DNA of 64,000 nt from positions 1,426,065-1,490,064 of the forward strand of contig OY764868.1 of the NCBI GenBank assembly GCA_963668545.1, in the 5' to 3' direction. Source of the stretch: Spirochaetia bacterium. GTDB lineage: Bacteria > Spirochaetota > Spirochaetia > CADAEX01. The notes under the pieces were generated by a model. The model saw only the letters and a list, made by a program, of their open reading frames with translations, was not told where the DNA came from and made no database searches. Positions 1-64,000 of the stretch are shown here, in pieces. Both the position numbers and the translations under genes were made by a program. How positions within the stretch are numbered: position 1 is the stretch's first letter; the number at the start of each line of letters is the position of its first letter.

Positions 1-146
1 TGAGAGTACAAGAACTGAACCCGGGAGAAATTTTTTATGCTGCATAATCCTGAACTCCTATGTTTAAATGTATAAACATTTAAACATATTTTATCAGATC
101 TTTAGGCAAAGTACAATTCCAATCTTTAATAAATTATACCCTTATA

Positions 147-959
147 TTATTCGGAAATATTGTCAATAAACCAGTCATAAAGTGCTTCAACCCTGCTGTG
201 GATTGAATTCCTTATCTTCTTTTCGAGAAAACCTGCATTGGCATGACTGCATATCCCCGAGCAGTATATTGCAAGATCATCACCGTCCGCCATTATAACC
301 AGGTAAAAAGTAAGGTCACCTTTGCCGATGGCCGGAATTATTTTATAACGCATGTCATCTATATTGGTCATTTCCATTACCAGGTAGTTATCAGAAACAG
401 TATAGTCAAGCCTGTAGTAGTTCCTGCCGAAGGAAAGGTCCCGGGTATAGCAGTTGAAGCTGTAATTCCTTATGTTTTCATTGAAAACAGGCTTTTCAGC
501 TGTATCATTTCTGTCTGTACCTTTAACAGGATATGCTTCGGCAAAAAGTGTTCTGTATTTTTCCCTTGAATGGGAATAGTACTCAATGCCTTCGAGTGTC
601 CTGACATCTGTAAGTACATCGAAATATTCTTTAATGCTTTTCTGATACTTTTTCTCTCTGTGAAGAAAAAGTGTTTCAATTCCTGTGTTGAAACTGCTTT
701 TTTCAATTTCATTTTCCATCCTGCTTTTTTCTGAAATGTCGGGAAGAAAAACCGGTAACTGCCCTTCCTTAAGAAAGAGAGTAAGTTTTCCAGTATTTTC
801 AAGTTTGACAAGTTCAGAAGAAGGAATTCCTGAAAAATATTTCTCCTTGACAGATATCCCGGAAGAGTGCTGAACAGAATTCTGCTCTTCTGAATATGAA
901 CTGCAAGGAGGCATAAAAATTAAAAAAAGTGTTAAGATTGAAATTAAGTGTTTTCTCAT
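147..959 (-). CDS. hypothetical protein, probable lipoprotein/secreted
   Basis: 270-aa ORF. N-terminus MRKHLISILTLFLIFMPPCSS has a hydrophobic signal and a Cys that could be a lipobox. No recognisable catalytic motif. Divergent from murG. Confidence 0.45.
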   Translation of the reverse strand: MRKHLISILTLFLIFMPPCSSYSEEQNSVQHSSGISVKEKYFSGIPSSELVKLENTGKLTLFLKEGQLPVFLPDISEKSRMENEIEKSSFNTGIETLFLHREKKYQKSIKEYFDVLTDVRTLEGIEYYSHSREKYRTLFAEAYPVKGTDRNDTAEKPVFNENIRNYSFNCYTRDLSFGRNYYRLDYTVSDNYLVMEMTNIDDMRYKIIPAIGKGDLTFYLVIMADGDDLAIYCSGICSHANAGFLEKKIRNSIHSRVEALYDWFIDNISE

Positions 960-1005
960 GTTATCCTGAATTTATTTAAAACTGAGTGATTGATCAAGAG
1001 GTTAT

Positions 1006-2121
1006 ATGAAAATAAAAATATGCTTCACAGGGGGAGGAACAGCAGGTCATGTTTATCCCGGTATATCTGTACTTGAAAAAATAAGGGAAAAGGGGCTTGA
1101 GGATAATTTTGAAACTGATTTTTTCTGGATAGGATCTTCCTCCGGAATGGAGAAGAACCTTATTTCAGATACAGGCATAAGATATTACGGAATACAGACC
1201 GGCAAACTGAGAAGATATTTTTCATTAAGGAATTTTACTGATCTTTTCAGAATTCTCGCCGGTCTTCTCCAGTCCCTGTTTATAATCATGAAGGAGAAAC
1301 CTGATCTGATTTTTTCCAAGGGGGGGTATGTCAGCGTACCGCCTGTTGTTTCTGGATGGATTCTGAGGATACCTGTGATAACCCACGAGTCTGATTATAC
1401 ACCTGGCCTTGCAACAAGGATAAACAGCCGTTTTTCTGAAAAGATACTGATTTCTGTCGGCGAAACAGCCAGGTATTTCAAAAAAGGATACATGGCCAGA
1501 ATTATTGAAACAGGAAATCCGGTCAGACAGAATTTTTTCTCCGGAGACCCTGAAAAAGGGAGAAAATACTTCGGAATTGAAAACAGTCTCCCGGTAATTC
1601 TTGTGCTGGGGGGAAGCCAGGGAGCTTCCGAGATAAATAATCTTGTAAGAGCAGTCCTTAACAGGCTTAGCGGAAGTTTCAATGTCATCCATCAGTGCGG
1701 AGAAAGGGATTATAAACCTGAAACCGGAGATAAAATCATCAACTATTATCAGGTTCCATTTGTAAGGGATGAATTCCCTGATATACTTGCATCAGCCGAC
1801 CTTGTTGTTTCGAGAGGCGGAGCCGGAACAATCTGGGAACTTTCAGCAGCAGGAAAGGCTGCTGTAATAATTCCGCTCAGAGGGAGCGGCACACGGGGGG
1901 ACCAGGTAATGAACTGCAGATTTCTCAACTCTATTGATGCAGCATCAGTTCTTGATGATAAAATAATTACAGAAGATATGTTCTTCGAAAGGATCAGGTC
2001 TGTTTTTGATAACAGAGAGTCTTTAGTCAAGTACAGAAAAAATATCAGAACAATCACCAAAAAAGATCCGGCTGAAAAAATATCCGGTATTATAATAGAA
2101 AGAGCAGGCGGTGGAATGTGA
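1006..2121 (+). CDS. murG: UDP-N-acetylglucosamine--N-acetylmuramyl-(pentapeptide) pyrophosphoryl-undecaprenol GlcNAc transferase
   Basis: 371 aa. N-terminal FTGGGTAGHVYPG glycine loop and C-terminal GT-B motifs (LVVSRGGAGTIWE) are typical of MurG. Confidence 0.9.
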   Translation: MKIKICFTGGGTAGHVYPGISVLEKIREKGLEDNFETDFFWIGSSSGMEKNLISDTGIRYYGIQTGKLRRYFSLRNFTDLFRILAGLLQSLFIIMKEKPDLIFSKGGYVSVPPVVSGWILRIPVITHESDYTPGLATRINSRFSEKILISVGETARYFKKGYMARIIETGNPVRQNFFSGDPEKGRKYFGIENSLPVILVLGGSQGASEINNLVRAVLNRLSGSFNVIHQCGERDYKPETGDKIINYYQVPFVRDEFPDILASADLVVSRGGAGTIWELSAAGKAAVIIPLRGSGTRGDQVMNCRFLNSIDAASVLDDKIITEDMFFERIRSVFDNRESLVKYRKNIRTITKKDPAEKISGIIIERAGGGM

Positions 2122-2591
2122 ACAGTATCAGTATTGTCCCTGTAGATATAATATTCTGTGTAGTTATTATTTTCTTTACTATTCGATGCATAATTAAGGG
2201 ATTTGTCACTGAATTCCTGTCCATGGCTGCAGTAATTGGGGGCATCAGTGCAGGTATTATATTTTCAGGAACTTTAAACAGGTATATTGATATTTATATA
2301 GGAAAATCTGGATGGAATTACCTTATTTCATTTCTCGTTCTTTTCATTGTTGTTTATCTTATTATCAAGATGTTTGAAAAAATGCTTTGCCGTTTTGTGG
2401 AAAGGGTTGAACTTGAACAGCTGGACAGGGCACTTGGTCTGTTCCTGGGACTTGTTGAAGGAGCTGTTGTTGTGCTTGTTATTATTCTGCTTATAAAGCT
2501 TCAGCCGCTTTTCCCCTATGATAAAATTGCAGACGGCAGTATTGCATTCAGCCTGGCGGAAAAAATATTTGTTTATCTGCCGGATTTCTAG
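2118..2591 (+). CDS. cvpA: CvpA family membrane protein (colicin V production protein-like)
   Basis: 157 aa with four predicted TM helices. Start overlaps the murG stop (ATGTGA). Same position in the conserved spirochete murG-cvpA arrangement. Confidence 0.75.
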   Translation: MNSISIVPVDIIFCVVIIFFTIRCIIKGFVTEFLSMAAVIGGISAGIIFSGTLNRYIDIYIGKSGWNYLISFLVLFIVVYLIIKMFEKMLCRFVERVELEQLDRALGLFLGLVEGAVVVLVIILLIKLQPLFPYDKIADGSIAFSLAEKIFVYLPDF

Positions 2592-2602
2592 AAGGATTAC
2601 AG

Positions 2603-3805
2603 ATGTTTGAAAATATAATTGGACATGAAAGTGTTGTGGACCAGATAAAGAATGAAATTACAGGGAAAAGGTTTCCAGGATCGTCAGTAATAACCGGCCC
2701 TGAGTATTCAGGCAAACAGACTCTTGCGCTTGAAATCGCCCGTTCCCTCACATGCCAGAAAAGCGGGGAATGGGGCTGCATGTGTGAATCATGCAGGCTG
2801 CAGAGGAGCCTGATGCATCCTTCAACACTGCTTGCGGGATCTGATTCATTTCTTCCTGAAATAAAAATGACTGCAGATATAATGAAAAAGAAGAAAGGTG
2901 AATTGTTCAGCCGCTTTCTTTTTGTAAGGAGTGTGAGAAAGCTTATCAAGAGATTTGATCCTGTTTTTACAGAAAGCGGAGATCAGAAGATTAAAAAGAT
3001 TATTCCTCTTATAAGAGAGATAGAAGATCTTATATATGATATTTCACCGGAAGAGGACAGTGATCCAGCAAAACTTGAAGAAAAAGCAGATCAGATTATT
3101 GAAAAGTGCGTAATAATTACAAATGATATAAATATTTCAGGTGTTTCAGTGGATCAGGTCAGAAAAATCACTTTCTGGGTCCACACAACAGGTTACAGGG
3201 AAAAGAAGGTTATAATAATTGAAAACTCCGAAAAAATGAATGAGAGTGCCAGGAATGCTGTTCTGAAGATTCTTGAGGAACCTCCTGAGGGGGTATATTT
3301 CATATTTCTGACATCCCGATACGGTGAAATTATCCCTACAATCAGATCACGCCTGAGGAAATACGAACTGAAGGAAAGGACTTTTCAGGAAAGCAGGGAT
3401 GTTATAGAAAAAATTTTCAGGGAAAAACCGGGTATTGAATTTTCCCTCCCTGATTTTTTCAATTCCTGGTCTACAGAACATGAGCTGATAAGAAAAGCAG
3501 CAAAAGAGTTTATTACAGATATCATAGATACGGGAAAAAATTTCAGCAGTACAGGTCCGGAGCTGAAAAAAATCATGAAATCGTCGGGACCTGATAATCT
3601 CAGGATATTTCTTGAATCAGCTCTTGAATATATCAGACTTCTTTTAAACAGCAGTGATTACATGAAAAGTTCACCCGGGACATACAGGGATATTAAAAAG
3701 CTTTCAAAGCTTATTAATGACGGATACAGAAACAATGAGATACTTAATGTAAATCCTGAACTTGTAATTGAAAATATATTTTTCAGGATGAGAAACAGTA
3801 TATGA
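2603..3805 (+). CDS. holB: DNA polymerase III delta-prime-like AAA+ protein
   Basis: 400 aa. Degenerate Walker A GPEYSGKQT followed by a Cys-rich zinc module (CQKSGEWGCMCESC), as seen in HolB/delta-prime clamp-loader subunits. Confidence 0.65.
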   Translation: MFENIIGHESVVDQIKNEITGKRFPGSSVITGPEYSGKQTLALEIARSLTCQKSGEWGCMCESCRLQRSLMHPSTLLAGSDSFLPEIKMTADIMKKKKGELFSRFLFVRSVRKLIKRFDPVFTESGDQKIKKIIPLIREIEDLIYDISPEEDSDPAKLEEKADQIIEKCVIITNDINISGVSVDQVRKITFWVHTTGYREKKVIIIENSEKMNESARNAVLKILEEPPEGVYFIFLTSRYGEIIPTIRSRLRKYELKERTFQESRDVIEKIFREKPGIEFSLPDFFNSWSTEHELIRKAAKEFITDIIDTGKNFSSTGPELKKIMKSSGPDNLRIFLESALEYIRLLLNSSDYMKSSPGTYRDIKKLSKLINDGYRNNEILNVNPELVIENIFFRMRNSI

Positions 3806-5001
3806 GAAATTTCATAAAGCGTGCTGTAAAAAGGATATCAAAACTTGACCAGAACCAGATTCTGAATCTGATTAATATTCTGACAGATGAAAATGAACTG
3901 CTCGAAATTGTTCTGGATTCAATGACAGACGGGCTTATAGTTTCTGACAGGGAGGAAAACCTTCTTTTTATCAATAAATCGGCCAAAAGGCTTCTGGGGA
4001 CACAGTATCTGAATGAAAATGTTGAAAACAGCCTGTGGGATGCTGTTCCAGACAGAAAGATCAGGGAAATGCTTGTCGAGTCTCTCAACAGACATGATGA
4101 CAGAACCGTAAACAACTATATTGATACAAACAAAAAGGAATCAAGGATTCTCGAGTTTACAACAACTCCCCTTGTAAGGGAAAAATGTATATACGGAAAT
4201 ATTATCATGATCAAGGATATTACCGAGAGAAAAATCAGGGAAACAAAGCTGAGAAGGGCTGAAAGCCTTGCTTCGCTTACTACGCTTGCGGCAGGTGTTG
4301 CGCATGAGATAAAAAACCCGCTTGGTTCTATCAGTATATATCTACAGCTTGTTGAAAAACTAGTTTCAAAAAAAGAGGATGATCCTGATAAGGAAAAAAT
4401 ACTTGGAAACCTGTCAGTTATTAATGAAGAGGTGGACAGGCTTAACCAGATTGTTGTGGATTTCCTTTTTGCAGTAAGACCTATTAATCTTGATCTTGAA
4501 TACAACAACATTAACAAGATTATTGATGAAACCCTTGATTTCATGAAGGTGGATTTTGATGAATCGGGGATAAAGGTGATAAAGGAGCTTTCTGATGATG
4601 TTCCTGATATCATGCTGGACAGCAGGTTTGTCAAACAGGCTATAATAAACCTCATTAAAAACGCAGAAGCTGCAATGAAGGAAAAAGAAGGGATACTTGA
4701 AATAAGATCTTATCTTAAAGACAGCAATGTGATGCTTGATATAAAAGACAACGGATCAGGGATACCTGAAAGAATAATTGGAAGAATATTTGAGCCGTAT
4801 TTCACAACAAAGGAATTCGGTTCCGGAATAGGCCTTACTCTGGTATATAAGATTATAAGGGAGCATAAAGGCGATATAGCAATCTCCTCTGTCGAGGGTG
4901 AGGGAACAACGTTCACACTGAGTTTTCCTGCACACAAGAAGGAACAGAAACTACTAAGCTGGGAAGGAGGTAACAGTGGAATTTTCGATACTTGTTGCTG
5001 A
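3802..5001 (+). CDS. cytoplasmic PAS-domain sensor histidine kinase
   Basis: 399 aa with no TM segment. PAS-like N-terminus, an H-box (AAGVAHEIKNPLGSI), and ATPase N/G boxes (NLIKNAEAA; DNGSGIPE; GSGIGLTLV). Overlaps the downstream response regulator by 26 nt. Confidence 0.85.
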   Translation: MRNFIKRAVKRISKLDQNQILNLINILTDENELLEIVLDSMTDGLIVSDREENLLFINKSAKRLLGTQYLNENVENSLWDAVPDRKIREMLVESLNRHDDRTVNNYIDTNKKESRILEFTTTPLVREKCIYGNIIMIKDITERKIRETKLRRAESLASLTTLAAGVAHEIKNPLGSISIYLQLVEKLVSKKEDDPDKEKILGNLSVINEEVDRLNQIVVDFLFAVRPINLDLEYNNINKIIDETLDFMKVDFDESGIKVIKELSDDVPDIMLDSRFVKQAIINLIKNAEAAMKEKEGILEIRSYLKDSNVMLDIKDNGSGIPERIIGRIFEPYFTTKEFGSGIGLTLVYKIIREHKGDIAISSVEGEGTTFTLSFPAHKKEQKLLSWEGGNSGIFDTCC

Positions 5002-6325
5002 TGATGAAAAAAACATACGTTTCGGCCTCGGTCAGGCCCTTGAAGGGGAAGGATATAATACATTTCTTGCGGAAAACGGGTTAAAAGCGCTTGAAATAAT
5101 TGAAAAGGAAAATATTGATATAGTTATCACAGACCTCAGAATGCCTGAAATGACAGGGGAGGAACTTCTTAAAAGAATTTCAAAAGACCATAAGAATATT
5201 CCTGTAATTATCCTCACCGGGCACGGTACAATTGAAAATGCTGTACAGACAATGAGGGACGGTGCATATGATTTCATGACAAAACCTCTTAATCTTGAAC
5301 ACCTGTTCCTGATTATAAAAAGGGCACTTAAAAACCGTGAGCTTGTCCTTAGCAACAAGGCTCTTCAGGAGGAAGTTGAGAAGATAAGGAACAACAAGCT
5401 TAAGGTTATAGGTAAAAGCGCTGCTATTAAAAAGGTCCTGGATACAGTACAGCAGATTGCATCAACAAGAGCTTCAGTGCTTGTAACAGGTGAAAGCGGA
5501 GTAGGCAAGGAAGTTATTGCAGATGTAATCCACAGTTTATCAGACAGGAATGATAAACCATTTATCAAGGTACACTGTGCAGCACTTTCAGATACCCTTC
5601 TCGAGTCTGAACTTTTCGGGCACGAGAAAGGGGCGTTTACAGGTGCTGTTGCCAGAAAAAGGGGTCGTTTTGAGCTGGCCCACAGGGGTACAATTTTTCT
5701 GGACGAGATAGGGGAGATAAACCAGTCGACACAGATAAAGCTTCTGAGGGTTCTTCAGGAAAGGACATTTGAAAGAGTCGGGGGAGAGGAAACTGTAAGT
5801 GTGGATGTCAGAATTATTTCTGCAACCAACAAGGACCTTGAAAAAGAGGTTGAAAAGGGTAATTTCAGGGAAGATCTATATTACAGGCTAAATGTTGTAA
5901 AACTTGATATTCCCCCTTTAAGGGAAAGAAAGGATGATATCCCTCTTCTGGTAGCTTCATTTCTCAAGGATTTTTCAAGGGAGAACAATAAAAACATAGA
6001 GGGACTTGACCAGAAGGCACAGGCTGCACTTTATAACCATAACTGGAAGGGAAATATCAGGGAACTCAGAAACTGCATTGAAAGCGCTGTTGTAATGGCA
6101 AGGGAGAGTATTATAAGCTATGATGATCTTCCCTTGTCTGTTAAAAGCGACAGCAGTGCTGATTTTATAAACATAAAAACCGGTGTCACACTTGAAGAAG
6201 TTGAAAAGACGGTTATACAGAGTACGCTGAACAGCCTTAACGGCAATAAAAGCAGAACAGCCGAAGTGCTTGGGATTGGGCGGAAAACTCTTCACAGAAA
6301 GCTTAACGAGTATAATCTTCAGTAG
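4976..6325 (+). CDS. sigma54-dependent response regulator, NtrC family (REC + AAA+ + Fis-type HTH)
   Basis: 449 aa. Receiver domain with phospho-acceptor context (DIVITDLRMPEMTG). Walker A GESGVGKE, GAFTGA loop (GHEKGAFTGA), and a C-terminal HTH (RTAEVLGIGRKTLHRKL). Confidence 0.9.
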   Translation: MEFSILVADDEKNIRFGLGQALEGEGYNTFLAENGLKALEIIEKENIDIVITDLRMPEMTGEELLKRISKDHKNIPVIILTGHGTIENAVQTMRDGAYDFMTKPLNLEHLFLIIKRALKNRELVLSNKALQEEVEKIRNNKLKVIGKSAAIKKVLDTVQQIASTRASVLVTGESGVGKEVIADVIHSLSDRNDKPFIKVHCAALSDTLLESELFGHEKGAFTGAVARKRGRFELAHRGTIFLDEIGEINQSTQIKLLRVLQERTFERVGGEETVSVDVRIISATNKDLEKEVEKGNFREDLYYRLNVVKLDIPPLRERKDDIPLLVASFLKDFSRENNKNIEGLDQKAQAALYNHNWKGNIRELRNCIESAVVMARESIISYDDLPLSVKSDSSADFINIKTGVTLEEVEKTVIQSTLNSLNGNKSRTAEVLGIGRKTLHRKLNEYNLQ

Positions 6326-6329
6326 CATC

Positions 6330-6359
6330 AATGCTGTAAGCATTGATGCTTACAGCATT
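6330..6359. other. 11-bp perfect inverted repeat (AATGCTGTAAG-8 nt-CTTACAGCATT) between convergent response-regulator and aminotransferase genes
   Basis: Seen directly in the sequence. No T-tract. Probably a bidirectional transcript-end hairpin. Confidence 0.5.
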
Positions 6360-6361
6360 AA

Positions 6362-7606
6362 TCAGCAAAGTTCCTTTATTATGCCTGACAGCCTTTCAAC
6401 AGCCTTGTTTATTGTATCAGTATCAGCCATTGTGTAGTTCAGCCTCATTGTCTCGATACCTTTATCAGGATCTGTAAAAAAGAATTTCCCGGGAACAAAT
6501 GCCACATTATTCTTAATTGCCTTGTGATAAAGATCCATCATATTGAAATTTTCAGGACCCGAAACCCACAGAAACATTCCCCCGTCAGATTTTGCTGTTT
6601 TAAATGATTCAGGCATATTCCTTCTGAGGGCTTCAATCATGGCATCCTGTTTCGGCCTGTACAGGGATATGATTTCAGGCAGATGTCTTGCAAGGTGTCC
6701 CCCTGAAATATATTCTGAAGCGAGAGCCTGGTTAAAGGTACTTGTATGCAGGTCCACCCCCTGTTTGACAAGGACAAGCCATTTTCTTATCACGTCAGGG
6801 GCAGTGAAAAAACCTGTTCTCAGTCCCGGTGCAAATACTTTGGAAAGTGTGCCTGAATAAATGACATTATCAGGAGCAAATACAGCAATCGGTGGAAGCG
6901 GCTCTCCGCTGTACCTCAATGAACTGTAGGGATCATCCTCAAGAAGAAGCGTGTTATTTCTTATAATTATTTCAGCTATTTTTTTTCTTCTCTCAAGAGA
7001 AATTGATCTTCCTGTGGGATTCTGGAATGTTGGTATGAGATATACGAATTTTATTGTATTATTTGCAAGCACTTCTTCCAGAGATTCAGGGATTACACCG
7101 TTATCGTCTGTCTCAAGGCATATATATTCAGGCTGATAGGGGTTGAAAGCTGAAATTGCCCCAAGATAGGTTGGAGATTCAACCGCTATTTTGTCACCTT
7201 TTGATATAAGAATTTTTCCTGCAGCATCAAGCAGCCCCTGAGACCCGCTGGTGATACAGATTTTATCAGCATCTGTTTTAATACCCCTTTCTTCAAGAAG
7301 GGAAACAAGGGATTCCCTGAGAGGCATAAATCCTTCTGTACAGTCATACTGGAGAGCTGATGAGCTGTATTTTCTCAGAACAGTATCGGTAAGTTCGTTT
7401 ATTATATCCATAGGGAAACTTTCCGGAGAAGGAATCCCCCCTGCAAGGGATATCATGCCGGGCTGTGATACCACCTTGAGTATCTCTCTTATGGCATTTG
7501 CTCCCATGATTTCTGTTCTTTCAGCAAGAAGTTTTTTAAAATCCATATCAAGCTCCTGATAAATAATATTGACATATTGAAAATAATAGATGCTGTTCAA
7601 TAACAA
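6362..7606 (-). CDS. PLP-dependent aminotransferase, class I/II fold (AAT/LysN-like)
   Basis: PLP-lysine context GTLSKVFAPGLRTGF and an N-terminal aminotransferase signature. The true start is probably the internal MDFKKLL at about 7546. Confidence 0.8.
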   Translation of the reverse strand: MLLNSIYYFQYVNIIYQELDMDFKKLLAERTEIMGANAIREILKVVSQPGMISLAGGIPSPESFPMDIINELTDTVLRKYSSSALQYDCTEGFMPLRESLVSLLEERGIKTDADKICITSGSQGLLDAAGKILISKGDKIAVESPTYLGAISAFNPYQPEYICLETDDNGVIPESLEEVLANNTIKFVYLIPTFQNPTGRSISLERRKKIAEIIIRNNTLLLEDDPYSSLRYSGEPLPPIAVFAPDNVIYSGTLSKVFAPGLRTGFFTAPDVIRKWLVLVKQGVDLHTSTFNQALASEYISGGHLARHLPEIISLYRPKQDAMIEALRRNMPESFKTAKSDGGMFLWVSGPENFNMMDLYHKAIKNNVAFVPGKFFFTDPDKGIETMRLNYTMADTDTINKAVERLSGIIKELC

Positions 7607-7657
7607 TAACAGATACAGAATATTGATTTTATAACCATAACAGTTTAGCCTTAAAAC

Positions 7658-9115
7658 ATGAATATGAAAAAAGAAAAAAAGTTCCGTTACGAAGAGATTG
7701 CAGAATATATTACTTATGCAATCGAGGATGGAACAATAAAGTTCGGAAGCAGGGTTCCATCCCTGCGGGAAATAAGCAGAAGATTCAGATGTTCAATATC
7801 TGTAGTTATGCAGGCGTATGAGGTGCTTGAAAAAAGGGGAAAGATTCATGCTGTTGAAAAGTCGGGATTTTTTGCTTCTCAACCTTTTACCAATCCTGTT
7901 CCTTCAACTGATACCGGTACATACTCACTGAGGTCGGAAGAGGCTAAACCGCTCAGCATTATAGGAAAAATAGTTGATGCGAGCAATGACAGGACAATTG
8001 TACCTCTCGGGGCGGGAATTCCCCATGAAAGTCTTCTCCCTGTAGGAGCAATAAAACAGTCACTTAACCGTGTCCTGAGAGAAAATCCGCTTCTGCTTAA
8101 TCAGTATTCTGATGAAGCAGGGTATCACAGCCTCAGGTGTGAAATATGCAGAATACTGCTTAACAGGGGGGTGAATGCAAACCCTGATGATATTCTGATC
8201 ACAAACGGCTGTACTGAAGCTCTCTCCCTTGCTGTAGCGAGCTCTACATCTCCCGGTGATACAGTTGCAATTGAGAGCCCTGTTTTCATGGGTGCAATTC
8301 AGATACTTAAGGAACTGGGGAGAAGAATAATAACAGTTCCGACATCTGCAGACAGCGGAATGGATCTCGATTATCTTGAAATGGCTGTAAAAAAATCAGA
8401 TGTCAGGGCTGTCATGATGACTGCCGCATTTCAGAACCCTCTGGGATTTGTCATGCCTGAGGAAAAAAGAAAAAGGGCTGTTGAGCTTGCTGAAAAATAC
8501 AGTATCATAATTATTGAAGACGATTTGTACAGCGACTGTTCCCACAACTTTACAGCAGAACGTCCTGTCAAAAGTTTTGACAGGACGGGGCATGTGATAT
8601 ACTGCTCCTCTTTTTCAAAGACATTGAGCCCGGGACTAAGGATAGGATGGATGATGGGGGGGATACATCACAGGAAATGCAGGACTATGAAAATTACACA
8701 GAATCTCGGAGGAAGCCCTGTTCTGCAGGCCGCCCTGGCTGATTTTCTCAAAAACGGACGATATTTGAATCATGTCAAAAAATTCCAGAAAAGTATTTCA
8801 AGGCAGGCACTTGAAATGAAGATGCTGCTTTCAAAGTATCTCCCGGATGATACAGCCATATCCACCCCGTGCGGGGGATTCTTTTTCTGGCTTGAAATCA
8901 ATGGAGATATCGATACTGTTGAGCTTTTCAGTAAAGCGCTGGAGGAAAAAATAAGTATTGCCCCGGGACAGGTTTTCGGTAATGGTGAGAGATTTAAAAA
9001 CTGTCTCAGAATAAGTTTCGCATCACCTGTTACAGATGAATTAAGAAGTGGAATTATTAAACTCGGTAATATTATAACTGATATGAAGCAGGGTAATATG
9101 AGAAGAATCGGCTAA
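7658..9115 (+). CDS. MocR/GabR-family transcriptional regulator (GntR wHTH fused to aminotransferase-like domain)
   Basis: 485 aa. N-terminal GntR-type wHTH (SLREISRRFRCSISVVMQAYEVLEKRG) plus a PLP fold with SFSKTLSPGLRIGW. Divergent from the aminotransferase gene. Confidence 0.8.
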   Translation: MNMKKEKKFRYEEIAEYITYAIEDGTIKFGSRVPSLREISRRFRCSISVVMQAYEVLEKRGKIHAVEKSGFFASQPFTNPVPSTDTGTYSLRSEEAKPLSIIGKIVDASNDRTIVPLGAGIPHESLLPVGAIKQSLNRVLRENPLLLNQYSDEAGYHSLRCEICRILLNRGVNANPDDILITNGCTEALSLAVASSTSPGDTVAIESPVFMGAIQILKELGRRIITVPTSADSGMDLDYLEMAVKKSDVRAVMMTAAFQNPLGFVMPEEKRKRAVELAEKYSIIIIEDDLYSDCSHNFTAERPVKSFDRTGHVIYCSSFSKTLSPGLRIGWMMGGIHHRKCRTMKITQNLGGSPVLQAALADFLKNGRYLNHVKKFQKSISRQALEMKMLLSKYLPDDTAISTPCGGFFFWLEINGDIDTVELFSKALEEKISIAPGQVFGNGERFKNCLRISFASPVTDELRSGIIKLGNIITDMKQGNMRRIG

Positions 9116-9122
9116 TTACTTA

Positions 9123-9929
9123 TCAGATATTTCCTTCATCATAGAAATACTGGCCTGTATAAACATATTCAGGTGCAGCTGTTATAAAAGCTTCATTTTT
9201 AATCTGGTCCCATTCTGCAAAAGCCTTTGTATTATAGAAATTTACAAGAAGGGAGTTTTCATAACCGTTCAGAACAGATGCAATTGCACCTGCTGATAAA
9301 GTCAGCGAATTGTCTGTATTCATCCTGTTTTTCCAGGCTGTTATACTGATTATGTCAGGAGAAAGAGGTTTTACAAAAACAGGCTGGCAGAGGGAAAGGG
9401 TTTCTGATTTCATTATTTCCTTGTGCATCTTTTTAAGGAACTCCCTCGGCTTGTTCTCCGGGAAAAAAACTATTCCTGTTTTACCGATTTTCACCCTGCT
9501 GAATCTGTAAGTGAAATTGTTGTATATCAGGTTTTCAGTATTGCCAGTATCAATTTCCGGTTCTCCTGTCTTTATCCTGAAATTCCTGCTGTCTATGGCT
9601 CTGAGAGTATATTCCCTGTTGTTGTTGATTATAATTATATCTGAATTGTCTGTAGAAACAGTATCATAAATATATCTTGATGCTGCAATGGATGAATCAG
9701 AAGAATAGTCATGAAAAGAACCGTCGGGAGAAAAAGTCAGTATTTCCGTGCAGTTATTATTATGTTTCGTAATAAATATAATTCCATTAGCACCGGCTCC
9801 TGTATGCCTGTCGCAGATTTTTACCGCAATGTCTGAGAAAACGGAATGATCCGGCAGCTTTTCATCTCTGAAATCAGCAAGCAGAAGATCATTCCGTAAT
9901 ATATGAAGTTTGAAAAAGTTTATTTCCAA
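9123..9929 (-). CDS. diaminopimelate epimerase-like protein with both catalytic cysteines replaced by serine
   Basis: 268 aa. N-terminus FFKLHILRNDLLLAD parallels the DapF FSKMHGLGNDFMVVD, and DRHTGAGANG parallels DRHLGVGFDQ. Positions aligned to DapF Cys73 and Cys217 read S (SSDSSIAAS; LTLSAGAIAS). Confidence 0.6.
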   Translation of the reverse strand: MEINFFKLHILRNDLLLADFRDEKLPDHSVFSDIAVKICDRHTGAGANGIIFITKHNNNCTEILTFSPDGSFHDYSSDSSIAASRYIYDTVSTDNSDIIIINNNREYTLRAIDSRNFRIKTGEPEIDTGNTENLIYNNFTYRFSRVKIGKTGIVFFPENKPREFLKKMHKEIMKSETLSLCQPVFVKPLSPDIISITAWKNRMNTDNSLTLSAGAIASVLNGYENSLLVNFYNTKAFAEWDQIKNEAFITAAPEYVYTGQYFYDEGNI

Positions 9930-9931
9930 TT

Positions 9932-11272
9932 TTACTTCTCAAAAAACTCTTTATGGAGGTTGATAATTGTATTGTCTATTTCATTCTGATCCAGAACCAT
10001 GGAGAGGTTTACATCAGAAGATCCCAGCGAAATCATTTTAATGACAGCAGGGGAAAGTGTGGCAAAAATTCTCGAGATAAGAGAAGAATCCTTCCATATA
10101 TTTTTTCCAACAAGACAGATAATTCCGCATCCGGATTCAACTGTTGTTTTTCCTATCATTTCAAGCTCTGATTTGATTGAATTCAGGTTTTTTGTATCTT
10201 CGATTGTCATTGATACAGAAACCTCTGATGTTGAAATAAGATCAACAGGTGTCTGGTATTTGTTGAAAATTGAAAATATTCTGGAGAGGAAACCGTATGC
10301 ATTCAGCATTCTTGAAGAAGTGATGTTGATCAGTGTTATGTTTTTCTTCCCTGCAATTCCAGTAAGTCCTGATGAAGCAGCATCTTTGATAATTCTTGTT
10401 CCGGGAGCATCGGGATTCCTTGTATTTTTTACAACTACCGGTATCCTTTTTTCAACCGCCGGCTGTATTGTTGACGGGTGTACAACCTTTGCCCCGAAAA
10501 AAGCAAGTTCGGCAGCTTCGATATAGCTTATTGTTGTCATTGTTTTTGCACCTTTGACAAGCCTGGGGTCAGTTGTAAGGATTCCGTCAACATCTGTCCA
10601 TATCTGTACTTCTTCAGCATTAAGTGCTGACCCGTAGATTGTAGCTGTATAGTCGGAACCGCCTCTTCCAAGGGTTGTGGTAGAACCGCTTTCAGTTGAA
10701 CTGATAAAACCCTGCGCAATTATCAGCTTGTCAGATTCAGGCTTAACCATTTCCCTTATTATGTTGTCAGTAAGAGGAAAAATGGGAACTGCAGCTGAGT
10801 AGTTGTCATCAGTTTTTATTATATCCCTTGAATCAAGAAGCTCTGCCCTGATTCCCCTTTCAACAGCTCTGTGATATATGAGTGCAGTTGAGAGTCTCTC
10901 TCCGAATGATAAAAGAGTGTCTCTGCTTTTGAGCGTGCATTCCTGAAGGAGAAAAAGCCCTCTTGCAAGTGAATACAGCTGTTCAAACATCTCATTGATT
11001 GTTTCAGATGCTTTTTTGAGGTTGTCGCCTGTAAGGAAAGCTTCTGCTGTTTCAAGATGGGATTTTTTGAGGTTTTCAATATTGTTTATTATCCCGTCTT
11101 TGTTTTTGCCTGCAGCAAAATCAGCAATTTCAACAAGTCTGTCTGTTGTTTTTCCCATGGCGGAAGAAATCATCAGCGGTGCTGATTTAATCTGTTTTTC
11201 AGCAATATCAATTGCCTTGTCAATCCATTCGCTGTTCTGGACTGAAGTTCCTCCGAATTTTAATACAATCAT
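9932..11272 (-). CDS. lysC: aspartate kinase
   Basis: 446 aa. N-terminal MIVLKFGGTSV kinase motif and C-terminal ACT-type regulatory domains. Confidence 0.9.
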   Translation of the reverse strand: MIVLKFGGTSVQNSEWIDKAIDIAEKQIKSAPLMISSAMGKTTDRLVEIADFAAGKNKDGIINNIENLKKSHLETAEAFLTGDNLKKASETINEMFEQLYSLARGLFLLQECTLKSRDTLLSFGERLSTALIYHRAVERGIRAELLDSRDIIKTDDNYSAAVPIFPLTDNIIREMVKPESDKLIIAQGFISSTESGSTTTLGRGGSDYTATIYGSALNAEEVQIWTDVDGILTTDPRLVKGAKTMTTISYIEAAELAFFGAKVVHPSTIQPAVEKRIPVVVKNTRNPDAPGTRIIKDAASSGLTGIAGKKNITLINITSSRMLNAYGFLSRIFSIFNKYQTPVDLISTSEVSVSMTIEDTKNLNSIKSELEMIGKTTVESGCGIICLVGKNIWKDSSLISRIFATLSPAVIKMISLGSSDVNLSMVLDQNEIDNTIINLHKEFFEK

Positions 11273-11545
11273 GTTCCTTTCCTGTTCCTGTTTTCATGTA
11301 TCTGATGTTGTTAATCAGCGTTATTGTACAGTATTATTATTTTAATAGAAAGCTTTTAGAAAGCCGGTAAAAATTATAAATAACTGTTCTGATATATAAT
11401 AACACTTCAATGATGCTGATTGATTGTTGCTAACATTAATGAATCATTATGTCAATAAAGCAGAATTTACCATGGTGTCTTAAAATATTATCTATGATAT
11501 GCTAAAATATATAAAAGTTGATAAACTTGATTATGGAGAAATATT

Positions 11546-12343
11546 TTGAAAAAAGGTTTTCATGAAAGAGTGGAACAGGTCTACAGATCCTGTAATATTG
11601 ACAGAGAATATTGTCCTGAAACAGCTGTTGTTCTCGGTTCAGGCTTGTCTGAGCTGGTGAAATCATACAGCGGAAGGGAAATATCATTTTCAGATATAGA
11701 AGGATTTCCTTCTGTAAACATAAAAGGGCATCCGGGGCTTTTCAAGCTTGCAGAAAAAGCAGTTCTCATGGCAGGGAGGATTCACTTTTATGAGGGACAT
11801 TCCATGGAAGATGTTGTTCTTCCTGTTGCTCTTTTGTGGCGGATGGGGGTAAAAAAAATAATTCTCACAAATGCTGCGGGGGGGGTAAACAGGGAATTTG
11901 TTCCCGGGGACCTTGCACTTATTACTGATCATATAAATCTTACCGGGCAGAACCCTCTGATAGGAAAAAACGAAGGTTTTGAAGGCCCCCGTTTCCCTGA
12001 CATGAGCAGGGTATATGATGAGGAAATAAACAGGGCAGCAATGTCAATAGATCCGGAACTTAGGAAAGGTGTTTATGCAGGACTTACCGGTCCTTCATAT
12101 GAAACACCTGCAGAGATAAGGATGCTTGAAGCAGCAGGAGCTGATATGGTGGGTATGTCTACAGTAAATGAGGCAATTGCTGCAAGGTATCTTGGTATGA
12201 GGGTTGCCGGTATTTCATGTATTACCAATATGGCAGCAGGCATTCTTGATCAGCCTCTTGACCACAGCGAAGTAGTTGAGACAGGGAAAAAGGTCAACAG
12301 GCGGTTCATAAACCTTGTCAGCAGGCTTCTTGAAGAAATATAA
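11546..12343 (+). CDS. purine nucleoside phosphorylase (PNP/MTAP family I)
   Basis: 265 aa. Motifs VVLGSGL, GRIHFYEGH and TVNEAIAARYLGMRVAGISCITNMAAG are typical of trimeric PNP. Confidence 0.85.
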   Translation: MKKGFHERVEQVYRSCNIDREYCPETAVVLGSGLSELVKSYSGREISFSDIEGFPSVNIKGHPGLFKLAEKAVLMAGRIHFYEGHSMEDVVLPVALLWRMGVKKIILTNAAGGVNREFVPGDLALITDHINLTGQNPLIGKNEGFEGPRFPDMSRVYDEEINRAAMSIDPELRKGVYAGLTGPSYETPAEIRMLEAAGADMVGMSTVNEAIAARYLGMRVAGISCITNMAAGILDQPLDHSEVVETGKKVNRRFINLVSRLLEEI

Positions 12344-12370
12344 AAAAACCAGGAACACACCGGAATAATT

Positions 12371-14767
12371 ATGAAAGCATCAGAAAAATTCTCAGCGCCT
12401 GTTATACAGCAGATGCGGAAAGCTGTTTCAGATACAGGGGGAAATGAAGTAATGTTTACAGGCCGGAGCGGAGACAGCGGCCTGATTGAACATATAGAAA
12501 CAGCAGCCCGGGGAAACGAGAATTCTGTTCCTGCACTTGAAGGATTTGTAGACAGGGGGGATGTTGTTATTCATAACCATCCCGGAGGAAACCTTAGCCC
12601 AAGTGCTGCAGATTTGAGAATAGCATCAATACTGGGAAATCAGGGGATAGGTTTTTATATTATCAATAATGAGGTCACTGAAGTTTATGCAGTGGCTGAA
12701 ACTGTTGCTGAAAGGATAGTCCCTTTAAATACAGATGAAATCAAATCACACCTGGAACCTGGCGGGTCTTTATCAGGAATCTTTGAAAAGTACGAAGTAA
12801 GGCCGTCCCAGATTGAGATGCTTTGCGATGTTGCTGATGCAATTAACAATGAGGAAATCATAATTGCAGAAGCAGGCACCGGGGTCGGAAAATCGCTTGC
12901 TTATCTTATTCCTGCATTCCAGTGGGTTATTAATAATAATGACAGGATAGTAATATCAACAGGGACAATAAACCTTCAGCACCAGCTTATTGAAAAAGAT
13001 ATTCCTCTTGTCAGAAAAATGCTTAAGACAGATAAAAAGGCTGCCCTTGTAAAAGGAAGGGGCAATTATGTCTGCATGAGAAAATATCTGGAAAAACTGA
13101 ATGAAACTTCCCTTTTCAATGAAACAGACAGGGAACTGATGCTTATAAAGGAATGGGTTGAGACAACAGATACAGGAGATAAGTCTGACTTGAGTTTTCT
13201 TCCCGACCATGCACTGTGGGGAGATATTGCTTCCGAATCAGATTACTGTCTCGGGCTGCACTGTCCGTACCGGGAAAAGTGTTTTGTGATAAAATCAAGG
13301 AAAAGAGCTGCCGCGGCACAGATACTTGTTGTAAATCACCATATACTCTTTTCAGATATATCAGCAAGAAGTGCAGGGGGAGGTTTCAACGGTACAGCTG
13401 TCCTTCCCGGGTTCAGCAGAATTGTATTTGATGAAGCACATAATATGGAAAATGCTGCCACCTCATTTTATTCTCCGACACTGTCCCGGGGTATGATGTT
13501 TAAGACTATTACAAAAATATACAGAAGAAAAAAGGGGCGGATATCAGGTATATATGTGAGCCTTAAAAACAGTGAAGGGGCTGAAGATAAAATCGAAGAG
13601 ATACCTTCACTGACAGCTGAGGCTGTCAGTGAATTCGAGCTTCTGGAAAAGGAGGCTGAAGATCTTCTCAAGGGATCATATAACCTGAGGATAGATCATG
13701 AAGAAAAATTTGATAATCTGCTTTCCAGAACAGCATCTCTTAAAAGTCATCTTTCAAAAATACATATGATTATTGATGATATTACACAGGGAATGGATTT
13801 TTCCCCTGAAGATGATGCCGGGGTTTATGAAATAATTCTGATAAAAAACAAGCTTCAGGGGCTTGTCTCAACCTGTGAAAAACTTCTCGATACTGATGAC
13901 AACTATATACCGTGGTTTGAAAAATCAAAAAGAATCTTTTTCTATGTTACACCAATTGATATTAGCAGGATACTTCAGGATACTCTTTACAGCAAAGTCA
14001 AATCAATAGTATTTACCTCTGCAACACTCAGTATAAGTTCAAAATTCAGTTTCTGGAAAAAAAGGGTGGGGCTGGATTCTGAAATGTTTCCTGTCACAGA
14101 GAATATCTATAAATCCCCTTTCAATTATGAAAAGAATGTGCTTCTGGGGATCCCCCAGGATCTTCCTGATCCCTCAGATGAAGAATACACGGAAAAACTT
14201 TCACAGTTTATCTATGATTCACTGCTGATATCTGAAGGTAAGGGACTTGTCCTTTTTACATCATATACAATGCTGATGAAAGTATATGAAAGTATTAGGG
14301 ACAGACTTGTTGAAAACAAGATCATGGTTTACAGACAGGGGGAAGATGACCGTTTCAGGCTGCTGAGATCTTTTAACAGTGACAGGAACAGCGTGCTGCT
14401 TGCAACAGATTCATTCTGGGAAGGGGTGGACAGTCCGGGAGATACTCTTAAAAATCTTATTATATGCAGACTCCCTTTCAGGGTTCCTTCTGATCCTGTC
14501 ATTAAGGCAAGAATGGACAGGATTGCTGAAAACGGTGGCAACCCCTTTATGGATTTTTCTCTTCCTGAAGCGGTCATCAAGCTCAAGCAGGGATTCGGAA
14601 GACTTATGAGGGCTAAAGATGACAGAGGTGTTGTGCAGATAACTGATAACAGAATACTCAGGAAACAGTACGGTTCAATTTTTCTTAAGTCTCTTCCTGA
14701 AGCATCAAGATATTTCGGAACAGCGGAAAATCTTCACTCCAAAATCGAGGATTTTTTATACAGCTGA
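12371..14767 (+). CDS. dinG: DinG-family Fe-S (Rad3/XPD-like) helicase with N-terminal RadC-like JAB/JAMM domain
   Basis: 798 aa. Residues ~1-115 carry a JAMM motif H-N-H-P-x7-S-x2-D (VIHNHPGGNLSPSAADLRIA). Motif I AEAGTGVGKSLAYL follows. Four Cys of the Fe-S domain are present (CMRKY...CLGLHCPYREKC), then DEAH-like FDEAHN and C-terminal helicase motifs. Confidence 0.8.
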   Translation: MKASEKFSAPVIQQMRKAVSDTGGNEVMFTGRSGDSGLIEHIETAARGNENSVPALEGFVDRGDVVIHNHPGGNLSPSAADLRIASILGNQGIGFYIINNEVTEVYAVAETVAERIVPLNTDEIKSHLEPGGSLSGIFEKYEVRPSQIEMLCDVADAINNEEIIIAEAGTGVGKSLAYLIPAFQWVINNNDRIVISTGTINLQHQLIEKDIPLVRKMLKTDKKAALVKGRGNYVCMRKYLEKLNETSLFNETDRELMLIKEWVETTDTGDKSDLSFLPDHALWGDIASESDYCLGLHCPYREKCFVIKSRKRAAAAQILVVNHHILFSDISARSAGGGFNGTAVLPGFSRIVFDEAHNMENAATSFYSPTLSRGMMFKTITKIYRRKKGRISGIYVSLKNSEGAEDKIEEIPSLTAEAVSEFELLEKEAEDLLKGSYNLRIDHEEKFDNLLSRTASLKSHLSKIHMIIDDITQGMDFSPEDDAGVYEIILIKNKLQGLVSTCEKLLDTDDNYIPWFEKSKRIFFYVTPIDISRILQDTLYSKVKSIVFTSATLSISSKFSFWKKRVGLDSEMFPVTENIYKSPFNYEKNVLLGIPQDLPDPSDEEYTEKLSQFIYDSLLISEGKGLVLFTSYTMLMKVYESIRDRLVENKIMVYRQGEDDRFRLLRSFNSDRNSVLLATDSFWEGVDSPGDTLKNLIICRLPFRVPSDPVIKARMDRIAENGGNPFMDFSLPEAVIKLKQGFGRLMRAKDDRGVVQITDNRILRKQYGSIFLKSLPEASRYFGTAENLHSKIEDFLYS

Positions 14768-14791
14768 TGTTTTTCGGCTGTGACGGGGCAT

Positions 14792-14817
14792 AAAAAAGCC
14801 CGGCAGAAAAACCGGGC
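14792..14817 (-). terminator. rho-independent terminator of groES, shared with the convergent dinG
   Basis: Stem GCCCGG/CCGGGC with an 8-nt loop. On the minus strand it is followed by TTTTTT. Confidence 0.7.
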
Positions 14818-14842
14818 ATATCAGATAATCAGGAAATTAAAA

Positions 14843-15109
14843 TTATTCTACAATTGCAATAATATCATTTGCCTTGAGAATGAGGAATTCCTCCCCATCG
14901 ATTTTGATAGATGTTCCGGCATATTTATCATACATGATTTTCTGGCCGATTTTAACTTTAATTACATCTTTATCATCACCAATAGCTGATACAACGCCTG
15001 TCTGGGTTTTTTCCTGTGCTGTCTGAGGTATGTATAGTCCCCCTTTTGTTTTTTCTTCTGACTCAGAGATTTTAACAAGTACACGGTCCCCTAAAGGTGT
15101 GATTTTCAT
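14843..15109 (-). CDS. groES: co-chaperonin GroES
   Basis: 88 aa, MKITPLGDRVLVK...GGLYIPQTAQEK. No groEL follows it. The downstream space is occupied by the convergent dinG. Confidence 0.95.
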   Translation of the reverse strand: MKITPLGDRVLVKISESEEKTKGGLYIPQTAQEKTQTGVVSAIGDDKDVIKVKIGQKIMYDKYAGTSIKIDGEEFLILKANDIIAIVE

Positions 15110-15391
15110 ATAATCCTCCTGTGGAAATATATTATATTTGATTTTTGTGTTTTTTATTAATCAAAAATATACGAATGTTCTTAATATTGGTCAAGATAAA
15201 TATATCAGGAAACATAAAAATCATTTTACTGAATGATAATGGGTCAAAATGAACCTTAATTACTTACAGACTGAACATGTGTGTCGAAATGATACTGTAT
15301 AATAAAAGGAGTGATTTCAAGGAAAAAGTTAAAGTTAATATAAATATATATATTATAAGGAATTAAATAATTTTTAACTGGTTTATGGAAT

Positions 15392-15407
15392 TGGCATGAA
15401 CTTTGCT
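15392..15407 (+). promoter_or_regulatory. sigma54 (RpoN) -24/-12 promoter: TGGCAT-gaact-TTGCT
   Basis: GG at 15393-15394 and GC at 15405-15406 with canonical spacing (consensus TGGCAC-N5-TTGCW). About 25 nt upstream of the ATG of the RpoS-like gene. RBS GAGGTGA at 15420-15426. Confidence 0.7.
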
Positions 15408-15430
15408 TTATATAGCTGAGAGGTGATAAA

Positions 15431-16300
15431 ATGACAGCAGAAAGAACTAGGCTTTATAACAGCCAGTCAAATGATGAAAATGTATTATCAATCTATCTTA
15501 AAGAAATTAATGCAATACCGCTTCTTTCAAGAGAAGATGAGGATAAATATGCCAGGCTTGCAGCTGATGGCGATGAAAAGGCAAGAGAGATACTTATTAA
15601 ATCCAATCTCCGTTTTGTTGTTAATGTTGCCAAGAAATATCAGAACAAGGGAATTCCCCTTTCTGATCTTATCAATGAAGGTAATATAGGTTTGATGAAT
15701 GCAATAGAAAAGTATGATGTCGACCGCGGCTATCATTTTATTTCATATGCAGTATGGTGGATAAAACAGTCAATTCTCAAGTCAATAGGCGAAAAATCAA
15801 GAATGATAAGGCTGCCGTTAAACAGAGCAGGTGAACTGGTGCAGATAGAAAGGGCAAAAAAGGAACTACTTTCAGAGAATGGCATTGATCCCGAGCTTCA
15901 GGAAATAGCTGATGCAGTAGGACTTGATGAGGAACATGTAAGAGATCTCATTGATATATCACGTGATCTTGTTTCTATAGATAATCCTGTAAAGTCAGGT
16001 GAAAAAGAATCTGCACTTCTGAGTGATTATATTGTTGATAATAAGACACCTCAGCCGGAAGATATTGTTATTGACAGTTCTCTCAAGGAGGAAATAAACA
16101 AACTTCTTGAAACACTTTCAGAAAAGGAAGCTGATATAATTGAACAGAGATTCGGTCTTAACGGTATTATACCTATGTCGCTGAAGGAAATTGGAGACAG
16201 ATATAACCTGACAAAAGAAAGGATAAGACAGATAGAAAAGAAAGCTATTGACAGAATGAAACATGTTTCAAGAAGCCGTTATCTGGAAGCTTTTGTTTGA
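15431..16300 (+). CDS. rpoS: group-2 sigma70-family sigma factor (RpoS-like; regions 1.2-4.2, no region 1.1)
   Basis: 289 aa. Region 2 (DLINEGNIGLMNAIEKYD; YAVWWIKQSI) and region 4.2 HTH (SLKEIGDRYNLTKERIRQIEKKAIDRM). Too short for RpoD. Preceded by a sigma54 promoter, as for Borrelia rpoS. Confidence 0.8.
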   Translation: MTAERTRLYNSQSNDENVLSIYLKEINAIPLLSREDEDKYARLAADGDEKAREILIKSNLRFVVNVAKKYQNKGIPLSDLINEGNIGLMNAIEKYDVDRGYHFISYAVWWIKQSILKSIGEKSRMIRLPLNRAGELVQIERAKKELLSENGIDPELQEIADAVGLDEEHVRDLIDISRDLVSIDNPVKSGEKESALLSDYIVDNKTPQPEDIVIDSSLKEEINKLLETLSEKEADIIEQRFGLNGIIPMSLKEIGDRYNLTKERIRQIEKKAIDRMKHVSRSRYLEAFV

Positions 16301-16346
16301 TATGATTTTTTTTCTATATTTTACAAATAATTAAAAAATAATATCG

Positions 16347-16383
16347 ATAACCGTAGGTGATAATACTTATTGCCTGCGGTTAT
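16347..16383 (+). terminator. stem-loop downstream of the sigma factor gene (ATAACCGtAGG...CCtGCGGTTAT inverted repeat)
   Basis: 11-bp imperfect inverted repeat with a 15-nt loop, 46 nt after the stop codon. No strong T-tract follows. Confidence 0.35.
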
Positions 16384-16510
16384 ATTGACATACATTTCTT
16401 TATAATTTAATCTTATGTCGAAAAATCTTATTTTTCCGTTTTAGCTTTAAAAATAATGTTAATAAATATTCATTAATTTTATTAGAATTTATCTGGAGGT
16501 CAGAAAAGTA

Positions 16511-19168
16511 ATGTCAGAAAAATTTGTTTATTTCTTTGGTGGAGGATCTGCTGACGGTAAGGCAGAAATGAAGGAACTTCTCGGGGGAAAGGGTGCCAAC
16601 CTTGCTGAGATGACTAATCTCGGTATTCCGGTTCCTCCCGGATTTACTATTTCAACAGGTGTATGTAAATCTTATTATGACAATAATAAAACTTACACAG
16701 ATGCTGTTAAAGAGCAGGTTGCAGAAAATGTAGCAAAGCTTGAAAAAGTATTGGGACAGAAATTTGGAGATCCTTCCAATCCATTATTAGTATCTGTAAG
16801 ATCAGGTGCTGCAGTTTCAATGCCTGGTATGATGGATACAGTTCTCAACCTCGGTCTTACAGACGAAGTTGTTGAAGCTGTTGCAAAATCAACTGGAAAT
16901 CCGAGATTTGCATGGGATGCATACAGAAGATTCATCCAGATGTTCGGTGATGTTGCAATGGGTGTTCCTCATCACGACTTTGAAGAAATTCTTGCAGGTG
17001 TAAAAAAAGAAAAAGGTGTAACAGAAGACCTTGATCTTGATGCAGATGATCTTAAAGAAGTTGTTACAAGATACAAAAAAGCATACAAAGACTACCTGAA
17101 GGAAGATTTTCCTCAGGATCCTATGACACAGCTCTGGGCAGCTATTGATGCTGTATTCGGTTCATGGAACAACCCGAGAGCAATCAAATACAGAGCAATC
17201 AACGGTATTGTCGGCCTTCTCGGAACAGCTGTAAACGTTCAGTCAATGGTTTTCGGTAACTACGGCGATTCTTCAGGAACAGGTGTATGTTTCTCAAGAG
17301 ACCCCTCTACAGGTGAAAACTACTTCTACGGTGAATACCTGATGAATGCTCAGGGAGAAGATGTTGTTGCAGGTATCAGAACTCCTGAAACACTTGCTTC
17401 ACTTGAAAAAGCAGATCCGAAAATGTATAAAGAACTTGTCGGATACAAAGAAAAACTTGAAGACCACTACAGAGATATGCAGGATATCGAGTTCACAATT
17501 CAGGAAGGAAAACTCTACATTCTCCAGACAAGAAATGCAAAGAGAACAGGTCCTGCTGCTGTAAGATGTGCAGTAGAAATGGTTGAAGAAGGTGCTATAA
17601 CAAAAGAAACAGCTGTTACAAGAGTAACTCCTGATCAGCTTGATCAGCTTCTCCATCCGATGATTGACAAGAAAACAAAGGGTTCTCTCGAACTTCTTGC
17701 TAAAGGTCTCAATGCTTCTCCAGGCGCTGCATGCGGTCAGGTTGTTTTTACAGCAGATGAAGCAGAAAAATGGGTAGAAGAGGGCAAGAAAGTTCTCCTC
17801 GTGAGAAGGGACACATCTCCTGAAGATATCGGCGGTATGGTAGTTGCTGAAGGTATTCTCACTTCAACAGGCGGTATGACTAGTCATGCAGCTGTAGTTG
17901 CAAGAGGTATGGGTACTCCCTGTGTTGCAGGCTGTAAAGAACTTGATATTACAAATAAAACAATCAAGGTTAAAGGCAAGGAAATCAAAGAAGGTGACTG
18001 GCTTACAATTGACGGATCAACCGGTGAAGTATTCAACGGTGAAGTTCCTCTTGTAGAAGTTACTTTTGATGAAAGACTTACAAAATTCCTCTCATGGGCT
18101 GATGAAATAAGACTTTCTGCTGAAAGAAAGGGACTTCCTAAAGGTTTCCTCGTAAGAACAAATGCTGACCAGCCGCATGATGCAAAAGTTGCAAGAGATT
18201 TCGGTGCTGAAGGTATAGGTCTCTGCAGAACTGAGCACATGTTCTTTGAAGGTGATAAACTCCAGTCATTCCAGGAAATGATTGTTGCAAAAGATGTTGC
18301 AGACAGAAAAAAAGCTCTTGCTAAAATACTTCCACTTCAGATTACTGACTTTGCAGGTATTTTTGAGGCAATGGATGGTCTTCCTGTAACTGTAAGACTT
18401 CTTGATCCGCCTCTTCATGAGTTTGTTCCACATACAGACGAAGATATAAAAGCACTTGCTTCTACAATTGGTATAACTGCTGCTGAACTCAAATCAAAAG
18501 TTGATTCACTCCACGAACTCAACCCGATGCTTGGTCACAGGGGATGCCGACTTGGTATTTCTTTTCCTGAAATCTATGATATGCAGGTTGAAGCTATCAT
18601 GACAGCTGCATGTGAGCAGACAAAGAAAGGAATAAAAGTTCTTCCTGAAATCATGATTCCTCTTGTAGGAACATATGTGGAACTCAAGATGCTCAGAGAA
18701 AATGCGGAAAAAGTTATTGCTTCTGTATTTGAAAAACTGGGAATAAAAGTTGACTACAAGATCGGTACAATGATTGAGATTCCAAGAGCTGCTATTACAG
18801 CAGACGAAGTTGCTAAATATGCAGACTTCTTCTCATTCGGTACTAACGACCTTACACAGATGACTTTCGGATACTCACGAGATGATATCGGCGGATTCCT
18901 CCCGGATTACCTCGGACAGGGTGTGCTTGAAAGAGATCCTTTCCAGGCTATAGATCAGAGCGGTGTTGGCGTGCTTGTTGATATGGCTGCAAAAAAATCA
19001 AGAGCTCTCAAACCTGAGATCAAACTTGGTATCTGCGGTGAGCACGGCGGTGAAGGTTCTTCAATCGAATTCTGCTACAGAACAGGGCTTAACTATGTTT
19101 CATGTTCTCCATACAGAGTTCCGCTTGCAAGGCTTTCTGCAGCTCAGGCTGTACTCAAGAACAGATAA
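16511..19168 (+). CDS. ppdK: pyruvate, phosphate dikinase
   Basis: 885 aa. ATP-grasp N-terminus, phospho-histidine swivel domain (GGMTSHAAVVARGMG) and PEP-utilising TIM-barrel C-terminus (GICGE). Confidence 0.95.
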   Translation: MSEKFVYFFGGGSADGKAEMKELLGGKGANLAEMTNLGIPVPPGFTISTGVCKSYYDNNKTYTDAVKEQVAENVAKLEKVLGQKFGDPSNPLLVSVRSGAAVSMPGMMDTVLNLGLTDEVVEAVAKSTGNPRFAWDAYRRFIQMFGDVAMGVPHHDFEEILAGVKKEKGVTEDLDLDADDLKEVVTRYKKAYKDYLKEDFPQDPMTQLWAAIDAVFGSWNNPRAIKYRAINGIVGLLGTAVNVQSMVFGNYGDSSGTGVCFSRDPSTGENYFYGEYLMNAQGEDVVAGIRTPETLASLEKADPKMYKELVGYKEKLEDHYRDMQDIEFTIQEGKLYILQTRNAKRTGPAAVRCAVEMVEEGAITKETAVTRVTPDQLDQLLHPMIDKKTKGSLELLAKGLNASPGAACGQVVFTADEAEKWVEEGKKVLLVRRDTSPEDIGGMVVAEGILTSTGGMTSHAAVVARGMGTPCVAGCKELDITNKTIKVKGKEIKEGDWLTIDGSTGEVFNGEVPLVEVTFDERLTKFLSWADEIRLSAERKGLPKGFLVRTNADQPHDAKVARDFGAEGIGLCRTEHMFFEGDKLQSFQEMIVAKDVADRKKALAKILPLQITDFAGIFEAMDGLPVTVRLLDPPLHEFVPHTDEDIKALASTIGITAAELKSKVDSLHELNPMLGHRGCRLGISFPEIYDMQVEAIMTAACEQTKKGIKVLPEIMIPLVGTYVELKMLRENAEKVIASVFEKLGIKVDYKIGTMIEIPRAAITADEVAKYADFFSFGTNDLTQMTFGYSRDDIGGFLPDYLGQGVLERDPFQAIDQSGVGVLVDMAAKKSRALKPEIKLGICGEHGGEGSSIEFCYRTGLNYVSCSPYRVPLARLSAAQAVLKNR

Positions 19169-19186
19169 TCTGAAAAGATTTAAAAC

Positions 19187-19218
19187 AGGGCAGGGGATTC
19201 GAGTCTCCTGCCTTTTTT
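19187..19218 (+). terminator. rho-independent terminator of ppdK
   Basis: GC-rich imperfect stem GGCAGGGGATTC/GAGTCTCCTGCC followed by TTTTTT. Confidence 0.75.
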
Positions 19219-19284
19219 AGTTACAGGATGTAACTATCCCGAGTGCGCAGGGATGCGCAAAAACGAGGGAGTTACAGGATGTAA
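19219..19284 (+). repeat. two perfect 15-bp direct repeats AGTTACAGGATGTAA (19219-19233 and 19270-19284) flanking a GCGCAgggaTGCGC palindrome; degenerate third copy near 19337
   Basis: Seen directly in the sequence. Lies between the ppdK terminator and the endonuclease III-like gene. Confidence 0.6.
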
Positions 19285-19394
19285 TATTATACCTGGCACA
19301 GAATCCTGAGTGAGGTGTGCGCAATAGGCACAGGGTTAGACAGGATGTCTTCACTGTAGGGTTATGGAAAGCGATAAAAGAGTTTTGTATTAAC

Positions 19395-20129
19395 ATGAAA
19401 GAAATAATAGGCCCTGATGAATTATACAGTGAATTATACAATCATTACGGTCCGCAGGGATGGTGGCCTGTTATTATTGAAGACCATCAGTTTGAAAAGG
19501 ATAACCGGGGATATCACAAAGAAAACCCTGTTTTTGAAACCAGCTTAAAAGATAAATTTGAAATAATAACAGGTGCGGTGCTTACACAGAATACAGCCTG
19601 GAAAAACGTTGAAAAATGCCTGATGAAGCTTAAGGAAAACAGTATTGATTCTGCTGGGTTGTTTCTTGAAAAGGATGAAAATGATATAAAGTCACTTATT
19701 AAATCATCAGGTTATTATAACCAGAAATATAAAAAGCTGAAAATTGTAATGGAATATCTTTGTGCAAAAGGTTACCTGACTGATAAAAAAAATTATGAAA
19801 ACAGGATTCCCGAAAGAAGCGGACTTGTAGATCTCTGGGGAATAGGGGAAGAAACAGCTGATTCAATACTTCTGTATGCATTCAATGTCCCCACCTTTGT
19901 TATTGATATGTATACAAAACGTCTTACCGAAAGATTAAATCCGGACCTTAAAATGAAGAGTTATAAGGAATATAAAAAGTATTATGAAAATAATCTTGAC
20001 AGGGATGTAGAACTATATAATGAATATCATGCACTGGTAGTTAAACATTGTGTGGAGAAATGCAGAAAAAAGCCTATCTGCAGTATGTGCTTTCTAAAAG
20101 AAAGGTGTTCATATTACCAAATAAGTTGA
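19395..20129 (+). CDS. endonuclease III-like HhH-GPD DNA glycosylase with Fe-S cluster loop
   Basis: HhH-GPD motifs (LTQNTAWKNVEK; LWGIGEETADSILLYAF) and a C-terminal Cys cluster (CVEKCRKKPICSMCFLKERC). The ORF-track start at 19317 is probably upstream read-through, with the real start at MKEIIG (19395). Confidence 0.7.
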   Translation: MKEIIGPDELYSELYNHYGPQGWWPVIIEDHQFEKDNRGYHKENPVFETSLKDKFEIITGAVLTQNTAWKNVEKCLMKLKENSIDSAGLFLEKDENDIKSLIKSSGYYNQKYKKLKIVMEYLCAKGYLTDKKNYENRIPERSGLVDLWGIGEETADSILLYAFNVPTFVIDMYTKRLTERLNPDLKMKSYKEYKKYYENNLDRDVELYNEYHALVVKHCVEKCRKKPICSMCFLKERCSYYQIS

Positions 20130-20241
20130 TTTATATAAATAATATATATAAGTAGACAGAATATACATTATCGGAAGCAATAATGAATTCAGCCGGTAAA
20201 ATAAAAAGCTGAATATTCTATTTGGTTTACAGGTAAACTGA

Positions 20242-20523
20242 TTATTTCTTTTCGCTTACCTTGTGGTATATGTAGATTACTGTCATTGATACAACAAGCG
20301 GAGGGAAAATATTTACAACGCCGTTTACCTTTGTAAGAGCATCAATAATCCATTTAAAATAATATTCAATTATTGCACCGAGGAATGAACCGATAATGGA
20401 GACAATAAGCACTCCCCAGAAGTTTCCTATAAAAGCCTTGTTGAAGACATAAAAGAAAACAAGAGCTGTTCCGAAACCAATAAGCAGGTAAACAAGCGCT
20501 ATATTAAAGTAGTAAGAAAACAT
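20242..20523 (-). CDS. small integral membrane protein (possibly GlsB/YeaQ/YmgE-like)
   Basis: 93 aa, three hydrophobic helices, Gly-rich. Confidence 0.4.
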   Translation of the reverse strand: MFSYYFNIALVYLLIGFGTALVFFYVFNKAFIGNFWGVLIVSIIGSFLGAIIEYYFKWIIDALTKVNGVVNIFPPLVVSMTVIYIYHKVSEKK

Positions 20524-20544
20524 AAAATCTGCCTCAATAATTTT

Positions 20545-21237
20545 TTAATATGTTATGTAACCAAGCCATACAGGCTTGCTGTAGATATTATATACATTGT
20601 CATCTTTGCCGTATGCAAAAACATACATTGAAAGAGCAAGTTGTCCTGATGATCTGTCAGAATCACCAGAAACATGATCAGCCGGTATAAAAGTTTTATA
20701 TTCAGTTTTTCCGGAAGTTGAATTATACTGTGTAATATTTCTTCTAAGGGTTCTATCAGAATAACCTGAGTATTCAACTCTTGGAGCTGTATCAGAAGAA
20801 ACCTCATCAAAATATACTGTAAGTGTAAAGGATGTATCCCTGTCTGAATAATCAACAGGAATCATCGGATAAGTTGTGGTTTCCTCTGTTGTGAGAACTG
20901 TGTTTAATCTTCTATACCCTACATTTTTAAGATCATCAGGTTCAGGCTCTGATGTGTTGAATATTTTTTTATCATCATCTGCAATTTCAGAATGACTGTT
21001 ATAGTATTTATAGTAAATCTCGTAACCCCTGAATACTTCAGGATCATTATCTGATCTGTTGTATATTAAAGCTGAACTGGGAATACCCGGTTCAAAAGTG
21101 GTTACATTGGGAGCTGACAGATACGGAGATGTATAAAGACCGCAGGATGACGTAAATATTGTAATGAGTATAAATATTTTTAAATGTAAGAAAAAATTAC
21201 GGGGTATCATACCCTCCCTTGACATCAAGAAGCTCAT
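20545..21237 (-). CDS. hypothetical lipoprotein
   Basis: 230 aa. N-terminal hydrophobic segment ending in SSCG (lipobox-like), then a Tyr/Ser/Asp-rich domain. The 5' end overlaps the cyclase 3' end. Confidence 0.45.
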   Translation of the reverse strand: MSFLMSREGMIPRNFFLHLKIFILITIFTSSCGLYTSPYLSAPNVTTFEPGIPSSALIYNRSDNDPEVFRGYEIYYKYYNSHSEIADDDKKIFNTSEPEPDDLKNVGYRRLNTVLTTEETTTYPMIPVDYSDRDTSFTLTVYFDEVSSDTAPRVEYSGYSDRTLRRNITQYNSTSGKTEYKTFIPADHVSGDSDRSSGQLALSMYVFAYGKDDNVYNIYSKPVWLGYITY

Positions 21238-23587
21238 AGATGAGTACAGGTTTGTTTTTACCCTTAACCCTTATATTGTCAAGTTCCCTTACAACAACAT
21301 GTTCATTTACAAGTGCATGAGTGAACTCACTGATTATGACATTTGTTTTATACTGCTTGTTTGTACCTTCAAGCCTTGCACCGAGGTTTACATTATCACC
21401 CATAAGTGTGTAGTTCATTCTACCCATGGATCCCATGTTTCCTACTGTCATTACACCGGAATTAAGACCGATACCGATATTAATCCTTTTTTCTTCAGGC
21501 CATCCTTCATTCAGCTTGTGAAGTGCATCCATCTGTTTTAAGGCGCACTTGCATGCGAATAATGCATGTTCCTCCTGAGGAATCGGGGCACCCCAGAAGC
21601 ACATTATTTCATCCCCTACATACTTATCAAGTGTACCGTTAAACTCAAGGATTATATCTGTCATTGCTGTCAGATAAATATTAAGATGGTTTACAAGTTC
21701 CTGAGGTGTCATGGTTTCTGAAAGGGTTGTAAATCCCCTGATATCTGAAAAAAGAACTGTAAGGTTTTTGTCAACACCACCGAGTTCGGGAGGATTATCG
21801 AGAATCTGATCAACTACTGCAGGACTTACATATTTACCGAACATGTTCTTAATCCTTTTCTTGTCCTTTTCCTCTGTCATAACCCTGTAGATTACAATAG
21901 ATATGAAAGTAAGCGATCCTCCCAACGCAGGAGACGGGAAATCAAGTACTATGTTGAAATTGTCAAATATGATACTAGTTGTTATGAAATAGGCCGCTAT
22001 TGAAACAATTGAAAAAAGTGCTGCCCAGAGGGTTGATAGCCTTGAAGTAACTATAGCCGTAATAAAAACAAGAATAAACAGTAATAAAACATTTACCCAT
22101 TTGTCCACTTCTGTAATAAATTTATTCATTATAATGGTGTTCAGTGAGTTTGCATGTATCTCGACACCATACATGAGTCCGTAAGGTGTTGTTTTTTCAT
22201 CTGCTGCAATACCTCTTGCGAACGGGCCTGTCATGAGGATCTTGTTACCGACAGCTTTTGTTTTCGGCCATTTTGAAGGATCAGGACCAGGGGATTTCGC
22301 AGCATATCCTGAATAGGACCTGATTGGAAATGTCTGGTGTCCTCCGGGGTCTGCAGTTGAAGGATTTCCCATGAAATTTATAAGCATCTGTCCATGTTCA
22401 TCTATCGGGATAATAATATCATCAAGAACCTTTTCAACTCCCGGTTTCTTTAAAGAGCCGTCTTTATTATATTTAGGCTGTTTAACAGTTATCCTGTAAG
22501 GTTCCCATGACTGCTTTTCCGTATTGTAGACTTCAGGTGACGGTATTTTTATGTATTCCCCTACTTTCACCTCAAGATCTTCAGGCGATTTGTTGAAATA
22601 CTGCATAGCAAGAGAAAGAGTTATTGAAGGAACAAATGTGTCTTTGTATTTTTTTACAATAAAGTAATAACTGTCCTGCCCTTCTGCAGTTTTTGATTTA
22701 ATTGGAGGAGAATTTGTCTGTATAGTATTTTTAAGATCTGTAATCTGTTCCTCTGTAAGCGGATACTTTATCGGGTGATCAATTCCATTAATATCAGTCC
22801 ATCCCAGTCTTTCAAAGTTTTTGTGATCAATGGTAAAGGATGGAGAAAGTTCTTCCAGATTAATTACATCCATAAGAATGGACGATTTTGAAATTAGACC
22901 CTGTCTTCTGTAGACCTTGTCGAAGTCTTCCCTGAAATTTGCATGCCCGTAACCCCTGCATGCTCTTGCAAGAGGCTGAAGAGGCGGCTGAAGACCTGTA
23001 TATGAGCTGATTGTATGCCAGTTCCCTTCGATATTTGTTATTCTGCCGTAGTTGTCATAAAGAAGTTCCTGTCTTTTTACATAATCGTCACGGATGGCAT
23101 CTGACGGTGGTACTTCGTCCAGGACTGTTTCAAGAAAAACATTTCCGTTTTCCTTGATAGCTTCAACAAGAAGAGCATCATCGTAGGCTTTTCTTTCATC
23201 AGGTTCAATGAAAAAAACGTCAATAAATAATGCCCTTTCCCGTTCATTCTGGTTCTGTATCCTGGAAAAGGACTTTATAAGGTCTGCATGTCTGTATCTC
23301 GGAAAAGGCCATTTTCCGAATTTGTTGAGACTTCTGAAATCTATACCGACTATCATTATATCCGGTGATATATTCGGATTCTGTACAGACTGAGTTACAC
23401 CTTCCTGGATATAGGTTTTCTGTGAGACATTTTTAAGGTAAAAATTGACATCAAGCATTTTCAACTTAAGCTTATTGGTAATATCAGTAAAGTTATCAAC
23501 ACCGATTATAAGGAAAAATATAAAAAGTGCTATTATTATACCGAATATCTTTGTTTCAAATACTTTTATAGATCCCTTTTTACCCAC
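21197..23587 (-). CDS. CHASE2-sensor class III adenylate/guanylate cyclase
   Basis: 796 aa. N-terminal TM, large periplasmic region, TM cluster, then cyclase homology domain (LTVLFSDIRGFTTLSE...KYVGDEIMCFWGAP...GIGLNSGVMTVGNMGS). Confidence 0.85.
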   Translation of the reverse strand: MGKKGSIKVFETKIFGIIIALFIFFLIIGVDNFTDITNKLKLKMLDVNFYLKNVSQKTYIQEGVTQSVQNPNISPDIMIVGIDFRSLNKFGKWPFPRYRHADLIKSFSRIQNQNERERALFIDVFFIEPDERKAYDDALLVEAIKENGNVFLETVLDEVPPSDAIRDDYVKRQELLYDNYGRITNIEGNWHTISSYTGLQPPLQPLARACRGYGHANFREDFDKVYRRQGLISKSSILMDVINLEELSPSFTIDHKNFERLGWTDINGIDHPIKYPLTEEQITDLKNTIQTNSPPIKSKTAEGQDSYYFIVKKYKDTFVPSITLSLAMQYFNKSPEDLEVKVGEYIKIPSPEVYNTEKQSWEPYRITVKQPKYNKDGSLKKPGVEKVLDDIIIPIDEHGQMLINFMGNPSTADPGGHQTFPIRSYSGYAAKSPGPDPSKWPKTKAVGNKILMTGPFARGIAADEKTTPYGLMYGVEIHANSLNTIIMNKFITEVDKWVNVLLLFILVFITAIVTSRLSTLWAALFSIVSIAAYFITTSIIFDNFNIVLDFPSPALGGSLTFISIVIYRVMTEEKDKKRIKNMFGKYVSPAVVDQILDNPPELGGVDKNLTVLFSDIRGFTTLSETMTPQELVNHLNIYLTAMTDIILEFNGTLDKYVGDEIMCFWGAPIPQEEHALFACKCALKQMDALHKLNEGWPEEKRINIGIGLNSGVMTVGNMGSMGRMNYTLMGDNVNLGARLEGTNKQYKTNVIISEFTHALVNEHVVVRELDNIRVKGKNKPVLIYELLDVKGGYDTP

Positions 23588-23602
23588 TTGTATGTCTCCT
23601 TG

Positions 23603-24298
23603 TTATTTTATCAATTCAGAAGCTTTCAGGTAAATTATACGGTCTCTGGCAAAATTTGTCCAACCACTATTTGAATAATTGTCGACGATCTCTGAATAGC
23701 TTTTCAGAGCTTTATCATAGTTTTCCGAAGATTCAGAAAGCCTTCCTATTGAAAAAAGAATTCCCGGAATATCAGGATAGGAATCTGAATATTTATCTTT
23801 TACAGATTCATATGTTTTAAGAGCTTCATCATAATTACCAAGTTCCTCGCTGCAGACACCGCTGTTGTAAAGAGCAATAGGAGCAAGATAAGTATCGGAA
23901 TACCTTTCTGCATATGCCTTGAATGACTCAGAGGATTTCTCATATTCCTTTCTTGCAAAATAGATATTGCCTTTCATGAAAACAGCCCTCTGTCCTGCAT
24001 AAAAGGAAGGATATTCCTTTATAAGTGAATCAAGAGAGTCGATTATTTTTTTAATATCATCATCTGACAGATCGCCGTCTTTTTCTGAAAGAAGATTGGA
24101 ATAATCTGTCTGGATTTTTTCAATTGCAAGTGCAGATTCTTCATTTTTGCCGGATTTGAAGTTAATTGAAACAGCTATACTTGAAACTGCAATTACAATA
24201 AGGACTGAAAAGATTATAATAATTTTACTGTAGTTTGAAAGAAAACTGTTCAGGCTGTTTAATATTTTATCTTTTCCTGTAATTTCATCCTGGTGCAT
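23603..24298 (-). CDS. membrane-anchored TPR-repeat protein
   Basis: 231 aa. One N-terminal TM helix (IIIFSVLIVIAVSSIAVSI) followed by TPR-like repeats (AGQRAVFMKGNIYFARKEYEKS...). Confidence 0.55.
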   Translation of the reverse strand: MHQDEITGKDKILNSLNSFLSNYSKIIIIFSVLIVIAVSSIAVSINFKSGKNEESALAIEKIQTDYSNLLSEKDGDLSDDDIKKIIDSLDSLIKEYPSFYAGQRAVFMKGNIYFARKEYEKSSESFKAYAERYSDTYLAPIALYNSGVCSEELGNYDEALKTYESVKDKYSDSYPDIPGILFSIGRLSESSENYDKALKSYSEIVDNYSNSGWTNFARDRIIYLKASELIK

Positions 24299-25309
24299 TT
24301 AATACTCCTTGTTGTTAAATATATCAAGCTCTTTTATAAGCCTGGATAAGTATGTTCTCTGGATACCTAGCATATCTGCAGTTTTCATCTGGTTCCAGTT
24401 ATTGTACTTCAACGCTTTTATAATATAATTTTTTTTGAAATTTGTAACAGCTTTTTTTAGCGGTATTACAGTTTTTTTTAAATCGCTGCAGGAATCAAGT
24501 ATTATATCGCTTTCTTTTAAAGATGTATCAGCAGATAATACTGCTCTGTAAAGTGTGTTGAAAAGCTCCCTTACATTGCCGGGCCAGTCATATGATAATA
24601 GCTTGTCCATTGCAGAACTGTCTATTGTCCTTTCAGAGAATCCGGTTTTATTCAGAAAGTATTCTGCTAGATCAGGTATATCTTCCCTGTGATCCCTCAG
24701 GGGGGGTATTTCAAGGTTTAGAACATTTATCCTGTAAAGAAGCTCTTTTTTGAAATTTCCATCTGAAATTTCCTTATTGATATTTCTGTTTGTCGCTGCA
24801 ATAATTCTGACATCAATCTTCAGGGGATGTTCTGACCCTATCGGATATATTTCCCCATTTTCAATAACCCGCAATAAACTGGACTGTATATTCAACGGCA
24901 TTTCAAAAAGTTCATCTAGAAATATTGTGCCCTTATCAGCAGTCTGAAACCTTCCTTTTCTATCACGGGAGGCATCGGTAAAGGATCCCTTGAGATGTCC
25001 GAAAAGTTCTGTTTCAAAAAGATTTTCAGGTATTGAAGCACAGTTTATTTTTATGAAAGGTCTGTTTTTTCTTACGCTTTCAGAATGGATATAATCAGCA
25101 AAAATATCTTTTCCTGAACCGCTTTCTCCTGTAATAAGTACAGGAGCATCAGAAAGTGCAATTTTCTTTGCTTTGAGTAATGTTTTTTGTATTGTATTTC
25201 CGGAACCTGTTATTTTCTGATCTGTATAAAAAACAGGCAGCACCCGGTCAGGCTTGTCTGATGCTGAATTAGTGCTGCCTTTATCATTGAGATGATTATT
25301 AGTTGTCAC
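24299..25309 (-). CDS. sigma54-interacting AAA+ activator lacking an N-terminal sensory/receiver domain (PspF/HrpS-like architecture)
   Basis: 336 aa. Walker A GESGSGKD, GSFTDA in place of GAFTGA (GHLKGSFTDA), Walker B/R-finger region, and C-terminal HTH (KTADMLGIQRTYLSRLIKEL). Only about 35 aa precede the AAA+ core. Confidence 0.8.
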   Translation of the reverse strand: MTTNNHLNDKGSTNSASDKPDRVLPVFYTDQKITGSGNTIQKTLLKAKKIALSDAPVLITGESGSGKDIFADYIHSESVRKNRPFIKINCASIPENLFETELFGHLKGSFTDASRDRKGRFQTADKGTIFLDELFEMPLNIQSSLLRVIENGEIYPIGSEHPLKIDVRIIAATNRNINKEISDGNFKKELLYRINVLNLEIPPLRDHREDIPDLAEYFLNKTGFSERTIDSSAMDKLLSYDWPGNVRELFNTLYRAVLSADTSLKESDIILDSCSDLKKTVIPLKKAVTNFKKNYIIKALKYNNWNQMKTADMLGIQRTYLSRLIKELDIFNNKEY

Positions 25310-26999
25310 CCTGTTTTAAGAAATCACCAAGTGTTGCCATTGGTGCATCACCGTCATCCTGTATATATTTAGAAATCTCCTCTCTCTGGAGAGATTTTTT
25401 ATATTCCCTTATAGAAAGTGAAAGTTTTTTCTTTCTTGGGTTTATTTCAGTTACTGCTGCCTTGATCTTGTCGCCTACATTGTATTTTTCAAGTTCCTTG
25501 TCAGCATCTTCATTGTACTGATCTGAAATATTGCTTTTATTTATAAGACCTTCAATATCGCCCTGCACTTTCACAAAAAGACCGAAATCAGTTTTTCCGG
25601 ATATTTCACCTTCAATTACTTTGCCTTTCGGGAAGTTCTTGTAAAGGAAATCCCATGGATTTTCTTCAAGCTGTTTTACACCCAGTTTGATCCTTCTGTT
25701 TTCCTTGTCAATGCCTATAACAATAACCTTGATGTTCTCATCCTGTTTAAGAACTGAGAAAGTATTTTTAACTTTCTTTGTCCAGGAAAGGTCATCAATA
25801 TGAAGAAAACCGCTGATTCCCTCTTCAAGCTCAATAAAAGCACCTGCATTGGTAACTTTTGATATTTTTCTTTCCAGCTGTGTACCTACAGGATAGATTT
25901 CATCAATTTTGTCCCAGGGATTTTCAAATACCTGTTTTATACCTAGAGATATTCTTCCCTGCTCAAGATCGTATGAAAGAATCATGCATTCAACTTCATC
26001 ACCGATTTTGAATACTTCTTTGGGATGATTGATTTTTTTGACCCATGAGAATTCAGATATATGGGCCATTCCTTCAATACCTTCCTCAAGTTCAATAAAT
26101 GCACCGAAATCGGTGAGCTTGGTTACTTTTCCTGTAATAATGTCATTTACATGATATTTATTTTCGAAAGAAAACCAGGGGTTATCTGAAAAATGCTTTA
26201 ATGAAAGGTTTATTTTATTGTTTTCCTTATCAATGTTGATAAGTTTAAGCTTTATTTTCTGGTCTTTTTTTACATAATCCTTCGGTCTTGCTACATGTCC
26301 CCAGCTCATATCATTGATATGAAGAAGACCGTCAAAACCTCCGAGATCAATAAATGCACCGAAAGAAGCAATGCTTTTCACTGTTCCTTCTACCTCATCT
26401 CCAACCTGTGCATTTTCGAAAAATTCATCTTTCTTTTTATTCTGAATATCTGAGAGGTATTTTCTTCTGTTGAGAACAATATTCACTTTTTTATCGCTGT
26501 AAAGTCTCTCAATAAGGAAATCTGATTTTATATTGATATATTTATCAGGATCTTCAACCTTGACAACATCTGTTTTTGATATAGGGAGAAAAGCTCTTAT
26601 GCTGTGACCGAGAGAAACTTCAAATCCCCCCTTGATGCTTTTTGTAATGGTACCTTGAACAGGAAGCTTGTCCTGAAAAGCATTTTTAAGATTTATCCAG
26701 AATTCCTTTTCATCATATTTTCTTTTGGATACTACTATCTGTCCGTCCTTGCTTTCTTTTTTAACAAGAATTACTTTGACTTCATCATTCAGTTCAGGAG
26801 CCTTTTCAAATTCTGTTATAGGTATTTTTCCTTCAGATTTGTATCCGATGTCTATAAACACAGTTTCATTTGTTACCTGTATAACATTACCTGTAACTAC
26901 CTGTCCCTCTTCCAGATCATCGAGAGATTTCAGGTATTCTTCCTGAAGGTTTGTCTGGTTTATAGTGTCTTCGTTGATGATGTTTTCCTTCTCAGCCAT
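25299..26999 (-). CDS. rpsA: 30S ribosomal protein S1
   Basis: 566 aa with six S1 repeats (…GKIPITEFE…, …GLLHINDMSW…, …GMAHISEFSW…, …GFLHIDDLSW…). Confidence 0.9.
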   Translation of the reverse strand: MAEKENIINEDTINQTNLQEEYLKSLDDLEEGQVVTGNVIQVTNETVFIDIGYKSEGKIPITEFEKAPELNDEVKVILVKKESKDGQIVVSKRKYDEKEFWINLKNAFQDKLPVQGTITKSIKGGFEVSLGHSIRAFLPISKTDVVKVEDPDKYINIKSDFLIERLYSDKKVNIVLNRRKYLSDIQNKKKDEFFENAQVGDEVEGTVKSIASFGAFIDLGGFDGLLHINDMSWGHVARPKDYVKKDQKIKLKLINIDKENNKINLSLKHFSDNPWFSFENKYHVNDIITGKVTKLTDFGAFIELEEGIEGMAHISEFSWVKKINHPKEVFKIGDEVECMILSYDLEQGRISLGIKQVFENPWDKIDEIYPVGTQLERKISKVTNAGAFIELEEGISGFLHIDDLSWTKKVKNTFSVLKQDENIKVIVIGIDKENRRIKLGVKQLEENPWDFLYKNFPKGKVIEGEISGKTDFGLFVKVQGDIEGLINKSNISDQYNEDADKELEKYNVGDKIKAAVTEINPRKKKLSLSIREYKKSLQREEISKYIQDDGDAPMATLGDFLKQGDN

Positions 27000-27012
27000 T
27001 TGAAAAAAACTC

Positions 27013-27663
27013 CTAATATTTATTCTGCCTGTTTTTATTTATTTCAGACATTACTTTCTCACAAACTTGATCTATGGTCAAGTCCGAAGTATTCAAATAA
27101 ATTGCATCTTCAGTGATTTTTAAATTGCCGTATTCCTTGTTGCGGTCTATTTCATCCCTTTTTTTTATGCTTTCTTCAATTTCTCTAACGTTTTTCTGAC
27201 TTACTCCCTGATTGGATCTTCTTGAAGCCCTTGTTTCGATTGAAGCATCCAGAAAAACCTTGACATCGGCATCCGGGAAAACAACAGTTGTCATGTCTCT
27301 TCCTTCTGCAATTATGTCAAGATTTTCAGATACTGATCGGATCTTTCTGTTGATTTCAATCCTCAGCTCTTTTATGGAAGAAACCTCTGCAACATTTGAA
27401 TCAATTTCATCGGTGTGGAGAAAGTCTTCAACATCCATGCCGTTAAGATATATATGTGAATTTATAATCCTGATATCTGATTTTTCAGCAATTTCGATGA
27501 GTTTTTCAGAATCAGTCAAATCAATTTTACTGTTAATTGCTTCAAGGGTAACAGCCCTGTAAAAGTTACCTGTATTCAGATAAAAAAGATCTGCTTTTTG
27601 TGAAATTAGTTTTGCTATAGTGCTTTTTCCTACACCTGCCGGTCCGTCAATAGCTACTGTCAA
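27013..27663 (-). CDS. cmk: cytidylate kinase
   Basis: 216 aa. P-loop VAIDGPAGVGKST and the NMP-kinase fold. Confidence 0.9.
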   Translation of the reverse strand: MTVAIDGPAGVGKSTIAKLISQKADLFYLNTGNFYRAVTLEAINSKIDLTDSEKLIEIAEKSDIRIINSHIYLNGMDVEDFLHTDEIDSNVAEVSSIKELRIEINRKIRSVSENLDIIAEGRDMTTVVFPDADVKVFLDASIETRASRRSNQGVSQKNVREIEESIKKRDEIDRNKEYGNLKITEDAIYLNTSDLTIDQVCEKVMSEINKNRQNKY

Positions 27664-28394
27664 TGTTCTTCTCCCTTGAATCTGGAAAACCAGTCAATTT
27701 CCTTTTTGCCAAGATATCTGTAGCTTCCGGGATAAAGATTCCCTATTTTGACATTACCTATCCTTATCCTGTGGAGCTTTTTAACCTTTATCCTGTAATG
27801 GGTAAACAGCTTTCTTATCTCCCTGTTTTTTCCCTCTGTAAGGACTATGTGTATCTTTACAGGGTTTTTTATGGTATACCTGTTTATCCTGTAGTATACC
27901 CCTTCAATATTAATACCTCTGATCATATCAGAAAGGACTTTTTCATCTACAGGTGAACCTGTTTCAACAACATATTCCTTTTCCATTTCTGAAGACGGAT
28001 GTGTGATTTTTTCTGCAAAATCACCGTCATTTGTAAGAAAAATAAGTCCGGTAGACATATAATCAAGCCTTCCTACATAAAAAAGCCTGTAGGAGCTGAA
28101 CTCCTGAAAATACTGATTAATTGTATCTCTTCCTTCAGGATCATAGTTTGAACAGAGTACTTTTCTTGGTTTGTAGAATGCTATGTAGAATTTCTTTTTT
28201 GAAGGGGATACCCTGTTTCCTCTGTAATATACAATATCATCGGGGAAAACCTTTTCTCCCATTTTTGTAATGTAACGGTTATTTATTTTAACATGACCCT
28301 TGCTGATCAGTTCTTCACATTTTCTTCTGGAACCCAGGCCGCATTGTGAAAGATAAACCTGAAGCCTTATCCCCTCTTTTTCATCTCTATCCAT
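27660..28394 (-). CDS. rluB: rRNA pseudouridine synthase (RsuA/RluB family) with S4 domain
   Basis: 244 aa. S4 RNA-binding N-terminus (LQVYLSQCGLGSRRKCEELISKGHVKINN) and catalytic Asp in VGRLDYMSTGLIFLTNDG. Confidence 0.85.
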   Translation of the reverse strand: MDRDEKEGIRLQVYLSQCGLGSRRKCEELISKGHVKINNRYITKMGEKVFPDDIVYYRGNRVSPSKKKFYIAFYKPRKVLCSNYDPEGRDTINQYFQEFSSYRLFYVGRLDYMSTGLIFLTNDGDFAEKITHPSSEMEKEYVVETGSPVDEKVLSDMIRGINIEGVYYRINRYTIKNPVKIHIVLTEGKNREIRKLFTHYRIKVKKLHRIRIGNVKIGNLYPGSYRYLGKKEIDWFSRFKGEEH

Positions 28395-28926
28395 TTAATT
28401 CAAACCTTTTAAGATCAGTTTCTTCAAGTTTCGGAAGGTCTGAAATACTGTTCAGTTTGAAAAGTTTAAGAAAATCAGGAGTAGTACCGTATGTCACCGG
28501 TTTGCCCGGGATATCCTTTTTACCGACCTCCCTGATAAGTTTCCTGCTTAAAAGAAGCCTGATCATTCCGTCAGCCGACACACCTCTGATATTTTCCACT
28601 TCACCTCTTGTGATAGGCTGGGAATATGCAATTATAGAGAGGGTTTCGATTGCTGCCCGCGAGAGTCTGTTTTCATTTTTCTTGCCGTATCTGACTTTAA
28701 GGTAACCCCAGAGTTCCTCTTTCGGTATAAGCTGGTAACCGCCTACTATTTCAGTAAGATCCATTCCCCGTGAAGGGTCCTCATATTTTTCCCTGAGATT
28801 TTTAATTGTTTCTGAAACAACTTCCTTAGACAGATCTGTAATCTTTATAATTGTATTGATATCAATCGGATCACTTTCCAGAAAAAGTATTGCCTCGATA
28901 AGTGCTTCCTCTTTTTCCAACTTCAT
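28387..28926 (-). CDS. scpB: segregation and condensation protein B
   Basis: 179 aa, winged-helix ScpB family. Immediately downstream of scpA. Confidence 0.8.
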   Translation of the reverse strand: MKLEKEEALIEAILFLESDPIDINTIIKITDLSKEVVSETIKNLREKYEDPSRGMDLTEIVGGYQLIPKEELWGYLKVRYGKKNENRLSRAAIETLSIIAYSQPITRGEVENIRGVSADGMIRLLLSRKLIREVGKKDIPGKPVTYGTTPDFLKLFKLNSISDLPKLEETDLKRFELNG

Positions 28927-29702
28927 TATCCTTCCTTGTTTTCATGAGAAATATTATCTGTGCTTAATTTATCAGCAGAGTATTTTTTTATACGGATATC
29001 TCCGAACATCTTATTCTGATAGACCTGGATAATTTTGTTTTTAACAGCATCCAGTACAGCCAGAAATGAACATACAAATTCAAGTATTGATGAATTGTTT
29101 ATAATAAGCTCATTAAACAGAATTTCATTGTTTTTATCAAGAAGTTCAGACATTAGTGTTAGTTTTTCGTTTATTGAAACTTCTTCATAAAAATCTATTA
29201 TCTGTTCATTTGACAGATTTCCGACAATACTTGAAAAGGTCTGGAGAAGGTCCCATACATCCACTTCCTCCCATAATTCCTTATCATCGACAAAAGAAAA
29301 ATTTCTCTGCTTTTTGTTTCTCTCAATAATCCATTCTGATTCTTTTTCCTTGACAGACATGAGGTCTGATATTTTTTTGAATTTCTGGTACTCGATAAGC
29401 CTTTCCACAAGTTCTGACCTCGGATCCTCAAATTCATCTTCAACGTTAACTTCCACAGGGAGCAGCATTTTTGATTTGATGTATAGCAGTGTAGATGCCA
29501 TGATGTAGAATTCAGAAAGATTATCAAGGTTCTTTTTTGCAGCATATTCAAGGTATGCAAGATACTGTTCAACAATCTCAGCTATGGGAATATCGTAGAT
29601 GTTTACTTCTGATTTTCTGATAAGAAAAAGAAGGAGATCTAGAGGGCCTTCAAATTCCTGCAGTTTGAATTTATGTGATGAATCGTTCTGAATCTGTTCC
29701 AT
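28926..29702 (-). CDS. scpA: segregation and condensation protein A
   Basis: 258 aa kleisin, with the ScpA N-terminus (FEGPLDLLLFLIRKSEVNIYDIPIAEI). Confidence 0.8.
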   Translation of the reverse strand: MEQIQNDSSHKFKLQEFEGPLDLLLFLIRKSEVNIYDIPIAEIVEQYLAYLEYAAKKNLDNLSEFYIMASTLLYIKSKMLLPVEVNVEDEFEDPRSELVERLIEYQKFKKISDLMSVKEKESEWIIERNKKQRNFSFVDDKELWEEVDVWDLLQTFSSIVGNLSNEQIIDFYEEVSINEKLTLMSELLDKNNEILFNELIINNSSILEFVCSFLAVLDAVKNKIIQVYQNKMFGDIRIKKYSADKLSTDNISHENKEG

Positions 29703-29705
29703 AAA

Positions 29706-30284
29706 TTATTTTCCCCTTTTATATTGATTTTCAATATATCGGCACGATTCAAAGTAGTATATACCATCTTCTTCAACAGAATTCATTATATCAGAATATC
29801 TGCTGCCTGTCTGCGGATCGGAAATGCTGATGTCAAATTCAAGAAGAGGTTTAAGAACAAAAAGCCGCTCTTTGATACCGGGATGGGGAATTTCAAGTAA
29901 ATCAGTTTTTAATACTGTATTTCCGAACAAAAGGATATCTATATCAAGAGGCCTTGGCCCCTTGAACCCGGATTTTTTTCTGTCCCTGCCGAGCATGTAC
30001 TCAATATCATGAATAATATCCAGCAGTTCAGCAGCTGTCATGCTGCATCTTCCCTTGAAGACTGCATTGAGAAAACGGGGCTGATCTGTCATATACATTG
30101 GTTCAGTTTCATAAAGAGAAGATGTTTCAAGTTCTTCCAGATATTCTTCCAGAAGACTGAAACCTTTAATTATATTGTCTTTTCTGTTTCCCAGATTTGA
30201 ACCGATTCCGAGATATACTGTCTCAGAAGAGTTCTGCTTTTTCAAGGTTATCCCCTGCCTCCGGTTTGTTGATGTTTTCTGCAT
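29706..30284 (-). CDS. folK: 2-amino-4-hydroxy-6-hydroxymethyldihydropteridine pyrophosphokinase
   Basis: HPPK motifs YLGIGSNLG and [13 protein letters not shown]. The ORF 5' end overlaps the recA 3' end by 62 nt, so the true start is probably further downstream. Confidence 0.8.
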
Positions 30285-31341
30285 TCTTCTTGTCGGCAGT
30301 ATCAGCTTTGTCCGGAAACAGAAGTTTTCTCACCTTTATGTCAATCTCTTTGTATATATCCGGGTTCTGTTCGAGGAATTCTTTAACATTTTCCCTTCCC
30401 TGACCTATTTTGTCTTCGCCGTACGAGTACCAGCTTCCGCTTTTCTGGATGATGTCGCCGGTGATTGCTGCATCAAGAAGGCATCCGGTTGCAGATATGC
30501 CTTTACCGAATATTATTTCCAGTTCAACTTTTCTGAAAGGGGGAGCCACCTTGTTTTTAACAATTTTGATTCTGACCCTGTTCCCTGTTGATTCTTCCCC
30601 TTTTGTTATTGTCTCTATCTTACGAACCTCGATCCTGACAGATGAATAAAACTTGAGAGCTTTTCCTCCTGTTGTTGTTTCAGGATTGCCGAACATTACA
30701 CCTATTTTCATTCTGATCTGGTTGATGAAAATCATTGCTGTATTTGACTTTGAAAGGATTGATGTGAGTTTCCTGAGTGCCTGGCTCATAAGCCTGGCCT
30801 GAAGACCCATGTGGGAATCACCCATATCCCCCTCGATTTCCGCCTGGGGAGTCAGCGCTGCTACAGAGTCAATTACAATTATATCAACTGCGCCTGACCT
30901 GACAAGGGATTCCGCAATTTCAAGGGCCTGTTCGCCGGTATCCGGCTGAGAAACCCATAGTTCATCAGTATTTACCCCAAGATTAGCCGCATAGATTGGA
31001 TCCAGTGCATGCTCAGCATCAATAAATGCCGCTACCCCACCCTGTTTCTGAGCTTCTGCAATTGCGTGGAGGGCAAGTGTTGTTTTTCCTGATGATTCAG
31101 GTCCGTATATTTCAATTACTCTCCCTTTCGGATATCCTCCGATACCGAGTGCAGCATCAAGTGTAATTGATCCTGAAGGAATTGTCTTTATCCCTTGATT
31201 AATGCCGGTATCTCCAAGTTTCATGAGAGATCCTTTGCCGAACTGTTTTTCAATCTGCAGCCTGGCTGCTTCCAGAGCTTTAACCTTTTCGCTGTCAGAA
31301 GTTTTTATTTCTGTTTTTAAAACTTCACCTTTTTTTGCCAT
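30223..31341 (-). CDS. recA: recombinase RecA
   Basis: 372 aa. Walker [10 protein letters not shown] and L1/L2 loops. Very high conservation. Confidence 0.97.
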
Positions 31342-31444
31342 TATGTCCTCCTGAAATGATAACTGATATTATGCTGCAGATACTTCAAAGCTGAATTTTA
31401 CATATTTACTTTACGAGGTCAATAACCGTCGTTATAATTGTTGC

Positions 31445-32059
31445 ATGCCTCTGTTAATATTTACTGCAATGCTGGGTCTGTTAAATATAACATCTAATTC
31501 TGCTCAGGAAAATGATAATTATTCAAGAACAGAATGGGTAACTGAATCAGACAGCAGCAGCAACAGGCTGGTTTCTGAAATTATAATGAAATCAGGCTTG
31601 ACTGACAGAATAGATCTGATTAAACAGCTGGGTATGAGGGAGGACAGGGATTTCTGCAGAATTGCTGAAGATATTTATTACAGCCTGGATTGTCCAGACA
31701 GGGACAGGGAGCTGATTTTATATTTCACAGTGAACTCGTTTATCAAATCGCCAGGTGATTATGAAATAAACAGGAATGTATTCGAAGAAATATTTTACTC
31801 TGTTGACAGCTTTTCAGAATCAATTCTGCGAAAGGAGATTATCAGGAAAACAGAATATACTGATAAAAAAACTGCATTGAAGATACTGACCAGGGAAGGA
31901 AGGATGCTTGCTGAAATGGGAAGGGAAAACAGTCTGTTAAACCCTGTTATTCTTGAGGAATGCAGGGTCTATAGAAGTTATTCTGAAAAGTACAGTGAAG
32001 CTGTTCTTGATCAGATTAATGATGTTATCTACAGGAATGTATTAAAACTGCAGGAATAG
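31445..32059 (+). CDS. hypothetical secreted protein
   Basis: 204 aa. N-terminal signal-like segment and no recognisable motif. The only plus-strand gene in a long minus-strand array. Confidence 0.4.
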   Translation: MPLLIFTAMLGLLNITSNSAQENDNYSRTEWVTESDSSSNRLVSEIIMKSGLTDRIDLIKQLGMREDRDFCRIAEDIYYSLDCPDRDRELILYFTVNSFIKSPGDYEINRNVFEEIFYSVDSFSESILRKEIIRKTEYTDKKTALKILTREGRMLAEMGRENSLLNPVILEECRVYRSYSEKYSEAVLDQINDVIYRNVLKLQE

Positions 32060-32509
32060 TCAGAAATCCTTGAATGAATCCACAAGAATAGTAACAGGTC
32101 CGTTATTTATATAGTCTATCTTCATTTTGGCTCCGAATACACCTGTTTCTGTCCTGAACCCCCTTTCCCTTATCATATTGACAGCTTTCTGGTAGTAGTC
32201 ATTGCCTTTTTCAGGAGATGCAGCTCCGTTATATGATGGTCTTCTCCCTTTTCTTGTATCACCGTATAGGGTGAACTGGGATATAACCATTATTTCACCT
32301 TCTATGTCAGTGACCGATCTGTTCATTTTACCGTTTTCATCTTCAAAAATCCTGAGATTAACTACTTTATCCACGGTATAATCAAGATCCTTTTCTGTAT
32401 CATCTGTATGTACACCAAGATAAACCAGGATTCCTTTTTCGATTTCCCCCTCAGAATTACCATCAACTGAAACTGATGCACTGTCTACACGCTGTACAAC
32501 TGCTCTCAT
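32060..32509 (-). CDS. dtd: D-aminoacyl-tRNA deacylase
   Basis: 149 aa. N-terminal MRAVVQRV and the SQFTLY motif. Confidence 0.9.
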   Translation of the reverse strand: MRAVVQRVDSASVSVDGNSEGEIEKGILVYLGVHTDDTEKDLDYTVDKVVNLRIFEDENGKMNRSVTDIEGEIMVISQFTLYGDTRKGRRPSYNGAASPEKGNDYYQKAVNMIRERGFRTETGVFGAKMKIDYINNGPVTILVDSFKDF

Positions 32510-33579
32510 TTTATAAACTTCCTTATTGAGACTGCACTTATTCTGAATGTATCGGAAGTATGCAGTTTACCTATAATCTCATATGAAAAATCCTCTTCAA
32601 GAAGAACCGGGAAATCGACATTGACCCTTATTATACCTTCAAGCAGCTTTCCGTCTTCATATCCCACAAGGAAATCAAAATCCAGATTGCTTTCATTTAC
32701 ACTTATATTGGTGATTTTACCCTTCCATTTTACATAACAGTTGTTGAACAGAAACGGTTTTTCAGCAACTTCACCAAAGTTTATTGTGTTATTGAAATAT
32801 CTGAAATCCGGTTTTTCCAGATATGACTGAAGAAGAGTTGCCTTATCCTTAACATTTTCCGAAGCATTTGAAAACAGCAGCCTGTTAATTTCAATCTGTG
32901 CGCTGTTGTCATTGTTATCTATAAAGTGTTTTCTTGCCCTGTCGAAAGTCTTGATTATTTCCTTTTCTGTAAGATCTATTTCGAAATAACCGTTTTCAGC
33001 GGTCAGATTGCTGTTTTTATCAATACTGACCTCCGGATATATATTATTCCTGTTTTTAATATAACTTATTGTCTTTACTGCAGAGAAATAAAGACCAGCT
33101 GAAATGGATAGTGTTAAAACAAGGACCAGGATAATTCTGATAAATTTATTGATGGAAACAGTGAATTGTCCCGGAATAAGCCTGTTTATGTTTTTTTTAA
33201 TAAACTGATCTGAAACACTGTCAGGAACACCGCTTTTCCTCAGAAGATTGAGACCTCTCTTTGCAAACCTGTTGTCGGGATGCTTGTCAAGAACTTCAAG
33301 CCAAAGACGTATTGATTCCTTTGAATTATTTCTTTTAAGGTGAATAACAGCCAGTGCCAGAAGAGTACTGCTGCTTACAGGATTTATCTGAAGTGATCTT
33401 CTGATATAGGAATTTGCGCCGCTGTAATCTCCTGTAAAAAGGCAGGAGACACCAAGCAGATAGTAATATCTGTCATCTTCGCGATAATTGAATACATCAG
33501 GCTCAAGAAGTCTTATGACTTTTGAATAATTGCCGTATCTGAAATATTTCTGTGCTTTTTTAAGGTTATTGCTCTTCAT
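32506..33579 (-). CDS. TPR-repeat membrane protein, hypothetical
   Basis: 357 aa. N-terminal TPR repeats, a central TM helix (IRIILVLVLTLSISAGLYFSAV) and a C-terminal domain of unknown function. Confidence 0.5.
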   Translation of the reverse strand: MKSNNLKKAQKYFRYGNYSKVIRLLEPDVFNYREDDRYYYLLGVSCLFTGDYSGANSYIRRSLQINPVSSSTLLALAVIHLKRNNSKESIRLWLEVLDKHPDNRFAKRGLNLLRKSGVPDSVSDQFIKKNINRLIPGQFTVSINKFIRIILVLVLTLSISAGLYFSAVKTISYIKNRNNIYPEVSIDKNSNLTAENGYFEIDLTEKEIIKTFDRARKHFIDNNDNSAQIEINRLLFSNASENVKDKATLLQSYLEKPDFRYFNNTINFGEVAEKPFLFNNCYVKWKGKITNISVNESNLDFDFLVGYEDGKLLEGIIRVNVDFPVLLEEDFSYEIIGKLHTSDTFRISAVSIRKFIK

Positions 33580-34468
33580 TCACCGGTTCACTGGTTTCAG
33601 TTTTATTTACAACTGGATTATCTGATTTATCTTTATTATCATTATTCATATTTTTTAAAATTTCAATCTCTTTTTCCTGGAGTTTCAGTTTGTCCTGAAG
33701 AACAGCAATCTGTTTTTTAAGAACACTGTTTGTTTCCCTGAGTGTAAGGACTTCGTTGCTGATTTCATTATCTGACAGTATGGCCAGTTTTCTCTGGTAT
33801 GCAAGAAGAGCCTGCTTATATTCCTTTTCCTTTTTAATGAAAAGCTCTCTTTCATTCAATGATTCCTCATGGCTCCATTTGAGGAGCTTTAAAAGCTCAT
33901 CTTCTTTTTTCCCCAGATTTATCAGTTCTGCCCTGTAGTTCGAAGCTTCATATTTATAGCTTTCAGGATAATCGTAAATAACCTTTTTATAAAAGGACAA
34001 TGCCTTGTCTTTATGGCCCAGATAAAAAAGAGACTCACCTATCCAGAAGTATGCGTTGCCGTTAAGCCTGTTTTCACCTGATTTCTCCAGAAATGTATGC
34101 ATCTTTTCGATTGATTTCTCATAATCATTTTCGATGAAAAGTATTCTTCCTTTCTGGTATACAGAATTAACTGCCTCAGCTGTTCCAGGATATTTTTCAA
34201 CTATGACATTAAATATATTATCTGCCTTGCTGTAGTTACCAAGGGCCATATTGGACTGCCCTGACCAGTAGTATAAAACCGGTTCATATTCAGGATCGCA
34301 TCCGGAAAGTGCATTCTCAAAATAAGTAAGTGCCATGTCATACTGATTATTTAAATAGGCTTCCTTGCCTTTCTCATAATCACTGTAAAATGCGGATTCC
34401 GTATAAACATTGGAATGGAGTGTTATAATAAATAAAATAATAACAGATACGGTTTTCGATAATTTCAA
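33566..34468 (-). CDS. secreted TPR-repeat protein with C-terminal coiled coil
   Basis: 300 aa. Signal peptide, TPR repeats, and a Lys/Glu-rich heptad region. Confidence 0.5.
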   Translation of the reverse strand: MKLSKTVSVIILFIITLHSNVYTESAFYSDYEKGKEAYLNNQYDMALTYFENALSGCDPEYEPVLYYWSGQSNMALGNYSKADNIFNVIVEKYPGTAEAVNSVYQKGRILFIENDYEKSIEKMHTFLEKSGENRLNGNAYFWIGESLFYLGHKDKALSFYKKVIYDYPESYKYEASNYRAELINLGKKEDELLKLLKWSHEESLNERELFIKKEKEYKQALLAYQRKLAILSDNEISNEVLTLRETNSVLKKQIAVLQDKLKLQEKEIEILKNMNNDNKDKSDNPVVNKTETSEPVNEEQ

Positions 34469-34507
34469 GGGATTCCTCCTCTGAAATTATCGGAAAAACC
34501 TGCATAT

Positions 34508-35194
34508 TTATTTACTCACAGCTCTGAAATCACTGCTTTTTCTTATTTTCTCTGCAATAACTGCAGGATTGTCGGAATTGAAGAAAGCAGATGCAGTTAT
34601 CAGTATATCAGCTCCGTATTCTATGAGTTTACCTGATGTCTCAGGATTTACTCCCCCGTCAACAAAAATTGTGAAATCAAGATTATTTTCTCTGCGGATA
34701 ACATCGAGCTGCCTGATTTTGTCTACACAGGACTGTATCATCTTCTGACCTGAAAAACCGGGATTGACTGTCATGACCTGAACATAATCAACATCTGAAA
34801 TAATTTCAGAGAGAAAATCAACAGGCGTTGAAGGTACAAGACATATACCTGCTTTTACACCGCGTGATTTTATATATTCCAGAGACCTGTGTACATGTAT
34901 ATCCGCTTCAATATGAAACGAGAGTGAATCTGCTCCCGCATCCATATATGAATCAAGGAACTTTGCCGGGTTATTCACCATCAGGTGAACATCAAGCGGA
35001 AGTTCTGTAATTTTCCTGATATCTGCTACAAATTTGTTTCCGAAAGTTATATCAGGAACAAAATGACCATCCATTATATCAAGATGAAGCATGTCTATAC
35101 CTGATGTTTCACAGAGACGGACAGCTTCTTTAAGAGAGCTCAGATCAGCTCCCAAAACAGATGCAGCAATAAGTTTTTTCTTTAATTCTTTCAT
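34508..35194 (-). CDS. rpe: ribulose-phosphate 3-epimerase
   Basis: 228 aa. MLHLDIMDGHFVPDITFG and FVDGGVN motifs. Confidence 0.9.
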   Translation of the reverse strand: MKELKKKLIAASVLGADLSSLKEAVRLCETSGIDMLHLDIMDGHFVPDITFGNKFVADIRKITELPLDVHLMVNNPAKFLDSYMDAGADSLSFHIEADIHVHRSLEYIKSRGVKAGICLVPSTPVDFLSEIISDVDYVQVMTVNPGFSGQKMIQSCVDKIRQLDVIRRENNLDFTIFVDGGVNPETSGKLIEYGADILITASAFFNSDNPAVIAEKIRKSSDFRAVSK

Positions 35195-35249
35195 GGATCA
35201 TTATTAACAAATTATTATAATAAAAGCAATTATCAAAAAAGCTCTTTAA

Positions 35250-35277
35250 TTGACTATTTTCTGCTTCTGGGTATAAT
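35250..35277 (+). promoter_or_regulatory. sigma70-type promoter (TTGACT-16 nt-TATAAT)
   Basis: -35 at 35250-35255 and -10 at 35272-35277, about 14 nt upstream of the 35291 ATG. RBS GGAAGGA. Confidence 0.5.
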
Positions 35278-35290
35278 AGAAGGAAGGATT

Positions 35291-36238
35291 ATGGATAAAC
35301 GTGTTATTAACAGCCAGAATGAATTAAGCGCAATACTGCAGCGTACAAGAGATATTATTAAAAACGGGGATTTTGACGAGGCAAGAACTGAGCTTGAAAA
35401 CGGATTATCCATTGATTTTAATAATACTGAAGTAATTACCGGCCTTAAATATATAAATTTCTGGATTGAAAGGAAGTCAAAATTCCATAACGTATCGGGG
35501 CATTTTGAAAGAGGAATGTATCTGTTCAAGCAGTGGGAAAAATTTCAGGAATTTATACAGAAATACAGTTTGAAAGACGAGATGACTCTTTATGCCCTCA
35601 AGTACTGGGTATTCAGCCAGGCTCTTTACCATTTCCTGGAAATACTTAATCATTCCCCTGATGATTATGAAATGCTTATAAAAATAGGGATATCATATAA
35701 AAATCTGGGTGATTACTGCAAGGCTCTCGAGTATCTGGAATATGCCGGTCAGAAGAAAAATGATGATGCAGAACTGCTTTCGGAAATGGCTGACTGTTAT
35801 GCTTTGATTAATGAAGTGAGGGCTGCAAAAATATTTTTCAGGGAGGCATTCTTTATTGATCCTTCAAAAATAAATCTGTATTCCATGGAATCTCTTCTGA
35901 TCGCTAAGCTTATTGAAAATATCAGGAGTCAGGGATATGAAAAAACCGAACTTAATGAATGGATTCCTGTATACGGAGTACTTTACGGTGTTTTTAATAT
36001 AAAAAGGGAGCTAAAAGCGCTTGAGCTTGGGAAACTTAAGCAGTCAATTCATGCACTGGAAAACAGATATGAAGAGGAACCTGAAAACAGGTATATTACA
36101 ATTCCGCGCCTGTTAAACAGGTATTTCTGGCTGATTGATTATTATATTAATGTAAAAGACAGCCGTGACAGAATAGAGGATATTCTCAAAAAAATTAATA
36201 AATTAAATCCTTCAGTATATGAACTTTATACAAACTAA
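35291..36238 (+). CDS. hypothetical protein, TPR-like helical repeats
   Basis: 315 aa, cytoplasmic and helical. Immediately upstream of greA. Confidence 0.45.
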   Translation: MDKRVINSQNELSAILQRTRDIIKNGDFDEARTELENGLSIDFNNTEVITGLKYINFWIERKSKFHNVSGHFERGMYLFKQWEKFQEFIQKYSLKDEMTLYALKYWVFSQALYHFLEILNHSPDDYEMLIKIGISYKNLGDYCKALEYLEYAGQKKNDDAELLSEMADCYALINEVRAAKIFFREAFFIDPSKINLYSMESLLIAKLIENIRSQGYEKTELNEWIPVYGVLYGVFNIKRELKALELGKLKQSIHALENRYEEEPENRYITIPRLLNRYFWLIDYYINVKDSRDRIEDILKKINKLNPSVYELYTN

Positions 36239-36285
36239 GGTTGTTATACTTCTCATAATTTTATAAAATACTTCTGGAGATAAAA

Positions 36286-38979
36286 ATGAGTTCTAAAACT
36301 ATTGATAAGATTAGTCATCTGCTTAATGAAGAAAAATGGACAAGGGCAACAATTAAAAGTTATTCAATCACAAATTTCAAGGATCTTGATGAGCTGATTG
36401 ATGAGGTAATGGATGATGAAAATCAGCAGGAAATTGTTGATATATGCGAGGAGCACCTGCATCATACAAAGAACAGTATCATAGCTCTTTATATATCCGG
36501 AATTATTTCACTTTCAAGGCACATGATTGATGATTCAAACCTGATGATTCTGATAAACATTTTTTCAGACAATCATAAATGGAATGTTGTAGAGTACCTG
36601 TGTGAAAGGATACTGGACTTCGGTGAAAACAAGTTCGCACTCAGGACACTGGCGGAATGTTATGATAATGAAAATGAAGAGGAAAAAAAATACGAGATAT
36701 GGGAAAGACTTGTAAGAATTGATTATGACGAGACAGAAATAGTAAGGCAGCTTGCTGAAAAATATGAGCAAGAGGGTAACTCCGAAAAAGCTGTTGAATA
36801 CTATAAAAAAGCGGTTCACAGATATGTAAACAAAAAACTCTTTGCAAATGTCAAGGAAATCTGGACAAAGCTTCTTGAAATCTGTCCGGATGATATTGAT
36901 TTTTATTATCACCTAAATAAGAAAATTGCAAAAAATATCAGCACTGAAAGGGCTTCACAGCTGCTTGAAGAACTGTATGAATACTATAAAGAAAGAAAAG
37001 AATGGGATACAGCCATTGATATCCTTAAAAATATTTTGTTTTTTGATACAAAGGATTCAGATACCAGAAGTGAAATTATATACTGTTTCAGACAGAAATA
37101 CAGTTATCACAGCCAGGTTGAAGAATATATCAAGGTATCAAATCTTGCACAGAAATGGAGAAATATCAACGAGGCAATTTCAGATTTTGAAAAGCATATT
37201 TCCTTTGATGCGGGAAACTTTGTATTCCACAGGTCATGGGGTATTGGACGGATCAAGTTAATTAAAGGTGATAATGTGGTTATTGATTTTATCAAAAAGC
37301 GGGACCATAAAATGTCGCTTAAAATGGCTGTAAATGCACTTACAATGCTCGGCAGGGAGCATATCTGGGTAATCAAAAGTACTACAAAGAAAGATGAACT
37401 CAGAAAAATGATAAAATCTGATATTGCCTGGACTCTCAAAACTATTATCAGAAGTTTTGACAATGCGGTTGACATGAAAAAAATCAAGTCAGAACTTGTT
37501 CCTGGTATTCTTACCCCAGGCGAATGGACAACATGGAGCAATGAGGCGCGAAAGATACTTAAAACTGACTCGGATTTCGGAAATCTTCCTGATAAAGTTG
37601 ATTTTTTCGTTGTAAGGGATACCCCTATCTCATACGAAGAAAAGACATTCAACAAGTTTAAGGCAGAAAACAACTTTTTTGCCAAAATAAAGACTTTTCA
37701 GGATTTCATGGATGAAATTTCTGTTGAATCAGATTATTTCCCTGAAATGTTTCTGTACTTTACAAACTACCTTAAATCATATTCATCTGTTAATGAATTT
37801 GTAATAAGCAGTTATCTTATCATGGAAATGGTTATCAACAGGTTCCCCCATATGAATCCCAATATGCAGATGGAATTCCGTGAATTATTTGAGGAAATAG
37901 ATGACCTGACAGGTCTGTTTCAAAAAATCAATGACAGTGAACTTAGAAAACTCTTTCTTGATAAGATCAAGAAAGAAGTTGAAACATGGCCGGAGATATT
38001 TGCTGAGCTTTTCCCTGTATTTCTCAACAGATATATAATTGATTCACTCAACAAGGCAGGAAAAAAGGAATCCATCAAAAAACTTGTTATGAAAATCCAG
38101 GAAGACTACAAGGATTACCGTGAGGCATTTATTTGGATTTACAGGAACAGTGAAGATTATCCTTTCTTTCAGAAATATTTCTATGATGAAGAAAAAGTTC
38201 TGGTCAACTTGATTCATCTGCTGGATATTACATACAGAGAGATTATAAATAAAAGAAATGTAAGCAACAACAAGAAGATCAACAGGCAGATATCAATATT
38301 CCTTTTCAAGGAAAACAGACTTGAAAACTTTCTAAAGGAAGCTGACAGGGAAACAGTAATCAGAATGATATCTCTTATTGATGATGTTCAGGGTCTTGAT
38401 CCCGCTATGGTTGTCGGTCTTAAAAAACTTGTCAAAGGGAAATATGCCGATATTGCATTTATCGGAGAAACAGAAGAAATTGAGACTTTCTCCAGGGGCG
38501 GAATCATTGTTACAGAAGATGCTCTTAACAGGAAAAAACTTGAGCTTAAGCATATACTTGAAGTTGAAATACCTCTTAACTCCAAGGAGATCGGAGCTGC
38601 AATAGAGCTCGGTGACCTCAAGGAAAATGCCGAATACAAGGCAGGAAAGGAAAAACAGGAACTTCTGAACATTTCAGTCGGAAAGCTGAAGGACGAGATT
38701 GAAAAATGCAAGGTTTTTGATCCTTCAACAGCTGATACAAAAAAAATATCGTTTGGGAATGTTGTGGAACTTAAAAACAAAGAAACCGGAAAGAAGGAAG
38801 TCTATACAATACTTGGACCCTGGGAATCTTCACCTGAAAAAAATATTATTTCATACATGGCTCCGTTCGGAAGCGCTCTTCTTAATGCGAAAACAGGGGA
38901 AGAGCTGAAATTTACTATCAATGACAGAAACTATGAGTATGAAGTAGGGAAAATAAAAATGGCTGATATATTCAAATAA
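36286..38979 (+). CDS. greA: transcription elongation factor GreA, long spirochete-type form (~900 aa)
   Basis: The C-terminal ~160 aa match GreA (LKENAEYKAGKEKQELLN...; FGNVVELKNKETGKKEVYTILGPWES). The ~740-aa N-terminal extension resembles the ~900-aa GreA known in Borrelia. Confidence 0.75.
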   Translation: MSSKTIDKISHLLNEEKWTRATIKSYSITNFKDLDELIDEVMDDENQQEIVDICEEHLHHTKNSIIALYISGIISLSRHMIDDSNLMILINIFSDNHKWNVVEYLCERILDFGENKFALRTLAECYDNENEEEKKYEIWERLVRIDYDETEIVRQLAEKYEQEGNSEKAVEYYKKAVHRYVNKKLFANVKEIWTKLLEICPDDIDFYYHLNKKIAKNISTERASQLLEELYEYYKERKEWDTAIDILKNILFFDTKDSDTRSEIIYCFRQKYSYHSQVEEYIKVSNLAQKWRNINEAISDFEKHISFDAGNFVFHRSWGIGRIKLIKGDNVVIDFIKKRDHKMSLKMAVNALTMLGREHIWVIKSTTKKDELRKMIKSDIAWTLKTIIRSFDNAVDMKKIKSELVPGILTPGEWTTWSNEARKILKTDSDFGNLPDKVDFFVVRDTPISYEEKTFNKFKAENNFFAKIKTFQDFMDEISVESDYFPEMFLYFTNYLKSYSSVNEFVISSYLIMEMVINRFPHMNPNMQMEFRELFEEIDDLTGLFQKINDSELRKLFLDKIKKEVETWPEIFAELFPVFLNRYIIDSLNKAGKKESIKKLVMKIQEDYKDYREAFIWIYRNSEDYPFFQKYFYDEEKVLVNLIHLLDITYREIINKRNVSNNKKINRQISIFLFKENRLENFLKEADRETVIRMISLIDDVQGLDPAMVVGLKKLVKGKYADIAFIGETEEIETFSRGGIIVTEDALNRKKLELKHILEVEIPLNSKEIGAAIELGDLKENAEYKAGKEKQELLNISVGKLKDEIEKCKVFDPSTADTKKISFGNVVELKNKETGKKEVYTILGPWESSPEKNIISYMAPFGSALLNAKTGEELKFTINDRNYEYEVGKIKMADIFK

Positions 38980-39002
38980 GACAGAATCCAGGTAAAAAAG
39001 AT

Positions 39003-40685
39003 ATGATAAAAAGAACAGTTGTTTTAATAATAATGATTGCAGTATGTACGTTTTCTATATCGGCAAAACCTGTGGATGTTGTCGTAATGCTTGATACATC
39101 AGAAAGTGTTCTGCCGATATATGATAAACTTGTAAATTATATAGTTAAAAATGTTTTAACAAATCATGTGAGGTTCGGAGATACTTTTCACCTGATAAGT
39201 TTTGATTCAAAGCCTGAGCTGATATATTCCAGGCAGCTTCAGAACAGCGAAGATCTTGAGAATGTAGTCGCAGACCTTTTTCTCTTAAACCCTCTGGGTA
39301 AACATACCGATTTGATAATGGCGCTAAAGTATCTGAATCAGTATGTATCATCCCTGTCAGATTCAGGAAACAGTGAAATAATTATTCTGACAGACGGGAT
39401 TCATGATCCTCCTCCGGGAAGTCCTTTCAGTGAAATTTATGAAACAGATAAAATTACAGGTGATAAAATAAACCTTCTTGAAAATGAACTTAAATCAATT
39501 ACAAGGAACGGAATGAGTGTAAGCCTTGTAAAGCTTCCTGAAAACGGTAAAACTGATACAGGATCGGAAAATAATTCAGAAACAGGCACTGCTGATTCTT
39601 TATCTACAGATCAGAAGGAAAAAAGTGATGATTCAGGATCTGATGCAAAAGCAGTTTCAGACAGCAACAATGAACTCCCGGTAATTAATGAAAAAACAGA
39701 TAACAATATTTTTTCATTTGCTGATAATGGATCATCAAAAATATATAAGACAGAATTTTTCAGCAGTCTGAAGAACGATGATTCTGCAACAGGGTCTCCA
39801 CGAATAACATATCCTGTTAAAATGGATAAAATAAAATACCATTTCAAACTTCCCCTTGATATTGAAAATTTCTACAGCAAAGCTATACTGCTTAAACTGG
39901 ACAGAGTGCTGTTCAGAGGAGAGGATATACTTGATAATGATATCAGTATCAAGCTTGAGGAAAGGGAGAATAAGAAAATATCAGTTGACCTGAAGCTGCC
40001 ACGCACTGTTGAGCCTGGTGAGTTTGATCTTTCAATAAAGCTGATATTCAATGATCAGAACCGGGCATATCCTGATACAGCTGTTATTCATGTTTACCTG
40101 AAAAAATCAGTTTCTGATTTCCTCAAGGATATAAATATTGTATTCAAGATAATTTTTCTGGTGCTTATTGCCGCGGTTCTTGTAGTATTTTTCTTTATTT
40201 TCTTCAGCTCATTTGTGCATGTTTCTGTAAGGGATTCATATAATGTTATAAAAAAGGATTTTGAGGAAATATTGAGCGATAAGGCTCTGCGTCCACTGGC
40301 CCTCAGAGTTATAGGACAGAATGACAGCAGAATAGGAAGAAGAAATATACACAGTTTTAATGACAAATCTGTGAAGACTCTCGGCGGAGGGCACTCATCC
40401 TACCTGATTTTTCTTTATAAAATACCTTCGCATATAGCTGAAATAGCTCACAGGGACGGAAAATACTGGATTTCTGTCAGGGAAAAAGATTTTTTTCCTG
40501 ATATGGAAGAGGACTCTTCTGAAATAGTATTTGAAAGAAATATAAGAATACGTACAGAAAACAATACATATGTAGAATGCTATTTTTATGAGTATATTTC
40601 ACCGCTGGAAAAAATCAATACAATAATGAAACTTACTGAACATAAGGGAATGCCTGAAAACAGGATTTCTATTTATTCCAGGTAG
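39003..40685 (+). CDS. von Willebrand factor A domain membrane protein with C-terminal FHA-like region
   Basis: 560 aa. Signal peptide, vWA with MIDAS motif DTSES, acidic linker, and TM helix (IIFLVLIAAVLVVFFFIFF). The C-terminus (GRRNIHSFNDKSVK...SSYLIF...SHIAEI...DGKYWI) is weakly FHA-like. Confidence 0.55.
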   Translation: MIKRTVVLIIMIAVCTFSISAKPVDVVVMLDTSESVLPIYDKLVNYIVKNVLTNHVRFGDTFHLISFDSKPELIYSRQLQNSEDLENVVADLFLLNPLGKHTDLIMALKYLNQYVSSLSDSGNSEIIILTDGIHDPPPGSPFSEIYETDKITGDKINLLENELKSITRNGMSVSLVKLPENGKTDTGSENNSETGTADSLSTDQKEKSDDSGSDAKAVSDSNNELPVINEKTDNNIFSFADNGSSKIYKTEFFSSLKNDDSATGSPRITYPVKMDKIKYHFKLPLDIENFYSKAILLKLDRVLFRGEDILDNDISIKLEERENKKISVDLKLPRTVEPGEFDLSIKLIFNDQNRAYPDTAVIHVYLKKSVSDFLKDINIVFKIIFLVLIAAVLVVFFFIFFSSFVHVSVRDSYNVIKKDFEEILSDKALRPLALRVIGQNDSRIGRRNIHSFNDKSVKTLGGGHSSYLIFLYKIPSHIAEIAHRDGKYWISVREKDFFPDMEEDSSEIVFERNIRIRTENNTYVECYFYEYISPLEKINTIMKLTEHKGMPENRISIYSR

Positions 40686-40697
40686 AAAGAAAAACTG

Positions 40698-42041
40698 TCA
40701 AAGTTCTTCAAGAACTGCTTTCGCATAATTCTTAAAAGATGAAGAAGAAACATTATCAGCTGTAAATGTTTCAACCTTGCTTTTCAGCGAACTGCATTTG
40801 TTTGTTTTTATCCCTTTCAGTCCGGACAGCTTGATTGTAAGTGATGGATGGTCAAGCATTCTTGAATAAAAATCCTCAAGATTATCAGATTTTTTATTAG
40901 CAAGTGTGCTGCATGCAGTTTCCAGAAGGACAGGTGTTTTTGATTCCCATTCATCTTCAAGTATCCCGCTTATAACAGTTCTTGAACCTGAAATATCGTT
41001 GTTAATAAGTTCTATAAGTGAAAGCTTTCTCAATTCAACTGAAGCTTTTTTATCAGATACTTTCTCACGGAGAAACTTCAGGGATTCAGGTGATGCTATC
41101 TCTGCAAGTGCTTTAACTGATTCTGTCCTTACAGGTTTTGCTGGATCATTAACTGCTTTATATTCAAGGTAAGGAACAAATGATTCCTTTTTCATCCCGG
41201 CAGCTGATACTGCTGCCTGTTTCCTTATCTGCCAGCTGTCATCTTTAAGTGCCTGAAGCATTATTTTTTCAGTATCATCCCTGTTGAATTTAGAGATTGC
41301 TTCAAGTGCATAGGACCTGATAAAAGGGTCGGTATCTTCATATGTCCTGAGAAGAAAAGGATATGCTTTATCATCCCCTATAAGTCCCAGAGAATGGCAT
41401 GCATACTGTTTGGAAGTTTTATCAATATAATCATCATTAAGTATATCAAGAAGAAAATCAACAGATGAACTGTCTTTAAGCTCACCGATGTTGAGCAGTA
41501 TTTCTGTTCTGACTTTGTCGCTTTCATCCTTATCATACTGTTCAATAAGTTTAGCGGTGAAATCTTTGCTGCCTGATACGGAAAGTGCTTTTACAGCTTC
41601 AATGCGGAATATTTCATCTGATGAGTCAAGAAGTGAAATAAAATCATTATTGTATTTCCCCTTCCCTGTTCTGGAGAGATATACAATTGATTTACTGACT
41701 ACATTTTTACTGTTGTATTCTTTCTCTTCAATAAATCTGTAAACAGTTTCATCTGCATCATAATACTCTGTTTCAATAAAGAGATTCAGAATATTTTCAG
41801 CTACTTTCCTGTTTTTTGTTTCTGAAAGAATTTCAGTAAGTCTTTTATTGAAGTCTGGATTTTTTTCCTCAGTAAGAGATTCAATAAGATCAAGTATTTC
41901 AGAGTTTATTCCGTAAAGAAGCTTCTCTTCCCTCTGCATTTTTAATGATTTTTCTGTTTCAATATTATTTTCCGACTGCTGTGAAAAAACAGTTTGCGGT
42001 ATTAACAGTGCAAGCAGGAATATGACATATTTGAATTGCAA
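40698..42041 (-). CDS. secreted HEAT/PBS-lyase-like repeat protein
   Basis: 447 aa. Signal peptide, then repeated A-x-x-L-G motifs (VKALSVSGS; HSLGLIGD; KALAEIAS). Confidence 0.5.
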   Translation of the reverse strand: MQFKYVIFLLALLIPQTVFSQQSENNIETEKSLKMQREEKLLYGINSEILDLIESLTEEKNPDFNKRLTEILSETKNRKVAENILNLFIETEYYDADETVYRFIEEKEYNSKNVVSKSIVYLSRTGKGKYNNDFISLLDSSDEIFRIEAVKALSVSGSKDFTAKLIEQYDKDESDKVRTEILLNIGELKDSSSVDFLLDILNDDYIDKTSKQYACHSLGLIGDDKAYPFLLRTYEDTDPFIRSYALEAISKFNRDDTEKIMLQALKDDSWQIRKQAAVSAAGMKKESFVPYLEYKAVNDPAKPVRTESVKALAEIASPESLKFLREKVSDKKASVELRKLSLIELINNDISGSRTVISGILEDEWESKTPVLLETACSTLANKKSDNLEDFYSRMLDHPSLTIKLSGLKGIKTNKCSSLKSKVETFTADNVSSSSFKNYAKAVLEEL

Positions 42042-43601
42042 TTATGATCTCCTTTTAAAAAACATAAAATCAAGTCTGAAAAGTTTATAAGATGTCAGTA
42101 TAATTATCGAAAACAATGAAGTAATTATTATAAAATATAATAAAAGAGAAAGTGAAAATCCATATTTCCACATGGAACCGAAATAACGTCCAGTTATCAG
42201 AATGAGAGCAGCTGCAGGGATAATTGAAAGTATTATCCTGATAAAATCGGAAAAAAGATGGAAAAGCCTGAAATCAGGGTAGGATTTTTTTATATCAATT
42301 ATAATGAAGACAACAATAAGAGTAAAAGATACTGAGTTTGCAACTGCAAGTCCTGTAACTCTGAGAAAGGTTTCTTTAAGCCAGAGAGACAGGGCAATAT
42401 CAAGAATTGAAACAGCAACAGCAAAATAAAAAGGCTTTTTAAAGTTATCAGCTGAATAATAAAAACGCTGGGAGAAATTAAACATGCCGATTGTGAATAG
42501 TCCAGGTGCGTATCCTTTCAGTACGAGAGCAGTGATGTATGTATTTTCACTGCTGAAAAAGCCCCTCTGCATTGCAATTGATATGATTTCGGGACCAAGC
42601 AGAAAAAGAAAAACACCGGAAGGGAGTAGTAGACACATCAGATTTCTCATCCCTGTCTCAACTGTATTCAGAAGGCTGGAAGAATCCCCCAGGGCCCTGA
42701 ATTTGCTCATTCTTGGAAACAGAACAGTTGTAATGGAAGCTGAAAAAATACCGAAAGGAAGCTGCCAGAAGACAAGTGCATAACTTAATGCGGAAGTGCT
42801 TCCTGTATCAAGACCTGAAGCAAATCTTATTGCAATCTGCTGGTTTATTGTGAAGACTGAAGCAGTTGCTGCAACAGGTCCCCAGTTTTTCATTATTTTT
42901 CTGAAATAGGGGCTTTTGAAGCTGAAATCTGGTTTCAGGTCATAACCGAGCCTGTAAAAAAGTGGTAGCTGGAAAAATATCTGGAGAAGCCCACCTGAAA
43001 GTACCCCTGCAGCCATTGAAAAAATGCCGAGTGTTTTATAGAGAGATACTATACTGATAATTACGGAAATAGAAAAAAGCAGAGGTGTAACAGCAGGAAT
43101 AAAAAAATAGCTGTTTGAATTAAGTACTGCCATCATCGCTGCGCTTATACTTATCAACAGTATGTAATTGATAAACCATCTGAAAAGTGAAACTGACAGC
43201 GCGTTGAGATATGGATCATCAAAATCAAGCAGTATTTTTGTAATAAGAAAATCTGAAAAGATTATTGATAATATACAGACAGGAACAAGAACCAGGGCCT
43301 GAAATGTAAGAATATTTCTGACAAGTCTGACAGTTGCATCACTGTTTTTTTCCTTTACAAGGGATTCCGAGAGTACAGGTATGAAGGATGTAGAAAGGGC
43401 TCCTTCAGCCATAAGCTTTCTCAGGTTGTTGGGTATTGAAAAAACTGAATTAAGAACATCTGCTTCACCTGAGGCACCGAAAAATGCCCCTATCAGTGCG
43501 ATTCTTATGAATCCGAGTATTCTTGAAAACAGAGTACATATCATTACAGCCATAGCTGAAACAGAAGTTTTCCTTGAAGATTCCGAGCTGTCAACCTGCA
43601 T
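42042..43601 (-). CDS. murJ: lipid II flippase MurJ/MviN
   Basis: 519 aa with about 14 TM helices and the MviN family N-terminus (ALSTSFIPVLSE). Confidence 0.85.
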   Translation of the reverse strand: MQVDSSESSRKTSVSAMAVMICTLFSRILGFIRIALIGAFFGASGEADVLNSVFSIPNNLRKLMAEGALSTSFIPVLSESLVKEKNSDATVRLVRNILTFQALVLVPVCILSIIFSDFLITKILLDFDDPYLNALSVSLFRWFINYILLISISAAMMAVLNSNSYFFIPAVTPLLFSISVIISIVSLYKTLGIFSMAAGVLSGGLLQIFFQLPLFYRLGYDLKPDFSFKSPYFRKIMKNWGPVAATASVFTINQQIAIRFASGLDTGSTSALSYALVFWQLPFGIFSASITTVLFPRMSKFRALGDSSSLLNTVETGMRNLMCLLLPSGVFLFLLGPEIISIAMQRGFFSSENTYITALVLKGYAPGLFTIGMFNFSQRFYYSADNFKKPFYFAVAVSILDIALSLWLKETFLRVTGLAVANSVSFTLIVVFIIIDIKKSYPDFRLFHLFSDFIRIILSIIPAAALILITGRYFGSMWKYGFSLSLLLYFIIITSLFSIIILTSYKLFRLDFMFFKRRS

Positions 43602-44706
43602 AATTATCTAAAAAATCCTTTTTAAAATCTGAAAAAGCGTCATTGTATATGCTATTTCTTATATCATCAACAAAATTCTTCATAAAGTGTATGTTATGTT
43701 CGGATGCAAGCATCGGCCCCAGTATTTCCCCGGTTTTAAAAAGATGTCTCAGAAATCCCCTTGAGTAGTTTCTGCATGCGAAACAGCTGCAGTTTTCCTC
43801 AATAGGATAAAACTGGTCCTTGAATATATCTTTTTTAAGCGAGAGTTTGCCATTTCTTGTAAAAACTGTTCCGTTACGGGCAATTCTTGTCGGATAAACA
43901 CAGTCAAACATGTCTATGCCGTTACCAACAGCCTCGAGAATATACTCAGGTGTGCCAATTCCCATTACATATCGTGGTTTTGCGGGATCAATAAGATCAG
44001 ATGTATATGACAAGTATTCACTGAACATGTCAAAAGATTCTCCGACTGACAGTCCCCCTATGGCAATTCCCGGCAGATCAAGAGTGTTTACAAAATCAGC
44101 GCTCTGTTTCCTGAGATCCTTATAGAAATTGCCCTGTACTATTCCGAACAGGTTCCCGCCCCACTCGTCCCTGCATTCATGCCACTTTGATCTGCTTTTT
44201 TCAAGCCAGCTGTGGGTTTTTTTCATGGCATTTAAAGCCTCTTTTTCAGGTATATCCGGAGGTGTACAAACATCAAGAGGCATGAGTATGTCGCTCCTGA
44301 AAAAACGCTGAAGATCGACAACTTTTTCGGGTGTGAGTGTATGATAAGAACCGTCAATATGAGACCTGAAGTATATCCCCTCATCTTTTATCTTTCTGAA
44401 AGGAGCAAGGGAAAATATCTGGAAACCGCCAGAATCTGTAAGAATGTTTCCCTTCCAGGTGCTGAAATCATGCAGACTTCCCGCTTTTTTTATTATTTCA
44501 ATACCAGGTCTCAGGTAGAGATGGTATGTATTTGAAAGTATGAGGTTTATACCGGATTCTGAAATAGTACTGTGTTTTACTGCTTTTACAGCACCGTTTG
44601 TACCGACCGGCATAAAGATGGGTGTTTCAACCCTGCCGTGAGGGAGAAAAAATTCTGTTATCCGTGCATTTGATTTGTTATCAAGCTTTAAAACTCTGAA
44701 ATTCAT
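43591..44706 (-). CDS. tgt: queuine tRNA-ribosyltransferase
   Basis: 371 aa. LTDSGGFQ motif and the Zn site CxCxxC...H (CSCFACRNYSRGFLRH). Confidence 0.9.
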   Translation of the reverse strand: MNFRVLKLDNKSNARITEFFLPHGRVETPIFMPVGTNGAVKAVKHSTISESGINLILSNTYHLYLRPGIEIIKKAGSLHDFSTWKGNILTDSGGFQIFSLAPFRKIKDEGIYFRSHIDGSYHTLTPEKVVDLQRFFRSDILMPLDVCTPPDIPEKEALNAMKKTHSWLEKSRSKWHECRDEWGGNLFGIVQGNFYKDLRKQSADFVNTLDLPGIAIGGLSVGESFDMFSEYLSYTSDLIDPAKPRYVMGIGTPEYILEAVGNGIDMFDCVYPTRIARNGTVFTRNGKLSLKKDIFKDQFYPIEENCSCFACRNYSRGFLRHLFKTGEILGPMLASEHNIHFMKNFVDDIRNSIYNDAFSDFKKDFLDNYAG

Positions 44707-44727
44707 ATCTACATCCTGTGAGTGAAA

Positions 44728-45876
44728 TTATGATTTTGCATATCTGAATAAAACTGCTGAAAGAAAAAGAAAAATCAGAAATGTTCCCCAGGCACCTGCT
44801 GCAGGTGGAATATATCCCAGTTTGGCGAAAAGAATCAATATCATCTGTATTATATAATAGCCTGAAGCAATCATAAGACTTACCAGAAGACTCATCAGAA
44901 GTATATTTTTTCTGAAACGTCCCCCGAGTGATGATGCTATCAGGGTTACTATGAGGCATGTGAGGGGAAATGAAAACCTCTTATAATATTCTGTAAGCTG
45001 TTTCCTGAAAGGGAGTCCTGCAGTTCTCAGTGATTTGAGCCATTTTCTTGCCTCTCCCTTTTTCAGTTCATCAATATTCTTGACAATTTTCCTGAAAGTT
45101 TCAGGATCAAGATCATATGACTTTCTGTCAATCTGGCTGATGATTTCAATGCTGTAGTTCTGATTTTCTTTATCCCACTTGAAAGACCTGCAGTCCATGA
45201 GGATCCAGTATCCTGCTGTACTATCCCATTTTGCCCATTTTGCATCTATTCTATCCGGGTATTGAAGATTTTCAGTTCTGTCAATCAGCATGAGAGTGGA
45301 AAGTGTTTTATTGTTGTCATTGTAATAATCAGCATTATAGATAATTTTCCTGTCAGGACTTGAAACTGTTACATTGCTGTTGCTAAGTGATTGTTTGCGT
45401 TTAAGAAGCTCTGCAGAAAGGTCAGATTTCTGTTTAAAACTGTCTATGACGAAATTTTCTTCAAAATAATAGAGAAAAATACTGAGAAACAGGGACAAAA
45501 CTATCATTGGAAAAACAAAACGGTATATCGGAACACCTGATCCGAAAACTGAAATCAGTTCATTATTGGCATATAAACTACCCAGTGTATATGAAGAGGA
45601 GAACAGAACAGATACAGGAAGTGCAAATGAAACTGATTTTGGAAGATACAGTACAGCAACTTTTAAAATCTGTGAAAGGGGGACATCATTATTGAGATAT
45701 CTCCAGAGGTTTGCAAAAATATCCAGGAGTTCAAGGATCAGAACAAAAAAGAAAAGAGAGGAAATAAGATTAATCATGAAATCTCTTATAATCATCCTGT
45801 CAAGTATTCTCATCTTGAAAACCTCAGTGTATAGAGAAATAAACCTAGAAGGCTTATAGTTATATTCGGCATCCAC
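44728..45876 (-). CDS. LptF/LptG-family LPS export permease
   Basis: 382 aa. YjgP/YjgQ topology of 3 TM, a periplasmic beta-jellyroll, and 3 TM. Confidence 0.7.
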   Translation of the reverse strand: MDAEYNYKPSRFISLYTEVFKMRILDRMIIRDFMINLISSLFFFVLILELLDIFANLWRYLNNDVPLSQILKVAVLYLPKSVSFALPVSVLFSSSYTLGSLYANNELISVFGSGVPIYRFVFPMIVLSLFLSIFLYYFEENFVIDSFKQKSDLSAELLKRKQSLSNSNVTVSSPDRKIIYNADYYNDNNKTLSTLMLIDRTENLQYPDRIDAKWAKWDSTAGYWILMDCRSFKWDKENQNYSIEIISQIDRKSYDLDPETFRKIVKNIDELKKGEARKWLKSLRTAGLPFRKQLTEYYKRFSFPLTCLIVTLIASSLGGRFRKNILLMSLLVSLMIASGYYIIQMILILFAKLGYIPPAAGAWGTFLIFLFLSAVLFRYAKS

Positions 45877-47090
45877 ATGGACAGAACAGGATTAAAATAG
45901 CTCCTGATTCCAAGAGTGTGTCCCGCAAAAAGGAGACACCAGTAAAAAACCGATAAAATAAGTCCAAGGCCGAATCCTACAGATCTTCCGCTTCTCCTTG
46001 TAAAAAGGGCTGCCGGAAGAGAGAAAACTGCAAGAAAAAAACATGAAAGAGGCAGAGAAAACTTCTTCTGGAATTCAAGTCTGTAAATCTGAAGAGGTCT
46101 GTCTTTTACAGCAGTATATTTTATATCTGTATATGCCGTTAATGCTTTTTCCATGTTTTCTGTCAGTGAGGTACGTCTGCTGTCAGGAGTATTTTCTGAA
46201 CACAGTTTATAATAGTATGAAATGAAATTCATGTAGTTGGAATCATTTGAATACTGTATTCTCTGTTTTTTCTCTTCAAGGCTTTTTTCCTTGATTCTGA
46301 TGTTCCTGTAAACATCTATTGAGCTCATTTCACGCGGGCCCGGATTTCTGATTGAAACACTTATATCGCTTAACAGAATGTTGTATATCATTTTTTCAGA
46401 AATCAGATAACTGTAATCCAGTTCTTTCTTGTCATCATTGGAATGGGTGAAAACATTGTCGAGATTAAGTGAAATCAGCCCCCTGTTGCTCCTGTCTTCC
46501 AGGAAAAAAGCCCTGTCAGCAGTAATAAAACGCCTGTTGCCGCTGCTGTCCCTGTCAATTATAATTATATCATCAATCTGCCTGTTCCTGACATTTCCGG
46601 TGACCAGGACTGTATTCTGGTATCTTTTTATTGAATAAGGTTCAAGCTCCAGCTCAGGATTTGAATATATAAGTTTTCTGTAGAGTTTTATATAGTTTAT
46701 TGTTCCGCGGGGAATAAAGTAATCATTTATAAAAAATGAAAAAGATGAAAGAAAAATGCTTAAAACTATAAAAGGGAGAAATATCTGAAGAAAACGGATA
46801 CCTGATGCCTGGAAAGCAAGTATTTCATTATCTGATGACAGCCTGCCTGCAGTCATAAGTGCTCCTACCAGAGAGGCAAAGGGAAAAGACAGTGAAACCA
46901 TTGCAGGCATGAAATATACAAGGAGAAGAAGAACATCCCTGACAGGTATTTTTTTTGAAAGAATGTGTTCAGCAAGTAAAAGTATCTGGTTCACAAAAAA
47001 TATAAAGAAAAAGAAAAAGAAACATACAATAAAAGAAAAGAGATATTCCTTTGTAATGTATTTGTAGTAAATTGGTATATTCAAATTCAT
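45810..47090 (-). CDS. LptF/LptG-family LPS export permease
   Basis: 426 aa with the same YjgP/YjgQ architecture. Paired with the neighbouring permease gene. Confidence 0.7.
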   Translation of the reverse strand: MNLNIPIYYKYITKEYLFSFIVCFFFFFFIFFVNQILLLAEHILSKKIPVRDVLLLLVYFMPAMVSLSFPFASLVGALMTAGRLSSDNEILAFQASGIRFLQIFLPFIVLSIFLSSFSFFINDYFIPRGTINYIKLYRKLIYSNPELELEPYSIKRYQNTVLVTGNVRNRQIDDIIIIDRDSSGNRRFITADRAFFLEDRSNRGLISLNLDNVFTHSNDDKKELDYSYLISEKMIYNILLSDISVSIRNPGPREMSSIDVYRNIRIKEKSLEEKKQRIQYSNDSNYMNFISYYYKLCSENTPDSRRTSLTENMEKALTAYTDIKYTAVKDRPLQIYRLEFQKKFSLPLSCFFLAVFSLPAALFTRRSGRSVGFGLGLILSVFYWCLLFAGHTLGIRSYFNPVLSMWMPNITISLLGLFLYTLRFSR

Positions 47091-47113
47091 TATTTAATTT
47101 AATAAAAGCTATA

Positions 47114-47554
47114 TCATGTGCCGGTTGAGCCGAAACCTCCGTCTCCCCGGACAGTTTCAGAAAGATTATCATCAATTGAAAACATACCCCTGACAACCGG
47201 GGCAATAATCATCTGTGCAATTCTGTCGCCGCATGAAACGGGAAAATCCTCATGCCCGAGATTTATCATAATGACTTTAATCTCGCCCCTGTAATCTGAA
47301 TCTATTGTACCGGGAGTATTTAATAGTGTAATCCCGTTTTTGACAGCAAGTCCTGACCGGGGCCTTATCTGTGCTTCATAACCTTCAGGGAGTTCTATCC
47401 TGAGACCTGTTGGAACAAGAAACCTGTCTCCTGGTTTGATGATGATTTTACCTTCGGGAAGATACGCATAAAGATCTGCTCCTGCAGCATGTTCTGAAGA
47501 ATATACAGGAAGATATTTGCTGTTTTCAATACTGCATTTTATTTTAATGTTCAT
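47114..47554 (-). CDS. dut: dUTP diphosphatase
   Basis: 146 aa. Motifs [34 protein letters not shown], and a C-terminal Gly-rich tail. Confidence 0.9.
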
Positions 47555-48824
47555 GGTTATTCTCCGTAAGCCCTATCCTTGATTCCGATATTCTGCTGTT
47601 GATACCTTTGCCATATATCAGTGTATTGAAAATATCAGTTTTAAGATTTCTATCAATAAAATCATTTATATTATTTTGATTTACATTATGAAGAATATCA
47701 AGTGATTCCTCATAATCAGGGGTTTTCCCGCATAAAATGAAATGTCTTGCAGCCCGCTTCATTCTGAGCTCCATATCCTCCCTTGCCAGAATAAGCCCCC
47801 CCTCGAGATGTGTTTTTGCATCTGCAAGCTCGGTAGATGTGAATCTTTCCCTGTCAATTATGTGAAGTTCCTGTACCAGTTTATCTATAAGTTTTTCCGC
47901 ATTTTCAGGGACTGTATTTGCATATATGTTCCACATTGAAATATCTGAATAGAAGGACCTGAAGGAATAAACAGAATAACACAAACCTGATTCCTCCCTC
48001 AGTTTCTGATAAAAACGGGAGCTCATGGATTCACCTGCAAGAGTGCTGAAAATAAGAAAATGATAGTAAATTTCCATTTCTGAAGGTGTTTTTAAATCAA
48101 GTCCTGTATAAATCTGGACCTGGCGTGTATCTTCGGGAATTATGTCAAAGCTGTAATTTTTCCTGTGATTATAGACTGTTTTTTCTGAAACAGGGTGATT
48201 TGTTGCTGGAAGATTTCTGTTGCAGTATTCTTTAATTTCATTTTCATCAAAATTTCCTGATACAGAAATTACCAGGTTTTCATGAATATAGTTATCAAGA
48301 TAATACCTGTAAAGGCTGTCCCTGTTTATGTTTTCTATATCTTCTGTATTGCCTGTAATTTTCCAGCCCAGTGAGCAGTCAGGCCACATTTTTTCCATAA
48401 AGATATCATAACTGTCTTCTTCAGGATTGTCCTCATATTCTCCGATTTCACTTATTATTACATTCTTTTCCTTTTCAATCTCCTTTTCATCAAAAAGAGG
48501 ATTGAATATCATGTCAAAAAGGATATCAAGTGCATAGTAAAGGTGAATTGATGGAAATGTACAGTAAAAGCATGTTACATCCTTTTCTGTAAATGCATTT
48601 ATATTGCTGCCTATCCGGTCAAAGGATTTTGCAATATCTGAGGTGGATATTTTCTCTGTACCTTTAAAAAGGATATGCTCAATAAAATGGGCATATCCTT
48701 TCTGTTCGCGTGCTTCATTGATAGAACCGTGTCTGAACCAGAATCCTACTGAAGTTATATCAGTCATGCTGATTTTATCAAGCAGCATGACTGAACCAGG
48801 TTCAAGTTCAATATGTTTTATCAA
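47544..48824 (-). CDS. M16-family zinc peptidase (pitrilysin-like)
   Basis: 426 aa with the inverted zincin motif [11 protein letters not shown] (HxxEH). Confidence 0.85.
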
Positions 48825-51145
48825 GTGTTTCTCCGGAAAAAACCGCCTGATTTTTTGTCCTTGCCGGAGTTTCCGCCTTCTTCTGCATCATTTTTGTGAT
48901 TATCTGATGTTTTTTCATAGTCGCGGTTATATCTTTCTCTGTCACGGCTTCTGTCTCTGTCACGGTTATCCCGGCTGTGTCTGTCCCTGTTCCTGTCTCT
49001 GTCACGGTTATCCCGGCTGTCTCTTCCCTGGTTTCTGTCCCTGTTCTCTGAAGAAGAAGGTTTATAGTCAGGGTCAATTGCATCAATGTAGCTCAGGTTT
49101 ACCCGGCCCATTCTGTCAACTTCAATAAGTTTTACAGGGATTTCCTGATTTTCTGAAAGAACATCTGTTACGGAATTGACCCTTTCCCTTGAAAGTTTGG
49201 ATATATGACATAAGCCTTCTTTTCCTGGAAGGAATTCTATGAATGCTCCGAAATCTGTTATCCTTTTTACAACACCGTTATAAATCTTTCCTGGTTCAGG
49301 TTCCTCGATAAGAGCTTTTATCATATCTTTGGCTACCTGGGCTTTTTCCTTGTTTTTACCGTAAATCATGATGTTTCCGTTGTCATCAATATCAACAGAA
49401 GATTCAGATTTTTCAGCAATATTTTTAATATTTTTTCCGCCGGAACCTATTACTGCCCCGATTTTATCAACATCAACTTTCATTTTAAGGATCTGAGGTG
49501 CATATTCAGATACAGTAGCCCGTGCTTCTGAAATAGTTTCATTCATTATACCGAGAATATGGAGCCTGCCTTTTTTTGCCTGCTCAAGGGCCCTGGTCAT
49601 TATTTCAGTAGTTACACCTGAAATCTTTATATCCATCTGAAAGCCGGTAATACCCTCTTCTGTTCCTGCAACTTTGAAATCCATATCACCGAAGTGGTCT
49701 TCTTCACCGAGAATATCACTTAGAATAACTGTTTTTTCACCTTCGGTGATAAGGCCCATTGCAATACCTGCTACAGGTTTTTTTATCGGAACACCGCAGT
49801 CGAGAAGTGAAAGTGTTCCGCTGCAGACAGACGCCATTGAAGAAGAGCCGTTGGATTCAAGAATTTCTGATACAATCCTGATTGTATATGGAAAATCTTC
49901 CTTTGTAGGAACTACAGCTTCGAGAGATCTCATTGCAAGGTGTCCATGTCCAATTTCCCTTCTTCCTGTTCCTGTTCTTCCTGTTTCACCTACACTGAAG
50001 GGGGGAAAGTTGTAATGAAGCATGAAATTACCGAAGTGCTTGTCGCTGTCAATATTGTCAAACATCTGTTCATCACTTGCAGTTCCCAGTGTTGTTACAC
50101 CAAGTGACTGTGTTTCACCTCTTGTAAAAAGAGCAGAACCATGTGCTCTCTGAAGAACACCTGTTTCACATGTTATCTGCCTTATTTCATCAGATTTTCT
50201 TCCGTCAGATCTTTTGTTTTCTTCCAGGATAGCTTTTCTGAGTATATCATATTCAACATCTTCAAATACCTTGAAAAGTTCTCCCTTGTCTTCATCATTG
50301 ATCTTTTCTTCAAAAAACTTTCTGGCATCATTTTTTATTTTTGATTTTGCATTGTTTCTTTCTATCTTGCTGGAAAGGAAACATGCTTCCCTGTATGGTT
50401 CATATATATGATTCCAGACTTCATCACGGAGAGCAAAAGTTTTTTCCTCTTTTGTGATAGGAAGTTTTTCCTTTCCTGCAAGAGAAACAAGCTCTTTCTG
50501 TGCCCTGCAAATATCCTGAATAACTGTTCTGGCTTTCTCGATTGCCTGAAGCATTATTTCCTCTGATATTTCCTTAGCACCCCCCTCAACCATTGTAATA
50601 CCATCTTCAGTTCCGGCTACAACAATTTCCAGCTGACTTTCCCTGATCTGGTCAAATGTAGGGTTTACTATGAATTCATCATTTATACAGCATATTCTTA
50701 CAGAACCAACAGGCCCTTCAAACGGAATATCTGAAACAGCAACAGCTGCTGCAGATGCAATCATTGCTACTGTATCCGGAGGATTTATCTGGTCAGCTGA
50801 TATTACTGTAGGTATTACCTGAATATCTCTGCTGAATTCCTTGTGAAACAAGGGTCTCATAGGTCTGTCGATAAGACGTGAAACAAGTATTTCCTTGTCT
50901 TTTGGTTTACCTTCCCTTTTAAGAAATCCTCCGGGTATTTTACCTGCTGCATAGTATTTTTCATTGTATTCAACCTGCAGAGGCACATAATCAAGTCCTT
51001 CAATTTCATTTTCTGAGCAGCATACTGTTGCCAGAACGGAAGAACCTTCAAAAGTAGCTAATACAGCACCATTTGCCTGCTTTGCCATTTTTCCAGTTTC
51101 AAGTATTAGTTCTTTTTCACCTATTGGTATTGTAATTTTAGGCAT
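48821..51145 (-). CDS. pnp: polynucleotide phosphorylase with Arg/Asp-rich C-terminal tail
   Basis: 774 aa. Two RNase PH domains, KH, and S1 ([20 protein letters not shown]). About 75 aa of RD/RS low-complexity tail follow ([32 protein letters not shown]). Confidence 0.95.
48940..49030. repeat. ~42-bp imperfect tandem repeat inside the pnp 3' end (encodes RD-rich tail)
   Basis: CTGTCTCTGTCACGGTTATCCCGGCTGT occurs twice (about 48950 and 48992). Confidence 0.7.
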
Positions 51146-51169
51146 TTAATTGTTCCTTATATTGTTCTT

Positions 51170-51439
51170 TTATTTCCTGAGTCCCAGTTCTTTAATAAGT
51201 GTTCTGTATGATTCAAGATTTTTTCTCTTGAGGTATTTTAAGAGTTTTCTTCTCTGTCCTACAAGTTTAAGAAGACCTCTTCTTGAATTATGGTCTTTCT
51301 TGTGAATTTTAAAGTGTTCAGTAAGTTCAATAATTCTTTTTGTAAGAAGTGCAATCTGTACTTCTGTTGAACCTGAGTCTTTGTCATTAGATCCGAATTT
51401 GGAAATAATTTCCTGTTTAGCATCTTTTGATAGTGCCAT
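51170..51439 (-). CDS. rpsO: 30S ribosomal protein S15
   Basis: 89 aa; [29 protein letters not shown]. Confidence 0.95.
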
Positions 51440-51477
51440 TTAAATCTCCTCTTAAGAAAACAGTAAAACAGTAAAAA

Positions 51478-52221
51478 CTATCTGTTAAACCATTTAATAA
51501 TTCTTTTATCTTTAAAAACTTCCCTACGGCAAGTTTTATTATCATAATAAAGATCTGCAAAAAAACTGTTCCTTTCTGGCAGCAGCTGGTTGATATTATC
51601 CAGTTTCACATATAAATAATCATTTTCAGAGTGTATTTCAGTTTCTGACAGATCAACAGAATAACCGAATGGAAGAAGTTCCTTTACAAGAACAGTATTT
51701 CCCGAAATAATCATTTTTCTTATATCACTGCTGCTTACAGGAATATTCTTATAATTCTGCCTGTTGACAATAACTACTTCAATATCCCTTTTTTTAAGCA
51801 TATTAAATATATCAAAAGAGTTGGTACTGTGATCAACTCCGCATTTGAAATCCTTACCAAGAACAATTTTTTTCAGGTTTAAATGATCAAGTATTGTTCC
51901 TATAAAATATTCCCCTTTAAGTTTACTAAAATCACTGGAAAAGTCAATCAGTACAGTTGTTGTTACCCCAGCTTTGTCAAGAGCGGCTAATTTCTGTCTT
52001 AAGGTATATATATTGCCCTCAAAAGCTCTGTTCCTGATATAAATAAGAGGATTCCGGATAAAGGTGAATACAACTTTCTCCTCCACATAGGTATCATTCA
52101 GCTTGTTTATCAGGTAGCTGTGCCCTCTGTGCACTCCATCAAAAACTCCTACAGTTGCTGATGCAGGTTCCTTGAGCATATATGTATCTGATGTAAAATC
52201 TTCCCATGAAATAATTTTCAT
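51478..52221 (-). CDS. ribF: FMN adenylyltransferase (FAD synthetase) domain protein, RibF-like but apparently without a full riboflavin kinase domain
   Basis: 247 aa. The N-terminal nucleotidyltransferase motif GVFDGVHRGHSYLI and the SSSDIRKMI motif are present. Only about 60 aa follow, and they lack riboflavin-kinase signatures. Confidence 0.65.
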   Translation of the reverse strand: MKIISWEDFTSDTYMLKEPASATVGVFDGVHRGHSYLINKLNDTYVEEKVVFTFIRNPLIYIRNRAFEGNIYTLRQKLAALDKAGVTTTVLIDFSSDFSKLKGEYFIGTILDHLNLKKIVLGKDFKCGVDHSTNSFDIFNMLKKRDIEVVIVNRQNYKNIPVSSSDIRKMIISGNTVLVKELLPFGYSVDLSETEIHSENDYLYVKLDNINQLLPERNSFFADLYYDNKTCRREVFKDKRIIKWFNR

Positions 52222-52223
52222 AT

Positions 52224-53108
52224 TTATACGCTTCTTTCCGGTATGACAAACCTGTAACGGAATTCATTCACTGTTTTTTCGATAAATGCTGTAAAATTAT
52301 TTTCAGAGTCAAAAACTGCAGAAGGACCATCAGGTACTGCTGAAGTAAAGCTTTCTGAATCTGGTTGAATTCCGTTGAGCATTTTATCTCTGAAACTGTC
52401 TTTTACTGTGACAGTACTGATTCCCATCTGTTTTATCCCGTTATAAGGACTTATAAGCATATCACTTCTGAAATCATCAGGTGAAACTGCATATTTAATG
52501 CTGAAACTGCCTATATCTGTTCTGACAAGCGATTTAAGAAAAGCAGCTGATCCGCATTCTCTTGCAAGGTCTCTTGCTATTGAACGTATATAGGTCCCGG
52601 ATGAGCATGAAACAGTAAAATTAAGAATATTATCATTATAGCTGTTTAGATCAAGTGAGTATATAAAAGAATTCCTCGGTTTAAGATCTGCTTTTATACC
52701 TTCACGTGCAAGCTGATACGCCCTTTTCCCGTTTACATGGACAGCAGAATAGACGGGCGGAATCTGTTTTATCTCTCCCCTGAACAATGATGCTTTTGAT
52801 GAAATAGTTGAAAAATCAGGCAGAAAAGCAGAAACTGCTGAAGTTTCGCCGGTAATATCCTCAGTATCTTTTTCCTCGCCGAATACAGCTTCTGCTGTAT
52901 AGGTTTTACGGAAATTCATGAAAAAATCAAAAAAACGGGTCATATCTCCTATTAAAATAACCAGAAGTCCCTCTGCAAATGGATCAAGTGTACCGGTATG
53001 TCCTGCTTTTTTTGTATTTAATTTTTTTTTTAGAATACTTACAGCCTTGAAGGAAGACATTCCGGCAGGCTTGTTTAACAATGCAAAACCTGATAACGGA
53101 AATTTCAA
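52224..53108 (-). CDS. truB: tRNA pseudouridine(55) synthase
   Basis: 294 aa, with the catalytic motif AGHTGTLDPFAEGLLVILIG. Confidence 0.9.
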   Translation of the reverse strand: MKFPLSGFALLNKPAGMSSFKAVSILKKKLNTKKAGHTGTLDPFAEGLLVILIGDMTRFFDFFMNFRKTYTAEAVFGEEKDTEDITGETSAVSAFLPDFSTISSKASLFRGEIKQIPPVYSAVHVNGKRAYQLAREGIKADLKPRNSFIYSLDLNSYNDNILNFTVSCSSGTYIRSIARDLARECGSAAFLKSLVRTDIGSFSIKYAVSPDDFRSDMLISPYNGIKQMGISTVTVKDSFRDKMLNGIQPDSESFTSAVPDGPSAVFDSENNFTAFIEKTVNEFRYRFVIPERSV

Positions 53109-53452
53109 CTGAGATTATCCTCAATAATCCTGTTAATCTCAAAACCCTCTTTCAGGGAATCATCCTTGAAGAATTTAATACGGGGAGTAAGCCTGGTTTT
53201 TAATTTTTTGCCTATCACACCCTGGATAAATCCTACACCGTGATTAAGGGCTGATACACTTCTTTCAACTTCTTTATCAGAACAGTAGCCTGAAATATAA
53301 ATTTTTGCATATCCAAGGTCTGATGAAACATTTACCCTTGTAATTGATATAAGTTTGTTGACACGGGGATCTTTTATTTTCCCCGTAACAACCATTTTAC
53401 TTATTTCTTCCTGAATTAATTTTTCAGCCCGCTGTATACGGAATTCAGACAT
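53105..53452 (-). CDS. rbfA: ribosome-binding factor A
   Basis: 115 aa, RbfA KH-like fold. In the conserved infB-rbfA-truB context. Confidence 0.9.
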   Translation of the reverse strand: MSEFRIQRAEKLIQEEISKMVVTGKIKDPRVNKLISITRVNVSSDLGYAKIYISGYCSDKEVERSVSALNHGVGFIQGVIGKKLKTRLTPRIKFFKDDSLKEGFEINRIIEDNLS

Positions 53453-53454
53453 TT

Positions 53455-56064
53455 CTAACCATCCAGTTTCTTTGAAATTTCTTTTATTTCAATAATTTCA
53501 ATAATATCACCAACCTGTATATCTGTGAAGTTTTCAAGACCGATACCACATTCATAACCTGTAGCTACTTCCTTGGCATCATCCTTGAAACGCTTGAGCG
53601 ATGATATTTTTCCGCTGAAAATGTCAATACCGTCTCTGTAAAGATGGGCAACTCCCCCTCTCAGTACCTTACCGCTTGTGACATAGCAGCCTGCTATTGT
53701 GCCTATTTTGGGAACCTTGAATGTTTCACGAACCTCGACAGTACCGACAGTTTCCTCTTTAAGTTCAGGAGCAAGCATACCTTCAAGGGCAGTCTTTATA
53801 TCTTCAACAGCATCATAAATTATATTGTATTTCTTAATTTCAACCTTTTCCTGATCTGCAAGAAGCTGTGCCTTGGGAGTCGGCCTTACATGGAACCCGA
53901 CAATGATCGCATTTGAAGCAGAAGCAAGGTTGACATCATTTTCAATGATAGCTCCGGCTGACGAATGTATTACATTAAGCCTTATTTCCTTTGTACTGAG
54001 CTTTTCAAGAGCAATCTTGAGCGCTTCAACAGACCCCTGTACATCTCCCTTGATTATAGCCTTGAGTTCCTGGATCTCACCATCCTGAATTGAATCATAG
54101 AGATTATCCAGAGTTACTTTCTTGACATTCTTGGCAGCACCTATTTTTTCAAGTTCCTGACGTTTTTCTCCAATCTGCCTTGCATATTTTTCATTTTCAG
54201 TTACCTGGAACGGATCACCTGCATTAGGCATACCTGTAAATCCTGAAATTTCAACAGGAGTTGCAGGAGGAGCTGAATCAACTTTTTTCCCCTTGTCATT
54301 GAACATTGCCCTGACTTTGCCCGGATAAACACCTGCAATGAAAGCATCACCTACCTTAAGTGTACCCCTCTCAATAAGAACGGTTGATACAATTCCCCTT
54401 CCATGGTCCATCTTTGATTCAATAATCTTGCCTTCTGCCCTGCAGTTGGGGTTTGCCTTGAGTTCAAGCACTTCTGACTGAAGAAGAATGTTTTCCAGAA
54501 GATCATCTATACCTGTTTTCTTGAGAGCGGAAATATTTGTGAAAATTGTATTTCCTCCCCAGTCTTCAGGTATGAGGTTGTATTCTGAAAGCTGCTGCTT
54601 TACCCTGTCAGGATTGGCATCGTGAAGATCTGTTTTATTTACAGCAACAATGATTGGCACACCTGCTTCCTTTGCATGGTTTATTGCTTCAACAGTCTGA
54701 GGCATAACACCGTCATTTGCTGCAACAACAAGTACTACAATATCTGTTATCTGTGCACCTCTTGCCCTCATGAGAGTAAATGCCTCATGACCGGGAGTAT
54801 CAAGAAAAACAACACTCTTTCCTTCGGCAACATTGACTTTATATGCCCCTATGTGCTGAGTAATACCGCCGTGTTCAGAACCTGCAATATCTGTTGATTT
54901 TATTGCATCAAGAAGTTTTGTTTTACCGTGGTCAACATGCCCCATTACAGTTACTATAGGGGGTCTCTCCATTATATCGTCATCATTGCCTTTATCGCAT
55001 TCTACAATTGTCTCTTCATAAAGGGATACAATATTTACCTTGCAGTCAAACTCAGATGCAACAATCTCTGCAGTTTCAGCATCAATCTGCTGGTTGATTG
55101 TGACCATCATGCCGAGTCCCATCAGTTTTGCAATAAGCTCTGATGCTTTAAGGTTCATCTTTTTAGCAAGTTCAGAAACAGTAACAACTTCCATAATATC
55201 AATTTCTTTCGGAACAGGATTAGCCATCTGTACTGATTTCTTCTTGATCTGGAAATCTTTTTCAATGATATTTTCTTTTTTTGTTTTCTGGTATGATGTT
55301 TTTTTCTTTGCCTTGAAAAACTTCTTGGTGGAAGATTTTGATGCAGTTTCAGGTTTTATGGGGGCACCACCTGCCGGCTGACCCTGTCTTGGAGGTCTCT
55401 GGCCGTCACGGGGCTGGAACCCGCCCTGTCTTGGAGGTCTCTGGCCGTCACGGGGCTGATAACCGCCCTGTCTCTGACCGTCACGGGGCTGATAACCGCC
55501 CTGTCTCTGACCGTCACGGGGCTGATAACCGCCCTGTCTCTGGCCGTCACGGGGCTGATAACCGCCCTGTCTCTGACCGTCACGGGGCTGATAACCGCCC
55601 TGTCTCTGACCGTCACGGGGCTGATAACCGCCCTGTCTCTGACCGTCACGGGGCTGATAACCGCCCTGTCTCGGAGGTCTCTGACCGTCTCTCTGCTGAT
55701 AACCGCCCTGTCTCTGGCCGTCACGGGGCTGATAACTGCTTCTGTCTGAATCGAATGATCTCACTCTATCACTTGGAGAAGGCCTTTTATCAGAAGGAGA
55801 TCCTGTTAAAGTATTGAGTTTCTCCGCAGTTGTTCTTTTAGCTGGAGCAGAATCATCTTTTCTGGCTTTACCTGCCGGTTTATGCTTTACAGTCTCATCA
55901 GTTGTATCTTTTTTCCCTGATTTTTTTACTACAACTACTTTTTTCTTGACAACAACAACCTTCTTTTTTTCTTCTTCGTCAGGTCCTTTATGGTTTGTCT
56001 GAGGTTTTTTGTGTTTAATCAATGTTGTTTTTGGTTTTTCTTTTTTATCCTGTTCTTCTGCCAT
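53455..56064 (-). CDS. infB: translation initiation factor IF-2 with repetitive N-terminal domain
   Basis: 869 aa with G-domain (GHVDHGKT, DTPGH, NKTD) and C-terminal domains. The N-terminus carries about 11 tandem copies of G-G-Y-Q-P-R-D-G-Q-R-Q. Confidence 0.95.
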   Translation of the reverse strand: MAEEQDKKEKPKTTLIKHKKPQTNHKGPDEEEKKKVVVVKKKVVVVKKSGKKDTTDETVKHKPAGKARKDDSAPAKRTTAEKLNTLTGSPSDKRPSPSDRVRSFDSDRSSYQPRDGQRQGGYQQRDGQRPPRQGGYQPRDGQRQGGYQPRDGQRQGGYQPRDGQRQGGYQPRDGQRQGGYQPRDGQRQGGYQPRDGQRQGGYQPRDGQRPPRQGGFQPRDGQRPPRQGQPAGGAPIKPETASKSSTKKFFKAKKKTSYQKTKKENIIEKDFQIKKKSVQMANPVPKEIDIMEVVTVSELAKKMNLKASELIAKLMGLGMMVTINQQIDAETAEIVASEFDCKVNIVSLYEETIVECDKGNDDDIMERPPIVTVMGHVDHGKTKLLDAIKSTDIAGSEHGGITQHIGAYKVNVAEGKSVVFLDTPGHEAFTLMRARGAQITDIVVLVVAANDGVMPQTVEAINHAKEAGVPIIVAVNKTDLHDANPDRVKQQLSEYNLIPEDWGGNTIFTNISALKKTGIDDLLENILLQSEVLELKANPNCRAEGKIIESKMDHGRGIVSTVLIERGTLKVGDAFIAGVYPGKVRAMFNDKGKKVDSAPPATPVEISGFTGMPNAGDPFQVTENEKYARQIGEKRQELEKIGAAKNVKKVTLDNLYDSIQDGEIQELKAIIKGDVQGSVEALKIALEKLSTKEIRLNVIHSSAGAIIENDVNLASASNAIIVGFHVRPTPKAQLLADQEKVEIKKYNIIYDAVEDIKTALEGMLAPELKEETVGTVEVRETFKVPKIGTIAGCYVTSGKVLRGGVAHLYRDGIDIFSGKISSLKRFKDDAKEVATGYECGIGLENFTDIQVGDIIEIIEIKEISKKLDG
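55381..55745. repeat. 33-bp tandem coding repeat (~11 copies) inside the infB 5' region
   Basis: Plus-strand unit ACCGCCCTGTCTCTGACCGTCACGGGGCTGATA repeats with minor variants. Encodes the GGYQPRDGQRQ repeats of IF-2. Confidence 0.9.
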
Positions 56065-56173
56065 TTAAAATTTCCTCTCCTGCTGAAACGGATTTATTCT
56101 ATCCGTATCCTGTAGACTCTGCGACTGCGGATTAAATAATTCACAAAGTCTTATTCCGTAAGATTTTACGGAA

Positions 56174-57733
56174 TTATTCTTCTATATCATCATCTTCATC
56201 ATCTTCATCATCATCTTCTTCAAAGCTGAGCCCAACACCGCAGTTTGGACAAGAAGTCATATTTACTGTTATTTTGTTTCCGCATTCCGGACATTCATAT
56301 TCTTCAGAATCTGAATATTCTTCAGTTTCCTCTTCAGAAAAATCTTCAACTTCAGAATCCTCAACTTCAGAATCTTCAATTACCAGATCTTCAGATTCTG
56401 TTTTCTGCTCATCTGAAATGCTGTCTTCAATTATTTCAACATTTTCTTCAAGTATTGATTTTATTGAATCAATATCACTGTCAGATAATCCTTCAAGTGA
56501 AGTAAGCTGTTCAACCGGCAGAGATAAAAATGTTTCAATCAATTCTATACCATGCTGTCGCATAAGTTCAACAAGCCTTTCAGGAATTCCAGGCAATTCT
56601 TCAATACGGGTAATTTCTTCATTTTTATCTGCAGATTCATCTTCTTCTGTGAAAAGATCTGAAAGTGCTTTTTTCTTATCAATGGAGATATCCATTTCTT
56701 CGAACTGCTCAAGTGTTTTTACATCAATATTCCAGTCAACAAGCCTGTTTGCAAGACGTACATTAAGGCCCTGCTTTCCGATTGCCAGGGACAGCTGATT
56801 GTCAGCAACTACTGCAAGTGCATGTCTTTTGGCTTCATCAAGTACAAATACTGATTCAACATCTGCAGGTGACAGTGCATTTTTTATAAAGACAGTAGGA
56901 TCTGTATCATATTTAAGAATATCGATTTTTTCCCCTTCCATCTCTTTTACAACTGCCTGTATTCTCACCCCTTTCAGCCCTACGCAGGCGCCTACAGGAT
57001 CAACATCTTCCCTGTTTGAATAGACTGCAATTTTTGTTCTGTATCCCGGTTCCCTGACAATCTTGAAAAGTTCAACTGTCTTGTCATAGATTTCAGGAAC
57101 TTCAAGTTCAAAAAGTTTTTTTACAAAATCTGTATGTGTTCTCGAGAGAATAATATTAAGACCGGAATCGGATTTTTCCACCTCATATATTATAGCCTTG
57201 ATTCTGTCGTTTGGACGGTATATCTCTCTCGGCGACTGGAACCTTTTGGGAAGTATTCCTTCTATCTTGCCGAGATCTACATATATGTTGCCGTTTTTTT
57301 CTCTCTGGTAATAACCGATTATCATTTCTCCGGTTTTTTCGATGAATTCGGAGTACAGAGTGTCTTTCTGTATTTCTCTCAGTTTCTGTCTTGCTTTCTG
57401 TTTAGCGCTCTGTACAGCTATTCTTTCAAAATCCTTGGGATTTATTTCAATAAGAAGTTCGTCACCAATTTCACATTCAGAGTTATAGGCAAGAGCATCT
57501 TCCAGAGACATTTCTGTCACATCATCAAATACTTCTTCTACAATTTTCTTTTTTGAAAATACAGTAACCTCTGATTCATCATCATTAAAACGTATAACCG
57601 CATTTTCAACTGTGCCGTATCTTCTTTTGTAAGCGGCCAGCAGAAAATCCTCAATTGTTTTTAATACGAGCTCTCTAGGAATTCCTTTATCCTGTTCAAA
57701 TAATCTGATTGCATCAGAAAGGTCTGAAGCCAT
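56174..57733 (-). CDS. nusA: transcription termination/antitermination factor NusA with C-terminal zinc ribbon and acidic tail
   Basis: 519 aa with NTD, S1, KH1 and KH2. The C-terminal CPECGNKITVNMTSCPNCG zinc ribbon is flanked by runs of E and D. Confidence 0.95.
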   Translation of the reverse strand: MASDLSDAIRLFEQDKGIPRELVLKTIEDFLLAAYKRRYGTVENAVIRFNDDESEVTVFSKKKIVEEVFDDVTEMSLEDALAYNSECEIGDELLIEINPKDFERIAVQSAKQKARQKLREIQKDTLYSEFIEKTGEMIIGYYQREKNGNIYVDLGKIEGILPKRFQSPREIYRPNDRIKAIIYEVEKSDSGLNIILSRTHTDFVKKLFELEVPEIYDKTVELFKIVREPGYRTKIAVYSNREDVDPVGACVGLKGVRIQAVVKEMEGEKIDILKYDTDPTVFIKNALSPADVESVFVLDEAKRHALAVVADNQLSLAIGKQGLNVRLANRLVDWNIDVKTLEQFEEMDISIDKKKALSDLFTEEDESADKNEEITRIEELPGIPERLVELMRQHGIELIETFLSLPVEQLTSLEGLSDSDIDSIKSILEENVEIIEDSISDEQKTESEDLVIEDSEVEDSEVEDFSEEETEEYSDSEEYECPECGNKITVNMTSCPNCGVGLSFEEDDDEDDEDDDIEE

Positions 57734-57736
57734 TAT

Positions 57737-58267
57737 TTAAACCTCCCCTGAAAAATCTAATTTTGCTTTTTTTATTTCAGTAAATGGTAATATTCTCATT
57801 TCTCCGGATGACTGTATTTCCACTTCTTTATCATTGCTGTTTCCAATAATACCCCTGATCCATTCTGAATCATTTTCAAGAAGAATCCTCACATGTCTCC
57901 CTTTGAAAACAGCAAACTCATTTGCACTCTTGAAATTCCTTGTTATTCCTGGAGATGAAACTTCAAGATAAAAATATCTGTCCTCATTCAGTGCTTCTAT
58001 TCTTTTCTGAATTGTCCTGTGGACTCTGCTGCAGTCATCAATTCCTATACCTTCGGGTGTATGAATTATAAGATGAATATGAAGGTCTTCAGATACTTTT
58101 CCGGAAGTGAGTTCCACTATTGTATAACCCATTGCATCAACAACAGGGGCTACAATAGAGTAAATATTACTGTTATGTTCTGTTATATAATCCACAATAC
58201 CTCTGCATAAAAAAAGAGTCGATTTTTTCGACTCTTTCAGGACCGAAATATTTTTAATGTACATCAA
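57737..58267 (-). CDS. rimP: ribosome maturation factor RimP
   Basis: 176 aa. Position immediately upstream of nusA and size match RimP. Confidence 0.75.
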   Translation of the reverse strand: MMYIKNISVLKESKKSTLFLCRGIVDYITEHNSNIYSIVAPVVDAMGYTIVELTSGKVSEDLHIHLIIHTPEGIGIDDCSRVHRTIQKRIEALNEDRYFYLEVSSPGITRNFKSANEFAVFKGRHVRILLENDSEWIRGIIGNSNDKEVEIQSSGEMRILPFTEIKKAKLDFSGEV

Positions 58268-58287
58268 ATTTAGCAGAAAAAATGTTT

Positions 58288-59031
58288 TTAATCAAGAGCA
58301 ATGGTGAGAATATGAATATTATTATTTTTCACAGATTTAAGTATGGTTCTGGTGCATTCATTGACAGTTGCACCTGTTGTAAAAATATCATCTATGATAA
58401 GTATTCCTCTGAATGAGTTAAGAATAACAGTTTTAAAGTTTTTTTTTATGTAAAATCTGCTGTTTATATTGCTGAGCCTTTCATATGATGAAAGTTTTTT
58501 CTGTTCTGTACCATGCCTTCTTTTTAAAACTGAAAATACAGGTATTTTTCTGTTAATGAGATGTCTGGATATTATTTCCATATGGTCCCAGCCCTTGTTT
58601 TTCAGTCTTTTTCTGCTGCAGGGGACAGGAATAACAGCATATCCGCTGTAGAGAGTAAAATAAAATTCAGATATTTTATCTGAAAGAAATAATGAGGCAG
58701 ATTTGAAATTCCTGAATTTGTAGTTGTGTATAAGCTGTCTGACTGTCTGATCTGAATATCTCCAGATGGAAATGTTTCTGATGAACAGATAATCCCTGTT
58801 TCTGCAGACTGTGCAAAGCTGATCTTCAGAGATAAGTATTCTGCTGCATTTACTGCAGAAGGATTGATTTGATAAAGAGACATAAAAAGGTGTTGGTATT
58901 TTTTTTCTGCATTCTCCGCACAGGTTGTTAATCAATCCCGGGTTTACTATTCTGCCGCAGACTATGCATCTCCGGGGGAAAAAATAATAATAGATATATC
59001 GCGGTATATTTAACAGAAACATAAAATGCAT
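58288..59031 (-). CDS. ComF-family phosphoribosyltransferase-domain protein
   Basis: 247 aa. N-terminal Cys pairs (CIVCGR...CGEC; CSKC...CTVC) and the PRTase motif ILIIDDIFTTGATV. Confidence 0.75.
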   Translation of the reverse strand: MHFMFLLNIPRYIYYYFFPRRCIVCGRIVNPGLINNLCGECRKKIPTPFYVSLSNQSFCSKCSRILISEDQLCTVCRNRDYLFIRNISIWRYSDQTVRQLIHNYKFRNFKSASLFLSDKISEFYFTLYSGYAVIPVPCSRKRLKNKGWDHMEIISRHLINRKIPVFSVLKRRHGTEQKKLSSYERLSNINSRFYIKKNFKTVILNSFRGILIIDDIFTTGATVNECTRTILKSVKNNNIHILTIALD

Positions 59032-59065
59032 AAATACATAAAACAGCGTTAATTATTAAGCTGAT

Positions 59066-61648
59066 TCAGTTTTTAAGCATTTTTTTCCATGAATTAATTT
59101 TATTAAGTGCTTCAAGAGGTGTCATATTATTGATATCAAGAGATTCTATTTCCCTTGATATAAGGTGGTCTGAAGAGAATAGATCAATCTGGGAATCCGG
59201 AGATGATAAACTGTTCCTGTGAAACTGCTCTTTTTCGGATCTGTCATATTTTTCAAGAAGCTCTTTGCCTCTTATAATCACTTCGTAAGGAATACCTGCT
59301 ATTTCAGCAACATTAATTCCGTATGACTTGTTGGCAGAACCTTTTTTTATTTTTTTCAGGAAAATGAGTTTCCCGTCCTGTTCAACAGCATTCATTGAGA
59401 GGTTCAATATTTCAGGGTAATCAAGACTTACAAGCTCATGATAGTGCGTCGCAAAAAGTGTTCTTGCACGGATTTTCTTTATAATATATTCACATATACT
59501 CCATGCTATTGAAAGACCATCATTGGTGCTTGTACCTCTGCCGACTTCATCCATAATAACAAGAGAGTTTTCAGTTGCTGTCCGGAGAATGTTTGCTGTT
59601 TCCGACATTTCAACAAGAAATGTGGATTCACCCCTGGCCAGGTTGTCTGATGCCCCAACCCTGCAGAATATTCTGTCGACAAGACCTATTTCTGCATCTG
59701 AAGCAGGAACAAATGATCCTGCCTGTGCCATCAGTACAATTAATGCAGTCTGCCTGAGATATGTTGATTTTCCCGCCATATTCGGGCCGGTAAGAAGTAT
59801 GAAATTGTTTTTACCCTTCAGATATATATCATTTGGAACATACTCGCCGGTGGGGAGATTTGCCTCAACAACAGGATGCCTTCCGTTTTTTATATTGAGT
59901 TCCCTTTTATCCGTAATAACAGGTTTTGTATATCCGTTTACTGTTGCTGCATGGGCCAGAGACTGAAGACAGTCAATATCAGATACTTTTTCAGATATAT
60001 CTGATATGAATGGAATGAATGTTTTTATTTTTTCCCTTATTTCAAGAAAAAGCTGCTTTTCCAGCGCAACAATTTTATCTGAAGCACTGTTGAGTTCGCT
60101 TTCAAGATTTACCAGTTTTTCTGTTGTATACCTTTCAGAACCGACAAGAGACTGTCTTCTTATAAAATGCTCAGGTACATTATCAAGATATGATTTAGTT
60201 ACTTCCATGAAGTACCCTATTATCTTGTTGTATCTTATTTTAAGATTGGGAATCTGTGAATTGATTCTTTCATTTTCAATGTAGCTGTTGAGAATATTCT
60301 GGCTGTTGTTTTTCAGATCACGCAGCCTGTCCAGCTCAGTGCTGTACCCGTCTTTGATAATGTTTCCATCTGTGATTAATACAGAAGGTTCTTCTTTAAT
60401 GGAATCATCGATTATCAGGCAGATACTGTTTATTTCATCAATAAGAGAGTTGTTTTCAAGGTATGAAAGAACAGTACTTCCCGAGCTTTCAGAAAGGGTT
60501 TCAAGAATATTTCTAATCGAATAAAAACTGTTTTTAAGACCTGTAAGGTCTTTTCCGTTTGCCCTGTCCATAGCAATTCTGGAGGAGAGCCTTTGAATAT
60601 CCCTTACTGATGAAAGGTTTTTTCTGATTTCAGAAAGCAGTATCTGATTCCTGTAGAAAAAATCAACACAGTTATACCTGAATTCAATTGCATCTTTATC
60701 GGTAAGCGGCGAAGTAAGCCATTTTTTAAGAGTTCTGCTCCCCATGGATGTTCTGGTATAATCAAGAATACTGAAAAGGGTGTATGCCGGCGAATTGTCA
60801 TGAAGGTTTTTCAGTATTTCAAGATTTTTGAGACTGTTCTCGTCAAGTCCCATGAATGAGCTGTTATCATGCTTGATCAGCTTTGTAATGTGTGGAAGAA
60901 GGTTTTTCGAATTTTCATAGAGGTATTCTATAATGACACCTGCACTCAGCAGTTCCGGTGAATCATCTGAAAAGCCGAAGCCTTTAAGTGTGTCCACATT
61001 AAAATGCTTCTTGAGAATTGAAACTGAATTCTCAAGATTGAAATACCAGTCTGGATATCTGTTGACAGGTTTTTTAAACTCTTCAAAAATCCTTTTTACT
61101 TCACTGTTATATTCTGGTATTGATTCCTGTATTATTATTTCACCCGGGTCAAGGCGTGTAAGCTCCCTGCTCAGTATTTCCCTGAGGGATTTCTCATCAG
61201 AGGAAAGCGCAGCAAATTCACCTGTAGATATGTCTACATATGAGAATGAATAACTGTTTCTGTTTTTGCTCAGTGCAGCAAGGTAATTGTTAGTTTTGTT
61301 GTCAAGAAAATCTTCATCAATAACTGTACCTGGAGTGATAATTTCTACAACTTCCCTGTCGACAATTTTTTTCCCTTTGGCTGGTATATTTGAAAGCTGT
61401 TCGCAAATTGCAATTTTTTTACCGGATTTAAGAAGTTTTGCAATATAGGGAGATGATGAGTGGTAAGGTACTCCGCACATTGGAATGCTGTGACGCTTTG
61501 TGAGTGCTATGTCAAGAAGAAGACTTACCTCTTTCGCATCATTTTCAAACATTTCGTAGAAATCGCCGAGGCGGAAAAAAAGAATAGAGTCAGGGTTCTG
61601 ACTCTTTATTCTTTTATACTGCTGCATTACCGGAGTATCTGATGACAT
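59066..61648 (-). CDS. mutS: DNA mismatch repair protein MutS
   Basis: 860 aa. Mismatch-binding N-terminus (GDFYEMF), Walker A GPNMAGKSTYLRQ and an HTH C-terminus. Confidence 0.95.
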   Translation of the reverse strand: MSSDTPVMQQYKRIKSQNPDSILFFRLGDFYEMFENDAKEVSLLLDIALTKRHSIPMCGVPYHSSSPYIAKLLKSGKKIAICEQLSNIPAKGKKIVDREVVEIITPGTVIDEDFLDNKTNNYLAALSKNRNSYSFSYVDISTGEFAALSSDEKSLREILSRELTRLDPGEIIIQESIPEYNSEVKRIFEEFKKPVNRYPDWYFNLENSVSILKKHFNVDTLKGFGFSDDSPELLSAGVIIEYLYENSKNLLPHITKLIKHDNSSFMGLDENSLKNLEILKNLHDNSPAYTLFSILDYTRTSMGSRTLKKWLTSPLTDKDAIEFRYNCVDFFYRNQILLSEIRKNLSSVRDIQRLSSRIAMDRANGKDLTGLKNSFYSIRNILETLSESSGSTVLSYLENNSLIDEINSICLIIDDSIKEEPSVLITDGNIIKDGYSTELDRLRDLKNNSQNILNSYIENERINSQIPNLKIRYNKIIGYFMEVTKSYLDNVPEHFIRRQSLVGSERYTTEKLVNLESELNSASDKIVALEKQLFLEIREKIKTFIPFISDISEKVSDIDCLQSLAHAATVNGYTKPVITDKRELNIKNGRHPVVEANLPTGEYVPNDIYLKGKNNFILLTGPNMAGKSTYLRQTALIVLMAQAGSFVPASDAEIGLVDRIFCRVGASDNLARGESTFLVEMSETANILRTATENSLVIMDEVGRGTSTNDGLSIAWSICEYIIKKIRARTLFATHYHELVSLDYPEILNLSMNAVEQDGKLIFLKKIKKGSANKSYGINVAEIAGIPYEVIIRGKELLEKYDRSEKEQFHRNSLSSPDSQIDLFSSDHLISREIESLDINNMTPLEALNKINSWKKMLKN

Positions 61649-61652
61649 TTTT

Positions 61653-62174
61653 TTATCTGGATGCCTTCAGTTTCTCAATTACAAGATCAGTGATATCAAC
61701 TGTCTGGCTCCACCATATGATATTGGGGTCCTTGGAATTGAAAATTATTGAATAACCTTCACTTTCTGCAATATACTCTATTTTTTCAAGTATTTCAGAG
61801 AGGAATTCCGCAGACTGGATAAGCTTGTTTTTTTTGGCTTCAATATTTGAAAGTTTAAGCTTGCTGTATTCCTTAAGGTAAAGTTTTTTCTTTTCTATCT
61901 GTTCCTCATATTTTAAAACATTGATCTCGTCATTGTTATTCTGGTAATAAAGCTTTCTTTCCTGAAGCTTGTATATATCATCTTTTATGGAAGATACACC
62001 ATCTTCATAACTTTTAATCATTCTTTCGATTTCTCTCAGAGACCTTGAGTCGCCTGAATATGCAGATACAATTTTCGAATAATTTATTATTCCTATTTTC
62101 GCTATCTGCTCTCCTGTAACAAGGGAAACAGCAATAAAGCAGAATGCTGCAAGTATCAGATATTTTTTCATCAT
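61653..62174 (-). CDS. periplasmic chaperone Skp/OmpH-like
   Basis: 173 aa. Signal peptide followed by a coiled-coil-rich sequence. Located between bamA and mutS. Confidence 0.7.
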   Translation of the reverse strand: MMKKYLILAAFCFIAVSLVTGEQIAKIGIINYSKIVSAYSGDSRSLREIERMIKSYEDGVSSIKDDIYKLQERKLYYQNNNDEINVLKYEEQIEKKKLYLKEYSKLKLSNIEAKKNKLIQSAEFLSEILEKIEYIAESEGYSIIFNSKDPNIIWWSQTVDITDLVIEKLKASR

Positions 62175-62183
62175 GTTCTCCTA

Positions 62184-64000
62184 TTAATAAAAACTTGGTG
62201 TAAAACCAATTACAAAGTCAAGTTTCATTGAACTGTCAAAGAGTGGTCCGTCATGCCAGACAATTTCATTATCTTCATATTCATACCTTTTTACAAAGTA
62301 GAAACCGATAGGAAGTCCGGGGACTGTAAGTCTGAATCCTCCACCTAGAGAATAATAGTAATCATTTTTATCCCTGTCTCTGAAGGAATCCCTGTCAGAC
62401 CATATACCGGTTGCGCTTATAAACCAGTCCCACCACAGAAATCTTTCTGCAATAGGCATCCTGAGTTCCAGCCAGTTATCCCAAAGGGCATGGCCGTCAT
62501 AAACCCTAGTCCATCCTCTGGCCATTGTCATACCGTCGATATAGAACATTTCACTCCTGGTAACATCAAGACTTCCGTCAAACTGTTCCCATAAAAGGGA
62601 AAGAGCTGTATGTCCTGCAAGCACCATTTTGAAATTCCAGGATGAGAACACTGGTATTGAAAAAAGCTGATGAAAAGCTTCTGCCTTGGATGTAGTGCTT
62701 ATATAGTTTCTCTCGGAAGGAAGAATACCTCCTGCATATGTTATTGACTGTTTCAGGTAGAAACCTTTGCTTGGATTATAGATAATATCCCTTGTATCCC
62801 ATGAAAGGCTGTACCAGAGCTTGTTTATAGTCTGCCATTCCTGAAAGTTGTCCCTGATTGTTTCGTTGTATGGCCTGTATATTTCATCATCATAATCCAC
62901 CCATGTCCTTGATATATCATAGCCTGTGGATGCATTAACCCTTCCGACAGGTGTATGCCATGTATAACCTGTGTTGAGACCAAGTGAAACATCCCAGGAG
63001 TCATATTCCATCAGGTATGATTCAGGTATTGTTTCTCCCATTCTTATAGCATATTCATAGTCAGTTATGGAATCGCTGTCTTGGGGTTCAATTTCACCTG
63101 TATCCGGATCAACCCAGTATCCGTAATAAGGATCAGGGACCTCCCCCTCATCAAGGTCATCTCCCTGGAATATCGGGCCCAGTATGTCCTGAGGTACCTG
63201 CCTGGTTTTCTCATGTGCAAATGAAAGCGTTACTCCCCCTGTCCATCTCTTGTTTGCAAGCCATCTTTCGGTAAATCCTATAGAAACTTCCTGCGCTTCG
63301 CTTGAAAGGTTAGTCCCTATGCTCAGCTGCTGACCGTTTCCGAGAAAATTCCTGTCTGTCCATTTTATGAAAGTCATTATGGGAAGATCACCTGCTTCTG
63401 CAGTAAATGAAAGGCCGAACTGAACATCAGTGGTTTTACCCTCTTCAACATTTATAATAAGGTCCATAAGCCCGTCAGCACTTCCCTGTGGTGTTTCAGG
63501 TTCAACAACACCGAAGTACTGAAGGTTGTAGAGGTTTGTCATCCCTTCTATGATTTTTTTCTTGCTGAATATATCTCCTACCTCAAGGGGAAGCTCCCTT
63601 AATATTACATGGTCCTTTGTCTTGTCATTTCCCCTGACTGTAATGTTTTCAATATGGGCCCTTCCCTGCTCTATGATTTTCACCCTGTATGCTATCCTGC
63701 CGTCAGTTTCGTTTCTCTGCTCCTCTTTGGATATCACATTGAAAATATATCCGTCATCATAGTAAAGGTCTGCAACACGGGAAAAATCAGCTTCCAGCTT
63801 TGTCTTATTGAGAATGTCGCCCTCTTCCATCCGAACCTGCTCAAAAAGCTCTTCATCCGTGAAAATAACATTCCCGTCGAAAATCATACCGTCATATACA
63901 TACTGCTTTCCCTCAGATATATAGAATGTAATAATCATGTTTGTCTGGTTGCCTTCATCATCAGCTGTAATATCTTTTTCAACATTTGTGATTTCAGCAT
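62184..64000 (-). CDS. bamA: outer membrane protein assembly factor BamA (3' portion; gene continues beyond window end)
   Basis: POTRA-like region followed by beta-barrel strands ending in an aromatic C-terminus (…VIGFTPSFY). The reading frame remains open to coordinate 64000. Confidence 0.8.
   Translation of the reverse strand, partial: AEITNVEKDITADDEGNQTNMIITFYISEGKQYVYDGMIFDGNVIFTDEELFEQVRMEEGDILNKTKLEADFSRVADLYYDDGYIFNVISKEEQRNETDGRIAYRVKIIEQGRAHIENITVRGNDKTKDHVILRELPLEVGDIFSKKKIIEGMTNLYNLQYFGVVEPETPQGSADGLMDLIINVEEGKTTDVQFGLSFTAEAGDLPIMTFIKWTDRNFLGNGQQLSIGTNLSSEAQEVSIGFTERWLANKRWTGGVTLSFAHEKTRQVPQDILGPIFQGDDLDEGEVPDPYYGYWVDPDTGEIEPQDSDSITDYEYAIRMGETIPESYLMEYDSWDVSLGLNTGYTWHTPVGRVNASTGYDISRTWVDYDDEIYRPYNETIRDNFQEWQTINKLWYSLSWDTRDIIYNPSKGFYLKQSITYAGGILPSERNYISTTSKAEAFHQLFSIPVFSSWNFKMVLAGHTALSLLWEQFDGSLDVTRSEMFYIDGMTMARGWTRVYDGHALWDNWLELRMPIAERFLWWDWFISATGIWSDRDSFRDRDKNDYYYSLGGGFRLTVPGLPIGFYFVKRYEYEDNEIVWHDGPLFDSSMKLDFVIGFTPSFY

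Follow-up and report, generated by a model that had tools for sequence, protein, structure and literature searches.

The gene downstream of lysC and its DapF ancestry

The window, that is, the whole 64-kb stretch of DNA analysed here, carries on its minus strand an aspartate kinase gene, lysC, followed by a gene for a DapF-like protein that we refer to as pseudo-DapF. The features on which the analysis relies are listed below.

9932..11272, minus strand: lysC, the upstream operon partner, coding for a monofunctional aspartate kinase of 446 aa with AA_kinase and ACT domains
9930..9931, minus strand: spacer of 2 nt between the lysC stop codon (9934-9932) and the TTG start of pseudo-DapF, a distance that fits translational coupling
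9123..9929, minus strand: pseudo-DapF open reading frame, 268 aa, TTG start at 9929-9927 and TGA stop at 9125-9123
9888..9893, minus strand: codons of Asn13-Asp14, the surviving GND motif (DapF Asn11/Asp12), among the few canonical positions that are kept
9696..9704, minus strand: codons of Ser76-Ser77-Asp78, former site 1 (DapF Cys73-Gly74-Asn75), located at the N-terminal end of helix 77-90
9294..9314, minus strand: codons of Asp206 to Ser212 (DNSLTLS) at the N-terminal end of helix 207-220, where site 2 used to lie and has been remodelled

The lysC product matches PF00696 and PF22468 and scores 353 bits with TIGR00657 (cut-off 208.7) and 449 bits with NF006570 (cut-off 455). On the minus strand between lysC and pseudo-DapF there is no terminator-like site, and promoter-like sites occur at the level of shuffled sequence. 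The two genes are adjacent in the window and also in relatives (L001-L003, L006, L007, L015/L021, L027/L028 and L032), while at three further loci (L009, L020 and L023) lysC is not beside the degenerate dapF. Taken with the 2-nt gap, these features indicate that pseudo-DapF is almost certainly co-transcribed with lysC, as the preliminary description of this DNA had proposed. Upstream of lysC, neither a lysine riboswitch nor any other Rfam element was found. For the genes at 6362-9115, a MocR-type regulator and an aminotransferase, an origin as remnants of DapL or DapC was considered but dismissed: they match PdxR/MocR-type aminotransferase domains best, reach only 64-70 bits with DapL models, and are both missing from this position in L002, L006 and L007.

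The pseudo-DapF reading frame is confirmed as real and its product adopts the DapF fold of two pseudo-symmetric alpha/beta domains. TIGR00652 matches it over its full length (E 6e-14), although both curated cut-offs are missed, with 52.1 bits against 114.65 for TIGR00652 and 24.1 bits against a gathering score of 34.7 for PF01678. In phmmer searches DapFs of the PDB are matched at E down to 4.8e-11, and an hhalign profile-profile alignment of an 11-member family against 20 canonical DapFs gives a probability of 99.9% (E 2.4e-36, 265 columns). The AF2 model is confident (pLDDT 94.3, pTM 0.90), and in Foldseek every one of its top matches among crystal structures is a DapF (best E 4.8e-21, TM 0.80-0.87). 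These matches go far beyond what chance would give: pseudo-DapF is a genuine homologue of DapF, and the family assignment made from the sequence by eye holds. Common descent and orthology with bona fide dapF follow from the profile alignment, from a shared syntenic slot and from the existence of sequence intermediates.

The preliminary description had also raised PhzF as an alternative identity. PF02567 (PhzF) gave no match at E up to 1, and PF05544 (proline racemase family) gave none either. Fold matches to both groups fall short of the DapF matches by 8-9 orders of magnitude: PhzF, YddE and YHI9 structures reach E of about 1e-7 against 1e-15 for DapF (with the first structure model), and proline-racemase-type folds reach about 5e-12 or weaker against 5e-21. 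In addition, the conserved Cys/Cys or Cys/Thr pair is absent, since neither site holds a Cys, Thr or Ser that is conserved in the family. Pseudo-DapF is consequently neither a PhzF nor a proline racemase.

Loss of the DapF active site

What has become of the two catalytic thiols? The preliminary description held that both had been replaced by serine. Both are indeed missing, and at site 1 the replacement stands, since Ser76-Ser77-Asp78 lies opposite Cys73-Gly74-Asn75 in every alignment. Site 2 is a different case: the C-G-T/S-G loop that bears Cys217 in canonical DapF has been remodelled and shortened by a net deletion of two residues, and the counterpart of Cys217 depends on the aligner (Asn207, Leu209, Thr210 or Leu211) and is never Cys or Ser. 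The serine that had been assigned to this site, Ser212 in LSAGAIA, aligns with a non-catalytic Cys/Ser of the GAC/GAS helix. A shift of the by-eye alignment that hides the cysteines can be dismissed, because four independent aligners and the profile-profile alignment place no Cys at either site, and the only cysteines of the protein, C39, C60 and C181, are not at catalytic positions.

The loss extends far beyond the thiols. Fifteen canonical positions were compared between 56 canonical DapFs and 45 Cys-less members. Asn64, Cys73, Gly74, Asn157, Pro158, His159, Asn190, Glu208, Arg209, Cys217, Gly218 and Thr/Ser219 are near-invariant in the former and variable in the latter, and all of them are absent from pseudo-DapF, which has thus lost ten DAP-binding or catalytic residues besides the two thiols. 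At the positions of the residues that we take to bind DAP in the H. influenzae DapF-AziDAP structures (Asn64, Asn75, Asn157, Asn190, Glu208, Arg209, Gly218 and Ser219), pseudo-DapF has S67, D78, K150, Q182, K200, N201, S208 and L209, and all but D78 vary among the 45 Cys-less members. The only canonical positions fixed in these members are N11 and D12 of the GND motif (Asn in 36 of 45, Asp in 45 of 45) and Asn75 in its changed form: Asp78 is present in 45 of 45 members, whereas 54 of the 56 canonical DapFs have Asn there. At site 2, the Asp206 position is occupied by D, E or N in about 90% of the Cys-less members. Asp78 and Asp206 are the only newly fixed polar residues and they sit where both thiols used to be, at the starts of helices 77-90 and 207-220. 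The remaining conserved motifs of the family (ME[IV]xFxK, RYxFDSG, IDSxN, SREEI, LNGFxDRE, YVFTGxYYxEE and the C-terminal YxxTG, together with GND) are common to canonical spirochaete DapF, which marks them as scaffold handed down from the ancestor rather than parts of a new active site.

On this pattern of residue loss, pseudo-DapF has probably ceased to be an epimerase. It had been suggested that a Cys-to-Ser change might confer a dehydratase-like chemistry. Ser76 is among the most variable positions, being S, T, Y or I in orthologues 44-84% identical, and Ser77 varies too; a serine-based new chemistry is therefore unlikely and, with site 2 not a serine and almost all DAP ligands gone, the dehydratase proposal was abandoned. 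The trans-3-hydroxy-L-proline dehydratases (4k7g, 6r76, 7qpo) illustrate the difference. They have a related pseudo-symmetric fold in which replacement of one catalytic Cys has changed the chemistry, but they keep the other Cys, the substrate-binding residues and an invariant replacement residue, whereas pseudo-DapF retains neither thiol nor the ligands, and its serine is not conserved.

Operon history, evolutionary rate and selection

Large and fast-evolving, the clade of Cys-less proteins occurs only in a single conserved gene neighbourhood of spirochaetes. Every member with a readable context sits in the block PPDK-rpoD-groES-DinG-PNP-[..]-sigma54 RR-HK-holB-cvpA-murG, and this common chromosomal position makes the degenerate and the canonical DapF orthologous. 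In relatives, a small protein with a DnaJ domain is encoded nearby. Members were also sought in metagenomes with a degenerate DNA pattern for IDSxNFRxxLGxP, by which 13 of 16 loci proved to be true members; a broad family alignment used as the query added one further member among the 8000 candidates listed, and a search for contigs encoding pseudo-DapF, with its own sequence as the query, gave no match. Literature searches turned up no report of a DapF that lacks its cysteines or is a pseudo-enzyme.

At the same position, L031 and L033 carry a complete asd-lysC-lysA-dapF-dapL operon with a fully canonical DapF (EC 5.1.1.7; TIGR00652 294 bits), next to a lysA of 421 bits with TIGR01048 and a DapL-like aminotransferase, also of 421 bits. 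The canonical DapFs of such operons, especially P0169 (293.7 bits) and P0167, share with pseudo-DapF the fold, the length and the chromosomal position. By contrast, lysA is absent from that position in every locus read that has a degenerate DapF, and none of asd, lysA and dapL occurs within the window. Pathway genes can nevertheless persist beside a dead copy: P0077 (L029/L030), itself Cys-less, is flanked by asd on one side and on the other by a DapL-like aminotransferase that shares 70% identity with its counterpart in the intact operon. In a weak and indirect test, a search with P0052, the nearest spirochaete DapF of canonical type, gave no canonical dapF of the source genome or on the relatives' contigs among the 120 listed of 1158 matches.

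Across the relatives the TIGR00652 scores are graded (294 > 217 > 196 > 106 > 52 > none). In some intermediates C73 was lost first (P0174, P0175) and in others C217 (P0177, P0040), which suggests that the thiols disappeared by more than one route; the neighbour-joining tree of the DapF clade is crude. P0174 still scores 196 bits, above the cut-off, despite a Phe at the Cys73 position.

Loss of the active site is accompanied by a reversal in evolutionary rate. In the canonical pair, DapF is more conserved than LysC (76% against 63% identity), whereas in three degenerate pairs DapF is 61, 45 and 29% identical where LysC is 83, 74 and 57% identical. Pseudo-DapF thus evolves about 2-3 times faster than LysC, and DapF is the slowest gene of the neighbourhood when canonical and the fastest when degenerate. 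The gene is under purifying selection all the same. Its dN/dS is 0.10 and 0.18, compared with 0.08-0.09 for lysC and 0.09-0.10 for PNP and DinG (approximate values, since dS is saturated at 1.5-1.6), and a full-length reading frame free of frameshifts is found in more than 25 genomes spanning 22-84% identity. The essential catalytic residues have therefore gone while selection and an intact fold have remained, the combination that characterises a pseudo-enzyme.

Possible roles of a DapF without catalytic residues

Why has such a gene been kept? The clade is most likely a pseudo-enzyme variant within the known DapF family, and we think it probable that pseudo-DapF is a dead DapF retained for a non-catalytic role, a relic of a dismantled lysine operon. 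The preliminary description had named a pseudo-enzyme as one of two options, and the loss of thiols and ligands together with the maintenance of fold and purifying selection favours it. Pseudo-DapF descends in situ from the spirochaete dapF of an asd-lysC-lysA-dapF-dapL operon. Its locus has dropped lysA, asd and dapL, the protein has parted with both thiols and almost every ligand of DAP, and the gene, once the slowest of the neighbourhood to evolve, has become the fastest; on this explanation it would no longer serve as a diaminopimelate epimerase. Selection still maintains the intact two-domain fold, expression would come from the lysC transcript, and translation from the weak TTG start would probably be coupled to that of lysC. 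The protein would be non-catalytic and would use the DapF fold for binding or as a scaffold, through surfaces outside the dead cleft. We infer this role by exclusion. L-Ornithine is characteristic of Spirochaetaceae (PMC4511686), and the preliminary description had pointed to ornithine in the peptidoglycan when asking what a DAP-pathway epimerase does here; this is a reasonable background, but the loss of lysA, and usually also of dapL, from the locus explains the state of this DapF more directly.

A precedent for binding through this fold independently of an active site is offered by E. coli DapF, which activates the RNA pyrophosphohydrolase RppH independently of epimerase catalysis (PMC4227774, PMC6061855, PMC6061791). 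Two DapF-RppH structures, 6d13 and 6vck, rank high among the fold matches of pseudo-DapF (TM 0.79-0.84). E. coli DapF is also a working epimerase, unlike pseudo-DapF, which is predicted to be dead. Other DapF homologues have been repurposed, such as the histidine racemases HisR/CntK, the Dab racemase PddB and the O-ureidoserine racemase DcsC (PMC11602996, PMC8225329; PDB 9cr1, 6jis, 7vdy), and 7vdy is a top-5 fold match. Like pseudo-DapF, these proteins belong to contexts in which DAP epimerisation is not the job, but they are active racemases that keep both catalytic cysteines, of which pseudo-DapF has neither.

The two newly fixed aspartates lend themselves to two interpretations. Asp and Asn are favoured residues at helix N-caps, and this preference accounts for the conservation of Asp78 and Asp206 without catalysis; most likely they cap the two helices that formerly bore the cysteines. 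Their position at the former thiol sites means that they may alternatively serve as an acid/base pair of a neofunctionalised enzyme that isomerises, tautomerises or dehydrates a non-DAP substrate. Apart from the presence of Asp78 in all members and of D, E or N at the second site in most, this idea draws on the purifying selection and on the existence of non-thiol members of the superfamily: PhzF and YddE (PF02567), which share the superfold and use Glu/Asp carboxylates for catalysis, provide a model for it, and they and hydroxyproline dehydratase appear as weaker fold matches, although synteny shows that pseudo-DapF descends from dapF and not from phzF. We regard it as unlikely, because beyond the two aspartates the cleft has no new conserved polar set and the other motifs are inherited, the former ligand positions are hypervariable even within the family of 44-84% identity, the acceleration and the graded, heterogeneous decay resemble relaxation rather than a shift to a new optimum, and no conserved neighbour gene points to a new pathway. 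Slightly broader is the proposal that the clade comprises either thiol-independent Asp78/Asp206 isomerases acting on a new substrate or metabolite sensors that couple the status of the aspartate pathway to, for example, RNA turnover, as in the pairing of DapF with RppH in E. coli, and this we consider rather improbable.

The conserved adjacency to lysC, with its 2-nt gap, would also agree with a regulatory subunit of aspartate kinase: by binding LysC, or a metabolite of the pathway, a dead DapF would modulate flux through the aspartate pathway. Another Cys-less member adjoins asd. Such a role is quite unlikely, since the adjacency is ancestral, inherited from the same operon and made direct by deletion of lysA, the metabolite-binding residues are gone, and the gene is retained at the three loci that have no adjoining lysC, which argues against an obligate LysC partnership. 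Alternatively, the gene could be a functionless remnant, decaying while it is carried on the lysC transcript and still awaiting deletion; its standing as the fastest-evolving gene of the neighbourhood, its weak start codon and the loss of its pathway partners all agree with this. A remnant of this kind is very unlikely in view of dN/dS values comparable with those of bona fide neighbours, of intact frames in so many independent and diverged genomes, of the confidently predicted fold, and of the persistence of the gene even where lysC has gone. Least of all do we expect pseudo-DapF to be still a diaminopimelate epimerase with a thiol-independent mechanism. Aspartate- and lysine-pathway contexts do persist (lysC in general, asd and a DapL-like gene in L029), and the failure to find a canonical dapF in the same genome among the listed matches points weakly and indirectly the same way. 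Against this, the thiols and the residues that hold the carboxylates and amines of DAP are absent, an aspartate at the Asn75 position would presumably repel the substrate carboxylate, the locus has no lysA, whose product consumes meso-DAP, and the TIGR00652 score is less than half the cut-off; such an activity is extremely unlikely.

The retained pseudo-enzyme that we favour has consequences for annotation. Because the scores of the clade range from none to above the TIGR00652 cut-off, automated pipelines will call some of its members diaminopimelate epimerase, and metabolic reconstructions of Spirochaetia will then include, in error, an epimerase step or the whole DAP/lysine pathway. The locus also documents with unusual clarity, step by step, the conversion of an enzyme into a pseudo-enzyme after its pathway has been dismantled, from the intact operon through the loss of lysA and dapL to that of one thiol or the other and finally of all ligands, with the accompanying switch in rate. 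That selection persists on a dead DapF implies that in spirochaetes the fold serves some purpose independent of catalysis, as it does with RppH in E. coli. Were the reading as an aspartate-based isomerase or a sensor true, the clade would be a new functional family, perhaps hundreds of proteins strong, whose spirochaete members are now unannotated or mis-annotated as DapF. DapF or DapL have also been discussed as antibacterial targets in spirochaetes (PMC4176475), a subject on which the present locus bears indirectly.

The lysC-dapF* pair and the two former catalytic sites

The degenerate, Cys-less DapF homologue of the window (dapF*) follows an aspartate kinase gene on the same strand:

9932-11272, minus strand: lysC, aspartate kinase, 446 aa, AA_kinase and ACT domains
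9123-9929, minus strand: dapF*, 268 aa, TTG start

The lysC stop codon and the dapF* start are spaced by 2 nt. Because no terminator-like site was found on the minus strand at this junction and promoter-like sites between the two genes occur at shuffle frequency, the co-transcription proposed in a preliminary description of the sequence is likely, and translational coupling is plausible. With 353 bits, the lysC product exceeds the TIGR00657 cut-off; on the model for lysine-sensitive aspartokinase III it reaches 449 bits (cut-off 455). lysC and the purine-nucleoside phosphorylase gene (PNP) are divergent and separated by 273 nt (11273-11545), in which neither a lysine riboswitch nor another Rfam element was found, although the lysC product resembles lysine-sensitive aspartokinases.

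The window protein is a very divergent DapF homologue. TIGR00652 matches its full length with 52.1 bits (cut-off 114.65), its PF01678 score of 24.1 bits is below the gathering score of 34.7, and phmmer against PDB sequences returns DapFs only (best 4.8e-11). A profile-profile comparison of 11 close homologues with 20 canonical DapFs extends over 265 columns (probability 99.9%, E 2.4e-36). An AlphaFold model built with 43 family sequences as input (pLDDT 94.3, pTM 0.90) has DapF crystal structures as its best fold matches (E down to 4.8e-21, TM 0.80-0.87). Its matches to structures of proline racemase, of hydroxyproline epimerase and dehydratase, and of CntK/HisR are weaker by 8-9 orders of magnitude. 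A first structure model gave an identical fold ranking, in which PhzF-type structures scored about 1e-7. With DapF matches so far ahead of PhzF-type and racemase structures, profile, PDB-sequence and fold evidence all bear out the initial DapF-like assignment and rule out a different family such as PhzF.

The preliminary description had also read serine at both catalytic cysteines. Both thiols are indeed absent, and in every alignment Cys73-Gly74-Asn75 of DapF corresponds to Ser76-Ser77-Asp78 of the window protein. No Cys-to-Ser change is seen at the second site, where the C-G-T/S-G loop has been remodelled and is a net 2 residues shorter: four methods place the Cys217 counterpart at Asn207, Leu209, Thr210 or Leu211, and the serine originally chosen, Ser212, was misaligned, corresponding to a non-catalytic Cys/Ser in the helix after the site. 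Both structure models predict helices starting at residues 77 and 207, just past Ser76 and Asp206; in DapF, the N-termini of the two corresponding helices bear the catalytic thiols. Ser76 and Ser77 vary even among close homologues sharing 44-84% identity, position 76 being S, T, Y or I. A catalytic serine would not vary in this way; the suggested analogy with Cys-to-Ser dehydratases therefore fails, and serine-based chemistry is not supported.

Residue loss and selection

When 1.84 billion representative proteins were searched with a profile, 2080 matched at E < 1e-3, and the best 150 of these 2080, once aligned, comprised roughly 60 canonical DapFs, 65 Cys-less proteins and 29 intermediates. 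Asp at the Asn75 position and a shortened second loop are common features of the Cys-less group. When 15 canonical positions were compared between 56 canonical sequences and 45 Cys-less members, 12 were near-invariant in the former (N64, C73, G74, N157-P-H, N190, E208, R209, C217, G218 and T/S219) and all 12 were variable in the latter, which retain only N11 and D12 of the GND motif, plus the fixed N75-to-D change. The Cys-less clade motifs (RYxFDSG, IDSxN, SREEI, LNGFxDRE and YVFTGxYYxEE) all occur in canonical spirochaete DapFs too, and are thus inherited scaffold, not a new active site.

Decay is graded. TIGR00652 scores run from 294 bits in the homologue P0169 through 217 (P0052), 196 (P0174) and 106 (P0077) to 52 in the window protein, and P0018 and P0066 have no match to this model. 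Intermediates have lost either Cys73 with Cys217 kept (P0174, P0175) or Cys217 with Cys73 kept (P0177, P0040), which suggests inactivation by more than one route; a rough NJ tree is compatible with this. In a canonical pair of loci (L031/L033), DapF identity is 76% versus 63% for LysC, and in degenerate pairs the values are 61 versus 83, 45 versus 74 and 29 versus 57%. On these comparisons, dapF has shifted from among the slowest-evolving genes in the block to the fastest. Approximate dN/dS values, with dS saturated, are about 0.10 and 0.18 for dapF* (window versus L001 and L002, respectively), about 0.08-0.09 for lysC and about 0.09-0.10 for PNP and DinG. Given this low dN/dS and an ORF unbroken in all of the at least 25 genomes seen, dapF* is not a decaying pseudogene.

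Gene neighbourhood and operon history

Close relatives were found solely in MAGs labelled Spirochaetia. For distant members, contexts came from metagenome contigs that matched a degenerate DNA pattern designed on the family motif IDSxNFRxxLGxP (true members at 13 of 16 loci) and from looking up single representatives. Every readable context was the spirochaete neighbourhood of the window, with PPDK, an rpoD-like sigma factor, groES, a DinG/YoaA helicase and PNP on one flank and a sigma-54 response regulator, a histidine kinase, holB, cvpA and murG on the opposite one. The arrangements at degenerate loci are as follows:

lysC-dapF*: window, L001-L003, L006, L007, L015/L021, L027/L028, L032
asd-dapF*-DapL-like: L029/L030
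dapF* without adjoining lysC: L009, L020, L023

At exactly the dapF* position, the loci of P0169 and P0167, whose DapFs are canonical at 15/15 positions, carry asd-lysC-lysA-dapF-aminotransferase; lysA of the canonical-DapF locus scores 421 bits on TIGR01048, over the cut-off, and the aminotransferase best matches LL-DAP aminotransferase (421 bits). lysA is missing at this position in all degenerate-copy loci, and no asd, lysA or dapL was found within the 64-kb window. From this shared slot and the loss of lysA, we conclude that the window gene is the in-situ descendant of dapF from a dismantled lysine operon. The case of P0077, which has asd on one side and a well-conserved DapL-like gene on the other, shows that genes of the pathway can be retained next to a dead DapF copy. 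Gene arrangements vary among spirochaetes, since some Treponema genomes have clustered DAP/lysine genes without dapF, which lies elsewhere (PMC4176475).

Most spirochaete relatives, canonical and degenerate, carry downstream of dapF or dapF* a small DnaJ-domain protein gene (~128-156 aa; L008, L011, L013, L014, L017, L020, L023, L024, L027, L028, L031-L034), often followed by a Glycos_transf_4 (MraY/WecA-like) gene; the DnaJ-domain gene has been lost from this position in L001-L003, L006 and L007 and in the window lineage, to which they are closely related. Between dapF* and the sigma-54 response regulator, the window has a divergent pair (6362-9115), which is not at this position in L002, L006 and L007: a stand-alone class I/II aminotransferase (minus strand), closer to MocR aminotransferase domains than to any DapL/DapC (64-70 bits on those models), and a MocR/PdxR-like regulator (plus strand), a GntR-aminotransferase fusion.

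The DinG/YoaA-type helicase (12371-14767, plus strand; NF053712, 579 bits, residues 127-781) has an extra N-terminal domain of ~125 residues with a JAB/RadC-like 'HNHPGGNLSPSAADL' motif; its L033 orthologue has a faint PF04002 RadC match, and the fusion is conserved across the whole spirochaete block. An 897-aa protein (36286-38979, plus strand) has as its sole recognisable part a complete C-terminal GreA/GreB module (residues 740-891), its ~740-residue N-terminal extension having no Pfam match. Two consecutive ORFs of 230 and 796 aa without NCBIfam match at E <= 1e-5 (20545-23587, minus strand) lie upstream of these two genes:

23603-24298: YbgF/CpoB-like TPR protein
24299-25309: receiver-less sigma-54 activator, 336 aa

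Genes for the lipopolysaccharide-export permeases LptF and LptG adjoin tgt and murJ (44728-47090 and 42042-43601, both minus strand), which implies that this spirochaete has an Lpt pathway.

A probable pseudo-enzyme and its rivals

The best-supported reading is that the window DapF is a pseudo-enzyme, an alternative already offered in the preliminary description and favoured by the loss of both thiols and nearly all canonical positions at a dN/dS of 0.10-0.18. With the lysine/DAP branch at the locus dismantled, the epimerase role would have been lost, a loss made tolerable by the use of L-ornithine in the peptidoglycan of this group (PMC4511686), and the fold may have been kept for a function independent of the active site. 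A precedent is E. coli DapF, whose activation of RppH does not depend on its being catalytically active (PMC6061855); structures of that complex are among the fold matches of the window protein.

Four other explanations carry less weight. The foremost is a thiol-independent enzyme using the pair Asp78 and Asp206, residues that under the pseudo-enzyme reading would be retained as helix N-caps. Next comes a dedicated LysC regulator, weakened by the members without adjoining lysC. A functionless relic, placed third, is contradicted by the dN/dS values, and a cryptic DAP epimerase, placed last, by the loss of all ligands.

We thus regard dapF* as a clade-wide pseudo-enzyme, new within the well-known DapF family; no description of Cys-less DapFs was found in the literature searched. 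The main value of this finding lies in correct annotation and in a clean example of pseudo-enzyme origin. In this respect, the partly degenerate P0174 (L032; Phe at Cys73, Asp at Asn75) and P0052 (L027/L028; Lys at Glu208, Ser-Ile at Gly218-Ser219) score well over the TIGR00652 cut-off and would be named diaminopimelate epimerase by automated pipelines, as P0174 already is by a JGI source.

Follow-up and report, generated by a model that had tools for sequence, protein, structure and literature searches.

The question raised by this locus is whether a RadC-like JAB/JAMM domain has genuinely been joined to a DinG-family Fe–S helicase within a single polypeptide and, if so, what the appended domain does there. 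The sequence-only reading of the window (the whole 64-kb stretch of spirochete DNA that was analyzed) had proposed such a fusion and had regarded it as a different solution from the DinG proteins that carry an exonuclease or nothing at this position. The JAB-DinG fusion is real and intact, but it was already known, and the idea that its JAB domain might be a nuclease or an isopeptidase is also already in the literature. RadC-JAB/DinG fusions were described in spirochetes by Iyer et al. in 2011 (NAR; PMC3239186), and a nuclease role, with the JAB replacing the 3′–5′ exonuclease, was proposed in the same paper. A ‘RadC-like DinG’ subgroup was then named and modeled in a 2025 review, with members in the Spirochaetales and Brachyspirales, and Table S1 of that review places Spirochaeta thermophila and Brachyspira hyodysenteriae in it (PMC11981726). 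The window gene is best explained as belonging to this subgroup, with a chromosomal location and vertical inheritance. A literature search for experimental work on RadC-like DinG found none, and a search for RadC nuclease activity, or for RadC together with DNA–protein crosslinks, gave nothing relevant beyond the computational studies PMC3239186, PMC5512222, and PMC11981726. The features of the gene are as follows.

12371..14767, + strand: complete RadC-like DinG gene, 798 amino acids plus stop, ATG start (open reading frame listing)
12371..12700, + strand: RadC-type JAB/MPN domain, residues 1–110 (AF2 domain model, Foldseek, family profile, PF04002)
12446..12448, + strand: codon of E26, the upstream catalytic Glu of the JAMM site, present in 190/190 relatives and aligned with the AfJAMM catalytic Glu (profile alignment)
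12509..12547, + strand: loop A-R47-G48-N-x-x-x-V-P54-A-L, residues 47–59, beside the active site; conserved, low-confidence
12572..12613, + strand: HNHPGGNLSPSAAD, JAMM metal-binding core with H68, H70, S78, and D81 (regex scan of the window)
12701..12748, + strand: linker from JAB to helicase, residues 111–126, variable in alignment A1; the YoaA profile starts at 127
12749..14713, + strand: YoaA/DinG-like SF2 helicase core, residues 127–781 (NF053712 YoaA, PDB DinG matches, Foldseek 6fwr)
12872..12895, + strand: motif I/Walker A AGTGVGKS, residues 168–175; K174 in 190/190
13073..13282, + strand: predicted Fe–S cluster domain with C235, C293, C298, and C304 (cysteine positions and conservation)
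13430..13441, + strand: motif II DEAH, residues 354–357 (FDEAHN, 353–358); D354 and E355 in 190/190
13487..13900, + strand: putative arch domain, ~ residues 373–510, boundaries approximate; fold matches to DinG and XPD
14225..14701, + strand: Helicase_C_2 (motor domain 2), residues 619–777, including motif VI QGFGRLMR (PF13307)

Reading frame and N-terminal domain

The fusion was found as a single uninterrupted open reading frame at exactly the coordinates originally given, and no upstream extension of the 798-residue frame is possible. A protein identical to that of the window (P0011) is encoded on a 3.79-Mb contig in NCBI and ENA, and the same protein is present in two independent assemblies. 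A doubt expressed with the original reading was that two genes might have been joined through a sequencing frameshift at about nt 12700–12780. In favor of such an artefact, a small number of relatives are split or cut short: proteins of 200 and 584 residues (P0001 and P0018) lie on one 561-kb contig, and short open reading frames were seen at two further loci (L009 and L015). In the split relatives, however, the break falls inside the helicase, at about residue 198, and not at the domain junction. No frameshift was detected in the suspected interval of the window, and almost every complete locus, across several phyla, has the same continuous open reading frame. Because the architecture is unchanged in ~ 190 full-length relatives belonging to several phyla, and the window frame is itself continuous, a fusion created by frameshift or mis-assembly was ruled out, and the chance that the gene is such an artefact is negligible.

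The N-terminal region had been said to hold a complete JAMM signature, and E26, the HNHP segment, S78, and D81 are indeed all present. The motif, H68-N-H70-P-GGNLSP-S78-AA-D81, has the canonical HxHx7Sx2D spacing and takes the RadC-type form HNHP(S/G)G..PS..D. A JAMM/HNHP match was unique to this gene across all six frames of the 64-kb window, and because it is the only match there, and is identical in relatives, the motif is, as judged from sequence, more than a chance match. The AF2 model of the domain (pLDDT 88.5) contains helices at residues 9–21 and 79–89 and strands at residues 27–33, 39–47, 64–69, 94–98, and 104–109. In a Foldseek search with this model the top match was RadC 2qlc (E = 1.3e-5), followed by AfJAMM (3.6e-4), with further matches to CSN5, Rpn11, PfJAMM1, and AMSH, the TM-scores being only ~ 0.5. 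The family profile matched RadC 2qlc in the PDB with E = 1.5e-6, and it aligned with AfJAMM 1oi0 over residues 6–91, catalytic Glu included.

The profile search suggested with the original reading gave a divided result for the window protein, since Helicase_C_2 was clearly matched whereas RadC (PF04002) reached 18.6 bits with the whole protein and 21.2 bits with the domain alone, against a gathering score of 22.1. The family, on the other hand, matched PF04002 with 38 of 39 N-domains (E ≤ 0.01; best E = 2.8e-8). RadC and JAB were the sole families detected by Pfam and NCBIfam in residues 1–140, and no exonuclease family was detected in that segment. An unrelated N-terminal fold was looked for, as it had been named as grounds for rejecting the fusion, and profiles and Foldseek gave RadC/JAMM folds only; a chance HxH..S..D arrangement on an unrelated fold was ruled out by the Pfam, PDB-profile, and Foldseek results at the family level. 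On the strength of the family-level PF04002 matches, the profile match to 2qlc, and the fold matches of the AF2 model, the N-terminal domain is assigned to the RadC-type JAB/MPN class, a point that the family evidence settles. Stand-alone RadC/YicR (PF04002, 2qlc), which is the best sequence-profile and fold match of the N-domain, has the same JAB subtype, with HNHPSG..PS..D, two His residues flanking an invariant Asn, and a Glu upstream of them, but canonical RadC carries an N-terminal HhH domain and no helicase (PMC3239186). Within the loop at residues 47–59, G48 never varies and R47 and P54 reach at least 90% conservation, while residues 49–59 have a pLDDT < 50 in the full-length model; this may be a substrate-binding loop.

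Helicase module and known DinG types

The helicase motifs named by the sequence-only reading (AGTGVGKS, four cysteines, FDEAHN, and the C-terminal motifs) were all recovered. Motif I had been placed immediately after the JAB domain; the order was correct, but ~ 55 residues lie between the two, taken up by the linker (~ 111–126) and the beginning of the helicase module. The Pfam Helicase_C_2 model (PF13307) scored 156.4 bits (E = 9e-46; gathering score 25.3), Pfam DEAD was matched too, and motif VI, QGFGRLMR, is located at residue 740. Over residues 127–795 the NCBIfam scores were 579 bits for YoaA and 501 bits for Bacillus-type DinG. The four Fe–S cysteines sit in motor domain 1, between motifs Ia and II, and are predicted to bind a cluster. 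The full-length AF2 model (pLDDT 84.5, pTM 0.80) has a four-domain fold (motor domain 1, Fe–S, arch, and motor domain 2), with arch helices at residues 411–433, 445–472, and 483–506 lying between the two motor domains, and Foldseek matched it to E. coli DinG 6fwr (E = 2e-39), S. aureus DinG, XPD, and CasDinG. Profiles and predicted structure together identify the helicase half as a DinG/XPD-family SF2 Fe–S helicase of the YoaA/DinG type.

YoaA is the E. coli paralogue of DinG and works with the HolC/chi subunit. Its NCBIfam model (NF053712) was the best of those matched, at 579.1 bits over profile positions 3–619 of 630, and the two proteins share a length class and the Fe–S helicase; the window protein nevertheless falls below the equivalog cutoff (579.1 versus 680), and YoaA itself has no N-terminal JAB. 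According to the 2025 review, organisms that carry RadC-like DinG lack HolC (PMC11981726). The helicase core is likewise homologous to that of the firmicute ExoDinG (PDB 8zef, 9ii8; E = 1.7e-45 by sequence and 2e-32 by fold), whose accessory catalytic domain is also N-terminal. The S. aureus structure 8zef aligns from its residue 251 onward with residue 143 of the query, which puts the exonuclease domain of that protein where the window protein has its JAB, in agreement with what had been said of firmicute DinG. The ExoDinG domain, however, has an RNase H-like DnaQ fold, whereas that of the window protein is JAB/deaminase-like. The ExoDinG models NF005981 and TIGR01407 gave 501 and 376 bits (cutoffs 789 and 548), and their alignments start at model positions 244–248, leaving the exonuclease part unmatched. 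Equivalog membership was thus rejected for both YoaA and ExoDinG, the scores being under the curated cutoffs.

E. coli DinG (6fwr, 6fws) was the best structural match (E = 2e-39; TM 0.71 on target) and has the same Fe–S domain, arch, and two motor domains, but it has no N-terminal catalytic domain, and its NCBIfam model reached 382 bits against a cutoff of 598. The DinG-family fold is also shared with CasDinG/Csf4. The generic PADLOC ‘typeIV_DinG associated’ model scored 446 bits, but the curated NCBIfam model TIGR03117 scored 111 bits against a cutoff of 400, and CasDinG has a pseudo-Fe–S domain (PMC11981726) where the window protein has four Fe–S cysteines. No cas genes were called within 5 kb on either side of the gene, no CRISPR-like repeats were found in a tandem-repeat scan of the whole window, and no defence partners were found in the neighborhood of the fusion gene. 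The Csf4 score, the Fe–S cysteines, and the lack of a cas or CRISPR context rule out a CasDinG or defence assignment. With RadC-like DinG (PMC11981726), by contrast, no substantive difference was found: the same N-terminal JAB (conserved E, two H, and D) is combined with a YoaA-like four-Cys Fe–S core, and the N-domain of the review's model protein from Desulfuromonas soudanensis is 43% identical to that of the window (E = 2e-35). The window protein is another spirochete orthologue, from a clade with HNHPGG.

Conservation, distribution, and genomic neighborhood

The catalytic residues of both modules are 96–100% conserved in the ~ 190 full-length relatives. In the JAB domain E26, H68, N69, H70, and D81 were present in 190/190 and S78 in 187/190; in the helicase K174, D354, and E355 were identical in all 190, and the Fe–S cysteines C235, C293, C298, and C304 were found in 190, 183, 190, and 190, respectively. 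Both active sites are, as this alignment indicates, under purifying selection. The best 120 full-length matches were all ~ 800 residues long with 100% coverage, and nearly all complete genomic loci contained one open reading frame of 800–860 amino acids with the JAB motif, Walker A, and DEAH. An exhaustive profile search gave 876 cluster representatives (50% identity). Among the 150 of these that were listed, the complete proteins had 800–880 residues and the JAB almost always lay in the first ~ 150 residues, with one at 127–254. Among the representatives listed, the DinG-fused JAB forms its own tight subfamily that is essentially always N-terminal, with R47, G48, P54, G92, G94, N100, and E110 as extra conserved positions. 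The commoner form of the motif in the family is HNHPSG, and HNHPGG is that of the window protein's own clade.

The fusion was found in Spirochaetota, Desulfuromonadota, KSB1, Nitrospinota, Nitrospirota, Dadabacteria, and Acidobacteriota, of which the last five go beyond the list in the review (metagenome-assembled genomes, with phyla as labeled in their records). The closest GTDB representative, a Spirochaetia metagenome-assembled genome (OY764342.2), has an N-domain 68% identical to that of the window. The source DNA has a GC content of ~ 38%.

The genes called around the fusion (aspartokinase, purine-nucleoside phosphorylase (PNP), groES, a sigma factor, and ppdK) have housekeeping functions. 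The PNP gene is separated from the fusion gene by 27 nt, and because no plus-strand promoter-like site was found in this gap, cotranscription of the two genes is likely. A search for conserved neighbors was made by all-against-all clustering of flanking open reading frames from 80 related loci and the window. The conserved neighborhood consisted of housekeeping synteny confined to spirochetes, and no neighbor was common to the spirochete loci and those of Geobacter, KSB1, Nitrospinota, and Acidobacteriota. Genes for a ubiquitin-like protein (Ubl), E1, or E2 adjoined the fusion gene neither in the window nor at any of the 80 related loci.

Candidate roles of the JAB domain

One interpretation of these data, to which we give somewhat less than an even chance, is that the JAB is a true metal-dependent nuclease that has displaced the DnaQ exonuclease nonhomologously and degrades or nicks the strand unwound by the helicase. 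Its N-terminal position is that of the S. aureus DinG exonuclease and of the EndoDinG endonuclease (PMC11981726), and the Bacillus ExoDinG model gives the helicase core almost as high a score as the YoaA model does. The argument has been published (PMC3239186, PMC5512222), together with a DNA-related role for RadC-type JABs in general, which lack the ubiquitin-tail groove, and fusions of RadC JABs to HhH, primase, and ArdC-N DNA-binding modules are also on record (PMC3239186); the lack of Ubl partner genes points the same way. However, phosphodiesterase chemistry is without precedent in the JAB fold, the structural neighbors are all peptidases, and the active-site residues exactly match those of isopeptidase JAMMs. 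Note also that radC mutants of E. coli are normally sensitive to DNA damage, as Attaiech et al. 2008 are cited in PMC11981726, which speaks against the general model given below; a 2008 paper cited in PMC11981726 and PMC3239186 bears the title ‘RadC, a misleading name?’. The same active site could instead belong to a metallopeptidase acting on DNA-bound or crosslinked proteins, the helicase meeting a roadblock and presenting it to the protease, which we consider rather unlikely. Here the fully conserved E...HxHx7Sx2D arrangement is that of canonical JAMM peptidases, the functionally characterized structural neighbors are all (iso)peptidases, and the domain sits on motor domain 1 of a presumed 5′–3′ translocase. 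Eukaryotic crosslink repair pairs a protease for DNA–protein crosslinks with an XPD/FANCJ-family helicase, and the parallel with the present protein is our own. The more specific proposal that follows this parallel, in which the JAB would be a metalloprotease clearing covalent crosslinks or tight roadblocks met by its own helicase, as a one-polypeptide counterpart of the eukaryotic pairing, is a long shot. RadC-type JABs are argued to be without a peptide-tail groove (Iyer et al., PMC5512222), and the literature search described above weighs against a peptidase as well.

The JAMM motif, and Foldseek matches to PfJAMM1-SAMP2, BubCD, and a bacterial Ubl-deubiquitinase, would also suit a Ubl isopeptidase of the kind known from the Cap3, Bil, Bub, and archaeal JAMM systems, with control over the helicase or over a conjugated partner. 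By sequence and fold, however, the domain matches the RadC clade best and not the Ubl-associated JABs, the minimal 110-residue domain offers little room for the large insertions of eukaryotic deubiquitinases, and there are neither adjoining Ubl, E1, or E2 genes nor a neighbor conserved across phyla. With only spirochete-specific housekeeping synteny emerging from the neighbor clustering, a JAB belonging to a Ubl system was rejected for the loci compared, and an isopeptidase of this kind is very improbable. It could also be that the JAB is noncatalytic and serves in DNA binding, oligomerization, or autoinhibition, as inactive RadC-JAB/DinG versions are known from some fusobacteria, for which a DNA-binding role was suggested (PMC3239186). 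Every catalytic residue is, however, kept in 187–190 of 190 relatives across phyla, which would be unexpected for a purely structural module and makes this explanation improbable.

The architecture, the two folds, the intact frame, and the strict conservation of both catalytic centers, as established from sequence comparison and predicted structures, allow a general model to be drawn. The minimal JAB (residues 1–110) is tethered to the helicase N terminus by a linker of ~ 15 residues. By analogy with characterized DinG and XPD, the helicase would load on single-stranded DNA and translocate 5′–3′ with ATP, and the JAB site (E26, H68, H70, S78, and D81; presumably Zn-bound) would be brought to a substrate carried on the DNA. 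Since it lies at the position of the ExoDinG exonuclease, the JAB would most likely be, by this analogy, the processing module of a helicase–hydrolase repair enzyme. Identity as a RadC-like DinG, combined with this general model of an active hydrolase delivered by the helicase to DNA-borne substrates, is considered probable. As to the chemistry, nuclease activity or other processing of nucleic acids falls a little short of an even chance, and a peptidase acting on DNA-bound or crosslinked protein is possible but doubtful.

The biochemical role of RadC-type JABs has been unsettled for decades, and a JAB fused to a helicase offers a good experimental handle on it. A JAB hard-wired to a DNA helicase is among the cleanest natural hints that such domains act on DNA or on DNA-attached targets. 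The case for it had been made before, in 2011 and again in 2017, and to this the window contributes just one further spirochete orthologue; the quantitative by-products of the analysis are the near-invariant catalytic centers, the tight N-terminal subfamily, the lack of a cross-phylum partner, and the wider range of phyla. If the crosslink-protease reading were true, the RadC family as a whole would gain its first biochemical function.

The JAB-DinG fusion protein

All of the motifs named in the sequence-only reading were located in a single ORF, which begins at the first possible ATG:

12371..14767 (+), JAB-DinG fusion ORF, 798 aa
E26, upstream Glu of the JAMM motif
nt 12572-12613, JAMM core H68-N-H70-P-GGNLSP-S78-AA-D81, canonical spacing HxHx7Sx2D
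Residues 168-175, Walker A, AGTGVGKS
C235, C293, C298 and C304, four cysteines
Residues 353-358, FDEAHN
Residue 740, motif VI, QGFGRLMR

No JAMM or HNHP match other than this one occurs in the six frames of the 64-kb window. Motif I had been placed immediately after the JAB domain; instead, ~55 residues lie between them, comprising a linker and then the beginning of the helicase, to which the YoaA profile aligns from residue 127 onward.

The RadC profile (PF04002) aligned to residues 65-88 only of the window sequence and scored 18.6 bits with the whole protein and 21.2 bits with the isolated domain, against a gathering score of 22.1. The profile check proposed earlier therefore remained sub-threshold for this sequence alone, while succeeding for its family: 38 of the 39 homologous N-domains in a non-redundant alignment (A1) matched PF04002 (best E = 2.8e-8). 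In A1, E26, G48, H68, N69, H70, P71, P77, D81, G92, G94 and E110 were invariant, and S78 was at least 90% conserved. The A1 profile matched the RadC crystal structure 2qlc (E = 1.5e-6) and, in an alignment covering residues 6-91, placed E26 on the catalytic Glu of AfJAMM 1oi0. An AF2 model of the domain (pLDDT 88.5) retrieved RadC 2qlc first in Foldseek (E = 1.3e-5), followed by AfJAMM, CSN5, Rpn11, PfJAMM1, BubCD and AMSH. Together, these data support assignment of the N-terminal half as a JAB/MPN domain, specifically of the RadC subtype; profile and Foldseek searches both gave RadC/JAMM rather than an unrelated fold. Next to the active site, residues 47-59 (A-R47-G48-N..V-P54-A-L) form a loop that is conserved but was modelled with low confidence; it is a candidate substrate-binding element.

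On the helicase side, the suggested Pfam searches returned Helicase_C_2 (156 bits), DEAD and ResIII, with DEAD_2 sub-threshold. The NCBIfam models for YoaA (579 bits, cutoff 680), Bacillus-type DinG (501 bits) and E. coli DinG (382 bits) all scored below their equivalog cutoffs, and their alignments spanned residues ~127 to 795 only, none taking in the JAB part. In the PDB, the sequence matched the S. aureus '3'-5' exonuclease DinG' 8zef, whose residues 251-874 align with 143-777 of the query (E = 1.7e-45), as well as E. coli DinG 6fwr. The full-length AF2 model (pLDDT 84.5, pTM 0.80) was closest in fold to 6fwr (E = 2e-39, target TM 0.71), S. aureus DinG, XPD and CasDinG. Pfam, profile and fold evidence thus bear out the original interpretation of a RadC-type JAB fused to a DinG helicase.

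Distribution and conservation

A full-length search with the fusion protein gave 4228 matches at E <= 1e-30. The best 120 of these were nearly all ~800 aa, aligned with full coverage and from Spirochaetia, several with a precomputed PF04002 match. Among GTDB species representatives, scanning confirmed at least 355 loci, the best 80 of which include Spirochaetota, Geobacter/Geomonas/Citrifermentans/Geotalea, Desulfuromusa, KSB1, Nitrospinota, Nitrospirota, Dadabacteria and Acidobacteriota; nearly all complete loci carried the JAB motif, then Walker A and DEAH, in one ORF of 800-860 aa. When 1.84 billion cluster representatives were searched exhaustively with an HMM, 876 matched, 546 of them at E <= 1e-10. 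In the 150 that were listed, the JAB domain nearly always lay inside the first ~150 residues and complete proteins were 800-880 aa; the others appear to be contig-end fragments.

Joining of two genes by a frameshift had been raised as a concern. The gene is one ORF, its architecture recurs across phyla and an ENA assembly as well as a 3.79-Mb NCBI contig encode an identical protein; the probability that the fusion is an artefact is considered negligible. E26, H68, N69, H70, D81, K174, D354 and E355 were 100% conserved in 190 full-length members, with S78 kept in 187 and the Fe-S cysteines in 183-190; strong purifying selection acts on both catalytic centres.

In a few relatives the gene was split or truncated (proteins P0001 and P0018; loci L009, 5989-6684, and L015, 6097-6483). 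P0001 and P0018 share a 561,593-bp ENA contig as a 200-aa N-terminal piece (ending '...RIVISTQEQ') and a 584-aa remainder. Each shows ~85% identity to the window protein, and the gene is interrupted within motor domain 1 instead of where the JAB domain meets the helicase. Such genes may be pseudogenes, or the interruptions may stem from indel errors in long-read MAGs. Three further loci (L031, L045 and L061) carry the fusion under the unexpected record titles 'uncultured Rickettsiales', 'uncultured Clostridia' and Nitrospinota, which may reflect true lateral transfer or mis-binned MAG contigs.

Gene neighbourhood

The features around the fusion gene and elsewhere in the window were:

11546..12343 (+), purine-nucleoside phosphorylase (PNP) gene, NF006054, 304 bits; separated from the DinG start by 27 nt
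14798..14817, hairpin, G+C-rich, just past the groES stop and followed by a minus-strand T-run
14843..15109 (-), groES, 88 aa, NCBIfam GroES 112 bits; monocistronic, convergent with the DinG gene
15431..16300 (+), sigma-70-family factor, 289 aa; best on RpoS/RpoD C-terminal models, all below equivalog cutoffs
53455..56064 (-), 869-aa ORF, GTPase motifs judged by eye
55437..55736, 33-bp tandem repeat, 8.8 copies, 89% matches, encoding 11-residue repeats of the 869-aa ORF

Because no promoter-like site was found in the 27-nt gap and the PNP gene lies directly upstream of the DinG gene in 26 spirochete loci, punA-dinG is likely one transcription unit. The ENA call gives a PNP of 179 aa, as against a 265-aa ORF from a TTG; since the longer ORF aligns to the whole PNP profile, the true start probably lies upstream of the deposited one. 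The hairpin, only ~30 nt beyond the DinG stop codon, looks like the groES terminator, and no groEL follows groES on the minus strand. Aspartokinase is encoded upstream, and ppdK and the sigma factor downstream; the latter, conserved there in 32 spirochete loci, resembles a short group-2-like factor more than the primary RpoD.

When flanking ORFs from 80 loci and the window were clustered, synteny was confined to spirochetes, no neighbours were common across phyla and no Ubl, E1, E2 or cas genes were present. A tandem-repeat scan found no CRISPR-like repeats in the window. CasDinG/Csf4 was rejected as an identity, as the generic PADLOC DinG model matches but the curated Csf4 model fails. The 869-aa ORF, whose N-terminal tract holds about nine tandem 11-residue repeats (QGGYQPRDGQR), looks, by its GTPase motifs alone, like translation initiation factor IF-2.

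Predicted activity and relation to the RadC-like DinG subgroup

The analysis establishes the architecture, the fold of each half, the degree of conservation and the lack of partner genes in the flanks. By analogy with DinG and XPD, the helicase core would translocate 5'-3' on ssDNA, driven by ATP, and its Fe-S domain would sit at the junction. The JAB domain would be a processing module, the counterpart of the ExoDinG exonuclease, given its N-terminal position as in the 8zef alignment and the literature.

For the chemistry of the JAB domain, nuclease activity or other nucleic-acid processing is a serious prospect, somewhat short of an even chance; for RadC-JAB/DinG fusions of spirochaetes, a nuclease role in place of the 3'-5' exonuclease was proposed by Iyer et al. 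in 2011 (PMC3239186), an argument restated by Iyer et al. 2017 (PMC5512222). Peptidase action on DNA-bound or crosslinked protein is rather unlikely. According to Iyer et al. 2017 (PMC5512222), RadC JABs are unlikely to possess the ubiquitin-tail groove. An isopeptidase acting on Ubl proteins is highly improbable: the flanks hold no Ubl, E1 or E2 genes. A non-catalytic domain is improbable, the JAMM residues being conserved as described. Another chemistry typical of the deaminase-like fold takes the remaining probability.

Literature searches found no experimental work on RadC-like DinG, a subgroup named in a 2025 review (PMC11981726); its members in Table S1 of that review include Spirochaeta thermophila and Brachyspira hyodysenteriae. 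The window N-domain shares 43% identity (E = 2e-35) with that of the review's model protein, from Desulfuromonas soudanensis. The fusion is an ordinary member of this subgroup, which had been described and named before.

What the first reader, a model, noticed from the sequence alone, without database searches (positions are those of the whole stretch)
15250..16300. Near-consensus sigma54 promoter drives a short RpoS-like sigma factor, with a cognate NtrC-type two-component system in the same window
The sequence shows TGGCAT-gaact-TTGCT at 15392-15407. It has exact -24 GG / -12 GC spacing and ends ~25 nt before the ATG of a 289-aa sigma70-family protein. That protein has regions 1.2-4.2 only, which fits RpoS-like size rather than RpoD. 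From 3802 to 6325 lie an overlapping PAS histidine kinase and an NtrC-family activator with an intact GAFTGA loop. They sit in a murG-cvpA-holB-like-hk-rrp gene order that resembles the Borrelia murG...hk2-rrp2 neighbourhood. The window is about 38-40% GC, and I infer from that it is not Borrelia. On that reading, an Rrp2-RpoN-RpoS-like alternative-sigma cascade may operate in a spirochete where it has not been characterised. A TGTATAAT -10-like element at about 15296-15303 could also give a longer sigma70 transcript, as in Borrelia, but this is speculative.
Basis: partly seen in the sequence, partly recalled or inferred. Interest (0 to 1): 0.7.

Follow-up and report, generated by a model that had tools for sequence, protein, structure and literature searches.

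The report
Spirochaete sigma-54 to sigma-factor cascade
A spirochaete gene for a short RNA-polymerase sigma factor lies behind a sigma-54 promoter and two enhancer-like sites conserved across dozens of spirochaete genomes, close to orthologues of the Lyme-disease regulators Hk2 and Rrp2, so the kind of switch known from Borrelia (Rrp2-RpoN-RpoS) looks like an old and widespread spirochaete circuit.

Summary
TGGCAT-GAACT-TTGCT lies at 15392-15407, 23 nt before the ATG of a 289-aa sigma-70-family ORF that has regions 1.2, 2, 3 and 4 only. It is the best sigma-54-type site in the window. In 80 related loci, 26 of the 28 perfect TGGCAC-N5-TTGCW matches in 1.72 Mb lie just upstream of this gene, and 56 of 68 assessable spirochaete loci carry the element. 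None of 10 non-Spirochaetia relatives has it. I also found a conserved dyad, G[GT]GTCA-N3-TGAC[AC]C. It usually lies 101 and 141 nt upstream of the promoter and is about 400-fold enriched there. The window has two copies 40 bp apart. The kinase and activator at 3802-6325 are orthologues of Borreliella Hk2 and Rrp2 (Rrp2 55% identity, same murG-cvpA-holB-hk-rrp order). In 25 loci they lie within 6 kb upstream of the sigma gene, and in 11 they are directly adjacent to it.

Some points are not supported. By phylogeny the sigma factor is neither a proteobacterial RpoS nor an orthologue of Borrelia RpoS. It belongs to a clade of short primary-like sigmas. The TATAAT at 15298 is not conserved. rpoN and a long rpoD could not be checked in this genome. 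No paper in the searched library describes this cascade outside Borrelia.

The parts
1006..3805 (+). murG, cvpA and a holB-like (DNA pol III delta') gene. These are the conserved upstream part of the hk-rrp gene string. Stops and starts overlap, as in an operon.
   Evidence: Pfam and NCBIfam. The order is the same in Borreliella locus L081 and in L031-L038.
3802..5001 (+). Sensor histidine kinase (PAS, HisKA, HATPase_c), orthologue of Borrelia Hk2
   Evidence: Pfam. 36% identity over the full length to the Borreliella hk2 product. Conserved position.
4976..6325 (+). NtrC-type sigma-54 activator (receiver, AAA+ with GAFTGA, Fis-type HTH), orthologue of Borrelia Rrp2. Proposed activator of the promoter at 15392.
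   Evidence: Pfam. GAFTGA seen in the translation. 55% identity over 447 aa to Borreliella Rrp2. It lies within 6 kb upstream of the sigma gene in 25 loci and is directly adjacent in 11.
15241..15255 (.). Distal enhancer-like dyad GGGTCAAAATGAACC (11 of 12 consensus positions), 151 nt upstream of the promoter motif
   Evidence: Conserved block in the alignment of six close relatives. Belongs to the dyad family enriched upstream of the orthologous promoters.
15281..15295 (.). Proximal enhancer-like dyad GTGTCGAAATGATAC (10 of 12), 111 nt upstream of the promoter motif and 40 bp from the distal copy
15392..15407 (+). Sigma-54 (-24/-12) promoter TGGCAT-GAACT-TTGCT. The predicted start of transcription is near 15418.
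   Evidence: Conservation. The start site is inferred from the usual 11-13 nt spacing after the -12 GC and has not been measured.
15418..15426 (+). Ribosome-binding region GAGAGGTGA at the very 5' end of a predicted leader of about 13 nt
   Evidence: Sequence. AGAGGT is invariant in six relatives.
15431..16300 (+). 289-aa sigma-70-family factor with regions 1.2, 2, 3 and 4 and no region 1.1. Member of a clade of short primary-like sigmas.
16347..16383 (+). Hairpin with a 17-bp stem after the sigma ORF. Probably the 3' end of the transcript, which would make the gene monocistronic.
   Evidence: Fold energy -27.1 kcal/mol, z = -5.7. It has no clear U tract, and the terminator scan found nothing.
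14843..15194 (-). Context: divergent monocistronic groES (14843-15109) with its own conserved sigma-70-type promoter (TTGACC 15194-15189, TATATT 15171-15166)

Best explanation
The 289-aa sigma-factor gene is transcribed from an enhancer-dependent sigma-54 promoter.

**Shown by sequence comparison**
- A -24/-12 element is conserved in front of this gene across Spirochaetia.
- One to three copies of the dyad G[GT]GTCA-N3-TGAC[AC]C lie about 100-150 nt further upstream, spaced by about 40 bp.
- The orthologues of the Borrelia two-component pair Hk2/Rrp2 are the conserved neighbours of the gene.

**Inferred**
- The PAS kinase (3802-5001) phosphorylates the NtrC-type activator (4976-6325).
- The activator binds the two dyads at 15241-15255 and 15281-15295 through its C-terminal Fis-type helix-turn-helix and oligomerises.
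- Its GAFTGA loop and ATP hydrolysis then open the closed complex of sigma-54 RNA polymerase at 15392-15407.
- Transcription starts near 15418 and gives a leader of about 13 nt that begins with the ribosome-binding site. It ends at the hairpin at 16347-16383.
- The product is a primary-like sigma without region 1.1. It redirects core RNA polymerase to a second set of promoters only when the kinase signal is present.

In logic this is the Borrelia Rrp2-RpoN-RpoS cascade, with two differences: an enhancer is present, and the target sigma belongs to a different clade.
For: **Promoter**
- It is the best sigma-54-type site in the window and the only match to TGGCAYN5TTGCW.
- 26 of 28 perfect matches in 1.72 Mb of related loci are proximal to the orthologous gene. 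56 of 68 assessable spirochaete loci have at least 9 of 11 positions with GG and GC intact.
- Six further loci have a degenerate copy (five at -37 to -39 from the start codon, L053 at -72).
- 0 of 10 relatives outside the class Spirochaetia have it within 200 nt.
- Flanking sequence is unconserved while the motif is invariant.

**Enhancer-like dyads**
- Matches at 11 or more of 12 positions occur 43 times in 15.9 kb of upstream windows and 6 times in 928 kb of background.
- All 12 perfect copies are upstream of the promoter.
- Positions cluster at -101 and -141.
- The dyads are present in loci with no groES nearby, so they track the promoter and not groES.

**Activator**
- 55% identity to Rrp2, with the same gene string as in Borreliella.
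- The gene order runs through a graded series: hk-rrp-sigma (11 loci), hk-rrp-groES-sigma (7), hk-rrp-dinG-groES-sigma (about 6), and the window with 8.4 kb more inserted.

**Sigma-54 itself**
- Its presence is implied by two activator-type genes in the window. A published survey found a near-perfect co-occurrence of sigma-54 and its activators (PMC3162934).

**Precedent**
- Borrelia rpoS has TTGGCAC-N5-TTGCA and depends on RpoN and Rrp2 (PMC1976401). I saw the promoter directly in L081.
Against: - There are no transcript data, so the start site and sigma-54 dependence are inferred.
- rpoN was not found in the window or in any fetched locus, and the rest of the 3.79-Mb genome could not be searched.
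- In this genome the hk-rrp pair is 9 kb from the promoter.
- A second activator-like gene exists at 24299-25309.
- The window's own dyads are imperfect (11/12 and 10/12). Taken alone they are no more frequent than chance (3 matches against 4.5 expected).
- I derived the dyad consensus from the same loci on which I measured its enrichment.
- Nothing links the dyad to this particular activator except neighbourhood and the presence of an HTH.
- The -24 element reads TGGCAT rather than TGGCAC, as it does in a third of the orthologous loci.
Confidence: 0.72

Rival explanations
1. The sigma-54-type motif is not used. The gene is read from an ordinary sigma-70 promoter in the 320-nt intergenic region, for example the TATAAT at 15298-15303, alone or together with a sigma-54 transcript as proposed for the long rpoS transcript of Borrelia.
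For: A perfect TATAAT is present at 15298-15303. The single sigma-54 match is not significant within the window alone. Borrelia is reported to have more than one route to rpoS expression (own knowledge, not checked here).
Against: TATAAT has no -35 partner at 16-18 nt, and the promoter scan did not list it. It is conserved only in the closest relative, L062, and is lost in L001-L004. It directly abuts the proximal dyad. The sigma-54 element is conserved in 56 of 68 loci across several families, which is hard to explain for an unused site.
Confidence: 0.08
2. The promoter is sigma-54-dependent, but the activator is not the Rrp2 orthologue. It would be the second activator-like protein in the window (24299-25309) or one encoded elsewhere, and the dyads would bind some other regulator.
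For: 24299-25309 encodes a 336-aa protein with the Sigma54_activat AAA+ domain, a lid and a C-terminal HTH, and with no regulatory N-domain. In this genome the hk-rrp pair is 9 kb away. In Borrelia, purified Rrp2 did not bind DNA upstream of rpoS (PMC1976401).
Against: Its sigma-54-contact loop reads GSFTDA rather than GAFTGA. It has no conserved linkage to the sigma gene in other loci. The Rrp2 orthologue lies within 6 kb upstream in 25 loci and is directly adjacent in 11.
Confidence: 0.12
3. The 289-aa protein is the housekeeping sigma of this lineage, as short sigmas without region 1.1 are in Bacteroidota. It would not be a conditional, RpoS-like factor, and the sigma-54 site would only modulate its level.
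For: It groups 100/100 with short sigmas of FCB phyla and Leptospirales. The NCBI pipeline names relatives 'RpoD/SigA'. The best solved-structure matches are SigA. Residues that read -10 and -35 elements in sigma-70 are largely kept. No long rpoD was seen, but none could be looked for.
Against: Sigma-54 promoters are silent without an activated enhancer protein (established knowledge), which does not suit a housekeeping sigma. Borrelia and Treponema carry a long RpoD of about 600 aa (own knowledge, not tested here). One MAG (metagenome-assembled genome) has two paralogues of the short sigma, both behind sigma-54-type sites (L046 and L054).
Confidence: 0.08

Closest known systems
Borrelia burgdorferi Hk2-Rrp2-RpoN-RpoS cascade
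   Same: An NtrC-type activator (orthologous, 55% identity) and its kinase lie in the same murG-cvpA-holB-hk-rrp string. A TGGCAC-N5-TTGC promoter lies directly in front of a monocistronic gene for a sigma of 266-289 aa with regions 1.2 to 4. The sigma gene lies within a few kb of the hk-rrp string.
   Different: The target sigmas are only 33% identical and do not group together in trees (0/100 bootstraps). Borrelia RpoS shares more unique residues with E. coli RpoS than with this clade. Borreliella has no upstream dyad, which agrees with reports of enhancer-independent activation. This lineage and most Spirochaetia have one to three dyads. In Borreliella rpoS lies upstream of murG, whereas here the sigma gene lies downstream of rrp. 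The Borrelia leader is about 50 nt and the leader here is about 13 nt.
Classical NtrC-type enhancer-dependent promoters (e.g. enterobacterial glnAp2)
   Same: A -24/-12 promoter with tandem dyad-symmetric sites about 100-150 bp upstream on the same helical face, and an activator with receiver, AAA+ (GAFTGA) and Fis-type HTH domains.
   Different: The half-site is GTGTCA / TGACAC rather than the NtrC site. The target is a sigma-factor gene, not a nitrogen-assimilation gene. Binding has not been tested.
Short primary sigma factors of Bacteroidota and related FCB phyla (own knowledge: the 'unusual primary sigma' of Bacteroides)
   Same: Closest sequence relatives outside Spirochaetia (45-49% identity, joint clade 100/100). 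Same length of about 290 aa, no region 1.1, and shared signatures NLRFVV, FISYAVWWIKQ and RLPLNR.
   Different: Those relatives have no sigma-54 element upstream, and some show sigma-70-type promoters instead. Their role as housekeeping sigmas is recalled, not tested here.
Proteobacterial RpoS (TIGR02394)
   Same: Similar size and domain content. It is the best NCBIfam match.
   Different: The score of 273 bits is below the family cut-off of 378.7. The protein does not group with E. coli RpoS in the tree. E. coli rpoS is not sigma-54-dependent (own knowledge).

Membership tests
Sigma-54-dependent (-24/-12) promoter | GG and GC dinucleotides exactly 10 bp apart within TGGCAC-N5-TTGCW | tested here: met
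   TGGCATGAACTTTGCT at 15392-15407, 10 of 11 specified positions
Sigma-54-dependent (-24/-12) promoter | Position and orientation: intergenic, upstream of a gene, and conserved in orthologous loci | tested here: met
   The motif ends 23 nt before the ATG. 56 of 68 spirochaete loci have it, and 26 of 28 perfect matches in 1.72 Mb are at this position.
Sigma-54-dependent (-24/-12) promoter | rpoN present in the genome | not testable with these tools
   None in the window or in the fetched loci. Presence is implied by two activator-type genes and by published co-occurrence (PMC3162934).
Sigma-54-dependent (-24/-12) promoter | Transcription start 11-13 nt after the GC, lost in an rpoN mutant | not testable with these tools
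   Needs RNA data
NtrC-family bacterial enhancer-binding protein / Rrp2 orthologue | Receiver domain, AAA+ sigma-54 interaction domain with GAFTGA, and a C-terminal HTH_8 | tested here: met
   Pfam PF00072, PF00158, PF25601 and PF02954. GHEKGAFTGA seen in the sequence.
NtrC-family bacterial enhancer-binding protein / Rrp2 orthologue | Full-length similarity and conserved gene context with Borrelia rrp2 | tested here: met
   55% identity over 447 aa. The murG-cvpA-holB-hk-rrp order is identical in L081.
Borrelia-type Rrp2-RpoN-RpoS cascade | The target gene is an orthologue of Borrelia rpoS | tested here: not met
   33% identity. phmmer scores of Borreliella RpoS against this clade, E. coli RpoS and B. 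subtilis SigA are all about 145-160 bits. It groups with the spirochaete clade in 0/100 bootstraps. Long-branch effects cannot be excluded.
Borrelia-type Rrp2-RpoN-RpoS cascade | A sigma-70-family gene directly behind a sigma-54 promoter and genetically linked to hk2-rrp2 | tested here: met
Proteobacterial RpoS (TIGR02394 / NF004207) | Score at or above the curated family cut-off | tested here: not met
   273 bits against 378.7, and 262 against 394
Group 1 primary sigma (RpoD/SigA) | Region 1.1 and full-length match to the RpoD equivalog models | tested here: not met
   Only 18 residues precede region 1.2. All RpoD and SigA models score below their cut-offs.
Group 1 primary sigma (RpoD/SigA) | It is the only primary-like sigma in the genome, or essential | not testable with these tools

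The most novel reading that the evidence does not exclude
The Hk2-Rrp2 / sigma-54 / second-sigma module, including a tandem GTGTCA-N3-TGACAC enhancer, is ancestral to the class Spirochaetia. It is found in Treponema, Sphaerochaetaceae, Rectinemataceae, Spirochaetaceae and Brevinematales-like lineages. On this reading the Borrelia RpoN-RpoS virulence switch is a derived version that lost the enhancer. Its target sigma either diverged beyond recognition or was replaced. The regulated sigma is a short primary-like factor of the type that serves as housekeeping sigma in Bacteroidota, so spirochaetes would keep a whole 'second primary' transcription programme behind a two-component, sigma-54 gate.
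Probability: 0.5. Interest if true: 0.75.

Novelty: new variant of a known kind. Interest (0 to 1): 0.62.

Why it matters
The Rrp2-RpoN-RpoS pathway is the central host-adaptation switch of the Lyme-disease agent. The papers I could search treat it as a Borrelia feature.

- **Origin.** If the same wiring (orthologous kinase and activator, a sigma-54 promoter, a sigma-factor target) is present in most Spirochaetia, the Borrelia pathway has an evolutionary origin that can be studied.
- **Open Borrelia questions.** Why Rrp2 keeps a DNA-binding domain, and why activation there appears enhancer-independent, can be addressed by comparison with relatives that still have an enhancer.
- **Treponemes.** Treponemes that can be cultured or manipulated genetically gain a concrete, testable candidate for a global regulatory switch. 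Their short sigma is currently annotated only as 'RpoD/SigA' or 'sigma-70 family'.
- **Binding site.** The analysis gives a specific predicted binding site for the Rrp2 family.

Tried and rejected
1. **Looking for rpoN.**
   - A tblastn with the C-terminal domain of E. coli RpoN (recalled from memory) found nothing in the window or in the 80 loci.
2. **Obtaining Borrelia RpoS.**
   - I deduced a peptide from published qPCR primers. The first query was too short.
   - The padded query used one of the three large searches and returned only two fragments.
   - One fragment then served as query for the representative search, which returned Borreliella RpoS, P0132.
3. **Orthology of the window sigma and Borrelia RpoS by sequence.**
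   - phmmer scores do not discriminate.
   - Several high scores were assembly artefacts with a duplicated region 2.
   - The NJ tree and bootstraps do not join the two proteins.
   - A count of uniquely shared residues favours E. coli RpoS.
   - I therefore dropped the claim that the sigma genes are orthologous.
4. **The TATAAT at 15298 as a second promoter.** Rejected for lack of a -35 partner and lack of conservation.
5. **Known RNA families around the gene.** None found, apart from one chance-level match.
6. **The second activator (24299-25309) as the cognate one.** Considered and ranked lower because of its loop sequence and its lack of linkage.
7. **Literature.** Seven searches found no description of this cascade outside Borrelia. 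The library is incomplete, so this does not prove absence.
Full report
**1. The observation**

- The sequence TGGCAT-GAACT-TTGCT is at 15392-15407 on the + strand. GG and GC have the canonical spacing. The motif ends 23 nt before the ATG (15431) of a 289-aa ORF.
- Pfam finds sigma-70 regions 1.2, 2, 3 and 4. Nothing precedes region 1.2 except 18 residues.
- 3802-5001 encodes a PAS/HisKA/HATPase kinase. It overlaps 4976-6325, which encodes a receiver, sigma-54-interaction AAA+, lid and HTH_8 protein with an intact GAFTGA loop.
- murG, cvpA and a holB-like gene precede them with overlapping stops and starts.
- GC content is 35-41%.

**2. Is it more than chance?**

- Within the window alone the case is weak. 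The pattern occurs once, and 20 of 100 shuffles give at least one match somewhere. It is nevertheless the best-scoring site on either strand.
- The strength comes from comparison. A scan of one genome per species returned 80 loci that encode relatives of the sigma factor. L001-L070 are almost all Spirochaetota MAGs (metagenome-assembled genomes): Spirochaetia, Treponema, Treponemataceae, Sphaerochaetaceae, Rectinemataceae and Brevinematales. L071-L080 are Leptospirales or other phyla.
- In the 1.72 Mb of these loci (both strands) there are 28 perfect TGGCAC-N5-TTGCW matches. 26 of them lie immediately upstream of the sigma gene. The same holds for 49 of the 66 matches at 10 or more of 11 positions.
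- 56 of the 68 spirochaete loci with upstream sequence have at least 9 of 11 positions with GG and GC intact.
- Six more have a degenerate copy, five of them at -37 to -39 from the start codon and L053 at -72, for example TTGGCACGGTATTTGTA.
- None of the ten outgroup loci has one within 200 nt, and some show TTGACA/TATAAT-type promoters instead.
- Positions I did not select on also fit the sigma-54 consensus. The base after TGGCAY is always a purine, and T precedes the motif in 63%. The flanks are not conserved.
- In an alignment of the six closest relatives, the motif, the ribosome-binding site and a few other blocks stand out against 70% mean identity.

**3. A new feature: conserved upstream dyads**

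- The same alignment showed two conserved blocks 110-150 nt upstream. A dyad search over all loci recovered one recurrent palindrome, G[GT]GTCA-N3-TGAC[AC]C.
- Matches at 11 or more of 12 positions occur 43 times in the 15.9 kb lying 40-300 nt upstream of the promoters, and 6 times in the remaining 928 kb. That is roughly a 400-fold enrichment. All 12 perfect copies are upstream of a promoter.
- The positions cluster at -101 and -141 from the T of TGGCAC. A third copy sometimes lies at about -80.
- The window has GGGTCAAAATGAACC at 15241-15255 and GTGTCGAAATGATAC at 15281-15295, 40 bp apart.
- **Caveats.** The consensus was derived from these same loci. The window's two copies alone are not significant.
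- The dyads occur in loci where groES is not the neighbour, so they follow the sigma-54 promoter and not groES.
- Some animal-associated Treponema loci carry GTGCC-N5-GGCAC instead. Both half-sites have changed together, as expected for a protein-binding dyad.
- The geometry is tandem dyads about 120 and 160 bp upstream of the start, spaced by four helical turns. This is the classical layout of an NtrC-type enhancer (established knowledge).

**4. The activator**

- I recovered Borreliella RpoS (P0132, WP_267525950) by a detour through published primer sequences. I then fetched its locus, L081.
- The gene order there is rpoS, three genes, then murG-cvpA-holB-hk2-rrp2, all on one strand. The promoter TTGGCACAATTTTTGCATGG lies 62 nt before the ATG.
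- The window's activator is 55% identical to Rrp2 over its full length. The kinase is 36% identical to Hk2. They are orthologues.
- In 25 of the loci the Rrp2 orthologue lies within 6 kb upstream of the sigma gene, in a graded series:
  - hk-rrp-sigma (11 loci)
  - murG-cvpA-holB-hk-rrp-groES-sigma-ppdK (7 loci)
  - hk-rrp-dinG-groES-sigma-ppdK (about 6 loci)
  - the window, where aminotransferase, GntR-aminotransferase, aspartokinase and phosphorylase genes (6362-12343) and dinG add 8.4 kb.
- This conserved neighbourhood is the main argument that the Rrp2 orthologue is the cognate activator.
- A second activator-like gene lies at 24299-25309. It has a PspF-like layout and a GSFTDA loop, and it has no such linkage.

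**5. What the sigma factor is**

- NCBIfam ranks proteobacterial RpoS first, but well below the cut-off, and the RpoD models follow closely.
- The best solved-structure matches are firmicute SigA, then RpoD and RpoS.
- All close database relatives are 285-300 aa, and the NCBI pipeline names them 'RpoD/SigA' or 'sigma-70 family'.
- In NJ trees the spirochaete proteins form a 100/100 clade together with the short sigmas of Gemmatimonadota, Latescibacterota, KSB1, Ignavibacteriota, Bacteroidota and Leptospirales. Shared signatures are NLRFVV, FISYAVWWIKQ and RLPLNR.
- Borreliella RpoS joins the spirochaete clade in 0/100 replicates.
- The Borrelia branch is long and NJ is crude, so orthology is not excluded. 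It is, however, not shown.
- 'RpoS-like' is therefore justified only as a functional analogy: a second, primary-like sigma that is made conditionally.
- Residues that read -10 and -35 elements in sigma-70 are largely conserved. I infer that the factor probably recognises sigma-70-like promoters.

**6. Breadth, including cultured species**

- Named orthologues include Marispirochaeta aestuarii, Sediminispirochaeta smaragdinae and S. bajacaliforniensis.
- Others are Treponema putidum, T. pedis, T. zuelzerae and Brucepastera parasyntrophica.
- Contigs encoding the proteins named T. pedis and T. zuelzerae, and a contig from an unnamed Treponema that also carries an Msp (major outer sheath protein) gene, keep TGGCAT-N5-TTGCT.
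- The T. putidum genome has TAGCAT, so the essential GG is broken.
- groES is the divergent neighbour in nearly all loci.

**7. Mechanism proposed**

- **Shown.** The conserved promoter, the conserved dyads, the orthology and linkage of hk-rrp, and the domain content.
- **Inferred.**
  - The kinase phosphorylates the activator, and the activator binds the dyads.
  - ATP-driven opening of the sigma-54 closed complex follows.
  - Transcription starts near 15418 and gives a 13-nt leader that begins with GAGAGGTGA.
  - The transcript ends at the 17-bp-stem hairpin at 16347-16383.
  - The new sigma then redirects RNA polymerase.
- The signal and the regulon are unknown.

**8. Comparison with what is known, and novelty**

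- The architecture is that of the Borrelia Hk2-Rrp2-RpoN-RpoS cascade (PMC1976401, PMC3037356, PMC12655853).
- **Differences.**
  - An enhancer is present here. It is absent in Borreliella, which agrees with the reported failure of Rrp2 to bind upstream of rpoS.
  - The target sigma belongs to another clade.
  - The leader is very short.
- Seven full-text searches found no description of such a cascade in any other spirochaete. A sigma-54 comparative survey mentions the sigma-S link only for Borrelia.
- The library lacks most subscription journals, so prior description cannot be excluded.
- I rate it a new variant of a known kind.

**9. Limits**

- There are no RNA data.
- rpoN and a long rpoD were not verified in this genome. 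They are implied by two activator-type genes, by the published co-occurrence of sigma-54 with its activators, and by my recollection of Borrelia and Treponema genomes.
RpoS is corroborated by P0126.
- The NJ phylogeny is only a first pass.

Noticed in passing
window 24299-25309 (-): Second sigma-54-interaction protein, 336 aa. It has an AAA+ domain, a lid and a C-terminal Fis-type HTH, and no regulatory N-domain (PspF-like layout). Its sigma-54-contact loop reads GSFTDA instead of GAFTGA. It lies in a minus-strand run: rpsA (25299-26999), this gene, a TPR protein (23603-24298), and a CHASE2 adenylate/guanylate cyclase (21197-23587).
   Followed up: partly
window 21197-23587 (-); L082 2019-4829: A CHASE2-domain nucleotide cyclase lies about 5 kb from the sigma gene both here and in the Treponema putidum locus. 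This may be coincidence or a loose linkage.
   Followed up: no
window 14843-15194 (-): groES is monocistronic, with no groEL beside it, and is divergent from the sigma gene. This adjacency holds in most Spirochaetia loci, including Treponema. Its sigma-70-type promoter (TTGACC, 17 nt, TATATT) is invariant in six relatives.
   Followed up: partly
L082 9925-9950 (Treponema putidum CP038803): The orthologous promoter reads TAGCAT-AGTTT-TTGCT. The essential GG of the -24 element is AG. The contigs carrying the T. pedis- and T. zuelzerae-named proteins (L084, L085) and L083 keep GG. This may be loss or rewiring of the switch in one oral treponeme lineage.
   Followed up: partly
L082 9703-9722, L083 9652-9670, L084 near 5670, L045: These Treponema loci carry a perfect GTGCC-N5-GGCAC palindrome instead of GTGTCA-N3-TGACAC. 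The same base has changed in both half-sites, which suggests co-evolution with the binding protein.
   Followed up: no
L046 and L054 (same MAG, CALGPD01): Two paralogues of the short sigma occur in one genome, each preceded by a sigma-54-type element. L057 and L067 (same MAG, CAYUYT01) are two paralogues without one.
   Followed up: no
window 16347-16383 (+): A 17-bp-stem hairpin lies after the sigma ORF (z = -5.7). It has no clear U tract, so it is not a textbook intrinsic terminator.
   Followed up: partly
window 36286-38979 (+): An 897-aa protein whose last 160 residues are a complete GreA. The 740-residue N-terminal extension has no Pfam match.
   Followed up: no
L059 (record titled Clostridium sp. 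AM49-4BH): This contig has the full spirochaete gene order hk-rrp-dinG-groES-sigma-ppdK, with the sigma-54 promoter and three dyads. It is probably a mis-binned or mislabelled spirochaete contig.
   Followed up: no
window 7658-9115 (+) and 6362-7606 (-): A GntR-aminotransferase fusion regulator (MocR type) lies divergent from an aminotransferase gene. Both are inside the 8.4-kb segment that separates hk-rrp from the sigma gene in this genome only.
   Followed up: no
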